Shown here piece after piece: positions 1 to 64,000 of a DNA stretch of 64,000 nt (its first letter is position 1; every line of letters begins with the position of its first letter). Source of the DNA: Podarcis filfolensis. Lineage: Eukaryota. The notes below the pieces were generated by a model that was not told the DNA's origin, ran no database searches, and was given only the letters and a program-made list of their open reading frames with translations. The DNA lies in assembly GCA_964270895.1 (NCBI GenBank), contig OZ185437.1. One strand, 5' to 3'. The position numbers and the translations under genes are program-made.

Positions 1-1199
1 AAGACAGTCATGTAGCCAGGAAAGTGCCCAGGGACTAGAGACTGGAAACAATCAAAGTGGTAGTAGGCCAGAGATGGAAGCTGTCAAGCTGCAAAATACA
101 GACTTTCCTCAGCTTCTGGCAGAAAAAAGGACTTAATTCCTTAGGTACAGATGATGGATGACTGGGGAGACCAAGCAATTTTAAAGAAATAAGTGGGTAC
201 AGGACAAGCCCCTGTTACAGTTAGCATGACAGTTAGCATAACAACTGCATGAAAATTGTGATCCAAGAGCAGTATATTATAAAATACAGTGGCTAGGAGC
301 ATTGGTCACTCATATTAACATACTGCATGAATACTGCATTGATTCTGTTTTAGAATCCATTGTGTATCTTGATATTACAAACAAGCTTTCGAAATAGTAA
401 ATTGTGTGCATTTTATTACAAACTGTGTTGACTGACTCCTGACACATTACCCCCTCTTCACTTTACTAATAAATGGCCTGCATCCTTGGCCATCTCTTCC
501 AATGTAAATTCTCAAGTCAGGTTTGAGACCAAGATACCTAATCTACAAAGAAGTTCGTATCCAAAATTTGTACAGAGCTAGGAATCCTGGGGGCATTTTT
601 AATGGAGCTGCTTGCACCAAATCTGTCTGAAAAGCTTTATTACCATTTAAGTGGGCGCTGACCTACTTTGAAGGAAATAACTAGTCTAAGTATTGAATCC
701 TTATATTTTGTTTTCATGCTATGGATCTCACTGGGATCTTACTGGGGTTGCAGTGAACCAGGTTATGTCTGTGATGGCACCTCTGGAAATTGTTAAATTG
801 AGATACATTGGCCCATCTAGTCCAGCATCCTGTTCTCACAGTGGCTTACCAGAAGCCTGCAAGCTGGACAGAAGTGCAACAGCATTCTGCCCACCTCCGA
901 CTTCCAGAAACTGGTATTCAGATCAAGTCAAATACCTTTATTGGCATCACAATATAAAACATTTCAAGTCACTGGGATAATTAAAAGGACGAGGGTGAAG
1001 CTGTCAAGGGTAATAAGGTCACACTGTGATCGTGTGCACTTAGATATTCTGCTTCGCCCTGTCTGTTCCCCAAAAGGATAGTTCGTTGGGAACCCTTTAA
1101 GGTAAAATTGTGGCTAAAAAGGAAGATACTAAGGCAGTGATATCTTTGTCCCAATCTGCCAGGAGAAACCTCATTTGACTTCTCGGATTTGTAGGCGGA

Positions 1200-1450
1200 G
1201 GTCCAACTTTTGCTCAGCATCAGTAGGCGAGGTCTGCTGTGTAAAGAGCAATCTAAAGAATGTGGTCCATTGAATCAGGTACTCCTTGATTGCAGGCACA
1301 CAAATGGGCTTGATATGGAGTATGTGAGAATCTGCCTTTGGTCACTTCAGAAGGGAGAAACTGGTATTCAGAGGCACAACATTGCAGCTTTTCCACTGAC
1401 ATAGTGGTAGCATATTTGTGGTCTCGGTGTATAGTAGGCATAGGATTGAT
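1200..1450 (-). mobile_element. Decayed non-LTR retrotransposon ORF2 C-terminal fragment (approximate bounds)
   Basis: The minus-strand translation FLPSEVTKGRFSHTPYQAHLCACNQGVPDSMDHIL*DC resembles the C-x-C...H...C knuckle at LINE ORF2 ends. Confidence 0.5.
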
Positions 1451-1865
1451 CCAATAGCTTCTTAAAGCTCTCAGATTACTGTGTGAAAATACTGAAAGTG
1501 TTTTGTTTTAAATTTCTTGCAGCAAATGAAGAATGTGTGGATTTGGCTGTTTCTGTGCTTTAAAGTGTTCTGTTGTGCTTGGCTGTTTTCAAGCCTCAGA
1601 AATTTTATTTGCTTTTCATAAACCACTTGGGCTATGATCTTGTGGGGAAATGGTTTAAACATTTCATAATTAAACTGTTCATGTCATGATCCAAAGCTTC
1701 AAGGTACTTACTCTCATGGAGGTTTGTATGAAGAGTGCTTCCCTTATTCATGTCAAAACATTGGGCAGAATTCAGTCTGTGAAGTGTTGATTAAATGAAC
1801 GCAGCATTAAGCACATATTCATTTCCCCCCTGGTATTACTGGTCCACATAACTAGTGGCTATACC

Positions 1866-2011
1866 CAGTGCTTTTTTCCCTTAAAAAATGTTTAAGGGTA
1901 CTTTCATTTCCTACTCATATTGAAATACTGTCCCTCAATGAGGCCAAAGTTAGATTCACAAAATGTTTAGGGTTATGCGTACCCCTGTGTACCCCCAGAA
2001 AAAAAGCACTG
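1866..2011. mobile_element. hAT-type MITE
   Basis: TIRs cagtgctttttt / aaaaaagcactg with a perfect 8-bp TSD gctatacc (1858-1865, 2012-2019); an inverted sister copy lies at 40322-40466. Confidence 0.9.
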
Positions 2012-4409
2012 GCTATACCTATATTCTGTTTCACACATACTTAGAAATTAACTATCATCTTATATTACATGTGGTCAAATGCTGTAGCTTAAAAAAAGAA
2101 GAAGGTGGAAACCTTTTGAGAATCCTCATACAGGAGCTGCTTGGTTATATATAATTCTAGTTCCAGATTTGAAATGCTACACAGAGAGACTGCAATCCAG
2201 TTAGACTTATGCCCTGTAGGGCTAGCTCTGTGTGGTTTAATTAATTTTTGACCAGCATGTAAAACTGTAATTACTGAACCAGCAGTAATTGAAAGTGAGA
2301 GAAATATCATCTGCCTTTAAAAAAATTAAAAATTCAGCTAATAAACCAAATGGAAACAACAACTTTGTATACGTTTTGACAGTTGTTTTAACTTACATTG
2401 TGAGCTGGCTTGAACATCTGGAAAAAGCAAAGTATAAACTTAAATAGACGCCATCCAACTCTTCCTTCATTCTTCCAGTTTCCTCGCAAATATATGACCT
2501 ATGTGGAAGTCCTTTGACAGAAGTGTCCAATAAGTGTGCTAATCATGGGTAATGGCAAACTAAACAAGCGTGACCGCTTCAAAATGAGCCTGGAGGGCCC
2601 ATGCAACTGTTTAAAGTAGTGCAGTATTTTGGATTTTAAAAAAATCATTTTGATATAGCCATCTGTAGCTGTTTCCAAACAGAAACAGGTTTATTTGAAG
2701 GCAGCTGTTGGTGGGGGGTTGCTGCCAGTGGGGCAGTTCCAGTGGGGCAGCCCTGAAGGGGCAGAGACACCAAAGGCAACTATCCCTTTGGGTTTTTCCT
2801 TTGGGGTAGGACGAGTTCAGTACTGACGGGCAATTGATTGTGGATGGACTTGTGCACATGTGACAGTTAATCTGGCTTTCAGGGGAAAGATGGAATGTTG
2901 GGGAGAAGCATTTAGTGAAAGCAAGAATGCTGCTCATGGTTATGTATTCACTGTGTGTGTTGGTATTTCGTGATTTTATCATATTTTTTTGTATTAATAT
3001 GATAATCACTGCTTTTGGGACCTTTGGGACAAAAAGCAGTATATAGTTAATCAACAATATCATTGCAACGTGCATTAAGCAAAAGCAGAAAAAGTAAATT
3101 TATAGCCTCCATGAAGACAACTGAATCTGTTATTCTATGACTCTTGTTGCTGGTTCAGTAAGTTACTGACAGCTAGCTATGATAATAAAAAGGGCATATT
3201 AGTAGAACTTAACGTTAATCTTTACTTGTGGACTCACAAGTAGAGTTATTGCTTAAGAAAATTTATTTTTCAACCATAAGCCAGTTGGATGAAGCAGCTT
3301 ATATTAATGTACAATTTGCTTCATTACCTTAAATCTAGCTGATACACATACCAAGTAATATGTTGTAACAATGACAGTTTACTTTATTTCCTATAGTACT
3401 CTTTCCTGCTTCATGCTTTCCCAATTGTTCCTTTATATAACCTCATTCTCACCCTCCAGTTTGTATTATGCAGTGTCTAGTGACTGCCTTCAAAGCATGC
3501 TGTGAGTGTTTGGCATCTAAATGCCTTTGTGTCAAGAGGTTGCAGTGATAATGGCGTGTAGATGATGCAGCCTGAATTCTTGGGTCACATTCCAGAATGT
3601 TCTGCTCAGTTGGTGAGTGTAATTCAATTGCAGCAGTCCAAAGAAGAAATCATGCAGAAAAATGCATCTTTATGGGATCTTAGGACTTGTATATAATTTT
3701 TGATGCCATACTTGTGCTTACGTAATTCATATAAACTGTCTTGCTTATAATTTGATAATATGAAAGCTATAGTTTATATTAAGTTTTAATTATCTCAGTT
3801 TGGCTTTCCCCCCCTTTTTTGGTACTCAAGAGTTTTAAATTATTCTACAGCTGAAAACAAAAGCAAATGTCAGACTTTAAATGGTTTCCTTTTCTATACT
3901 CAACCACAGCTTCCACTTGTTTTTATAATGCCAAAATAGGATTTAGCATTATATCTGAACATATACTATATGTCCAATGCAGGTAAGATTAGAGGTGCAG
4001 TCGTGCATCAGATTGAAAACAAAAAACAAATCTCAAAATGATTTTGTGGATGATATCATAACAGAAAGAATGAGCTAGAGCTGTGGACCCCCCCCCCCGC
4101 TTTTCTAATCAAATAGCTACTAATTTATTTATTTCTCTGAAAAAATATACCATGTGACAATGATAAATAAAATGTTCTGTTGCAACATTACAGGAAGGTT
4201 TGTCTGAATAAAAAAAGAATTTTCATTGCTGCTATTTTGTTTTATACTACAGTACCAAATTTTCAGTAATTACATCCTAACCTTTTATTATTGTTATTGC
4301 TACTTTGGAAAAAAATACTTAATGCCAACAATTTGCAGGTTAATACTGTATGCATAAACAACATTGTCTCAGTTCAGAAGGCTTGCCATTGAAATAAAAC
4401 AACAGTATA

Positions 4410-4651
4410 CCGTGGTACCTCAGGTTACATACACTTCATCTTACATACACTTCAGGTTACAGACTCCGCTAACCCAGAAATAGTGCTTCAGGTTAAGAAC
4501 TTTGCTTCAGGATGAGAACAGAAATCATGCTCCGGCAGCGCGGCAGCAGCGGGAGGCCCCATTAGCTAAAGTGGTGCTTCAGGTTAAGAACAGCTTCAGG
4601 TTAAGAACGGACCTCCGGAACGAATTAAGAACTTAACTCGAGGTACCACTG
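4410..4651 (+). mobile_element. Tigger/pogo-like (Tc1-mariner) MITE
   Basis: TIRs c(c)gtggtacctc / gaggtaccactg with TA flanks; four full copies occur in the window. Confidence 0.9.
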
Positions 4652-5904
4652 TAGAAGTACAGATGTAATAACCTTCTATCTGAGCTGTTCTATGTAAATA
4701 CTACTGCTTCAATGACTACTAACATTAGCTGCAGTAGAACAAGTGAGGCAGTTGAGGAAAGTCTTTATAGAAAAAGTGGTTTTCAGGAAGAGACCTAAAA
4801 GTAGAGAGAATGCTTCCATCTCTACCACAGAGATCAGTATGGCAGACACATATAGGCAAGAACAGGAAAAAACATGTAAAGATGCTTAATTGTTAGTAAG
4901 GTGCCTCAAGGTTGGTTGGAGATGTGTAAACCTTAATTGATTGTTACGGTTTGCTCAGTTTTTACTAAGTTGTTTTAATAGCTTCAGATATCATTCACTC
5001 CAGATGTAGAGAAGCATAGAGGAGGGAGAACTGGTGAGAATTCTCTCTCCCCTTCCATTAGCAAGTTCCAGTGGTGTCTATGAGGCCATGAGTGGAATTC
5101 CAGTAATGGCATCTTGGAATCCAACCCATTATAAGCAGGGTTATCTATGTGCAGACCTAAAAACTTTGCCTAATTGATGTGAAGGACACTTCACGTTACA
5201 CATTCACTATAGTTTTTAACATGCCAAAGAAGAACTCTTTGTACCTTTTCAAGAAGAGAACACAGCTGCGATAGAGTATTTCTATTCTTGTTTGAAAATT
5301 GGTGCTTGGACTTGCCAAATTAATGAGCTGGAATGGGGAAAAAGAACAAAATTATGACCCTAGCGATAGATTTAAGACTGTTGCTTATAAACCCATCAGT
5401 TTTAGTTCATGACGTAAACTAGATTTTAGTATGACAGAGTATCATTTAAGTAAATTAGTAAACTCCATAGTGTTTGTTTGGATGTTTCCTGCTACCTAAT
5501 AGGGTTAACATTCCATTTAGAACTATTTAATGAAGAGAGATTATAGATCACAGAAATAAGGAATGCCACTGGTAACTGGAGAAACTGATAGCTTCTGAAC
5601 TCTTGGTATTATCACAAGTATTATCACAATGACTTCCTACACAGATTATTGTTGGACAAAATATCCATCACTGCAAAACGTTTTTGATATGGGGTTTAAG
5701 CCAAGAAGGTGCTGTTTGGTTTTTCAAACCAGACCACTTATAGCATTTTCTTTGCATAGCGGTTACACCCACAGCTGATTAACATGTAGTTTTGTATGCA
5801 AGCAGGAGTGGGGTGGGGATCTCTCATTTGGGAAGCAGAGGCACTCCCCAGCTGAGCTGCCCCGATCCAGCTCCTACTGCCCTGCAAGCAGGAGCAGGGG
5901 CACT

Positions 5905-6066
5905 CAAAACGGAAGTGTGGCACTGAAAAAGGAAGCGTAACACTAAAAACGGAATAGTTTGGATTCTGAAAAAAGTTCACAATCTGGGACACCTACTTCC
6001 GGGTTTGCGATGTTTGATTTCCAAGTTGTTCATGAACTAAGCTGTTCAAAAACCGAGGTACCACTG
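5905..6066. mobile_element. Partial related mariner-like MITE (one TIR only; left bound approximate)
   Basis: Ends in ccgaggtaccactg-TA, but the internal sequence differs from the main family. Confidence 0.6.
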
Positions 6067-6769
6067 TATAGTATGCGCAGCAAGATGTTGGGGGAGGAAT
6101 TGGTGCTGCATTGTTGTATAGAGAGTACAGGTGTAACCAGACCAGAGGAATCTAAGGTGGTTCATGGTTACTTTACCCCCCTGCTATCTGACCCTCCTTT
6201 TCAGACCCTATGTGATCTGAAGACCTTCAGTTGGGAAATTTCTGATAAGTGATGCTAGTTCTACTTGCACTGCCATTTGTAATTTGGATTGGGGGAGTCA
6301 TGATGAACTGATGAAATATCGTGCGGTGTGTGCGCGCGCTGTATTTGTTCCAGGGAAATGAACATAAGTGGTATACTACAGTAGAATAAGCACAGAGCTT
6401 CATGGAAATCTATGGAATTTTTGCCACTCGGCCTGCAGACAATCCATTCTTACCAGCTGCTTTGCTTCTGGCTGTACCTAATTTATAAATAAAACTGCAT
6501 GAGATAACAGTGAGTGTTCCTTTGAAGGCACATTTTTTCTTATTTAAATAAGATGTGTAACCAGCTCACATTGGGCTTGAATTTCTTTTGGTTGTACCCA
6601 GTACCTTGTGTGGACAGATCTTGTGAAGGTCCCACAAGATCTCGTGAGACCTTCCCAGAGCTCAGGAAACAAAATGCTCTTTCTGCACCAGGCTTTCCTG
6701 TTACAGAAATAATTTTAAAGTCCTCCACCTGCTTACTGAGCTCTGGGAAGATAAGGATAGGCCTTGCAT

Positions 6770-7790
6770 GACCTTCCCAGACACCAGTAAGATATGGGTA
6801 GTCAATTGTGCATTGTACATGGGGCTGCCACTGAAGATGGTTTGTAAACTTCTATTGGCTTGGGTGATCACTGGGGCAAGACGGTTAGAGCACATAACAC
6901 CAATCCTGGCCAATCAGTTTCCAGGTCCAATTCAAAGTGCTGTGTTGACTTTTAAAGCCTTAAACGGCTCAGGACCACAATATCTCAAGGACCACCTCTC
7001 CCCTTATGAACCTACAAGAACTCGGAGATCATCATCTGAGGCCCTCCATGAGAGGCCTGAGGGTGGCAGCATGAGAATGGGCCTGTAATGGCTTTAGGGG
7101 TTGCTTGTGCGTAAGTTGCCGCCGCTCTGGGCTAGGTTGGCTGGTTAAACCATTTCTCGCTGGACAGCCATCCACTCCGTGGCTGTTCAGTCGCTGGCAG
7201 AATCCGTCAGTGGGCGTTTCTTAAACCTTTTCCAACATAAAAGTTGTTTGACGCCCAGTCTCCTCCTACTCTCCCTGTGCGGAAGTCTTCTGCGCAGGGA
7301 GGGCGTGGGTAGCGGAGGACCTGTGCTCTCCCCGCTGGTGTCCAGTGAAGAGTCCCGGAGCCTGCTCTCTGCTTCCCCCATTGGCCCCCCCTCTATCCCT
7401 GGTGTTGCGCTGAATTTCTTCCCCAACCGGAGACCTGCCTCTCTCCCTGCTTGGCCCCTCTCCAGCAGGAGCCTCGCCTCCTCCTCTAGTTCCGATGGCA
7501 GTTCCCTGACAGGGCCTTTTCTGTAGTGGCTCTCCTTTTGTGGAAGGCTCTCCCCAGGGAGGCTCGCCTGGTGCCTTTGTTACATATCTTTAGGTGCTAG
7601 GCAAAATCATTCCTCTTCAACTGGGCCTTTGGCTAATTAAACAGACTAAATGTGACTGTTCCAGGCTGGGGAATGAAGTATTTTTTTTTTGTATTACTAT
7701 TATGCTATGTGTTTTGTGTTTTTATGTAGTTTATTGCCCTGTGATCTTTTGAAGAAGGGTGGTATATAAATTCAATAAGAATAATAATTT
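6770..7790 (+). mobile_element. L2-like LINE 3' fragment interrupted by a solo LTR (approximate bounds)
   Basis: Translation CALYMGLPLK...HITPIL...FKALNGSGPQYLKDHLSPYEPTR is typical of the L2 ORF2 C-terminus; the host sequence resumes after 7511. Confidence 0.75.
7084..7511 (-). mobile_element. Solo LTR, family A, copy 1 (428 bp; strand given is that of its ORF)
   Basis: TG...CA termini, perfect 5-bp TSD gggcc (7079-7083, 7512-7516), GC/CpG-rich, homologous to 50213-50647. Confidence 0.88.
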
Positions 7791-8131
7791 TGCCTACTGT
7801 ACTAAACACATAACTACAATGTTTCAAGTATATGGATATTGAAATATTTGTTTAAAAAACCCCAAACCAAAATATATCACAACTTTCATAAGTAAAATAC
7901 ACAGTCCCAAATGTAAGAACAGAGTTACAGCCCTTGCACACAGAGATAAAACAAGGGTTTCTCAGCATCTTATTTTCTGGAGAAAACTGAAATTTTAATT
8001 CGCCATGCTCTGATTCGTTTCTTGTCTGTGGTGGGGACATCATAAAATGCTGATTAGTTTCAGTTTCAATATGTCCAGGAAGTGTAACTGAACTTGGTGG
8101 TGTTTGAAGACACTTAGCAATATTTCTGGAA

Positions 8132-8317
8132 CAGTGGTTCCCAATTAGCTTAAGTACTGCAGACCCCCTGTTTTTTAAAAGTCAAGCTATTGACCCCTTA
8201 CTTTTGGAAATGTTGATATTTGTACAGTCATTTTTGTTACATGAATGGTGCCATGGATCTCCTGTGTGGGTTATGCAGACCTCCTGGGATCCATGGACCA
8301 TTAGTTGGAAACCACTG
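8132..8317. mobile_element. hAT-Charlie-like MITE
   Basis: TIRs cagtggttcccaa / ttggaaaccactg; degenerate TSD ttctggaa / ctctagaa (NTCTAGAN-like). Confidence 0.75.
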
Positions 8318-9191
8318 CTCTAGAAGATAACTTATGCATATCTATGAATATAATTAAAGCTTCCCAGATGCTGCCTACTAACCATATTCCTGAGTAAAAT
8401 AAAACACCTAGATGTGGCATTTCTAAGAGCAAATAAGTGGCTTCCTCAAGGTTCCTTAGTAGCAGTTAATTTTATGACTTTTGTTATTAATATAACCTGT
8501 TTGATGTTCCTGGAGTGTAACATTCTCATGATATATCTTAATGTAGCTGGAAATATCAACAATTCTGAAAGTATAGAAAATAAAATCCAGCTTTCATAAG
8601 TGTCCTTTATTCAGCTTGGATTTAGGTAATCAAACTTCTGTGTACAGTGCTGCACAGCTGATTTGACTGCATTGTTATATAACCCTTGTTTCATTATTTA
8701 TTTCTTTACATATATATTTGCTAAACCAATTATACGTTATTTATGGCTGCCTGTCAGTGGTCCTTGAATTCACAAAGAAAACGCATTGTAATTATTTTAG
8801 AAGCTGAAGTTTTATTATGCAAAAAATAATAATAAAAAAATATCGATGTATCATTTTGGTTAAGTCCCCTCACCCCCACACCTTGAATTATGTGTTCTAA
8901 ATTCAACATGTATCCAGTTACCAGACAATCTTGATTTTTAAGATTAATGGCTAACTGAAGCTGCGGATTAATTTCCTAAACTATAACATATGCTTAGATT
9001 AATGTTTTAAATACCTTTTGAAGTTTTAAGTTATGCTTAACAAATTATAGTCCAACATTATTATAGGGTACATTTTTAATTAGCTGTTCTGAGGTCCTTT
9101 ATTCTTAAAGTGAAAATTTTGCCGGTTTTACCCAAACAAATCCAGCTATACTATGATTTTTCCTTATTTGTTAGTAGTTCATGCCAATGAC

Positions 9192-9543
9192 CTTAGCAGC
9201 GAGTGGCGCTGTGGGTTAAACCACAGAGCCTAGGGCTTGCCACAGAGCCTAGGGCGGTTTGAATCCCTGTGACGGGGTGAGCTCACGTTGTTCGGTCCCT
9301 GCTCCCTCCAACCTAGCAGTTTGAAAGCACGTCAGAGTGCAAGTAGATAAATAGGTACCGCTCAGGCGGGAAGGTAAACGGCGTTTCATGTGCTGCTCTG
9401 GTTCGCCAGAAGTGGCTTAGTCATGCTGGCCACATGACCTGGAAGCTGTATGCCAGCTCCCTCAGCCAGTAAAACAAGATGAGTGCTGCAACCCCAGAGT
9501 TGTCCGCGACTGGACCTAATGGTCAAGGGTCCCTTTACCTTTA
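9192..9543 (+). mobile_element. Sauria SINE (Squam1), full length
   Basis: tRNA-like head tggcgctgtgggttaaacc...ggtttgaatcc, cctttaccttta tail, and a 12-bp TSD catgccaatgac (9180-9191, 9544-9555). Confidence 0.92.
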
Positions 9544-9891
9544 CATGCCAATGACAATCCATTGCTAGTATGGGAGGAGTGACAGTGCCTGCAGTGCTCT
9601 CTGCAATTAGAAGGGCACCTGTGGACCAACTCTACATCTGTGTACACCATTATTCAAAATCTATTGTGAATTAGAGAAGGTAGCAGAAAATACTAAATGA
9701 CATGTCTCTTTCAAAATTATTACAATATCCATGGGCCAAGATACAGTATGAGAGACTGCTGTGCTCATGAACAGGATTTTTAAGCTCCACATTAAAATGG
9801 TACTAGATTCAAGTAGGTCTGATGCAGTTGAAATAAATTAAAAAATTAAAAAATTGTCCAATAGCACCTTAGAGAACAACTATATAGTTCT

Positions 9892-9933
9892 GCGTATAAG
9901 CTTTCGTGTGCATGCACACTTCTTCAGATACAC
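9892..9933 (-). ncRNA. Minimal type I hammerhead ribozyme motif (intact core)
   Basis: The minus strand reads GUGUAU-CUGAAGA-A-GUGUGCAUGCACAC-GAAA-GCUU-AUACGC: stem I of 6 bp with one GU pair, palindromic stem II, and a palindromic AGCU stem III. Confidence 0.75.
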
Positions 9934-10046
9934 TGAAACAGAAGTCACATATATAGTTCTGATATATATACCCTTATATATATATTCTGAGAAATACCCC
10001 ACCCCACCCTCCCACTATATATAAGGGTCTGGTGACTTCTGTTTCA

Positions 10047-10088
10047 GTGCTTCTAAGGAAGTGTGCATGCACATGAAAGCGTATACCC
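10047..10088 (+). ncRNA. Degenerate hammerhead motif (core mutated, predicted inactive)
   Basis: GUGCUU-CUAAGGA-A-GUGUGCAUGCACAU-GAAA-GCGU-AUACCC: G5A, U16.1G and stem I mismatches. Confidence 0.65.
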
Positions 10089-10113
10089 AGAACTACTTAG
10101 CTGGTGTCTAAGG

Positions 10114-10451
10114 CACTGTGGGTTAAACCACAGAGCCTAGGACTTGCCAATCAGAAGGTCGGCGGTTCGAATCCCTGCGACGGGGTGAGCTCCCGTTGCT
10201 CGGTCCCAGCTCCTGCCAACCTAGCAGTTCGAAAGCACGTCAAAGTGCAAGTAGATAAATAGGTACCGCTCCAGCGGGAAGGTAAACGGCGTTTCCGTGT
10301 ACTGCTGTGGTTCACCAGAAGCGGCTTAGTCATGCTAGCCACATGACCCGGAAGCTGTATGCTGGCTCCCTCGGCCAATAAAGCGAGATGAGCGCCGCAA
10401 GCCCAGAGTCGGTGACGACTGGACCTAATGGTCAGGGGTCCCTTTACCTTT
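10114..10451 (+). mobile_element. Sauria SINE inserted into the PLE arm
   Basis: Near-consensus body with CpGs retained; taagg duplicated at 10109-10113 and 10452-10456. Confidence 0.92.
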
Positions 10452-12450
10452 TAAGGTGCTATTGGACAATTTCTTAAAATGGTAGTTCCCCATTCCTTCT
10501 GGGCATCCTCCAGAATGGTTATTTCTCCCTACATCTACTGTATATTTGGAAAGTGGTTTGTATATTTGCTACATACCCTCCAGTATTCCTTAGATTTATT
10601 TAATGGAATGCAGGAGAAGTCCAGAAAGCAGATTCTGAAAGGAAAACTGGGAGATAGAATTGCCAAAATGGAGATGTGCTAACAGCCAGGAGCTGCAAAG
10701 CAAAGGAAGGCTGAAAGTTAAAATATTTGGCTGCATGCCTGTAGTCTACATTTCAAAGTAGTAATGATGCGGTGGTGTGGTGTGGTGTGGTGATGATGAA
10801 GCTTATAGAAGTGAGCAGCCAAACTGCTGTGGTTTCATGAAATGTTAATGAAAATTCTAACAGGAAGCTGAATTCATGAACAATGGACTATCTGAAAACA
10901 AGCAGGCATCTGAGAGAGAAGTGTAAGGTCTATTTGCCTGGGGTGAACCCTCACACAGGCCCTAGGGACAATAGGAGTTGTGTGGGCAGTTAAGGAAATG
11001 AACACTAAAGCTGAATCAGAAGAGGTCCCAGGAGATGGAAAGCCAAGGGACTTTATGCCCTGAGGCTTGTTGAATCTGCCACATTATCTTACTCACTATT
11101 GAAGGAAGCTATGTTAGAGATAGGGCAAATGATAGATAGCGAGTGTGAAGGCTTAATAGACCTGGCAGAAAAGAAAATGGGATGGAACATTATTGTGTTG
11201 GGAGTATAGCGCTATGATCTGATCTGATTAGAGAAAAGAGAAATTGTAGCTGCATGGAACAACTTGAAACAGGTATTTTTTTTAATGCAAAAAACCTTAC
11301 ACAAAAACACAATGTTTCTTCAGATTCTATAAGTACATGACAGATCCAAGTAAACCGAAATACAATATTGTGCAATGCTACAAAGTTCTATTAAACCTGT
11401 CAAAATATTTTGAACCAATAGAGACTATTCAAGGAGAAAATGTTAACAGTGAAGTGTATATTTAGAGTCAAAATCTATTGAAGATTTTAATATAGGTTTG
11501 GAAGCCAAACTAGCTTGTGCAGAATAATGTTCTCCAGCTTGGTTAAAGATACACATGATTTAAAAATGCCATAAATGAGCTACTAAATGATGCTCTTATA
11601 CTTCCATGGACTGATAATTGAGCTAGCAACAGCAGCAACACTGATGTAAGTAAATCACTGCATTTCTCAAAATGCTTTGGCAACTAGGTCAAAGGTTCAA
11701 TCTGTTTCGCCTGTTAGTGTTTAGAATTAGTTTGTCAACATTTCCCCAGACACTTCCAGGCTGCAAGGACATGAAGCAGCTCTTCTCGTTTTACTGACTT
11801 GCTGGTTATTTCTAAACGTGCAATTTGGGAAAAACCATCAGCCAAATTAAATATATTTTTAATAACTGCAGTAAGTAATATGTAGGTCTTATTATCTCAG
11901 GCTTGCTGTCGTTTCCTTCTTTATATAACAGGAACTGCTAAGGATTTGGGTTTTTTTTTTAAGTAAGGGAGGGTGTTTTTGTTGTTAAACACAAATTACT
12001 GTGATACAGTAGTAGTTGGTGTGTTAGCTGTCAATTTCTGATTCAGTGTAAAACTGCTTTATCACATCATTTGCTGTAATCTCAGACCTTTCTCACACAC
12101 AGTGCTTTTTCTGCACAGAAAACGATCCACACAGCATAAAGCTTAAAATCTGCATATATGGTAATATGTAACAAATGTATGTACACCGACTGGAAAACAG
12201 TCACCAATCAGTTTCCTAGTGTGGGTATAATTAAATTAAACACACACACTTATTACTAGCATCGATCACTTGGTGAGCAATCCTGTGTACAAGAAGCAAG
12301 CCAGGGTAAATTAGGCTGGCATAAAGGTACAACAGATCCAAAGCCTGTTCAGCTGCTGCTCTACCTAAGCCTAGCAAAGGAAAACAAGCCTTTCAATATT
12401 GTCCTGCATCAGGTTGTCAGGTTACGTGATCACACTGAATGGACTTAGGA

Positions 12451-12586
12451 CTGGCATAGGCAAACTCCGGCCCTCCAGATGTTTGGGACTACAGTTCCCA
12501 TCATCTCTGACCACTGGTCCTGTTAGCTAGGGATGATGGGAATTGTAGTCCCAAACATCTGGAGGGCCGGAGTTTACCTGTGCCTG
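12451..12586. mobile_element. Palindromic hAT MITE
   Basis: Long inverted arms ggcataggcaaactccggccctccagatgtttgggact; TSD acttagga / gcttagga. Confidence 0.85.
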
Positions 12587-13217
12587 GCTTAGGATCTAGC
12601 CTAATCTTCCTGCTCTGGTCCTGCCCTTAGAATATCCCCCGGAACGCTGAGCCAGGATGAGCAAGTTATGCTGTCTTATCTTTGACTGAGCCAGGGTTGG
12701 GGGCAGTGTTAGATACTGAGATATGAAAGCTAGGAGCTAAATGGCACCTTAAACCTAGGTTATGGGCGCAACAATGGAATGCTTAGGCCTGCTTTTTTAT
12801 GACAAGAATACAAAGGTGAAAATGAAAGAACTGCGGCTAAAATATTATGTTTGTTTTTCACATGGTCCAGTCCTTCTCCTGCCCACTCCCCTAATATTTT
12901 AGGAGGGTCTCTTCTCCAGTCTTCAGAGACTAGCTGGAGGCAGGGAGGCAGAAAACGGGCCTCCTTTCCTTCCAGTCCGCAGTTTTAATCTTAAATCTTA
13001 GGCGCAGTACTGCGCCCAAAGCTCAGAAACCGCTTGCACTAATGAAATTCCCTGTCGCAAAATGTGCCTAGAACAATGGGAGTTTCGAACACTGGTTGGG
13101 GGACCAAGAAAGAACGGTACACAAGTCAAACCACAGGTTGCAAGGATCAGCAGTTCCATGAGAGCTCAAAAGGCACGACTAGCCACGAGCTAAGATGTTG
13201 AACCAACAAGTGACATA

Positions 13218-13440
13218 CAATGGTACCTCGGGTTAAGTACTTAATTCGTTCCGGAGGTCCGTTCTTAACCTGAAACTGTTCTTAACCTGAAGCACCACTT
13301 TAGCCGCCACGCCGCCGGAGCACAATTTCTGTTCTCATCCTGAAGCAAAGTTCTTAACCTGAGGTACTATTTCTGGGTTAGCGGAGTCTGTAACCTGAAG
13401 CGTCTGTAACGTGAAGCGTATGTAACCCGAGGTACCACTA
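13218..13440 (-). mobile_element. Tigger/pogo-like MITE
   Basis: Reverse-orientation copy of the 4410 family with TA flanks. Confidence 0.9.
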
Positions 13441-13803
13441 TATTCTCTATGCTTTCCTTCTGAAGGATGGGGCGGGCACAATATTTAGTTCACCATGTGG
13501 CTGGAGTCCTGAGGCTGACTGCAAATGTGCTCTCCTTCTAGTGGGCTGGCTAGGTGAGGTTTTTGCATGCTGGTGCTGACATCTCTATGTCCTAGGTGAC
13601 GGAGGTGAGATGCAAGCCAGATCAGCATTGGATTTACTCCCAGCTGCATTCCGTGAACAGGGAGACTCCTGTTTAACAGGCAGATCCTTGGCTGAAGAAG
13701 CTAAGGGAGGCATCTCTGGGAGGGAGTTAATGGGAGGCCCTTCTGAGAGTTTGTGTAAGTCATCTTTGGAAGGCAGATTTCCGCCCGCTAACCCACTGGG
13801 ACC

Positions 13804-14026
13804 CATAGCTGTCAACTTTCAGTTTTGAAAATAAGGGATCAGCAGCCTCAAAAATAAGGGATCAGCAGCATAGCTGTCAACTTTCGGATTTGAAAAGAAG
13901 GGATCAGCAGCCTCACCTGTCCCGGAGACAGTCTACGGGCTATCTAACAATCCGGGATAGCAGCGGGAAACGGCGCTGAAATAAGGGAATTTCCCGCAAA
14001 AAAAAAAGGGAAGGTTGACAGCTATG
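13804..14026. mobile_element. hAT MITE with a duplicated left end
   Basis: catagctgtcaac at 13804 and 13869, gttgacagctatg at 14014-14026, and a perfect 8-bp TSD ctgggacc. Confidence 0.88.
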
Positions 14027-15004
14027 CTGGGACCCTCTCCAGGATCCAGCATTTATTGGGGTTTGGAATCCATTACCCACATACCACTGGGACCCTTTTA
14101 ACTCTCCAAGATCCTCCTACACCTTCTTAGGGTCTCACTCCCCCCTCCACGACACCTCCATGGCACTCATGACAATATGCAAGTTTGAGTTACGTGCTCA
14201 AACATGACAGTTTTGAAACTAGTAGATGCAGCTGAGTAGAATATATATGATACACTGCAGTATTTTCCTTTGAAGTGTTATAAAAATAGATGGCAAATTT
14301 TCTGCTCGTACATGATTAGAGTTTGAATTTAAGCCTGTACGTAATCATGTGGATTATAAATGAGTGCCAGTGAAATTTATAGTACTGTAATATATTTTGA
14401 AAGACTCCCTATTGTTTCAATATGTTGGGCCGTTTTCCATTCCATGTCATTTATGAAAGCCACATTGTTTCTTCCAGGAAAGTAGACAACACATCAACCC
14501 AGATTCTCGGAAGATTTGTATTTCATCATGTACTTTTAATTTAAATCAACTTTTGCACTTTTAAAATGGCATTCTCTAAATACTTTAGCGCTAGTGAAGG
14601 TGGCCAGGTCAGGCGGAATGATCTGCAGTAGTGATAGCCCTAATGTTTCAAGTAATGTGTGCATAAACAAATCACTCTATAATGTTATTAGCCATTATTA
14701 GTGACCTGTTATTAGTGACCTGGTTTGAATGTAATGCTAAACCAAACAATGACTTAGCATGAGTGTATGAGCGTTTGAGTTCCCAGAGAGGAGGCTGTAG
14801 CTGCTTCATTCTTTCTCTGGCCCTGCTGCTGCAGTGCTGCTCTGAGCTAAGCCATGGATTGGCAGAGACTGCCATCTGAATCTGAGCTCATAGTTTGCTT
14901 CACTCCACACAAACCACGACCTGTAATTATGGTTTGTTCTATGGCTTGTGGTTTGTCTGGAGCAAACAAATTATGAATCTGGACTTGGATGACATTCGTA
15001 GAGC

Positions 15005-15140
15005 CATAGAATTGTAGAGTTGGATGGGACCCTGAGAGTCATCTAGTCCTTCCCACTGCAATGCAGGAATATGCAAATGACCCTTATGAGGATCAAACCC
15101 ATGACATTGGCATTATCAGCACTACACTCTAACCACCCAA
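15005..15140 (-). mobile_element. tRNA-headed SINE with CR1-like tail
   Basis: The minus strand has A-box and B-box-like tggttagagtg / gggtttgatcc followed by ccaactctacaattctatg. Confidence 0.6.
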
Positions 15141-17447
15141 GTCCATTAAAATGTGCACACTGCAGCTACAGATTGTGAGGGTTGGATTGTATGGACCATA
15201 TGTTTTTTAAATAGCATTGTCTCTCTACAATGCTACAAAGGTACCAGATCTGTATGTCTTATTTCCAGCAGTCCTTGTAGGAAACAGCTTGTTCCTTTTT
15301 TGAATATCTTCTGGATGATGAAAGAGAACCCGTTTAGATATTCTAGCAGGAGATGGATCCTATGGCCAAGGACCAAATCCTCTAATCTGGGCACATGGAT
15401 GTTTGCAGTTGTTACTGATGTTTATTAAATTTATATAATGCCCTTCATCCGAAGATCACAGGGTGGTTTACAGTATAATTCTGAAGTAAGGGTCTGTTTA
15501 TTAGCCCTGTGCCAGCATGACTGTGGTTATCTAGACTGATTCAGGAAGCTAAAGATCTTCTGTTTGATGGTACAGAGCTCTTTAACATGAAGTTGGATAA
15601 GGCATTGGACAGAGTCTAAAAGATGTAATATGACTTATTGCATGGGTTTTGAGATGAAGCATTCTATTTTTGCTGCATATCACCTCTGCTACAGAACTTC
15701 CTCCACCTGCCTAGCCTCCCGCTTGCCAGCAACACAGACATTGGAGGTTGCTTTGGGCTCTGCCAAGAAAGGCTTCTTGGAGACAAAGTTTAAGTCATCC
15801 TACCTGTGCAAAAGGATCTTGATTGGATATGACAACACTGATGGACCTGCTCAGTTGAGTAACCTTGCCCTCCGAGTGGATGACCACTCTGTAGTTACTC
15901 TGCGACCTCTTCCTGCACTGGGTGACGCAAGCCATCAATGAGTTTGCAATTGTTGATAGCAGCAAATGTTGCCTGTTCTGCAGCAGGGTTTGGAGTGTTC
16001 AAATCAAGCCACATTAATATGTAATCTTTACAATGGCTCCGTAAAGTAGTTCAGCATCATCTCTGTGTTATATTTGGTGACCTGAGGCTGAGGGAACAAT
16101 GTTGTGTCTTGCCTAAGACCATGAAGTGCTTATTTCAGTTGTGGGTATTATTTTGGTTTATGGCCGGTATTGTCCTGCATTAGAATGTTCTTTTATGGAT
16201 TGTTCTCCATCTATTGAAACTTCTAGTGTGACTATCATTTCTAATCGTTGGCCATGCTTCCTGGGGTTGATGGGAACTGTATCTAGTAACATCTGGAGGA
16301 CACATGTCACAGGGATGTTTCATGTTAACCTTCAGATACTATAGATGAACAACAGGGATAAAGCATATGGTAAGGGTCTTTCTAGCACCCCCTCTTAGGT
16401 AGATGTGGTTTTGACAGCTACTCTATGTGTGTGTGTGTGGCTAAACCAGCTTCGGAGTGAATCAGAGTCTGAGCAACCCCACTCAGAATCACAGGCTTGC
16501 TCTTGTTAAGCAATACCTCAAGCAGATACTGCAATTACTGTTCATATCTGACAGCTCAACTTGATTTTTTTGGTCTTATAACTTAAAAAACACATCAGCA
16601 ATAATATTAGTATGAGTCATCCCTAATGAAAATATGATCAGTTGCATGAACATTTTTTATTAGGAATCAATCAAGAGCACATACTTAATGCCACTGTCTG
16701 CTAAAAGCGATTTGACATTGTTTCATAGTGACTTGGCACAATAGAGATTGTAAGATGGTAAGTGAGAAACAGCAATAATATGAGGCACATCCACAAACCT
16801 TTCCATCCACTTTTCAAGTATTGCTAAAGACTGTGGATTCATGGAAGTCACTTAACAAATTGAGGGTTACAGTTATGATTGCAGATAAATGCATAGTCAG
16901 TTTTAACTCAGTTGCATGATTGAAGTAGAAGTGCTCTGCTGACTATGCAAAAGCTGGTTTTGATACCAAGCTGTCAGTGCTGAGCACATTAATATTCTCT
17001 CAGTGCTTCATTTCAATCTGGCAACTCCGGAATCAGGACAGCAGAGATGAGATTAATGGCAAGACTTGGAGACTTTATGCAATGTTGATGCACATAGCCT
17101 ATATTATCTCTGTGCTGTTGTGTAACCTTGTTCTTGATCAAAACGATAGTAATGATTTTATGCCTTAGCCACATGTCTTTATGTTTGACAAGCTCAGGGC
17201 TGCTATATACATAAAGGTTTTAATCTGTATTACAAATCTAAACCCTCTAATATCCTCTGTGTTCAGAATTTAGTTTTCCATTTGTCTCAATATATTTAAA
17301 TTAATTAAACTTTATTCCCTATGATCAGTTAAGCCATAGTATGTAAGTGCTCCCAGATAGAGCCTATTGCACAGCACCAACAATCTCTAAACAGATTAGT
17401 AAAATAAGTGCTGTGGGAACAGCCATTTCCAAATTAGGTAATAGAAT

Positions 17448-17570
17448 AATAGAATTGTAGAGTTGGAAGGGATCTTGAGGATCATCTAGTCCAACTCCCT
17501 GCAATGCAAGAATCTTAGCTAGATCATACATGACAGATGGCCATCCAACCTCTGCTTAAAAACCTCCAAG
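17448..17570 (-). mobile_element. CR1-like 3' end fragment
   Basis: agaattgtagagttggaagggatcttgaggatcatctagtccaac, the same tail as at 15005 and 34320. Confidence 0.6.
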
Positions 17571-17960
17571 GGACCCACTGGAGATTTAAAGGAATTCTGG
17601 ATGCTCTGGGTGAACATTCCAGTTGCCATGACTTCTGCTTCTATGGAGGCTCTGGTCTTGCTTTAGAATTGTGAGATGGAAAGAGTTACCAACATAATCA
17701 CTCCCTAGCGTTTTGGCTTGCGGGAGTAGTTAGTTTTCAGCGTGGTTTTCAGCGTGGACAATACTTCGCTACATTGCTGCTGATTTTCCTTTTGAATCAT
17801 TCATGTTCTCCATGAAATGAATAAAAACTACTCTGGCATTTATTTTTGCTGTCCACGCTTGACCAGTGTGTATTTGGAAATTGGAAATGCATCCCAAAGT
17901 TTTTGTAGCATAAGAGTTCTAACAATGTTCTTTTTTTTTTTTGTCTCTGTCCTTCAATAG

Positions 17961-18080
17961 GATGATGAAGTGGTTCTGCAGTGCACTGCTACTGTTCACA
18001 AAGAACAACAGAAATTGTGCCTTGCCGCAGAAGGATTTGGCAACAGGCTCTGCTTCTTGGAATCCACTTCAAATTCTAAG
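17961..18080 (+). CDS. RYR2: RYR2 exon 2 (120 nt) [40 protein letters not shown]
   Basis: caatag acceptor and gtaccg donor; translation near-identical to the RyR2 N-terminus. Confidence 0.98.
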
Positions 18081-18852
18081 GTACCGTAAACTGTCTAGTT
18101 CTAATGCAGTGTTGAACGTTACCGACATAACAGACCTTTTCTTCTTGTTGAAATGTTGTCCTCTGTGATGCAGAGTAAGTGCATCAATGTTACAGCTGGT
18201 AGAGTTGAGTTGCATTCCAGCACATTATGTTTTTCTTATATAATTCACAACATATTATACCCAGCAAAATAAACCTGATGTTAATATACATAATGACAAG
18301 CTAAATTCTGAACAACTATTATCATACAAAAACCTTTGAGGAAGGCTGTGTGACCTTCTTCTCCTTCACTCTACAGCCTCTCCCCGCTTCTCCAAAATCT
18401 GCTCTGGACTCTCCAGAGCTAATTTTGAGGATGGAGGCGCTGTAGGTGGACGTTTGCTCATGTGATGTTGATTTCAGCCCACGTATTACAGATTGCTTGT
18501 GTATTGTTATCTTATTGATGGGCGTGTGGAGAAAATACGTGAATTAGATTAATTTGCCGCCTTTCCTTTTTTGGAAGAATGCTAATTTAAATTTTCTAGT
18601 GCAAGGTGTTCAGTGTGGAGAGTGAGGTTAAATAAATAACATCTTATCCAAGTGATATTTGTCCTCTTCAAGTTTCATAGCAAATTAACAGCTAATATCA
18701 CAGCCATTGCCAGTCAGTTGGTACTAGTGTACTGATCAAATATCATTCTTCCTAAGTTTTGTGGGATTCATGATGCTTTGCTGTGTGTAGGTCTGCAGGC
18801 TGCAGGTACTTTTATATTGTAACCTGCCCTGTGATCTTTGGATGAAGGGCGG

Positions 18853-19226
18853 TGTTATGTACTGAGTTGAATAGGATCCAAACTGCAGCAGTCTGATTGG
18901 TCCTAGAATAATAGGATCCAAAAGGCAGCAGTCTGATTGGTCCTAGAACAATAGGATTCAGAATGCAGCAGTCTCATTGGTCCTAGAACAATGCAGCAGT
19001 ATGATTGGTTGGCAGGAACCACCCAATCATGCTCCAGATAGAAGTGAATCCACAACTTGATTGGCTTACAGTAGAATTCCGGAATTAGCCAATCATGTGC
19101 AGCCCATTGTGTAAATAATGTATATAAAGCAGATACTTTGAGGGGACTTTCATTCATTCATTTCTCCTCACCACTATGAGCTGAATAAAGAGCATGAAAT
19201 CACTTTGCGACTCTGAGTATATTTCA
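18853..19226 (+). mobile_element. Solo LTR, family B (374 bp), sense to RYR2
   Basis: TG...CA termini, perfect 5-bp TSD ggcgg, 40-bp tandem repeats with ATTGG (CCAAT) boxes, TATATAAA at 19121 and AATAAA at 19184. Confidence 0.9.
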
Positions 19227-19662
19227 GGCGGTATAGAAATGCAATAAATAAGAGCAGTAGGAACAATAAATACATGTACCATGTCATGTGGAGCACAGGA
19301 AGCAAAGCATCATGGAGATTTGTATGTCTTTAAATTGTGTGCAGAATCCTTTTCTGACGATTGTCAATCTCATTGGTGCTGATGTTACCCTCCAATCTTC
19401 ACAAGCTGTACTTGAAGCAAGTGCCCCTACAGCAGGGTCCCTATCCCCATGCTCTTGAGACAGTCATAGGTGAAAATGGATCCAGGATCTACACAGCAGT
19501 GACTTATCAGAAATCCCCTTTCCTCACATGGCTATCTTCATAATCTGTGCTATCAAATGGGAGTCTGCCAGACAAAGATTCTTGAAGAAAAACATTTTGA
19601 AAAAATGAATGTTTCTTGAAGAAAAGCATTTTGTACCTAAAATGTTGTGGGTTCCACTATAG

Positions 19663-19838
19663 CAGGGCTGTCCATTTTCCAAGAGACTACGATCTACAAC
19701 CACTATAAAAAGACCGGCAGTGATCTACCCATTGGATTGACCAGAGTTGTTGAGCTTTTTTTTTGGGCATCCATTCATTGGCAGGGGCATCCCGCAATCG
19801 ACCAGTAGATCTCACGATCGACCTGTTGGACAGCCCCA
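19663..19838. mobile_element. hAT MITE
   Basis: TIRs cagggctgtcca / tggacagcccca; TSD cactatag / cactataa. Confidence 0.8.
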
Positions 19839-20860
19839 CACTATAAGAATCAGTTGAGGCAAATAAAGGATTCAGTGAATTCTGACAATTTTATTTGTTA
19901 AAAGGAAGTAAGCAGCAGTAGTTATCTGTTAGCTGTTGTTCATTATTTATTTAGTTTTGAATAAAAATTTTAAATTTTGGCAAGTAAAGGAAATATACTA
20001 AAGTAATCTTGCATATAAGGCCTTTATTTCCTCCCCCCTGCCTACAGAATCCTTCAGCACAACCTTAATTAAATTTATTATCTCCAATGTGGTGCAGACT
20101 AATGTTTTACTTTCAGTCAGTCATCATTTTGAATGTATTATTCATCATTATAAAAAATTAATTGGAATATTAATGATTCATTATAATAGCAGTGGTTCTG
20201 AGGATTTCATCTGTCCTGCTCACTTGTAACTGAATAATTCCCAGTAATAAAATATGTAAGGATAGGTAACTTCAGTATTCTATAGTTTTATAAAATATTA
20301 TTTAGCAAATAAATTTTAATTAAACAGCAAATGTATCCTCCCCAGTACTTCATTGTTGGTCCATAAGTAAGATGTCCATGTAATCATATTACCATTTCTT
20401 TTTCTTTAGTTGGTTTCTTTTAAAAGACTTAAGAATAGCAGGTGCTTCTCAGGCATCTAGAAAACTAAGATGCATTTGGTAAAAAATTAATATAGGAAAG
20501 AACAGGTGACAGATCTAGCCAGTTCTAAGTTCAGAAGTACAACATAAAGTGGAGACATCATGGTTTTTTTTCTGCCAATAATTTACAGCTCTTTCCAGTA
20601 TGTCTGGTGGGAGTATCCCAGTAGAAAGGGAAAGCATAAGAAAAAGGGAAGGTTGAAGAAAGAGCAGTCTTTTTAAAGCATGTTTAAGGGGTCTCACTGA
20701 GAGAAAAGGAAGTGAAAAGAAACAGTGACAAAAAAGATGGGTAGGGTAAAAATGGAGAAGATGATGGTGAAGAAGAAGAGTGCATGGAAACGGCTTTATC
20801 ACATAAATGAGATGTAAAAACTAAAGGAGCTAAAGGACAAGCACAATGAGGATAGGAGCT

Positions 20861-21084
20861 AAGGTAAAGGTAAAGGGACCCCTGACCATTAGGTCCAGTC
20901 GTGGCCGACTCTGGGGTTGCGGTGCTCATCTCGCTTTATTGGCCGAGGGAGCTGGCGTACAGCTTCCGGGTCATGTGGCCAGCATGACTAAGCCGCTTCT
21001 GGCGAACCAGACCAGAGCAGCGCACTGAAACACCGTTTACCTTCCCGCCAGAGTGGTACCTATTTATCTACTTGCACTTTGATG
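20861..21084 (-). mobile_element. Sauria SINE, 5'-truncated
   Basis: aaggtaaaggtaaagggacccctgacc tail and SINE body; the head is missing. Confidence 0.9.
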
Positions 21085-21684
21085 TTTCATAGTCACTGCA
21101 CTACTTGAGAAATAATCTTGCAGAGTGAGCAACTGGGGCAGGTGAGCAGTAAATCTTGGGGTTTAATTTGGGTTGAGTCATGTAAACTGCAGCTGGCACA
21201 CTGATGGACTCTGGACCTGGGACTCATAAAGAAAAAGTGTTTTAAATGCATTGTATATGCAGTATAACACTGTGACACCAGATGGCGCTGTGGAGTCCTG
21301 TCTTTCCCAACCGGATTTCCTTGTACGAGTTTACAACGTGTTGAACTGAAACACTTCTTTGATGTGTCTAGATCCAGCCCTGGTAGGACATCTTAGGGCC
21401 CGAGGAAATCATGTGTGTGGGGACAACTTCTGATTTGCTCTCCATCCTCCTCCAATGTGGACATTGCAGTTGTACAAATACTTAGCACCTAATTAAACCA
21501 AGAAGTACTTACAATTGCCTCTCTGGTGGGAGAAGAGTTTTATGGCTTCCACATGTTGTGATTCTCCCCCCACCCTCACAAAGAAACCAGCTGCTTAACA
21601 TTGTAGTTGTGCAAATACTTAAACATATAAGCACTTATTATATGGGCTGGTGTGGTACAATATCCAGGTATAGAAGTAAGCCCT

Positions 21685-22033
21685 AGGTAAAGGTAAAGGG
21701 ACCCTTGACCATTAGGTCCAGTCGTGACCGACTCTAGGGTTGTGGCGCTCATCTCGCTTTATTGGCCGAGGGAGCCGGCATACAGCTTTCGGGTCATGTG
21801 GCCAGCATGACTAAGCTGCTTCTGGCGAACCAGAGCAGTGCACGGAAACACTGTTTCACTTCCCACTGGCGTGGTACCTATTTATCTACTTGCACTTTGA
21901 CATGCTTTCAAACTGCTAGGTTGTCAGGAGCAGGGACCGAGCAACGGGAGCTCACCCTCTTGTGGAGATTCAAACCACCAACCTTCTGATTGGCAAGTCC
22001 TAGGCTCTGTGGTTTAACCCACAGCGCCACCCG
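21685..22033 (-). mobile_element. Sauria SINE, full length
   Basis: Runs from the tail to ...ggtttaacccacagcgccacc. Confidence 0.92.
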
Positions 22034-25000
22034 CCTTCCGTGTGTACAGGATTGCAGTCTGAATTAGTCTTAAAAGGTTCTACACAGGGCTGCTAACAAG
22101 GGCTTCCATGCATTTGGGAGTCATTCCCCCTCCTCCAGCTTGTTCATTTTTTATTTTCCAGTAAGTGGAACAAGGTTGAGGGATATGTAGACTAGGACCT
22201 GGAAGACCAGGGTTAAAATTACTCTGTCATGAAGCTCATTATGTGACCTTGGGTCAATCACTGGGCAGGATTCAGCTGTGGGTCTTTCCCCCTCTCTTTG
22301 CCCCACCTCCTTCCATGCCCCTGAAATTGGTTTAGGGGGGCCTCGGAGAACCCCTGGAACATGGAGAAGGGAGAGGTAGGGCTTGTTCTGTTTGCAAGCC
22401 AAAATACTTGCACTGATGCAACAATCAGAAGAGCGCAACATTGAATTCCTCCCACTGTCTCTCAGTGTAACTGGTGCCACAGGGTTGTTGGGTGGTTACC
22501 GGGGGGCGGGGGCGGGGGAGAGAACCATGAGTGCTACTTTGAGCTCCTTGGAGGAAAAGAGATAAGATATTATATAAGATCAAATACAATAAATAAAACA
22601 AATACAATTTTTCTGCAGCTATTCAGAATAAAAATAGCATTACAGTCAAGATCTATAAAGTTTTCATAATCCAGCATGAAATACATTAAACATTAGATCC
22701 CCTTGGGAGTTTTTCTTTAAAGTTTTTGTGTGGTGTCAAAACCAAGATAAAAGATAGCAGTGACTTACCACCAGAGCTGGCCTATTTTTGCATTACATGA
22801 TAAACACGACCATAATATCCTTCAGGCTGTTGGGTGTGTATATATGCAATTGCAGCTTCCTTAAACTACTTCAGATTACTCAATTGCCCATAATAGCTCA
22901 TTTGGGCTGTTTATCATTTAGCTGATTGAAGCTTCTGTACTCGGTGCAATGATCCTTTTCAAGTGTGAAGCACTCAGTATCACAAACAGAATCAGTGAAA
23001 CATTTAGAAACAATTTGTCTATAGTTAAGAGAATACTTTATTCCTAGAGGCTCTGGTTTACGTGGGAGGAAAGGAGTTAAATTAAATTTATTATAAGAAC
23101 AATAATGGCTGTTTATTCAAATCCCTGTCTCCCAGAGATAAAGGAGTGTGTCCTAAATAAATGAACTGGTTTTCCCCAGTGTTTTATAGTTGATACTATT
23201 TTAACTGTTCCATCAATAAATAAAATACTGTGATAGAAAAATGTAAATGCACAAAAGCGGATAATAATATTTGTTAAAAGCTTTATGAATCTAAATTGTG
23301 AATCTAACTGCAAGTCCAAGAAAAAACAAGGAGCTGCAGTTAGGAAAAGGAGAGGTGTGGGTATGTCAGGAAAATGCATTTAGCAGCACAAGCAGATAAC
23401 AGTGAAGTCATGCAGTCATGGTTGCTGGTTCTTTATAATGTGTACATTATTATGCAAAGTAGTGTGAATATTATTTGCTGTTCAGGGGGAGGCTGATTTT
23501 TACTATTTCTTTAAAACTGCAACTGTTAGATAAATATGTTGCATATCCTATAAAAGAAATATCAAATCATTTTAAGTAAAAAAAAAAACCCAACAGACTG
23601 GTAAGGAGCATAAAGATGTTCCATTATAAAAACCATTCTGGGTTGCTGTCACTTATGTGACAAGTAAATTACAGCACCTAGTTTTGATTTTAAAAGGATA
23701 GCTAAATTTCCACATCTTTGGGTTTTGGAAAAAGAGTAACTGAATGGTGAGTGCATGGACAGAAGAAATTTCTCTCTCTGTTCTATATAGCAGAAGGAAA
23801 TATCCCAGATCCCTTTCTGAACCAGATTTAAATAAAGCAAATTTTTTCTCAAAAGCAAAATGTGTATAAACTTTCGGCAGAAGTGTTGATTGCGTGCTGA
23901 TTATGGTTTTAGAATCTTGCATGTGAATGTTTGGTTCTAGGTAATCTTGGTTCTTAGGCTTTGTATACTGTAGTGGAACATTAAGCCACAGCAATTTTTG
24001 AGGTATGATTTTATGGTGCACACACACACAGACTTGCACTAATTAACTGGAATCTTAAAAATAGGCAAAGCTAACAATATAACACAATGAAGGTTGTGCA
24101 GACAGTTGTTAGGTTAGCAATTCTATTGGCTTTTAAGAGTTGCTTCCTTCACTAATCTATTTAATCACAGTAATATATTATACACGTGTCTATTTGATGG
24201 CCAGATGCATGTTAGCCAGAAAATGTGATTTAGCATGCTTATATATGACTTGTAAATTGATATATATAAATAGCGTGTGTTTTTGTGTGTGTGCGTGTGT
24301 GTGTGTGACTGTGAATGAATTCACTGCTACTTTATTCCTCTGTGATTTTTACGCCACAGAAGATTTGTTCCCTTTGTCCTGCATAAGTTCCTCTGCTGTC
24401 ACTCTTGATATCTTTATTCTATGTCGATAATCTTCACTTATCACAATTAGGCATGTGATCCTATTGTCCTTCATAATTTCACGCTTGAGTTATTTGAGAC
24501 CTCCCAGGACCTACAGCTACATTACCCTGTGTCATTAATGTCAATGTGCACTGACTGTTGACCCCACCCCAGCACTATCTACTAGGCTATCTAGATGAGG
24601 GGCAACACTTGCAACCATCATGCTAGGCAGGAAATTTACCTCATGTACGCACATTGGAGCTGTCACCCTGTGAGTGGGATACAGCTCTAACATCCCATCC
24701 ACAAACCTCTCTTCCTCTCTCAGGTTTTCCGAGTCAGCCACCTTGGCTTCAAGGAGATGAAATTGTTTGTGGAGATCCAAGAGCTCATTGCCCTGAAGAC
24801 ACAACCACAAGTTCTGTCTGGCAGCCAGATAGTTGTACATATAACAGATTGCGCAAAACACTGGAAAGCTCCCATGTGTCTTCTGACTTTCTGTCTGCGT
24901 AACTGTTTTTGTAGTTTATTGAGTTACTTTATTAGAAGCTTGGGTTTTGTTTAGATCAAGGAAAGGGGGGGCAGAGCAGTGTACTCTGGACTTCTTGCCC

Positions 25001-25772
25001 TGATGCCAAACTCATTTGGCTGTTTAACTTGCCTTGACACTTTGTTAGCTGGGGCAGACACACTTCATAAGCTAGTGCTGTCTGTTTCTAGTCTACTCGT
25101 GGCTGTGTGAGAAGAGGTGAGGAGAGAGAGCATGCAAACCTGAGACTCACAAAAGCTTTTTCCCGTAATTAGAAACCATGGTATAACATATATCCAAACA
25201 TAGCCAGTGAGTGCTAGACATCAAATAATAGTGGGAGCACTGCTGTAAACCGAAAATCATTATATTTTACTTTGCAACTCTGCTGTCAAATGCAGTCACG
25301 ACTTCTCCTGCCAGTAGAATTTTATCTCAAATAATGTTACAGTGTAATCCTGATTGTGATTGACAATCTGTTACTCTCTTGAATAGCAACGTTCTGGTGG
25401 CTGGTTTCTTTACCACTTGGTATGGACTCTTTTTTCTACATGTATACATGCATTCCTACTAGTAAGGTCGCCACCATCCCATCTTCACCCAGATTCATTT
25501 AATTAATGTGAATTTCCTAGAATAGCTTATTTGAGTAAATTAGTTTTCATGTGCTCCCCCTGCCTTTCTTCAGATGGCTCTTTGGGTTAATTAAGGCTGC
25601 AATCCTAAACACATTTACTAGACTCCAGAGGGTAAGTCTCATTGAATTTAGGGGAAATTATTTTTCTGTTAGCACACTTAGGATTGCCCTGTAAGTAAGG
25701 AATGATCTGTCAACAACTAAATAATAAGCAGTGCTTCGCTGAATGCTGTCTTCATCGTGTTTTTTCAACTAG

Positions 25773-25877
25773 AATGTTCCTCCGGATCTCTCCATCTGCA
25801 CTTTTGTGCTGGAACAGTCCTTGTCCGTGCGAGCCCTCCAGGAAATGTTGGCCAACACGGAGGAGAAAGCAGAAGGG
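25773..25877 (+). CDS. RYR2: RYR2 exon 3 (105 nt) [35 protein letters not shown]
   Basis: aactag acceptor and gtgagc donor; RyR motif. Missed by the ORF track. Confidence 0.98.
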
Positions 25878-26791
25878 GTGAGCAGCAATGTCTCCGCCTT
25901 TTAATTAATTTGTAATTGCTTTTGGATTCTATTAAGTGTCTTGTTATCCGTGATGCTTTTTATTAACACCTCAGCTTTTGGAATCCTATTACACTCCTTA
26001 TTTTATTGAAGTTTACATTCCCAGAAAACTTAAATGACAAAAAGCCATGGAAAACTTAAAACCAAACATGAAAATGTTTTCCCCCTGCTGTCATTATCCT
26101 TGCAAACCAGAAAAAAATGTATGAATATTTTGTTTTCATAATACTTTCCACATGACCATTACAAAATATGGAGTATATATCAGTCTTGGAAACCAGATAG
26201 GCATATACTTATATAATTTGAGTTCTTTATGCCTAGCTTTAATCATGTATTTATCAGTTTCTAATGAATATTGATCTTTAGTCTTCTCATTTTGTATTTT
26301 ATATATGTTATATAATCAATATGGTGTTTGTATCTAGAAGTATATATAACTTTATTATTTTTTTAAAAAAATACACATTAGTTAGTGTATTATACAAAAT
26401 ATACTCTGATTTTCCTGTACCGCATAATGATGGTATTAAACTACTTTTTAAATGATGTTTTACACATATTCTTTCACAATAATAAAGCTAGCTGGTGCTT
26501 GATAGATTTCTGCTTTTGCCTTTCTTCCTTTCTATTTCATCTTCTTCGGTTTCAAGAAGAAATAACCTGCTTCTGCAACAAGAATTGCATCATTCAAACT
26601 TACCCTCTTGTACAGATGTCTGATTAATTTCTGCAGTTCAGTTCTTGCAGTGTCACAACTACCTTGAATTCCTGGTAACATTGTTTAGGAGTCCCCAGTA
26701 AATAAATAAATAAGCACTTTATTGAACCTGGCTATAAATGAAAACCAATTAGGAGATGCTAGGTAAGATTAAAAGCAGTAGTAAGGAAATA

Positions 26792-27017
26792 CAGTGGTAC
26801 CTCGGGTTACAGATGCTTCAGGTTACATACACTTCAGGTTACAGTCTCCGCTCACCCAGAAATAGTACCTCGGGTTAAGAACTTTGCTTCAGGATGAGAA
26901 CAGAAATTGTGCAGTGGTGGCACAGTGGCAGCTAAAGTGGTGCTTCAGGTTAAGAACAGTTTCAGGTTAAGAACAGACCTCCAGAACGAATTAAGTTCTA
27001 AACCCGAGGTACCACTG
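26792..27017 (+). mobile_element. Tigger/pogo-like MITE
   Basis: cagtggtacctcgggtt...aacccgaggtaccactg with TA flanks. Confidence 0.92.
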
Positions 27018-30000
27018 TATGTGCCTATAGGAACAGTTCATAGTTGAAATAGGTAGAATTGGTTAGATCCTTTATAAATAAAATCTAACTTGTTGTCAAT
27101 GTTCCTTACTTGCCTTGAAATCAATTAAATCAAACTGTGTGGGCAAAGCTTTGGTGAACAGCTGACCCAAAGCTTCACAATCAGCTATGGGTCTTGTGGA
27201 GCTCCGTGTCATGGGGATTTCGAAGCTGCTCTAGCCTCCTAGTCTGATATTTACCTTGAGCTGTCCAGGGTGCTACTTTGTTTGCCTGAATTTGCCTTAT
27301 GTTAGTGGTGGAGAACCACAGTTCTGGGGTGCAAATGCTGTCTATCGGACCCTTGGGACTTTGCTCAGGTCATACTTGCTCCAATACCTTCTTCACATAC
27401 CCCTTGAGTGTTTTTGCTTGGCTAGAATGTGCCGTTGAACCCTAATAATGCTTCTTGTTTGCCTGAATGGAAGAGAGAGAGGTGTGTGTGTGCACAAAAC
27501 CAGTTTACAAGACAAAGGTAAAAGGACGTGCTTGATATGAACTGTGCTAGCCTGGAATCTTCTTGTAGTTATTTGAAGAAGGATGCTTATATATTTGAGG
27601 ATCCTGTTTTGAATGTTTCTCCCTCCCACTGCCAATCGGAGTGCCCAACTTTTAGGACTGCACATGGCAAACTTCAGTGATATCCCTAATTATAATAACT
27701 CAGTATCTGTTAAAACCGATCTAAAAGCTGGATTGAGAACAAAGATCACAAGTGCCTCAAAAAAATAAAAATAAAATAAAATAAATGCCTCCAGGAAAAT
27801 TAACAAAAGTATGAAAGAGCTAAGATTCTGATGCTTGGAGGACTTCATGGTGAAAGTCAGAGAGCCTATTACAGGATGAGAATATGTGTCTAGTTTCACT
27901 AGGCACTTTGCTATGGGGCTAATTAAATATGACCTCCCCACATTGCTACCCCATTTGCAGGCAGTACATGTTTGGGGGAGGGGATTCAAAAATTTCAGGA
28001 AGATTTTGTTATTTTACCATTGGTGGCTTATTTGTTCATTGTTCTTTTTGTTTTTGTTTTTAAAGAAAAAATATAATTGCAGATTTTGAGATGCAGTTAT
28101 AGAAGAGCAAGTTGTCAGTTTGTTTTTACTATGATGTCCTGGTTACTACAGTGTCTTGGGTGTCTTTGTGTAGCATGCTCAGAGCTTGTCCCTGTGTTCT
28201 AATGCTAATTGTGATAAAAGATGGATTTCCTCAGCTGCAGCAGAAGCAAATGGGAATGTTACCTCTTTAAAGTCCTGCATTTGATCTGTCTCACGTGAAC
28301 TACCACATGACAGCAACTGCATCATTTCATCTTTCTTTAAACTAATATTTTGGAGTCTAAACAGTTTCTGTTTAATATCTTATAACCAAAATGTAATCAG
28401 AAAAGATTTGTATGATAGATTGGCCATAAACCCTGTCATACTTAATTATATAAATCTGTTCTTCTGTGATTTGTTCCAGAATCTTGTGCTTAACATGTTG
28501 CTTGTATATCCAACTGTCTGGCCTTGTTTAGATCAAAGCTGACATAAAGTACTAAAATACACTGCACACATCTGTAGAAGTATCCTTCAGTTACGGTAAT
28601 ATAAAGGATAAAATGCAAATGGCTTATGTGCACAATCCATGAAGACACTTTCCTTTTCAAATCTATCATAAAGAATGCTATTAATTAGAGTGAGCAAGAA
28701 ACCATGTCCTTGTCCAATTTCCTGCTGGAAGCTTTGTCTCCTCTTCACCCACCCCATTTTTAGGGTTTATTAGTACACTGAGTATTGTCCCTTGTCTTGT
28801 TTCCTCAGTCCCCACCTTTGTTTTTTGTGGTTCAGCCACTATCCTGTAAGAAATGCCAGTTTTTCAGGAGAGGAAGAGTTATAATGGAAGGAACTGAATG
28901 AAGGAAATAATATATGATACTTAAAGTTTTGGAAAATAAGCTGTAGGGTGACAAGAACTTTTTCTGTGCCTCATATGTGGTATATGATGCTGAAAAAGTA
29001 TGTGCAGCTTTCTGAGTTTTTAGGATAAAGCCATTTTGTAAGTAAAATATAGGGTCTATCTTAATATGGCTGGATCTGAACTTTGATTATAAATGGAAAG
29101 ATAAATTTCATGCCTCTATTACAGAAAATAAAACCTTAGGCTATGTAAACAGATCTACATCTTTCAGTTGCAATATAAAATTTGTTGCCAGACTTGGTTT
29201 TACACCTGAGATTGCATCTGTAATAGCTCATAGGAAATGAATAAAAAAAAGTGAAAATATATAAGCCTGATATGTATACACATGAAATATTTACTCGGGG
29301 GGGGGGGAATCAAGTTCTGTGAAGTACAATTTTGTTGTTGGCATTATTGTGCCATGAAGTTTCTTAATGGGGAAGGGGTGACACCTGTATCCAAGCATCC
29401 TTGGAAAAGGCAGGTACACCCTGCCCCCTGTGTAGCTATCGTCCGAGCAGTGTTATGGACTATGGGAAGACTATTTTAGGATGCAGCTTCTAGGGCATAT
29501 GCACTGCTTGGATCTGGAATGCTACTTTTTTGTGCCTCCTTGTCAAAATTAAACTACTGTGAAAGTGTACTGAGCATTACCTGTTGGAGGCTAGAGCAGC
29601 CCTTTGAGAGCAAGATTACTACACAAGCTGTGCAAAAATGATTGCAAAGCCAAAATATAATTGTTCTATCAGGGCAGTTTAGATAGATGCATTGAATGTT
29701 GAGGCATTTGTATACTGTGGCATCTGAGAGGAATATGCCCTTTAACTGTGATGATACAGTGCATGTCTGAAAAAAGGAATTGAGGGGTGTGTTTAGAAAC
29801 CTTTTGACACCTTTGCCTCTGGCCCTGCCCACCACTGATAATCAGCCCCCTCATGAGGGAATGCAGACCTCAGGTTGAAAAATATCACTGCTTCTGCTGT
29901 GCACTGCCAAAACTGCATTCAGAGTCTCATTTCTGTGTGGATTTCCTTTGGCCTCTTGAATGCAGACTTTATTGTGAGAAGAAAAATTGGGCACATGTGT

Positions 30001-30205
30001 GGGCGAAAGTACTTTAAGTACCGCTAATATTTTTTAAAATAGGAATTTTGAGTTCATTTTAGTGTGTACAGTTTAGAAGATATTTCTTACTGCTGTAACA
30101 GATTTGCAGACTTGCAATGGAGTGACAGCTAATGTATGCAACTAATAATGAAGTCTGAACCCAAAGTGGATCCAACTTTTGCAGAAAGAGTTCTGACTAA
30201 AACTT

Positions 30206-30240
<35 letters not shown>

Positions 30241-30241
30241 C
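30206..30241 (+). repeat. (AAC)12 microsatellite
   Basis: Perfect trinucleotide run. Confidence 0.97.
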
Positions 30242-30892
30242 GCAACAAGACACAGCCTGGACTGATATTATGTTTGTACTGTGTTACCAATTACTGACCA
30301 AAGCAGTCTGCTTAGTGATGATACTGATGCAAAAAACGTTTGCTTAATGTTTTGCTGGATTTTTATTGCATTTTGAAATCATGTCCTGACTTTTTTGCTT
30401 GTAATTTTTTGCTTGTGATTTGTAGGAAGCACTTAGAGATTTTGTTATATTAATCAGCATGTAAATTATTAAAAGAATGAAAAACAACATGCATTTAATT
30501 TCAGTACAAATAATATATGGCTGTTGGGCAGGATTGAACTAACAGGGTCTGTGAGTGGAAGGACTTCTGCTTCTGCACTGGGGCTTTGCCACCTTTCCTG
30601 CCCTCAACCTGGCTTTGGAGGGATTGGGAGAACCCTCCGGAACAGAGTGCGGAGGAGGAAGGGTGATCATCCTGCTTGGCAAGTCAAAATATTTGCCCTG
30701 ACAGAATGATCATCTCAGTGCAACGTTTAATTCCCCCTACAAGCATTTGTGAGAAATGGGTTTGGAAACCATGCCCTTGTGATAACCATTCTTATTAATC
30801 GTATTTCTATCAAAATGTGAATGCTAAATTGCAAAATACCATATTTAGTAAGGAACTCATTTTTGTTTTGTTTTGTTTTTTTCTCCCTACAG

Positions 30893-30913
30893 CTAGTTGA
30901 TGTGGAAAAATGG
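30893..30913 (+). CDS. RYR2: RYR2 microexon 4 (21 nt) LVDVEKW
   Basis: Long T-rich tract, ctacag acceptor and gtatgt donor; matches the human QVDVEKW. Confidence 0.95.
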
Positions 30914-33099
30914 GTATGTGCTTGACTCTCTTGACCCAAAATAATCCTTTGTCTATCACAGAGTCTAAATTGTCTGTTTTTTTGTATTCTGTCTGTACCA
31001 CAACACTAATTTGCTTAGCTCAAAACAATTTTTTAAAAACTTCTTTAATAATGATAGCTGGGACTGTTGAGTTCTTGAAATAGTTCCCAAACTTCTTATA
31101 ATATGACTAATAAAATACATTCTAATTCATCCTTGTTTAGTAAATTTTTTTTTAAGGGATTCTCCCTTGTAGTTTTGAGCCTTGCAATTTCATCCTGTAA
31201 ATGTATGTCCTTTAAATCTGTCATTATTTGTGACATTTGTCTGAACACATCTTAAGTGAATAATGCATGTGAATGCCATAATTTTTCCTCTGTGTTTATA
31301 ACTGATGTATTGTTTTATTTATAAAATAGTGTGTATTAAGCTTTTCAAGATAATGAACAGATGTCAGAGAATTTATAGAAAACAAATCACTACATATATC
31401 TTGCCCAATCTCATTTTATTCTTCTAATTCTGAATTAAATCTGTGCATTGATATGTAATGAATTTCTGCGAGCTATTGGGATTGGAAACCTTTGACAATA
31501 TGTCTTCCATTTGTGTGTGTTAATATCCTATTTGTATGTTGAAATCTAGGCATGCAAGTAATGTATTTTCTGTGTATAGAATCTCTTGAGCATGTCTAAC
31601 TTTATTTTGTATAGTGAGATGTTGGCACTCAAAGTCTATTTGCATTATTCCAGAGGTATCTACTTTTGAAAAGTCTATGTTTGCATGTCTACATGATTAT
31701 AATTTTTATTTGCTAATTGTGTGGATTGCTGTGTCTTTAGTTTCTTCCCTCAAATTACTTTCGTTGTCTTCTCTATAATGAGTTATAAACCCATATTTTA
31801 AAAATAAATGCATTAGTATAATATGATTTTACAAGAATTCAAGAAAGAACTATACTATATTTCTCACATTTCAGCACCTTAACTGTGGCTTTGCCAGCCA
31901 TATGGTAAACATGTCCCTCCAAATATTTGTATCCCTTTTCAGAAACTTGAGTAACTAAAAATTAAACTGTCCTAAGTCATGGACTAGCAAAATAAGGATC
32001 ACACTGTAATCCAACCCCGAAAACTTGTTTACTACACAGTGTAAATTAGGTAGCAGAAGTATTGGGCTCTTATATACCCAACTGAATTCCTTTTCATTTA
32101 GGAACCTAGGGTTGTATCCAGTGCCAGGCCTAATAAAAATAGACGTGCTGATGATAATAGACGTGACTAACTTAGGTTCATCAATTTAAATGGGTCTGCT
32201 CTCAATGGGACTAAGTTAGACAGAACCCTAATACTTCTTAATGGTATTAACTTCTCTTTGGAAAAGGACTATATTCTAATTTCTAATATTGTATTTTATG
32301 ACTATTGTGTACATTAATTCAGTGAATATTAAATTAACACAGTGATGAGTATTTCTTTGAAATGTTTCCAAATGCTTGAGATTTGAGCAGTCTACAATTA
32401 TATTGTTCAACAATATTGAAATGAAAAACTGTGTTTTCTAGATACTGTAAACGTATAGAATTAGAACAACAAATTACATACTGTCTCTGCACCCTCTTAC
32501 TCATAACATTTCTCATTTCATATTTGCATCTAATTTAGGATGACTGCCCTTAATAATCTTGCTAAAACTTTAGCATTGGCCAGGTCCAAATGAGAGAGTG
32601 CCAAGTGTAGAGCAAAATACATATGCAGGTCTCCCAACCAGTGTTTTGTGCTGTTTACGTCTCATCTGGTTATTAAGGGAGCAAGCAGTGTAGCAAATCA
32701 GTGCCTTCTGCCAGCTGTAGCATCCATAACATAAGGTGGCCACATGTATTGTTAGGCTTTACTACAGAAAGGTGGGAGATGTAAAACATACGGAAGCATC
32801 TACATAACTGTATTCCATATTTTTCTGGAGTTGTTACTGAGCATATGATTCTTTGACTAGTTTAATGGATTTTCCAGGTTCCTTCATTTTGTTCCTGGAG
32901 CAGGCCTTGTGTTGATGTATGTAGGTGTCATTTAGTTTAGTTCACCTGTGACAGAACTGGCTGGGGTAGTGGAGAAAAAAACAGATTCTTTTCCTTGTGG
33001 CATGTCCAATGGCAGTTGTGTCAAACTTTATGCTACAATTAGTTCAGGTCTGTTAGAGGTTCCTGAAGCATCATTTAGTAATGGCATGTGGAATAAGTT

Positions 33100-33870
33100 C
33101 ACATTGTTGCAGCCTGAGGATATGGACATGGCCTTTGTAGCAGTGAGGCTGATTTGTGTCCTTTAGATCTGTGCCCTTCATGGCTGATAAAATCTAGGAC
33201 GAAGGGATTGACTAGATGGGTGCAGGGAATGGTTAATGCTTCACTACATAAGGAAGTTACACTAGCTGCCTTGAAAGAGATGCAGCCACTCTTAAATATG
33301 TCTTCCCTGGATCCAGAATTTTTTAGAAAATAACAGTCCAATCTCTGTTATTCCCTTTTTGCACAAGGTAATCAAGACAGTGGTAGCTAATCAGCTGCAG
33401 GTGTGCTGGAGGAAGCAGCCTATCTAGACTAAGGTTACCAGACGTCCCCATTTCCCGCGGACAGTCCCCAGTTTTACATATCAGTTCCCTGACAAAATCC
33501 ATCCCCTTCAACTGAAGTTGAAAAGTGTTCCCGGATTCATTGAAAAAATCTGGTAACCTTAATCTAGACTTGTTTCAGGCTAGGTTTTAGTAGTGAAAAA
33601 GCCCTGATCACTTTGATCAAGGGAGAGAAACAGGCATAGTGTGACCCTGTTGGTTCTCCTTGAACTCCCAATGGCTTTTGACACCATACCGTGGTGTCCT
33701 TCTGGAACAACTCTGTGGGGTTGGAGTTGGAGGTGCTGTATTATGATGACTCTACTCTTATCAGCAGGGTAATTACCAGAAAGTATTACTAGGAAAGTTT
33801 TACTTGGTCCTGTAGCTTTTGGGCTGTGGGGGTCCCACAAATGTTCATTCTGTCTCCACCTCCCTCATTA
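33100..33870 (+). mobile_element. Decayed L2-like LINE reverse transcriptase fragment (approximate bounds)
   Basis: Remnants of SLDP..NY.PIS..PFL.KV, LVLL-LS-AFDT and GVPQ motifs are visible. Confidence 0.6.
33430..33561. mobile_element. hAT MITE inside the L2 fragment
   Basis: TIRs taaggttaccaga / tctggtaacctta with a perfect 8-bp TSD atctagac. Confidence 0.9.
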
Positions 33871-34235
33871 TTAACTTAAAGAAGGAATTTTAAATCATAC
33901 CTGTTTGTCCAGGAACTTGATGGCTAAAAGATACTGTTCCAATCAACCTTGAAATTAAAAGTTATGTGCATATGTGGCTGTTTTAAAATGTATTTTTTAA
34001 TTATATTGTTTTTTCAGTTGATAGCTGCCCTGGACTCCTTAGGGAGTTCTAACTCCTTTGGGTTACAAATTTAGTAAATAGTAAAAATAATTAAAAGCAC
34101 TTGAAATAGAGATTTTATTTTTATTTTTAAGAAACCTCTATGAATACAAAAAATGAAGGGGCCAAGTGTAAATCCTTTAGGAGGGAGTTCCACAGACTGT
34201 GGGTCACTACTGAAAAGGCCTTATACCTAGTGCAT

Positions 34236-34367
34236 GCCTAGCTCAGTCTAGGCATGAGAATCTTAATTTCAGGGATGTGGGGTCGAGCCCCATGTTTGGT
34301 AAAATATTCCTTCATTGCAGGGGGTTGGACTAGATGGCCCTCGTAGTCCATTCCAACTCTGAATTTA
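34236..34367 (+). mobile_element. tRNA-Lys-derived SINE with CR1-like tail
   Basis: gcctagctcagtc...gcatgagaatcttaatttcagggatgtggggtcgagccccatgtttgg is a decayed tRNA-Lys(CTT), followed by ggggttggactagatg...ccaactct. Confidence 0.7.
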
Positions 34368-34875
34368 CCGTATTTTTCGCTCTGTAGGATGCACCCGACC
34401 AGTGGTGTAGCGTGGGGGGTGCAGGGGGGGCAGGCCGCACCGGGCGCAACATCTGGGGTTAGGGCAAATCCACGGGTTAGGGGGCGCAAATCCACGGGTT
34501 AGGGGCGCAAATCCACAGGTTAGGGGGTGCAAATTACTTGCCTTGCCCCGGGTGCTGACAACCCACGCTACGCCACTGCACCCGACCATAGGACCATTCT
34601 CCCCTCTCTGCGCAGCGCCCCTTCAGCCAAGCGGCAGGAGAAACGGAGCCCCTTCCATTTCTCCTCCCGCTTGGCTGAAGGGGCGCTGCGCAGCTTTCCC
34701 TCTCTGCTGAAGCCAGGAGAGTCTTGCTCTCCTGGTTTCAGCAAAAGCAACGCGAAGCCTCCGGAGCCTGCATTCGCTGAAGCCAAGGAGCCTGCATTTG
34801 CTCCATAGGACGCACACACATTTCCCCTTAATTTTTGGAGGGGAAAAAGTGCATCCTATAGAGCGAAAAATGCGG
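34368..34875. mobile_element. Tc1-mariner-like MITE
   Basis: TIRs ccgtatttttcgctctgtagga / tcctatagagcgaaaaatgcgg with TA flanks. Confidence 0.88.
34400..34578. mobile_element. Young hAT MITE with an internal GGGTTAGGG-containing tandem array
   Basis: TIRs cagtggtgtagcgtgg / ccacgctacgccactg, perfect 8-bp TSD cacccgac, CpG-rich. Confidence 0.92.
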
Positions 34876-36329
34876 TAACTGATTTTAAATGTGACTCAGC
34901 AGGCAGGGCCTCTGATGCAGATATCAAGGCACAGGCAGGTTCATACAGGTGCAAGTTGTCCTTCAAATAACCATGCCCCCCAAACAATTTAAAGACTTTA
35001 AAGGCCAAGACTAGCACTTTGAATTGGGCTTGGAAACACACTGGTAGCCAGTGCAGAATGCTTGCAATGTGCTTAGACTGCCTAGACCCACAAGCACAGA
35101 ACTGGCCACATTCCGTATCAGCTGAAGTTTCTGGGCCCCTCATAATGAATTAGCATAATTTACAGTATTTGGTGAACCCCCTCCCTCCTTATTTTAAGCA
35201 TGTCACATTCTTTCATATACAAAAATAGTTATCGTATCCTCTCCCCAGGTGTATGGTTCAACAGAGTAAAGGTGTCTTATCAGATGGATGCCGTAGGCAG
35301 GACTTCAAAAGTTTATTATCAAGAACCTCTGGTCTAGTGGGAGGTTCATACTCCCAATTTCCCAGTTGCCTTCCTACCTGAGGATACTGGCAAGTGCTTG
35401 GAACCTATCCTAGTTAAGGAAAAGGTGTGAGTCAGCTTTGGATGTCCTGCCTGCAGGACTCAGCTGAGTTTGCGCCATCTGCTGGATCATGCCCTGTGGA
35501 AAGGATAGATCCAAACCTCACGGGTAAGTGCACATTTTTATCTGTGTTATTTTGTTGGCATCAGAAGTATTCGATAAGCAACAAAATAAGTTTGATGGGC
35601 ACCTCTTTCATTTTATGATTATATCCCATTGATCATAGGAAGCAATTTGGCAGGCCATTGAGTGTCACAATCATTACATTACCAATGAATTATAAAAGAA
35701 AATAGGTTCACTGACTTGTGTTTGCTGTTTTGTGGCAGCCATGAGCACCGAGGAATATTTACAAACCTTCTGAAATAAAATAATTTTATGCACTGGTTCC
35801 TATGATAACTCACAGAAATCAGTTACGGAATTTTTGCAAATAATTTAGAATATTTTACATGTTCTGATACAGTGATATTTAAAATCTAGATGAAAAAATA
35901 GATTTTTCAGGATAGACACAACTCCACTGGAGAGCTGCATGTGTGCACTGATACAATTTTTTGGAATTGTTGTGCATGAGTTATTAGTGATTCGTTTTAA
36001 AATCTTCTTACTTTTGTTTTTGCATATTTACAATCTGTTCAGACCAATTACTAGTGTTCTGGATCACTGCATTTTTGTGCATTTGTCTTTCCATGATATT
36101 AATCATTGTATGTATGTGTGATTTAAATATATTTGATACTGTGGAAGACATTCCTGTCCAGGTAAATTTGAAAAGTCAGTATTTTTTTCCTAGTACTCAG
36201 TATAGTGCTAGAAATTCTACTTTCCAAAGTTGTTTTTAGAATGAGAAAAAAATAACCTATTGCAAAAGTGCTGATGAGCAATAATATTTAATGTTTTTCC
36301 TCTTTTCCCTCTTCCTCATGGTACTCCAG

Positions 36330-36344
36330 AAATTTATGATGAAG
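36330..36344 (+). CDS. RYR2: RYR2 microexon 5 (15 nt) KFMMK
   Basis: Pyrimidine tract, ctccag acceptor, AAATTTATGATGAAG, gtaagc donor. Confidence 0.95.
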
Positions 36345-37740
36345 GTAAGCTTGAAAACTGTTGTTTAATTAATTTATCTCTTCTCAACCAAGAACAGTTC
36401 AGAAGAAATGCAGAACTCTGTATCACAGTAAAGTCAATTAAATAGTCAATTAAAAAAAAAAATCTTAACCAGACAGTTGTAAAAAGCCAGTTGGTTAAAT
36501 AGCCTTTCTATAACATACGGAACATCCAGCATTCACAAAGAAGGAAATTTGTAAGAAGATTTATACTGCTCTCCCTGGCCAAATATGGTTATATAGTGGC
36601 TAAGGATCAGATTTAATAATTATTCCTATTATAGTAAAATTATGAAATTTGGCTCAAATACATGGAACCTGGCTATAATGTCTGTAAAATTCTGTAATGC
36701 ATTCGAGGTACTAAACTGTATCAAATGCCACTGGATACTTTACAAAAGTTTTCGGGATTATTTTCCTGTCCTTCAACTTTGTCATAACTTTCCTCATTCT
36801 GTTGTTAAGCTTCAGTATTCATGCCTTTTAGTGGTTTATTTTTTTCACCAAAAAATCTGAGGGTTTGCCTTTTCAATATGCGGTAAACCATATAAATTTT
36901 CTAGTTTTTAACAGGGTTTATTAAACTGCTATCTGTTACTGTGTTGTGTGAGATGTTGGTTGGATCTTGGAGTATTAACTTCATTTTTCCTACGTCTGAG
37001 ATGATTACCTGGAGTGCTCTTTTCTAAATCCCATCCAGCTATTAGAAGTGCAGTGTTGTCAGCTAAGTTTATTTGTTTAATGTTTAATCATTATTTGTTT
37101 AATGCATTTATTTTGCTGTATAAGCAGCATTTTTTTTGGGGGGGGGTACAATGTCCTTAAAATCATTGTACTTCCAACAGTCAGTTTGCGTAGGTTTGAG
37201 ACAGGGCATTCTTGGGACTCAGCTATACAGCTGCAAATAAAACATTTTAAGTGTGTTTTAAGTGCAATATACAAGGTGACACTAGATGGCAATGGTGAGC
37301 CTTATGGAAAATTCAATGTATTTTTAGAAAGGCTTTTAAAACAAAGCATTTTCAGAACAGTTTTTATATGTGTCTAGACTCCACCTTGTGGCAATTCAGC
37401 ACATATCTAGCAGTAGCTGACAGTGTGGTGGGGCTGTGCTGTTCACCAGACCCCTCTGGCTATGTTCTGCTGTGTACTGAGAGTGAGGGGTGAGGCAGTG
37501 GTGAGGCCAGCTCAGTGCCAGCATCCTGGTGGAGCCAATTTGGCACTTAAGCTGGCACATTTGCACTGCTGGTGTTTTGCCCTCTTTGCAGCAGTGATGC
37601 AGCCAGAGGGAGTGTTCTGTTTGCGACTGGTTTCTAAGATGAAGATTAATTTGTAGCCAATATACAATTTAGGCAAATTAAATACAAATGTATTCAAAAT
37701 CTGCATGTTCCCTGTGATGCTACTTCTGGAAGTGAATACC

Positions 37741-38285
37741 TGTCAGAGCTGGTTCAGATGCAGGTCAGCACACAAGACGCAGAGTTCGGCAGTGCAGTTG
37801 ATTTTTTTATTCAAGAAAATGGCATACAGCTCAGCAATACCTCCCCTCAGGACTGATGGTGCCCGCCTTCTGCTTCCTCTAGGTCTCTGTTTCCCACACA
37901 GCCTCAAACTATATAGGGCACCTGTCATCTCTGTTTCACTCTATGCATCACCCTACATGTCCTTGGAGACAAGTGGGGAGGCGAGCTTGTCACAGGAGGA
38001 GGGCAGACTCCTGGGATTCTCCTGCAGCCTCTTGCCCCTCTCGTCTTCTTCAGCCTCTGAGTCTGAGCTGCTCCCTGTCACAGGCTCTCCTTGCTCACTA
38101 AAGCCTGTTGCTTCTTCAGCACCCAACCCTACATTCTTCAGCATTCCTCCCTACATTCTCTCCCTGACTTCTCCTTGGTGTCCTACCACCAATCCTTGGG
38201 CTCTGAGCCTTTCTCTTTTGGGGGTTCCCTTGGGGGTTCCCCAGCTGGTTCCTCCCACCACTCCTTGTCATCTAGTCAGCCCTCT
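37741..38285 (-). mobile_element. Decayed LTR-like element (family D); 5' bound uncertain
   Basis: Minus strand: acidic/Trp-rich frame remnant, then SPRT, a TATATA-like box near 37910, AATAAA at 37806-37811, and a ...CTGACA terminus at 37741. No second TSD was found. Confidence 0.6.
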
Positions 38286-38337
38286 TTGTAGCTCAGTGGT
38301 GCAGTGCGGAGGACCCATTCCCTCTCTACCTATCGTT

Positions 38338-38452
38338 TGTGTGTGCGCATGCACACACATACACACTTGTTTATCTCTTCCCATTGAGTGTGTGTGCCTG
38401 CCTGCCTGCCTGCCTGCCTGTGTGTGTGTTGAATGTGTGTGTGTGTGCATGT
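38338..38452 (+). repeat. Compound (TG)n/(CA)n/(CCTG)n low-complexity tract
   Basis: Read directly from the sequence. Confidence 0.9.
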
Positions 38453-40321
38453 GAGCGGAGTGTATTGGCCATGCCTTCTGCTGACATGCAGATTATGGAG
38501 TGGTGGTCAACTCATTGTGGCCTTTGGGCTGAGGAAAGTTAACCAGACCTGATTTAGTGCATTATGAAGTAGACTTTGACCAAGGCTTCTCCACAAAACC
38601 TTAGCAGACATGAAAAATTCTGTTCAGAGTGATAGTCCTGGTAATATGGGTGCTCAGATTATATCAAGCTTTGTAGGACAAAATCAGCACTGACTAATGC
38701 CATTGAAACATTTCATGATTTTTCAAGATTTTTCTCTCAGTCCAGCCTCTCTGGATATTTCACCTCCAGGTGTTGTTGTTAGGGACCTGTCTCTTGTACC
38801 ATACACATGAATGGCACTAAATGAATAGGTAAACAGTTTGTTACTTGCATAGTGCCCTCCATGTACATTCTTGAAAAAGAATGAAGAGCAAGTCTGTACC
38901 CTGAGGGTCTTACTATCTAGATAACAGATATAGGGGAAGTAAATGAAGGCAAGGGAATAGTATATTGTTTTTTCAGCTATATGTATTTAGGCTTAGTTGC
39001 TGGAGGGCATGGGGACAAGGAAGTTGTTCCAAAGGCTTCAAGAAAAGGGTTTGTTTTGGAGAAGGATTTGAAGTCAGCAAGAGAAGTGACATCATGAAGG
39101 TGATATGGGAGGCAGACACTAAGTGCCTTTGAGGGTCCCTTCTGCAATCTCTGTTCAAGAGCGAATGTAGTTAATGCAAGAAAGAAAGTGGATGAGAGTT
39201 CTTTTAAAATCACATGTTTTATAAACCTTCCATTGTATGTTTTACAACTGCTCACATGATTCCCCCCCCCCCATTAAGCCCAATACTGTACTTTTTTATT
39301 TTTTGCAAGTGATGGAAAAGAGCAGTTGATGATAGAAATGCTGTCTCAGCAGCAAAGATAAATATTTATATTTTATATTCAAGGCTATGCTGTCAGTATC
39401 AATGCAGGAATGTATTATCAATTTATTGAGGAATTGCTGATTTTTTTTAAAAAAAATGCATATATGCTAAGCTATCTGTTGCTGGGAAAGTAGACCATAT
39501 ATTTTGTATTGAATATGTTAATCAAGATACCTGATTTATCATCTTCAGTATGCTTCTAGCTATATGTTCAGTCATTCGCCAGCAAATCAATAGCTTTAAA
39601 ATCAGGAGCATTTGTCATCGTGTTGCCATAAATGATTGTGAGATGATTATCAATGAATTCAGTCTCTGGAATAGAGGCTATAAAATATCCCCTTATTAAT
39701 GAAATGTATGCAGGCATCTCATTTAGATGATTTATTCAAGGCCTCTCTTGCCTTTATTTTGCTTGCATGAGCTACAGCTATAAAGCAATTACCCCTTCTT
39801 CCTCTCCCCTCACCTGGTTTTGCATGTATAGTTGATGGTGACAGATTCCATATACATTCTAGCTTTTGCACTGTCTGTCACCCACTGTTGAGAGTTCCAT
39901 CTCCTATTAAATGTTATCTTAGCAGAGAGAACAAGTCTGTTTATCACCAACTTTTAAAGTATCCTGAATCCTGATGCCTACTGCAAAATTGCTTTAAATT
40001 ATTGCCCCCTGTGTTGAATTATTTTACTTGAGATGGTTGTGTGTTTATACTGTATAGCTATATGTATGGGGTGAACATTCTGTGGCATGCACTGATAGGA
40101 TTCCGGAATTTATTTTTTTTCTATGTTAGGTAAGAGATGTTCAGCAAATTCCAAGGCTAGGCCATTTCATTGTAAAAGTACATTGCCTTTGTGGGCTTAT
40201 TGCAGAGATCATAAAATATTGCTGAAATGAGGTTCCCATAAGTTTTTTTAAAAAGTTATTTGCACTCTCCTAAATGTGACTAGGGCAGCACACAAATGTG
40301 GGTGTGTTATTGTGCCATGCC

Positions 40322-40466
40322 CAGTGCTTTTTTCTGGGGGGACGCAGGGGTACACATACCCCTAAACATTTTGTGAATCTAAGTTTGGCCTCATTGAGGG
40401 GAAGTATTTCAATATGAGTGGGAAAATTAGAGTAGCCCTAAACGTTTTTAAGAAAAAAAAGCACTG
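40322..40466. mobile_element. hAT MITE, inverted sister of 1866-2011
   Basis: Same TIRs and body; degenerate TSD gccatgcc / gccacggc. Confidence 0.85.
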
Positions 40467-40809
40467 GCCACGGCGTAATACAAAACCTGAGGGTAGGGGA
40501 AATGAAAAATAGGTGTTTGACCCTTGGCTTTCAACACAATGAACTACAGTCCAGCGGACTGCATAGGCATTCCGGTTGCAAAAATGGTAATGGAATAACG
40601 TAGTGGAACACTGCCCAGGTCATGGAAGAGCAGCTGCTTCAGAAGCCCATCTTGCATCAAGAATTGTTACTTATTCTAGCCTACCAGAAGGGGTGGAATG
40701 GTTGTGCTACAATTTAGTAAGAACACAGACTGGCAAGGAGGTCTCTTGCCTTACAGGCATTGCTGTTGTCTATTATTTTCTGGCAATTATATTTACATCT
40801 TAATAGGTG

Positions 40810-40950
40810 NNNNNNNNNNNNNNNNNNNNNNNNNNNNNNNNNNNNNNNNNNNNNNNNNNNNNNNNNNNNNNNNNNNNNNNNNNNNNNNNNNNNNNNNNNN
40901 NNNNNNNNNNNNNNNNNNNNNNNNNNNNNNNNNNNNNNNNNNNNNNNNNN
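40810..40950. other. Assembly gap (141 N) in intron 5
   Basis: Run of N. Confidence 1.
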
Positions 40951-41198
40951 NAAGAAAACTTATATTGAATGCTTGATAAATCTATTTCTTTTTTTACAAG
41001 TCATTTGCTTTAAGTTGTAGAGCATGTGTTTTGCATGCAGAAAATCCCAGCTTCAACACTTAGTGTCTCCAGGTGTGGCTGGGATGACCTCTGTCTGAAA
41101 CCCTGGGAGCTGCTGCCTGTCAATGTAGGGAATATTCAGCTACACAGACCAATGCTATGATTTGGTATACGGCAACATCCTATGTTTGTGTGTTCCTA

Positions 41199-41200
<2 letters not shown>

Positions 41201-41244
<44 letters not shown>

Positions 41245-41248
41245 ACAC
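41201..41248 (+). repeat. (AC)n microsatellite about 110 nt upstream of exon 6
   Basis: Near-perfect dinucleotide run. Confidence 0.97.
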
Positions 41249-41357
41249 TACTATTTTGACCCCTCAGAATAGGGGCAATGGGTGAATCAAGATTTCCTTA
41301 TAATAGAAAAGAACAATTTAATGCCAACATGCTAATGAATCCCTCTTATTCATGCAG

Positions 41358-41432
41358 ACTGCTCAAGGTGGTGGCCATCGAACGCTCCTCTATGGACACG
41401 CAATATTGCTGCGCCATTCATACAGTGGTATG
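41358..41432 (+). CDS. RYR2: RYR2 exon 6 (75 nt) TAQGGGHRTLLYGHAILLRHSYSGM
   Basis: atgcag acceptor and gtatgt donor; RyR MIR/beta-trefoil sequence. Confidence 0.98.
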
Positions 41433-42983
41433 GTATGTATGCTGATGTTAATGTCTTCTTTCGAGGCATCAAAATTAGAGGGCTGCAATTGATGGTTGAT
41501 GGGGAAAACTATATGCAATTGTCATAGAGATTATACTCTGTATGTGTGGTAGCAGGGAATTCTGTGGCTATTCTGTTCCAGTGCAATCATCAGTGTTGGC
41601 TATAATGCCCCCTGCATTATGGAATGCATTCCCAGAGGAGGTGAAGCAGATATCAACGTTGTATGAATTTCAGCATGCTGTGAAGATATTTTCATTTCAA
41701 CAAGCATCCTGTGGATGCTGCGTTTTTTGATAGTCAACTATTTTATGTATGATACAGATCCTGTATTTTATTTTGTTGTAAATCACGTAGAGATATGTGA
41801 TTGTAGGCTATTGATAAATATTTTAAATAAGTCAGTAAAAACCTGCACAAATGAAATCCTGAAGAATTGCATCCAAGAGATTATCACAGTTGTTACCAGT
41901 TGACTTTCAATAATAGTTTCATTGTTGTAAACCACATGGATATTTTTTAATGAAATAGTGGTATACAATTATTATTATTTTTGTAAATAAAAATAACAAA
42001 TACAAAGGAAGAGATTCACCTGATGAACCCTATAGGTGGAAGCCATGCACAAGGTCTTCCACTTTTGCAATGGGGTTGTTCCCTTGGTGTGCTCCCAAAA
42101 TTAACTCTCGGGTGAGGGAACGGAATGGGGGGATAATTTTATTTGGCAAGCTAATGTGCTTGTGCAGACGGAACATTTGTAACAGTACGGTATTGGATTT
42201 CACTCCTACCGTTTATTTCTTTTGAATCTATTATACTTCATCTGTAGTCTATACTCAACCTTAGAAATTTGGGGGTGCATGGGTAACATCTCTGATATTT
42301 ATATGCTGCTTTTCAGGCAGGCAAACATTAAAAATGTTAAAACAGTAAGCTTCAATTAAGATGGTTGAAGAAAAACAGCAAGGCAAGCTGCAAGCTCCTC
42401 CCCTCAGTGCAAGGTGGTTCTTGGGTAGCCCTAGGAGGAAGAGAGAGAGGTCACCTCAGTTGGAACACTTCGAGCAAGATGATGGACCAACTCTATTCTT
42501 ATTGCCAGCCTCTATCTCCCTTTTTTGTAATGTGTAATGTTGTTGCCTTATTTTATTTAACAAGTTGACACTGTGAAAGTAAGCATTTGCATTTTCCTTT
42601 AAAATGGAATTTACAAGGGTTTCCCTCAGAATGCAGCATGTTCCCTTCCTTCAGGAAAAAGCAATGTCTTCTCACATTTGGGCTTCTTTCTTGCAGCATT
42701 CTCTCTCCTACTTTCTCCTGCTTTCAGGCTTTGTGGTTTTGCTATGTCTCTCACATATAGCAGTTGTTATTCAAACACAGCAGCCTTGAGTTCTGAGTCT
42801 ATCTCTCTGTTTATGCTGGCACTCTATGTGTAAAAACGTCCCCTTAGAATAGCCCTTGCTCCCTTCTGGCAAGCCCATATCTACAGCTGCTCCATCTCCC
42901 TCACAGTATTATATAGCAAAGTAATTATATGTCTAAATTGAATAAGGAGCATAAAACTAGTTTTTCTTTTCCTTCTTTCTTAG

Positions 42984-43062
42984 TACCTGTGTTGTCTCTC
43001 CACCTCAAGAACATCAATGGACAAACTGGCATTTGATGTAGGCTTGCAAGAAGATACCACAG
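42984..43062 (+). CDS. RYR2: RYR2 exon 7 (79 nt) YLCCLSTSRTSMDKLAFDVGLQEDTT(G)
   Basis: ttctttcttag acceptor and gtaaat donor; in frame with its neighbours. Confidence 0.98.
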
Positions 43063-44071
43063 GTAAATAAAAGCTCTGCAAAAAACTGCACATTCTTTTA
43101 TATGGCAGCAAGTTGAAATGGGTTTAAATTTCCAACAGAAACTTACAGTATTATACAACTAAAAGCATTTGTTTGTACGTTCCAATAGACTTTAAAATAT
43201 TCTATGTTCCCTTTTTTTTACCTCACAAATGCCTAGTTCCTTTCCTGTTAAAAATATATGTGAACATACAAACACTGTAAGTTATTTATTATTTGGAATC
43301 CCTAGTGAATCTTTCAACTGAGACTGGTTTTGACTTTCTTCTGTTCAGATAGTATTCTGCTTGCAATTTTAAAGCTAATTCATTCAATATTTTATAGGGC
43401 AGTGGAGACCATCTCTCCAAGGTGAATTTAGTTGCATGTTTCTTATTATCAGCTTTGTGAGAATGCATATTTTAAAGACTATATCCATTCTACAGAAAAG
43501 GAGAGTGTGTGCCTATCACAGTTTGATTTTAACAGCAACATTTCTAGAACTATTCATTTAACACTCTTATTTAACACTCACAGTGTGGCAGTTGCTATTT
43601 TTTGCTTTGCAGACTCTTCTTTTGTTGACAGGAGATGTGGATTCATTTGATTATATGCAGCTGTCACACTTCTGCAATCTTTAAATGGTGTGGACTACCA
43701 CCAAGTGTAGAATAGAAGTCCCATCCTAACCATTTCATAGAGCCGGCTCCATATTCCATATTCTCAAAAATACAATTTTAAAAGGAGGTCAGAGACAAAA
43801 AAAAATTGTTAATGTAACAGCTGAAAATTAACTGTGGAGGAGCAATGGAGTCTTTAATATGAACTTTTCTCAGGGTATGGTCTAAAGATGCAGTAGACCA
43901 ACACCTTGCTGAAGCTGCAGGTCTGCATCTGGTCAGTGCCTGGATTGATCATTACCTGGGAACCACGTTTATACTGCCTTGGATTCCATGATGGAAAAAG
44001 GCAGTATACAAATGTACTTAAATAAGTAAAACTGCCAGCAGGCTAGCCATTTATTTTTGGGGCGCTATTGA

Positions 44072-44419
<348 letters not shown>

Positions 44420-44659
44420 TAGTGAGACAGACTCTAATTTTAAGACCATGTTTCTGATGTGTTATTGGATCTGAAAGTCAATACATACATGTTTAATGTT
44501 TTATTGTGTTTTTGTATATGCTGGAAGCCACCCAGTGGCTGGGGCAACCCAGGCAGATGGGAGGAGTACAAATAATCAAAATTATTATTATGACGTATTA
44601 GTCATTGACCTGGTTCATATGGCATGAAAATGTGTGGGCTCTTAGCGAGGAGCTCACTA

Positions 44660-45240
44660 TCGTGCCATATGCACAAACAGTTCTGGTCACCTCACCTCCA
44701 AAGATACTGTGGAGATTAAAAAGGTCCATAAAAGTGCAACAAAATGATCAAGGAGATGAAAGACTCCCTGATAGAGAAAGGTTACAACATGTGTGGTGCA
44801 GAGCAAGTAGAAGTTCTTCACCCTCTCTCATAACACTAGAACTCGTGAACATCCAATGAAGCTGAATGTTGAAAGATTCAAGACCGACAAAAGAAAGTAC
44901 TTCTTCATAAACCACATAGTTAAACTATGGAATTCACTCTTACAGTGTATAGTGGTTACCACCAATTTGGGTGGTTTTTAAAAGATTAGGCAAATTTATG
45001 AAGATTCAGGTTATCAACGGCTGCTGGTCGTCATTGCTGTGTTCTGCCTTCAATGTTTGAGGTGGTACGCCTCTAAAATACCCATTGCTGGGAATGGCAG
45101 GTGCAGAGAACACTGCTGCACTCATGTCCTGCTTGTCAGTTTCCCATGGGCATGCGGTTGGTCACTGTGACAACAGGACGCTGCACTAGGTGGCCCTTTG
45201 GCCAGATCCAATGGGGCTCTTGTCTTCTTAGTAAAGAACA
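44660..45240 (+). mobile_element. CR1 LINE ORF2 C-terminus and 3' UTR (approximate bounds)
   Basis: QFWSPHL.KD.VE..KV...ATKMIK...LP..ERL and VKLWNSL-type remnants. Confidence 0.7.
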
Positions 45241-46711
45241 CAAAGGCAGATGAAAATAATGCAGTTACCTATTACCATTAGGTCAGATGCTAAAACATAT
45301 GGTTTATTTATAAAAAAACATGTATTCTCCAGCCTTGTCTCTGCGCACCAATCAGAGCATGAGTTTATTTTACATAGAGGGAGGGGGTGTAACAGGAACA
45401 TATGGGACGGGAAGTAAATTCTTCTCACAATGCACTCAGAATGTCTCATCAGTATTTGCACTGAATTCTGATTTTGCTACAAAATACTAGCTGCTTAAAG
45501 CTGTTGCCTATTTTAGTAGTAATGAAGGTTGCAAAGGCATATTCCTGGCTTATAACTGCGCATATACATACATACATACATACCCACATGCCCACCCACC
45601 CACCATATTTCTCTTACTGTAATTTGTTTTAAACTGTTTTTACCATTGTGTTTAAATTGTTAAATTGTTTAACCTGACCTGGGACTTTAGACTGAAGAGT
45701 GGGCAATTGATGATGATAATAATAATATAGTACACCCTGGTAAATTGAAAGATAATTGGCTTCTGGCTATACAAAAAAACAGTAGGGGTTCCAAGTGGTG
45801 TCTGCTTATACTCCTGGGGGCCTCATGAGTTATGATGGGCAAGACTGGATTGATATTCAACAACTTGGTGCACCATACTATGACAGCTTTTCTAGGGAAG
45901 AACCCTGACTTCTTTCTGACATGGCATGGAAATGGAAGTGACATCAGCAGGACAGAGGACAGGAAGCTGGCACGTTGACTGCTGATCAAGACCTCTGAAC
46001 TGGAAAATAAACACATTGCTGATTCCTCGTTGCCAGAAAGATATAAGTGGCACAGTTAGTTTGTGTGTCAGTCCTGCACACCACTAAGTGTACAGAGTTA
46101 GCATCAACAGAGGATAGTTGAGAAGTAATATTAATCTGAATCTGGTGCTTCCTATCAGTTCCCTAGGGCACAGCATGTCTTTTAGCAGAAATTTTGATTC
46201 ATGTAACCCCAGCTTCAAAGAAAAATGCCGTCTGAAAGCTATTACTTGCAGCATGAATTCAGTGATTACTCAGTATTTTCTGATTCACTGACAGTTGCAT
46301 CAAGCCAGAGACCTGAAGAAAATTAGGTTTGAGCTTGAATGCAGGTGACTTGCTGCTGCAGAGACGTTTGAGTGACTTTTGGCTTCATAGGTTGTTGTTT
46401 CAATTTAGAAACTCCAGTGTGGATGCAGAGAGGGTTTGTGGTGTTTATACACAGCTCCTTGTGAGCAGGATTGTCCAGTTCTTATCAATATGTAAGGAAA
46501 CTTCCCTGTGCAGAGCATTGTCTAGTAGTGTAGAGAACTGTGTAGCACTGTTGATGTGTGCATGGTTAATTAGAACCCCAATGATATTTTCATCAATTTC
46601 AATTTGTTATTAATTTCAAAGTCTTCTTTTTTCTTTCTGCATATGAATAGTGAGATAAAATTCACAGTAATAGAAATAATGAAGCAATATCAAGAGTTGC
46701 AAGCTGGAGGG

Positions 46712-47240
46712 TCAACATCTTTGTAAGTGGCTTGGATGAAGGAATTGAGGGGACGCTCATAAAATTTGCAGATGACACCAAACTGGGAGGGGTAGCCAAT
46801 GCCACAGAATACAGAATCAGAATTCAGTATGACTTTAACAGATTGGAGAACTGGACCCAAACTAACAAAATAAATTTCAATAAGAACAAATGTAAGGTTC
46901 TCCCCTGAGGCAGGAAGAACCAGATGCACAAATATAAGATGAAGGACACCTGGCTTGCCAGTAATACATGTGAAAGTGATCTAGTGGTCTTAGTAGACCA
47001 CAAAATACTGGGGGTGGGGGCCAGGTAAGCCCCGCCCTGGATAATTGATCACATGACATGGTGCATGCACACCATTTTAACAGCAATTCTGCCCCAATTC
47101 TGCCCCATCAAGTATTTTATGGGGACGACGACGACGAAGGGACTTTGGCCTCTAGGGTTTGGCTTTTAAGTCTGAGTGCCACAATTTAAGAAGGATATTG
47201 AGGAGCTGGAACATGTGCAGAGGCTGGTGACTAAGATGGG
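46712..47240 (+). mobile_element. CR1 LINE reverse transcriptase fragment with an unrelated internal insert
   Basis: LIKFADDTKL motif at about 46756-46785, then FN..KCKVL. Confidence 0.8.
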
Positions 47241-47375
47241 TAGGGAGAAGAGAGGAAGGGAAAGTCTTGTTGCACAAGTTGAAATCTACTTGTATGATAT
47301 TTGATAAATACAGGTTCTTGTATATTCTTGTAGTATAGTTTAATAATTAGCTCTCTCTTTCTCCTATGTTTGCAG

Positions 47376-47475
47376 CATTTGTCTTATGGTAATGGCAGCT
47401 TGCGAGTTGACGCAGCCTTTCAGCAGACACTGTGGAGTGTAGCCCCCATCAGTTCAGGAAGTGAAGCAGCTCAAG
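47376..47475 (+). CDS. RYR2: RYR2 exon 9 (100 nt) HLSYGNGSLRVDAAFQQTLWSVAPISSGSEAAQ(G)
   Basis: ttgcag acceptor and gtaata donor. Confidence 0.98.
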
Positions 47476-48543
47476 GTAATATTGATAACATAATAATGCT
47501 AATGCTAATTGTACTATCAGTTAGCTGTTTCAATAATAATGGCCTGCAGATAATTGCTGTATTGAACAAGTATTTCAGGACCTTTATATTATTTTATTTG
47601 AGACAGATGGTACTGCCGCATGTCATAAAATCAGTCCTACTCAAGGACACTTGATTTTATAATGTGCAAAATGAATAAATAATGAGAGGGAATGCGCTGG
47701 ATGATAGGCAGGTGGTTGTGTTGGCTTTTGATTTTTCTGGCATTCTCTTAGCCACCCACTCCCAACTCGTTCGTCATCTTGCTTAGTGTCTGCTTTTTTA
47801 CATGTCACAAAAATCAGTACCGGGGGAGTGCACATTAGTGCTGACTTACAATATATCTGATTTCACTGGTGTGTAAAAATACCTTGGGGAAACCATGGAT
47901 TCCTGGTTTGTCAGATAGCTTTTACTATTATTATATTTAATGAAGTCTGCACTGAATCATAATTATGCTGTTAAAAGCTCTTATTTCTGTTTTGTGCGTG
48001 ATCTGGTAGTAGCTTTTATTGAAAGCAAATAATCTTTATAGATTTTATCATACATTTACATTTCAATAATGTAATGTAAACACAATAGTGTTTCAGATTA
48101 TTCTCTCCAAGAGTATGCAAGGCTTAAATCTTGATTAGTGCCGTTAAAAGATGGCTACTTTCCCCAGTAGCCTTGTTAAAAAGCAGGAAATCTGACTTTT
48201 GACACATAGACCGATGAGTGCTGTCTTTTAACAGATCACTTACTGCACTTATTATTCTAGACATGACTTCAGACAGTGCCTGCAAAACCTTGCATGTGCA
48301 CAGGGCACCCACAGGCTTAGTAAGGAGTGAATCCATTACTTCTATTCTTACTATAGCCCTTTTAACACCAAATAAAACAAAAAAAAACTAAAACTAAAAC
48401 AACTAGGAGACAGGGGTGCGGATTTAAAACCAGTACTATCGGGATTCTTTGAAATTGAATGGAAGTAGATATTTGCAGATTTTGGGCTTGGATTAATCCT
48501 AAAACACATAATGTTTGCCACCCCCACCCGCCCCCAATTATAG

Positions 48544-48640
48544 GTTACCTGATAGGAGGTGATGTACTGCGGTTGTTACATGGTCACATGGATGAATGTT
48601 TGACTGTCCCTTCAGGAGAGCATGGAGAAGAGCAAAGAAG
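48544..48640 (+). CDS. RYR2: RYR2 exon 10 (97 nt) (G)YLIGGDVLRLLHGHMDECLTVPSGEHGEEQR(R)
   Basis: ttatag acceptor and gtaaat donor. Confidence 0.98.
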
Positions 48641-50212
48641 GTAAATTTTATGATGGGAGGGGGAAAAGATGGTCTTGACAGGATACTGTGGACTGGGCCA
48701 CTTGGTGTTCTGAGAAGGAACCAGCAAGAGAACTGCTGCACTTATCACTCCCTAAGCCCCATAGCTCTAGGAAAGGGGCTATGTCACAGGCCCCATGAGG
48801 TGGGGAGACTCTTATTAGCAACTGACCAAGTGCATTGAGACCAGACTGACCCCTTGTCTATAGCTGATGTCACTGGGTAAAATGCCAGCATGAAAAAAGT
48901 AAAGTAGAAGGAACTGTTACTGCTCTGCTATCCTCTGGGAATTTGGGACTGTATTGCCTGGGGAAGTAAGTGTGAGATTGACCAAAGTCTAATAAAGCTA
49001 GGCTTTTGCCAAGCTTGTCTTCATTTGGGGCTCACATTTGAGCATATTCCCCTCATGGAATCTGTGGATCATGGAGCATTATTCATTGTGCCACTTCCCG
49101 AGGACAGTCCCACAAACAGAACAAGCAAAGAAATTAATAGGCTGGAATACTAATAGTGCAATCCTATATACTTGTCCTCAGAAGTAAGTCCCATTGAGTT
49201 CAGTAGGGCTTAATTCCAGGTAAGTAAGTATAGGATTGCAGCTTTAGTCATTTTTTTTTTTAAGCTGTACAGGTTGCAGTCTTGGTTACTCAAAAGCCTT
49301 CATTATACTTACTTGCTATATTTAGTTAAAATTGTTTGAGGACTTAAATCTGTTCAAGGGTTTATGGTTAAAGCACATGGCAAATCACCTGCTTTGCATA
49401 TTGGGTTCAATTCCCAGTATTTCCAGTTGAGAAGGACCTTAACTAGAAGAGCTGGGATCTTGGAAGAGACTTTGCCCAAGATCTTGGAAGCTATTGCCAA
49501 AGTACCAAAATACGGGAACTTCTTATGACCCCGTTCCCAAATCTAAATGTAACATCCTTTTAGACCATAAGCATGAATGGAAATCTTAGTTCTTGTTTTG
49601 AGCAGTTGTTCTATAACAGTGAGTGCCAACAACAGTGTAGATTAAGAAGATACATGGTGGATTTTGCAAATACTTTTCTTGAAAATTGAGCCTGATCCTA
49701 CATGGGCTTCACAATAAGAGGACCCACTGAAGTGAATAAAGCTTGCTTTAGCCAAAGGCTTGTGGAATTGGTATTTTTGATACTTTCGTTTATTGAGAAT
49801 AGAAGTGTCATTTTATTTTTTTTGTCATTTTTCTGTTGCCCAGAGAAAGAGAGAAACCAGAGAGAGAATACTCTAGCAGCTCCTCTGTCACTTTATATGG
49901 AATCTAGAGGGAGAATAATGATTATGTGTCACCGTGTTTGGAGCTGGAGCAGAGTCACTATGGTGGGAGAAAATGTTTTTTACAAGAACATAGAGATACT
50001 TTTTCTCTCACTTTCCATATCCTACTCTGATGAGATTAATTAAGCTCATTTATTTATTAATGGAACTTTTAGACCAAACTTCATTACAAAGAATCAAAGA
50101 ATGGTTACCAGCATGTTATAAAACACACTGGAAAATCATCACCACCACCACCACTACCACCGCCACTGCCACCCATTGGTTATAAGACCACCACCAGTAT
50201 CCTAAAACCTAT

Positions 50213-50647
50213 TGTCAGGGAACTGCCATCGAAGCCAGAGGCGGAGGCAAGGCTCCCAAGCGATGCTGGAGAAGGGCCCAGCAGGGAGAGAGGCAGCTCA
50301 TCGGCTGGGGAAGGAAATCAGCGTAACACCAGGGATAAAGGGGGGCAGATGGGGGAATTGGCGAGGGGGCTCCAGGACTCCTTGCCGGAGACCAGCGGGG
50401 AGAGCACGGGTCCTCCGCTACCCACACCCACCCTGCGCAGAAGACTTCCGCGCAGGGAGAGTAGGCGGAGACTTGGCGTCAAAGAACTTTTGTGCTGGAA
50501 GAGGTTCAAGAAACGCCCACTGACGGATTCTCCTAGCGACTGAAACAGCCACGAAGTGAAGGGCTGTCCAGACAGAAAAGGTTTAACCAGGCAACCTAGC
50601 CAGGAGTGGCGGTAACTTACGCACGAGCAACCCCTATAACCATTACA
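50213..50647 (+). mobile_element. Solo LTR, family A, copy 2 (435 bp; strand given is that of its ORF)
   Basis: TG...CA termini, perfect 5-bp TSD cctat (50208-50212, 50648-50652), homologous and inverted relative to 7084-7511. Confidence 0.9.
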
Positions 50648-50899
50648 CCTATGATAGCCTGAACTTCAGTCATCAAATGCTCAGGAGAACAAATAGGATT
50701 CCAGAAACAGGTGTATATTATTCACCTTCAGGTTCCACAGTTGGGGAACTGTTGCAGAGAAAGCGCAATCCTGTATTGTGGTCCTGAATGCAACAGCTGA
50801 AAATGAGACATTAAAAAGGATCTCTTCTGATCCCAATTTTTGGATTTGATATATAGGGAGAGAAGCTAAAACAAATACCTCAGTCCCAGGCCATGCAGG

Positions 50900-51130
50900 G
50901 CTTTATTAATTAGTTGTATCATCTTGAATTTGATCCATATATGTGCCCAGTTCAGACTCCACAAAATGGGTATGATAGGCAGATGTCAGACAGACATCGG
51001 GCTTTGCTCTAGTAGCTGCATTCTGCATCACCTTCAGTTTCAAGGGAAGTCCAGTGTATAGCACTGGTTGTTTTTTCCAGAAACAGGCATAGCTGGCATG
51101 CCAGCTGAATTTGGAAATAGACACTACTCA
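50900..51130 (-). mobile_element. L2-like LINE fragment
   Basis: Minus-strand LYTGLPLKLKVMQNAATRA. Confidence 0.6.
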
Positions 51131-51179
51131 CCACTGAAACTAGCTAAGCCTCAAGAAACAGTGCTGAGTATCCCTAGAC

Positions 51180-51314
51180 CAGGCTTCCTCAACCTCGACC
51201 CTCCCAATGTTTTGAGACTACAATTCCAGCATCCCTGACCACTGGCCATGCTAGCTAGGGGTCATGGGAGTTGTAGGCCAAAAACATCTGGAGGGCCGAG
51301 GTTGAGGAAGCCTG
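51180..51314. mobile_element. Palindromic hAT MITE
   Basis: TIRs caggcttcctcaacctcg / cgaggttgaggaagcctg with a perfect 8-bp TSD ccctagac. Confidence 0.92.
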
Positions 51315-53210
51315 CCCTAGACTATGAACCTAGTCCTTCAGAGTGAGTGTGGCTTCATGCAGAACAGACCATTCACCCAAATCTGTGACATAGTAACTGC
51401 CCACCAGCAGTGCCTCTGTCTTGTCAAGATTCTGTTTCCATGTATTGGTCCTCTTTCAACCCATTACTATCCACAGGTCCTGGTTCTTTGCCAAAACAGC
51501 TTCATCTGGTTCAGATGGTGTGGCGAAATAGAGCCGAGTACAGTATCATTTGTAGATTTATTTACTGATAATATCATAAAACACCAGGGCATTGAACAAC
51601 AGTAAAACAAAAATCACCCTTAAAAGCAATACATTGCACTACCCCTACCTGTTTCCCAGAACCGGGTAATCAACCAGAGTGAGCAAAACCTGGGCAAACA
51701 GCCAGATTGAAATTGGCCATGATAGGTCTGCTAAAGATTACAATAAAAGGTGTTATAATTGGGACTTGTGTTGGTTAGCATGACACTGATTAAAGAGTGT
51801 TGGAAACACCAATGATGCAGGTTGATGCACCTGCCTCAGGGAACAAAAAATGCAAGAGGTGGTGTCCTGCCCTTCCCACCACTTCCATTACTGCTGGAAC
51901 ATGCCCTCTCTCATTTTGGAAACGCTCTGCCTCTCCTCTGAGTTCAGCTAGAAGGGGCATTCCTGTGTGTGTCATTCTCACTTGTCTTTCCTGCCCCAGG
52001 GCAGAGAAGACAAGCAGCAATGCTTTGTGGAATGTTCCAGCTTTCACCAAGTTCAGCAAGGGGAACATTGTAATGGCGGCAGAAGCTGTGGTGGGCTGTG
52101 GCAGGGGGAGCAGGAGATGGCATGTTCCTCTTTTACCTCAAGGGGAGAAAAAGGACAGGCCAGGTCAGCATTTCTGAGCCAGCAAGGTTAAATGACAATA
52201 AATTGGAATTTGGTGGACTGAATGTTCATGTTCCAGCTTGTTTAAGCTGCTATCTCATGTTATCTGTTCCCTATATTTAAAATGGAAGCAATAGTTAAGT
52301 GCTTTTCTGAGTTGCTGAATATAAATAGAAGTGCTATATAAATCGGTGGTATAAAAAAATCCATAGAGAGGGAATGTAATTAGTACTCTTCTCATCAAGA
52401 AAAGTGAAAATAGATTTCAGGGAATAAAAAAAAGCCCCATTTCCACATGCTTATTTAACTGTACACAAGTTTAATGGATCCCACTTCAGAGCTGATAAAA
52501 AATACCAGGATGGCATGAGAATGGTTTGGGCAATTTAAAATATGTGAACCCTAAATTATTTGAGGCTCAGTTATAGAATGATACCTAACAGTGATTGCTC
52601 CTTTAGTTATTGTTCTACAAATTATTTTATGCTGTCTCTATTCAAGGAAGTTTCTTTGCTGTCCGTTATTACTCATGGTTTGTTTTAATTATAGCTGTAT
52701 ATTTTAATAATTTTGCTGTAAGTCAGCCAGGGAATGTTTAATGATGGACAGCTGTATGCATTTAATAAATAATAATAACACACAAAATGGAAATGCAGCT
52801 CCATTGCAAAGCTCTATTACGACCATATCTCTGATGAGTATGGTAGGATGATCAACTCCCTATTTGAGCAGTTAATGTATCTTCTGTTACTCCCACCTGT
52901 TTTTCTATCGGGAGCAAAAATACATTTTAATTAATTTAGTTCCTGGGCTGCATTTGGTCAGAATTCTTGTTTTAGTCTTCTATAAACACAAGCTACACTT
53001 AAACCTTTCCCCTGACAGGGATCAAGGCAGATAAGAGCAGCTAAAATTTAGGAAAAAACCCAATCATTAAGAAACAATTAAACATTGATAGAATTAAAAC
53101 CACCTATCTACACACACCCTTCCCCCACCCCTATTAAAACTGGATAAATAATTACAATAAAAAAGCACAGCATAAGCCCTTTCATTAAAAGCAGTTTGAA
53201 CAAGAAAGTA

Positions 53211-53436
53211 CAGTGGTACCTCAGGTTGCATACGCTTCAGGTTACAGATTCCACTAACCCAGAAATAGTGCTTCAGGTTAAGAACTTTGCTTCAGGATGA
53301 GAACAGAAATTATGTGGCGATGGCACAACGGCAGTGGGAGGCCCCATTAGCTAAAGTGGTGCTTCAGGTTAAGAACAGTTTCAGGTTAAGAACGGACCTC
53401 CGGAACGAATTAAGTACTTAACCCGAGGTACCACTG
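53211..53436 (+). mobile_element. Tigger/pogo-like MITE
   Basis: Same TIRs as the 4410 family, with TA flanks. Confidence 0.92.
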
Positions 53437-56400
53437 TATTCACTTGCTGGTGGAAGGAAAGCAAGGGGGGAGCCAGTCTAGCTTCTCAAGGGAGGGAGTT
53501 GCAAAGTCTGGGAGTAGCCATGTTTAATCCTCCCAGGACTCAAGTGATGTTTAATGGAGGAGAAGGGAGGCACTTCAAATAGTCATTTGGCAAACCCCTC
53601 TCTAAAGTGCCTCCCCTCTCTTAAAAGGGACTGGGGGTTGGGGTGAGCTGTGAGGGGAGAAATGGGTGATGTATAAAGGGAGGGTTGCTGGTTTGGGGTC
53701 AGATTCAAAGTTCAAAGTGAGGAGGTGTTGGCTAGGTGTGGGAGAAGGGAAGTTGGCAAAAGAGTTGGTGGGTAGGCTGGGTTGCCAAGTGAAGCATGTG
53801 GGGTGGCAGCCCTAGTTAACAGCGCTCATATGTTAGCTTTTCTTGAATTTAAAATTGTGTTAAAAATTTTGACACTGACAGAAGGATTGCTGAGCTATTT
53901 TTTTTTTTAAAATGAAAAGGACAGATCCAAACCATGAGATTAAATCAAACCTAAATTGACAATAAATCCACCCCATTTTTAAAACATGCTGCTATGAGGG
54001 ATAGGCAAACAATAAAGGCAGGTTTATAGGGTTCAGAAAAGCACAAGATACCACAACAATATTTCGTCAACCTGGAGTGCAAAGGTTTATCAGACTAAAA
54101 TGAATCAATTTTTCTTCCAGCATACTGCATTTGGTTAATGACAGAGAGGCCTTTTTCTGCCTTTCTTTGGCAGAAAAAGCCCTCATTTATTAGATACAGG
54201 TCACCCATGTCAAAATTTATTGAAATACACTTGATTTCATAACAGTCGTAATGCGTTTAGGCAACATATTTGTCTATGTTGTCAGACAAAGATGGCTTGC
54301 TTGAGAATATTTCTAAGGTACATTCGCTTCGATCAGAATTCTTTTTGTCCCTCATTTCCGATGCCTAATTGTTATGTATTGCTATGCATATGTGTTTTCC
54401 TTTTTTTTGACAGTTACAGGTTTCTGTTTCTTTAAGAAATGCAGACTATGGAATTTTGCACTTGTGCCTGCTTAGATCTAAATACACCTTGCTGAGAAGA
54501 AAAGCAAATGGGATCCTACAGTGATAAATTAAGAAAGTGTATAGATTGTTTGGTACATAATTTCAATGTTACAGGCTTTGAAATAAACTGGGTGGACAAG
54601 GGAATTCATTGGCTGGGGGAGAAACAGCACAATGGTTCTATCCAGACTAGCTGCTTAAAAGCATGGATTCTTTAATGAGAGGCATGATTTTTATAGGGAA
54701 AAATTGAAGAAGGTTGTACAGTGGCATAAACCAAAATGTGTGTGAGCTTTAGCCCATCTTCTGAGTGCATGAAAAACTGCTGGTCTGTGTGCACCCTGCC
54801 TTTCTGATTTTGAAAGGGCTAAGCAACTTCTCAGTTCAGTTTGGGGACTCAGCTACATTCGTAAAGATAAAGCGCTTTATATGCGTTATAACATATGCCA
54901 ACTAGTTTTCCTTATATGAAGTTTACAACACGTTTAACTGAATTGCTTTTTTGATGTGTCTAGATGCAGCCTGGGTTTCTATTTGTGGGGCACTATAGTA
55001 TATAGTGAAACCAGTAATTGTGAAGTAATGGGACAGGATCTGATATTCTATCAGATGAAAAACTTTAAATAGCTTGATTTACAATTCAAGCATACCTCTG
55101 GCGCTATGTTGTTACTCTCTGCAAAGTTCCTAAATGGGAATAGTAAGCTGAGAAATAGAAACATATGGCACAGTAGGTCGATAGCATTTGTAACAGCAGT
55201 AGCTATTTCATTTAAGACTGCAATAGTGAATCCAGTTGTATCCTCACTAGTTCAATGAATTCAGTAGGACAGACATATACACGTGAGAGGAACTGTGTCT
55301 TGTCTTAGATGCATTTTATTCAGGCCTTTTTCTTCTGTACTGATAAATAAAAGCTTATGTATCTTTTTTAAATATCTGCATTGGAGCCTATGCAGTTCTC
55401 TGACAAGCTTTTCCCTCATGGTTATTAATTAGTGCTAGGGGAATATAAAGTAATAATTCAATTTTTATTCCATGTAACTAATTTGTTGTTTTAATTAAAT
55501 GGAATAGATTCAGTGATCTGGGCTCCTTGTTTAGGTTTAGCCATGGGCAGGCCTGTGCAATTTCCTAATTTACATCACACAAATGTGATTTTTTTTTTAA
55601 CCACAACAGAATAAATTGGTAGAAATTTGATTGGGTCTGCTGGGCTCCTACACACCTGTCCCAGTAGTGTAACTTCATATGTTCAGCAGAAAAGCAAGGA
55701 ATACGCGTAGGAAGCTTTTAAGATCAAGGAAAATGTTGAATTGTCCACAGGATTGTAGTGAATTCTCAGCAAATTACCAATTTCCATACCCTAGTTCAGA
55801 GGTGGTTAGCCCAAGAAGTTTTTTTGTGGTCTACTAATACCCCTCATTTGTCACTTGAAGAAAAAAAAATATTGATGGTTCCTATAGGTCTCCTGCTGTG
55901 GTGCCATGATGCTTAAAGGTGTTTTTTTTTTTTTTACAGCTGTCAACTCCCATGTTTATCCTTTAAAATAATAATTTTAAAAATCTGACTACTCTCATTA
56001 TCACCTGTCGTGATGCCTAAAGGTTCTTGTGATCCCTCGTTACCCACAAATTTGTCCTTGAATTTTATTTGCCACTCTAGCTTTTACACTCCAGCCATTT
56101 CCACATTTACCTATGATCCCTTGGAGGGTTGACCATGGCTCAATGTGGTACGCAGCCCCCCCCAAAAAAGCTTGGTCACCCCCTTAGGTGGTTTTTGTAA
56201 CAGGACAGTTAACAGTACAGGCAAGAAGAAGTGGTTGCTTTTTGTTTTCATTGGAGATTATAGAAACACGAATATATTTATTGGAGCTGACCTTTCGTCT
56301 GAACTGCGCAGGCTTTTCAATTACTGTCCAAACAAGAAAATAAGCATTAATTGAAACCTCCTGCACAACCATGGCAACATAGGTTTAGTTGACAATGGTT

Positions 56401-57186
56401 CCTGCCAAAAATGGCCTTGGTAAAGTTTCCCTATAGTACACCCTGCAGATATATTCATGGGCTCAACATGTTTGATTGTGCCCCATAGCAGCTTCCTCAC
56501 TCATAAGCTTTCTCCCTTTCCCTCATATTTATTCCACCTGGCAGGTTTGTCTTGGGATGCTCTTAGGTCACTTACTTCTCAACTGTACACTGTTTCTTGC
56601 ACAGCTTCCCCTTCCCTGGGTTGTAGGGGAACTTACAAGGGAAACTACTTTAGTCTCTTATTTTCCTGGAAGGAAAGAGTGCTAGAATATGAACAAAACC
56701 TGTCTAATATATAGTACCGTAATATAGTACAGTAGCCATATTTGTACATGTTTTCATTATAAGAGGGAATATCTATGAAGAAAGGAAATGACTGAAATAT
56801 TCATTTGATTAAACAGATCTCAGAGAAATAAACTGGACACTAGTTTGATGTGATCATGCCAGCCCTACCTAACTAGTAAAGGTAGCTTACTAGCTCAACA
56901 AAATATATAATATATCTTGGAATGCAAATCTTTCAGTAGGATATCAACTGGAAAGAAGCCACAAGAGACTGGAAATGGACAGATTTTAAGAGAGCTGAAA
57001 GTCTGAGTGGTACTGCTTTGCTTGGTGTTTATCTTTCTGTTGCCTCTGGTGAAAGCAGGATGGATGTGGGCACACTAGGATCAGCAGTTTCTTTTTGAAG
57101 AAACTAAATCAGCTCTCTCTAAAACACTATCAGCTATTTTCAGCCTAAAGGTCTGGGAAACTCAGAAAATTCCTCTTGTGTTGCAG

Positions 57187-57261
57187 AACAGTCCATTATG
57201 AGGGTGGAGCCGTGTCGATTCATGCTCGTTCTCTTTGGCGATTGGAGACTTTGAGGGTTGC
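57187..57261 (+). CDS. RYR2: RYR2 exon 11 (75 nt) (R)[24 protein letters not shown](A)
   Basis: ttgcag acceptor and gtaagt donor. Confidence 0.98.
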
Positions 57262-59121
57262 GTAAGTAAAGAACCTTTGGTACAATGCAATTCCATTATG
57301 GCAACAAATGTCCCCGCTCTTTAAAATGCAAGCTTTCTCTTGAGAATTTTTTTGTGTTTATGCTGAAAGACTGATGGCAATTTGGAAATGTATTTATTTA
57401 CCCAAGATCTTAATCTACAATTTTGCCCTGTGAAAGTTTCACATGGAATTGATTTCCAATATGGGTTTGTGACGCTATTACAGTTGTCAGATAGGTGTCA
57501 GTTTCAGGCTTTTCAAAATGCTGATTTGGGACAAGTTCCACGAAAATTGATAATATTAATCAGTAAATGCCAGCAGCTGTGGGAAAAAGTTGTACTATAA
57601 AGCTGCAGCTGCTTTTGTTCCTGTCTTCTGATGGTAGCAGAGCCAGGCTAATGGAACAACATTTTTCTTCTTTTGGCTGTTTGACCTTGAGAATTCTAGT
57701 GCAGTGAATGAGAAATAGGTTCCTTTAAAGTTCCCTTGTGCATTTTTTTAAGAAGTGCATTACCTTCTTACCTAGGATTGCATAGGAGCTGTTAGGTAGG
57801 TGGTCTAACAAATGACAGCCTACAGTCCAGGCTAACACATATCCTTGATACTTGACAGAGGAATACTTACCTAAATTTCAATTTAACTGTGATATCGAGT
57901 CATCTCCCTTTATAGATAATACGAGAAACATACAAGAAATGCCTTACAACTGTCAACAGTATCCAACTGCTCAGTTCTCATGCTGTTTATGAAATCAGCA
58001 TTGGCATGGGCTAATCTTCTCCACATATACTCACACCCCTTTTACTATCGGTGCATGTTATAGGCCAAATTGATGTCTTATGTGAGGATTGTGTATTTAT
58101 TGTGACTAGGAGCCTCATTGACTTAAACGGAACTCGGTGTTCTGCAGCCCCCTATTGGTAGCACAAAAGAAATGTGCTGAACTAAGGAGAAGCCTTGCTA
58201 TTTGCCTTTTTCAGTCTGAGATGGATGTACAAAGTACAAGCGAAAGTATGCACCTGCGAATTCCTGTTGTGTTTCCTAAGTTGTAATGAAACGATGCTGT
58301 GTGTGGGTGTGTGGAATTCTGTTCTTGGAAGAATTTAGAAGATTCTCTGAATGTGCAAGTAGCAGTAGCAAATCACCTGACTGGCTTCGCTGCCATGAAG
58401 CTTTTAGGTGTAAGGTGACAGGGTTATGGCAGCGTATTTGTTTTTCCAGCTGTTGCTAGTGAGGCTTCCAATACTGAGCTCTCCATCTCTCCTGTTGTCT
58501 TCATAAGCCACATAATTGTCTTGCTATAGTAGGCCTTTAAGGAAAAGAAGGATGCAGCCTTTACATGAAGTGGTGTCTTCCACCTGTTGAAATAATTCAT
58601 ATGTTTTTGAAACGGGGAAATAGAACATCTTGGATGCAGCATTTCTAGCTGCCTGCACATAAATGAAATGGAGTCCACCCAGGTGTCCTTTGTGAAAGCT
58701 TCAAATTTCAATTAGTTCTTGTGGTCTGCAAGCCATTCACCTTGATGCAGAGCTCTCTGTACACTCTGATGTCCACATGGAGCACTTGCGAATGCGTGCC
58801 CAAAATCTGTAATGATAGACAAATCTATTGTCCCAAATAATATACCTCTTGATCTGCTACCTCTGTTGAGATGAGCATGTAGCCTTTGCTGGCAGCTAGC
58901 TTCTTGGGTGCATTAAAGTTATCTTGCCTAAGAAATCACTGCTATGCCAATGTGCCATTCATTCTGAAAGTAAAACCAAAATGTTAACTCAATAATTGAA
59001 AATATTGTTGTTTTTATAAAATTGAGTTCAAATTACTTTTTAAATCATCTTTCATATTTCGTTTGACATTTAACTATGGAATGTTACATGATCTAAGAAT
59101 GCAAATTTGAACCTTTTTTAG

Positions 59122-59278
59122 GTGGAGTGGAAGTCACATTAGATGGAGTCAGCCGTTCCGATTAAGGCATATAACAACAGGGAAGTATTTGAGCCTGATG
59201 GATGACAAGAGCCTTCTTCTAACAGACAAAGAGAAAGCTGATGTGAAATCTACAGCCTTTTGTTTTCGGTCTTCCAAG
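59122..59278 (+). CDS. RYR2: RYR2 exon 12 (157 nt) (A)WSGSHIRWSQPFRLRHITTGKYLSLMDDKSLLLTDKEKADVKSTAFCFRSSK
   Basis: tttttag acceptor and gtagaa donor. Confidence 0.98.
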
Positions 59279-60617
59279 GTAGAAAACTCAAGTGCAGTGA
59301 CAGATAGTGTAAACTTGATGGAAACATTAACATTTCCAGTTGAACTATAATTTCTTAGCAGTTGGGCTGTGCATGCTTGTAGCATTCTCTCTATGAAATT
59401 AAATAGCAGTGGACCATAAAAGTACATAAGGGTAAAAGTTGTGAAAGCAGATCTTAGATCCGGCTCCTGCAATTGTCTTTTGATTTCATTTTGTTATGTT
59501 GGGCTTTACAACATCTGGAACACTACTCTTTGGATCTTAATACCTACATGCCTGATATATTATGCATTTGATACAAATTCTCTTTAAAGTACAGTGTGCA
59601 TGCATACACTTTTTCACTGTTAGTCTGTTTGTCATAAATTACTCTCTATATAAGTTAAATCGTGACCCTTTAAAAGTCAGATGTGTATTTATATTGATGA
59701 AACAATTTCATAAGAGTGTTGGGAAAATATGTATTAATCTAGGGCTGCCAACTAATACTCAGCTGGGAGTAAATCCAGTTCAGCTCGGTGAGGGCTGCAC
59801 TGTTGGCTAATCTTTTTTGCACACCCATTTTAGAGTTTTCACACTCCTGCCCCATTGTTCAGTAGATGGAAGCATGTCAGTCTTAATAAAAAGCTGCATT
59901 CTGTCTCTTCAAACTGGCATCTTCTCTTTAAAACTTTTATTTAAATCTTTAATGTTCATATAATAGCTTTAAAGTGCATTGTGTACTGGCTTTTTATCTG
60001 ATGGATCTGAAAGAATCACAGCTTCAGTGCAATGTCATTAAGTTTATTACAACTGAGTGAAGCTGAAAAAATGCTGCTAGAGCCAAACTGATTTACTATA
60101 ATTTTATGTGTATGAATTAGTCCAGTTTGGAGGATTCCCATAGGCTCAGTTGAACCTTGTTTCATCACCCTTATATACACATGCGTATATCCCATATAGG
60201 GGGAGGGGGGCCTATGGGAATCAACTGTGTGCAGGTGATGTGGATGACTGGATCATGCCTTTCAAATTTGTGCATAGTTAGTGTGTTAGAATTACTATAC
60301 TTGAAAACGTATATAATGAAATGATATAGACTCCATGCACAGAAGAATTAAAAATAAACATGTAAGTAAAATGTTGCTTGTATAGTAATGTTGTACGTAT
60401 ATAAAAGAAATTGAATTTATGGGTGTTTGGAGAAATGTGGTTGTATTATGGAGGATAAAAACATACACTTAAATCTAATTGAAGTAGGTCAACCTTTAGC
60501 TTGTACGCACAAATGCTATCAGTTTTAATGCTTACTATTTTTTATTTAGGAAAAGATATTTCACCTTTCAAAAAATTTTAATGTATGGGCTAACGTATTA
60601 CATCTTCTTTAAAAAAG

Positions 60618-60782
60618 GAAAAATTGGATGTGGGTATAAGAAAAGACGTGGAAGGAATGGGAGCACCTGAGATAAAGTATGGAGACTCAGTCTGCTTCAT
60701 ACAGCATGTTGACACTGGATTGTGGCTCACGTACCAGTCAGTGGATGCGAAGTCTGTAAGAATGGGGTCTGTGCAACGCAAG
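60618..60782 (+). CDS. RYR2: RYR2 exon 13 (165 nt) EKLDVGIRKDVEGMGAPEIKYGDSVCFIQHVDTGLWLTYQSVDAKSVRMGSVQRK
   Basis: aaaaaag acceptor with a ctaac branch point at 60590-60594; gtaaga donor. Confidence 0.97.
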
Positions 60783-61153
60783 GTAAGATGTTTTATACAA
60801 AGATATCATATATTTATGTTTAATATTATGCGAATGAAAAGGCACTGTCGGTGTGGCATTTTACATTTCAACTTTTCCCAAGTACTAAATGTGTTTCCCT
60901 ATCAAAATAACAGTAGGCACCGAATCCTTTGGGACAGAATTTCATGTTACAAAGATTACAAGGCGGCTGGTGAAACTCTAGTCCCATGCCCCCACCACAA
61001 TGTAGTTCCATATAACCTATACAAGGGCTGTTTTTTAGACAGAACTCACTGGAACTCAGCATGTAAAGCACTTTGAGCATTTGGGAAGAGTTCTGTACAA
61101 AATGATAGTTTTCTCCTTTTGTGATCCTTGTTCTTTGATTTTGTTTTTGGCAG

Positions 61154-61275
61154 GCTATCATGCACCACGAAGGCCATATGGATGATGGCCTAACATTGTC
61201 CAGATCTCAGCATGAAGAGTCACGTACTGCACGAGTAATTCGTAGTACCGTCTTCCTTTTCAACAGGTTCATAAG
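61154..61275 (+). CDS. RYR2: RYR2 exon 14 (122 nt) [40 protein letters not shown](R)
   Basis: tggcag acceptor and gtacat donor. Confidence 0.98.
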
Positions 61276-61646
61276 GTACATGGTTTGTTCTGGTTGAAAA
61301 CGAATACCTTAGCTAGGCCTTAGTACCTGTAAGTTAAACAAGCAAACATTCTTCCACTGTCTCCACTCCCCCCCCCCCCAATTCATCCGTTGACACCTCC
61401 TATATCAAATTTTAGACTGTTTCCCCCAGGGAACAATGACTTGTCCACTTGTCGCGCATAAAGCACAATGTATACCTATGACACTATGGCCTGGTTTATG
61501 AAATACTAAGCTATGGTTTATTTGATCATCCAAACAAGGCCTTGCAACATAAACATAGTTTATAAACCACCAACCAACCATGCTCATAAACCTTGGTTAA
61601 TGTTAACCATGGCTTAACTTTATGTGTATACCTGGCCTATCTAAAT

Positions 61647-61783
61647 TAGTGGTGACTAACCTTTGGCCCTCCAGATATGATTGAGTACAACTCCCATCAC
61701 CTGGCACTGTTGGGCATGCCGACTGGGACTGATGGGAGTTGGAGTCCAAGAGCATTTGTAGGGCCACAGGTTGGCCACCCCTC
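61647..61783. mobile_element. Older palindromic hAT MITE
   Basis: Decayed TIRs; TSD atctaaat / atttaaat. Confidence 0.7.
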
Positions 61784-62104
61784 ATTTAAATTGTCATTAC
61801 CATACTTACCCTAATGGGCAGCACAAGAAACACATGACAAAAATAAAACATAACATCTGTAGTATAAAAAGTTATGGGGTTTCAGCAGGAAGTTATGGGA
61901 TATGCACTGATTGGAAGTGAAGCAATGTGACTACTCTGAAACCTTTGTAGGCACAAACAGAATTGAAAGTGATATTGCGTTTGACTGCCCAAATAGCATC
62001 AAGAGCACACACAAAAATCATGAATGCGCAATAAATAGAACGTTTGGAGGGCTCCTCAGACTGGGAACATGTCATACTTAGAAGAGCTGTACAATTCATT
62101 TTAG

Positions 62105-62288
62105 GGGCCTTGATGATCTCAGCAAGAAAGCAAAGTCTTCCACAGTTGACTTACCCATTGAGTCAGTCAGCCTTAGCCTCCAGGACTTGATTGGATACTT
62201 CCATCCACCTGATGAGCATCTAGAGCACGAGGACAAGCAGAACCGCTTAAGAGCACTGAAGAATCGGCAGAATCTCTTCCAGGAAGAG
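62105..62288 (+). CDS. RYR2: RYR2 exon 15 (184 nt) (R)GLDDLSKKAKSSTVDLPIESVSLSLQDLIGYFHPPDEHLEHEDKQNRLRALKNRQNLFQEE
   Basis: ttttag acceptor and gtagca donor. Confidence 0.98.
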
Positions 62289-62694
62289 GTAGCAGTCTTG
62301 GTTTGCCTTTGGTGCATTACTTTTGGGACAGGTTAATAATTCTTTCAGCTTGACATAATGATTTGCATAAGGTTCTTTGAGTCAGGTTTTTGTTTGGTTG
62401 GAAACAAAACATGCTAGAAAGAGAAAATGTTTTGAAAAGTTTGTGGTTTTGTCTCCCCTTGTATTATGTGTGTTTTTGAAGGCAAACAACTTTAGGGGAA
62501 GATGTGTAGAAATTTATCTGGTCATCTAATTTTGCAAGTGTATGGAAGCCTCCTTGTTGGGTGACAGGAGAACTGCTTGCTAGTCTCGAAGAACAGTCAT
62601 AACACTAAATCATTTAGGATGTAGTCCTAAACCATAGTTTAGCATTCAGCAACAGTGAGCTTCAGGCTTGCACACTCACTATGCTTCAAATGAT

Positions 62695-62835
62695 AACTCT
62701 AGTTAATTAAGCTATGATTTGCTGAAATAAGTCAATATCATAAACTAGTTCTATCTTGGCTTCTTAACTGAAAACTCTAGTTAATTAAAGTATGATTTGT
62801 TGAAAGAAGTCAATATCATAAACTACCTTGGCTTG
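62695..62835 (+). repeat. Imperfect tandem duplication, period 78 bp
   Basis: aactctagttaattaa...gtcaatatcataaacta occurs at 62695 and 62773. Confidence 0.85.
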
Positions 62836-63694
62836 TTGCAGTCAGCTATAATTTATTTTAGCATTGACATACTGCTTAATCATTAGCATTTCTCAGCATT
62901 TATTAAACTAATCTCAGCGTGTCCTTTTCAAATGTAAGAATAAATCTCAGTTGGTAAGAACTAGAAACATACTCCTTGAAGCCATTCCAGGAGAGACTAG
63001 TGGGTAGTTTGAAACTGTGAGGCTCATTCATAGTGTTAAAGTATGCTTTAGTGCTTTAATGCAGAGGTGGCAGACCTGCAGCTCCCCATAGGTTGCTGGA
63101 CTAGAAGTCCCATCATCTAGGACCATTGGTGATGTCGGCTGGGGCTCATGAGACTTGATATCTGGCAGGCCACAGGTTACTCACCCAAACCAGACTTCTG
63201 TGAAAGAAAGCTTTTCCCCCAGAAAAAAATGGCTAATGCTTGCAAATGCATTATTCCCAAAAATGCAGTGATGCAGGGAGTGAGAGCTGTATCAAGCTTG
63301 AACAAATACAAGAATAAGAACTCTCCAGAGAAGGAATAAGCTTGGGATTCTCAAACAGGGCACATGTGGGCACCACAGTGGCCTTCGAAACCCCCTTAGC
63401 ACCCACCAAGGCCCTCCCATTTTTTTTTTTAAATAAGGTTTTGTGGCTTTTTAAAGTATTTTGTGGAGTTGCTTGTTTTTAGGGGTATAGCATGCTTTTT
63501 GGGTTTGTGTTTTTATTTATTTAGGGTGATGTCGGCATTTTGCCTGCTTTGGGGTGCACGTGTATATGCCTATATTGTTTTCTTTTTCCTTCTCTTTGGT
63601 TTTATTGTTTGTACCTACAAAGCTCATTGCAAGTTGTTTCCCCCCTGTTACAACAGCTTCTTATTATTTGAGATAAGCGCTATTTCTCTTGTAG

Positions 63695-63830
63695 GGTATG
63701 ATCAACTTGGTGCTTGAATGCATTGATCGCTTACATGTATACAGCAGTGCAGCTCATTTTGCTGATGTAGCTGGGAAGGAGGCGGGAGAGACTTGGAAAT
63801 CTATCCTAAACTCATTGTATGAATTACTAG
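63695..63830 (+). CDS. RYR2: RYR2 exon 16 (136 nt) [45 protein letters not shown](A)
   Basis: ttgtag acceptor and gtaaga donor; RIH domain sequence. Confidence 0.98.
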
Positions 63831-64000
63831 GTAAGATATGCATTTCAGAAATGGCGATTTTAGTTATCCAAATGCACACAAAAAATGCTAATGAAACCCC
63901 ATAGGGCTTCAACATCGTGCTATTACAGACATTTCATCTGTGCAAGCATTCCAGTTTACCAAATAGAATGATTCCCCTTCCCCATGTGTTCTGGGTTCTA

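Follow-up and report, generated by a model that had tools for sequence, protein, structure and literature searches.

The coding sequences of HIV nef, MMTV sag and foamy-virus bel overlap the U3 region of the long terminal repeat (LTR), each as a separate gene with its own mRNA, and the integrase of lentiviruses binds the host proteins LEDGF/HRP2 through folded domains. An LTR can also encode the end of Pol; the Pol frame of plant CRM group A elements is described as extending into the 3' LTR, where the LTR encodes the CR motif, which is put forward as a targeting domain (PMC3059260), and that of the beet Bingo elements is likewise reported to extend into the 3' LTR (PMC3605345). Tf1, sushi-ichi and MAGGY, whose group features have been outlined (10.1101/2022.12.06.519325), have a CCHC Gag, a GGGAAAC site with Pol in the -1 frame, the domain order PR-RT-RH-IN with SH3 and a chromodomain, an 11-nt self-priming primer-binding site (PBS) and a 5-bp target site duplication (TSD). 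The chromodomains of vertebrate chromoviruses have been described as group I, in a source that places the methyl-lysine cage at HP1 positions Y24, W45 and Y48 (PMC3350952). Finally, the host motifs called TIMs or IBD-binding motifs are described as a helix, an acidic, CK2-phosphorylated linker of 8–16 residues and FxGF, often in tandem (PMC9987994), and a DPF3a peptide with the same layout has been reported (PMC7337902).

We find that a reading frame in the LTRs of a lizard retrotransposon very probably codes for the integrase C-terminus of a Tf1/sushi-type Gypsy element, and that this tail ends in a selected module. A layout in which Pol runs into the LTR is already known from the plant CRM elements and is now found in vertebrate chromoviruses. 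Among the matches listed in our literature searches (the best 20 or 30 of larger sets) there was no vertebrate case of Pol running into an LTR, and no TIM in a retrotransposon; reading frames go unmentioned in the available excerpts of an LTR-structure survey that models sushi LTRs (PMC3601003), and the accessible portion of a Ty3 intasome preprint draws only a topological parallel with LEDGF. The lizard families themselves may already be catalogued in Repbase/Dfam.

The window analysed here is a stretch of 64,000 nucleotides of Podarcis filfolensis contig OZ185437.1, and it holds two solo LTRs of the element, copy A and copy B:

50208..50212, repeated at 50648-50652, no strand: 5-bp TSD CCTAT of copy A, read from the sequence
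50213..50647, plus strand: solo LTR (copy A), subfamily A of a Tf1/sushi-type chromovirus, 435 bp, TG...CA
50214..50543, plus strand: very probable LTR-coded C-terminal 109 codons of Pol/integrase with stop (TGA 50541-50543), a relic in the solo LTR
50519..50529, plus strand: 11-nt PBS complement, the predicted self-primer; the U3/R border and RNA 5' end are placed here by prediction
7084..7511, minus strand: solo LTR (copy B), subfamily B, TSD GGGCC, self-primer at 7201-7211, two offsetting frameshifts in the head

The TG...CA LTR and the 109-codon frame of copy A, with its translation, were reproduced as a preliminary description of this DNA had given them. Copy A is 97–99% identical to the 39 other copies scored with it and 85% identical to copy B, from which it differs in TSD. 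The same description took copy B to be open to the homologous stop; it is an independent insertion and its frame is open, but only by way of a 7-nt loss and a 1-nt gain, so that about 27 of its head codons are out of register. Among the nearest relatives of copy B, 24/30 are in register with copy A and 5/30 have the 1-nt gain alone. This gain lies in a G run, is common to six of 30 subfamily-B LTRs (L034, L035, L036, L052, L053 and the window copy at 7084-7511) and shifts the tail frame; it could be either recurrent slippage or the mark of a sub-lineage copied in trans.

The rest of the window contains exons of a ryanodine-receptor-type gene and other repeats:

44255..44377, plus strand: ryanodine-receptor-type exon, Ins145_P3_rec, upstream of copy A
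60612..60791 (approximate limits), plus strand: ryanodine-receptor-type exon, MIR domain, downstream of copy A
17946-18080 and 25770-25871, plus strand: further exons of the same gene type
4404-4653, 13202-13446, 26789-27022 and 53218-53451: dispersed repeats or palindromic elements, group one
9199-9544, 10112-10451, 20862-21085 and 21685-22034: dispersed repeats or palindromic elements, group two
12453-12584, 34608-34693 and 51174-51320: dispersed repeats or palindromic elements, group three

Since such exons lie on both sides of copy A, it is intronic and in the sense orientation; this is a single case and carries no evidence on insertion-site bias. The exons recognised all lie downstream of copy B. 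The other repeats comprise two dispersed families of about 230–350 bp and several short palindromic elements.

Searches of the lizard's own genome gave about 3,000 candidates per query; scoring was limited to the best 40, which over-represents young copies. Of 60 loci classed, 52 are solo LTRs (5-bp TSD perfect or with one mismatch), three are 3' LTRs, two are 5' LTRs and three could not be classed. A full-length element is flanked by an LTR pair that is 99.8% identical, and LTR pairs differ at 1/435 and 4/434 sites, so these insertions are recent. Full-length copies encode Gag with a CCHC knuckle, PR, RT, RNase H, IN, SH3 and a chromodomain; Pfam places these in the Ty3-like order PR-RT-RNaseH-IN in L031, with zf-CCHC in Gag, and the best PDB match is Ty3 Gag-Pol (E 3e-57). 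The chromodomain (PF00385) at the integrase C-terminus scores above the cut-off (E 3e-10) and is folded in the predicted model. A GGGAAAC slip site lies in the Gag-Pol overlap with Pol in the -1 frame (L031, L062 and L063), and in 3/3 elements the PBS is the 11-nt complement of LTR nucleotides 307–317. This primer/PBS pair co-varies, with a compensatory change in the L080 family, and its duplex is present in the predicted RNA fold. The elements examined have no env reading frame between integrase and LTR. All these features, together with the 5-bp TSD, are as in Tf1, sushi-ichi and MAGGY, and by domain order and mode of priming the element is a Tf1/sushi-type chromovirus of the Ty3/Gypsy group and not a retrovirus. 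Its close database relatives are Podarcis gene models, which together with a LEDGF exon described below marks the host as a lacertid. Reads from four RNA runs cover the LTR on both strands without a pile-up at the start site and barely touch the internal region, a pattern that says nothing about expression of the full-length element.

The gag region of L031 (contig G000:C19) also carries a nested insert of about 3.5 kb (1027-4528 in the orientation of the element) bounded by 382-bp direct repeats that are 99.7% identical. Its 899-codon frame contains zf-CCHC, rve and SH3_retrovirus without RT and enters its own 3' repeat; the insert is possibly a non-autonomous Copia-like element. This contig shows strong clustering of chromovirus internal regions and of nested insertions, as would be expected if it were a sex chromosome rich in repeats.

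The relation of the LTR frame to Pol is seen in the full-length copies. In L004 and L008 an unbroken frame leads from the integrase core through SH3 and chromodomain, then across an acidic linker of 96 residues and the polypurine tract (PPT), into the 109 LTR codons and ends at the same TGA. This continuity from core to LTR stop holds in two of the three subfamily-A 3' LTRs examined; the third, L003, has one stop in the chromodomain and is in the same frame. The single subfamily-B element, L062, has a deletion within the linker and is open from the linker onward. Database protein P0001 ends in the same tail (74% identity over the tail), again continuous with integrase and chromodomain, and the UniRef Podarcis models P0129 and P0132 have the same tail continuous with integrase; a HMMER scan of 1.84 billion representatives matched two proteins. 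Since the frame is continuous with integrase in L004, L008, P0001, P0129 and P0132, we regard it as the end of Pol. The preliminary description had proposed a separate LTR-encoded accessory protein, which this continuity in a Gypsy chromovirus contradicts; its alternative wording, a C-terminal domain, describes what is found, and in full-length elements the reading frame begins in the internal region, a point it had proposed to check. The lack of an ATG at the start of the frame, which had been listed as a caveat, is explained, because the frame continues from integrase. The LTR-coded part itself has no family or structure match in Pfam or PDB in a single-sequence search, and its best ESM Atlas score, 0.76, is at chance level. 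If the RNA starts, as predicted, at the self-primer (50519), codons 1–101 belong to U3, and in a solo LTR almost the whole frame lies upstream of the predicted start site; with no promoter upstream of the frame, the solo-LTR frame is a relic.

Compared with Tf1 and sushi, the lizard Pol has about 200 further residues after the chromodomain, of which the LTR encodes half, and its chromodomain is without two of the three cage residues. The CRM group A and Bingo elements share the layout in which Pol enters the 3' LTR. In CRM group A, a tRNA-primed plant clade, the CR motif replaces the chromodomain, whereas the lizard element keeps a chromodomain upstream of the PPT and self-primes. Unlike nef, sag and bel, the lizard frame is the end of Pol in a Gypsy element that lacks env.

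Within the tail the following parts can be told apart:

50214..50390, plus strand: codons 1-59, acidic/Ser-rich spacer, predicted disordered (pLDDT about 40-50), weak constraint, indels between families
50391..50540, plus strand: codons 60-109, conserved basic module, pN/pS 0.08
50463..50513, plus strand: bipartite-NLS-like segment RR-x10-KRFKK, residues 84-100, a pattern match
50487-50498, plus strand: LLCW motif within the NLS-like segment, kept in distant families

Codon counts were made on 30 subfamily-A copies and the 24 subfamily-B copies that are in register; the other six of the 30 B copies, five with the 1-nt gain and the one in the window, were left out. Of the copies counted, 29/30 A and 24/24 B (53/54) have an open sense frame, while each of the other five frames is open in at most one. 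Net pN/pS between A and B is 0.08 for codons 60–109 and 0.48 for codons 1–59. Tail differences between the subfamilies are nine synonymous to two replacement, against 13 to 30 among rare changes within subfamilies, which arose after insertion (Fisher p=0.004); constraint on the head, codons 1–59, is not significant in the same kind of McDonald-Kreitman-like comparison (p=0.29). Judged from these counts, only the last 50 codons (60–109) are under purifying selection. The earlier claim that the frame is protein-coding in a replicating element is borne out by this selection together with the continuity with Pol, and the claim of purifying selection holds for codons 60–109 and is without significance for the head. 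Its underlying count for copies A and B over the last 50 codons, 13 substitutions with four replacements, was confirmed in total, but only seven changes are third-position synonymous and not eight, the eighth third-position change being in the A/P codon; one further change is synonymous at a first position. Two of the four replacements, H/R and A/P, do not separate subfamilies A and B. The last 11 codons are near-identical as DNA between families because the self-primer lies there, and the last eight or so codons are constrained also as RNA.

A classical bipartite nuclear localization signal (NLS) consists of two basic residues, a spacer of 10–12 and a basic cluster. Residues 84–100 of the tail conform to this pattern, which is as far as the earlier reading of the Arg/Lys-rich tail as an NLS or nucleic-acid-binding segment is upheld, and the chances that the basic block is in fact a bipartite NLS appear to us evenly divided. 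Whether the LTR-coded end would serve nuclear import or nucleic-acid contact is likewise a matter of even chances; Ty1 integrase reportedly offers a precedent in its C-terminal NLS. L(L/A)CW followed by basic residues occurs in the family of copies A and B, in L080, L081, L075 and P0001 and in the distant P0005, and the predicted model has a short helix at ELLC and is disordered from about residue 72 on.

Read-through of Pol into U3 was seen in four related families beyond this one, in a sample of 20 chromodomain loci from other families, many copies of which are broken before the LTR. Pol enters the 3' LTR for 69–121 codons overall, with 100 in L080, 69 in L081, 102 in L071 and L072 and about 120 in L066 and L067. 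In 4/5 loci, those with a 10–11-nt match, the stop lies between -28 and +33 nt from the predicted self-primer, so that the whole of U3 is coding in them. The heads of these related tails diverge freely and their ends are Arg/Lys-rich, although in the L071/L072 and L066/L067 families the basic block cannot be aligned beyond being Arg-rich. The L080 sister family is very young, with many equal-scoring copies on many contigs and long open Pol frames, and shares both the tail and the two motifs described next.

Between the chromodomain and the PPT, outside the window, the element encodes two motifs, each with a helix ending in Phe, 8–9 acidic residues with Ser/Thr, and FxGF. One or two such motifs are found in five families of the lizard's own genome and in P0001, P0004, P0005 and P0131, while their flanks diverge. 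G-F is invariant and the first F is present in 10/11 aligned motif rows; the family of copies A and B has FxGF in both motifs, the L080 family has L for F in the first, and L081 has I for F in the second. The six-frame translation of the window, 127,996 residues, contains no motif, and among 100,000 composition shuffles none gave two motifs and 769 gave one. A helix is predicted at the first motif (pLDDT about 50–65) and none at the second. A profile search for motif-bearing integrases (best 7,988 candidates) gave 11 matches, including eight Podarcis-named proteins, P0001 and one motif-less element.

The lizard motifs have the arrangement of the TIMs of JPO2, MLL1, IWS1, PogZ and DPF3a, in which a helix ending in Phe, an 8–9-residue acidic Ser/Thr linker and FxGF often occur twice in series, and their linkers fall within the general TIM range; they differ from these host motifs in lying on the integrase of a mobile element. 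When the element motifs alone were made into a profile and this was compared with PDB, the LEDGF-JPO2 complex 5YI9 was second of six matches (E=0.21, not significant alone) and the sole match to cover the motif from helix to FxGF. Exons for the TND of LEDGF and of HRP2 are present in the lizard's own genome, and Lacerta and Podarcis proteins match a LEDGF exon exactly. It is probable from this resemblance that the FxGF motifs bind a TND protein, and we lean slightly towards LEDGF or HRP2 in particular as the partner; that they would take over from the degenerate chromodomain and steer integration to H3K36me2/3 chromatin can be proposed only tentatively. The proposed route to such chromatin through the TND of LEDGF/HRP2 is that of lentiviral integrase, but where the lentiviral protein uses folded domains the lizard element would use a linear motif of host type in a disordered tail.

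When aligned to HP1, the chromodomain of the family of copies A and B has N, W and E at Y24, W45 and Y48, and so does not have the group I cage; the sister family has Y, W and Y. Among 35 chromodomain rows (L079 and L082, which do not match the cage pattern, are left out), 21 of the 23 that do not keep Y-W-Y/F have a motif and none of the 12 that do keep it has one, an absence that is weakly tested because 7/12 have short frames after the chromodomain. In an integrase tree of the elements recovered here (L072 and L074 were too short to be included) the motif-bearing elements form one clade (99/99), the two motif-less members of which are broken just after the chromodomain, and the sister clade keeps the cage and is without motifs; cage loss and motif gain are thus one evolutionary event on this tree. 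The cage-intact elements L066, L067 and L076 have about 120 residues in U3, acidic/Pro-rich and then an Arg-rich block with SPRR. Because the cage-intact sister family also codes in U3, read-through is older than the FxGF motifs.

By analogy with Tf1, the RNA would start at LTR nucleotide 307 and prime itself, and ribosomes would read the tail only in the 3' LTR of full-length RNA, where it would form the end of Gag-Pol; at reverse transcription the tail would be copied into both LTRs, to persist as a silent relic in solo LTRs. We infer that -1 frameshifting and processing would yield an integrase with a disordered arm of 200 residues, of which the last 50 would likely make a module for nuclear import and chromatin contact, while the FxGF-bearing part is predicted to reach a host TND tether, most likely LEDGF/HRP2, and through it H3K36me2/3 chromatin. 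The fullest form of this proposal is one we hold to be somewhat less likely than not: a lizard Gypsy clade may have exchanged its histone-reading cage for FxGF motifs of host type, and its integrase would ride LEDGF/HRP2 into transcribed gene bodies, reaching the tether of HIV independently by linear-motif mimicry, with the whole U3 promoter doubling as integrase coding sequence.

Other explanations of the same data were weighed against this one. A separate accessory protein in the manner of nef, sag or bel, expressed from an RNA that is spliced or starts internally, or from an ATG at codon 46 (50349), gains some plausibility from the fact that subfamilies A and B and P0001 all have this in-frame ATG, upstream of the constrained part; we nevertheless consider it extremely unlikely, as the frame is continuous with integrase, the ATG lies upstream of the predicted start site, and it is absent from the L080 family, where the tail is equally conserved. 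Passive read-through, with conservation due to promoter DNA, RNA structure or the antisense frame and not to the sense peptide, would accord with the near-identical DNA of the last 11 codons around the self-primer, with the failure of the tail to match Pfam, PDB or Atlas entries, and with the antisense frame that shares wobble positions, which between A and B does nearly as well as the sense frame (pN/pS 0.15, 8:3, p=0.003). The antisense caveat of the preliminary description was therefore fair for the two subfamilies alone, and is settled only by continuity with Pol and by deeper comparison. Codons 60–101, upstream of the primer and with the R region excluded, still give 0.09 (8:2, p=0.003); against the L080 family, where synonymous sites are near saturation (pS 0.70, pN 0.19) and residues persist, the ratio is 0.27 for sense and 0.44 for antisense; and the antisense frame has a stop within LTR nucleotides 2–328 in 54/54 copies, and a 1-nt indel immediately downstream of the sense stop breaks its register between A and B. 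These observations make passive read-through very unlikely.

The third explanation grants that the tail is real and gives the FxGF motifs another use, such as binding to a different TND (IWS1, TFIIS or PNUTS), or a part in assembling particles or in transcribing the newly inserted copy. TIMs are reported to bind several TND proteins (PMC9987994), and the lizard variants in which L or I replaces the first Phe fit this more readily; the same source, however, describes FxGF as present in all known LEDGF/HRP2 partners and as specific to and essential for them, and the motifs sit where chromoviruses carry a targeting domain and are accompanied by loss of the cage. We regard such another use as a realistic, if somewhat less than even, prospect.

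The reading of the frame as the LTR-coded end of integrase explains why a selected frame is found in thousands of solo LTRs, since U3 then serves as promoter and as integrase gene alike. Should LEDGF/HRP2 prove to bind the FxGF motifs, a non-lentiviral mobile element would be on the same tether as HIV; this bears on what targets the integration of vertebrate Gypsy elements and would then be directly testable, the genome itself providing a natural control in the cage-intact, motif-less sister family, with many mapped insertions for each family.
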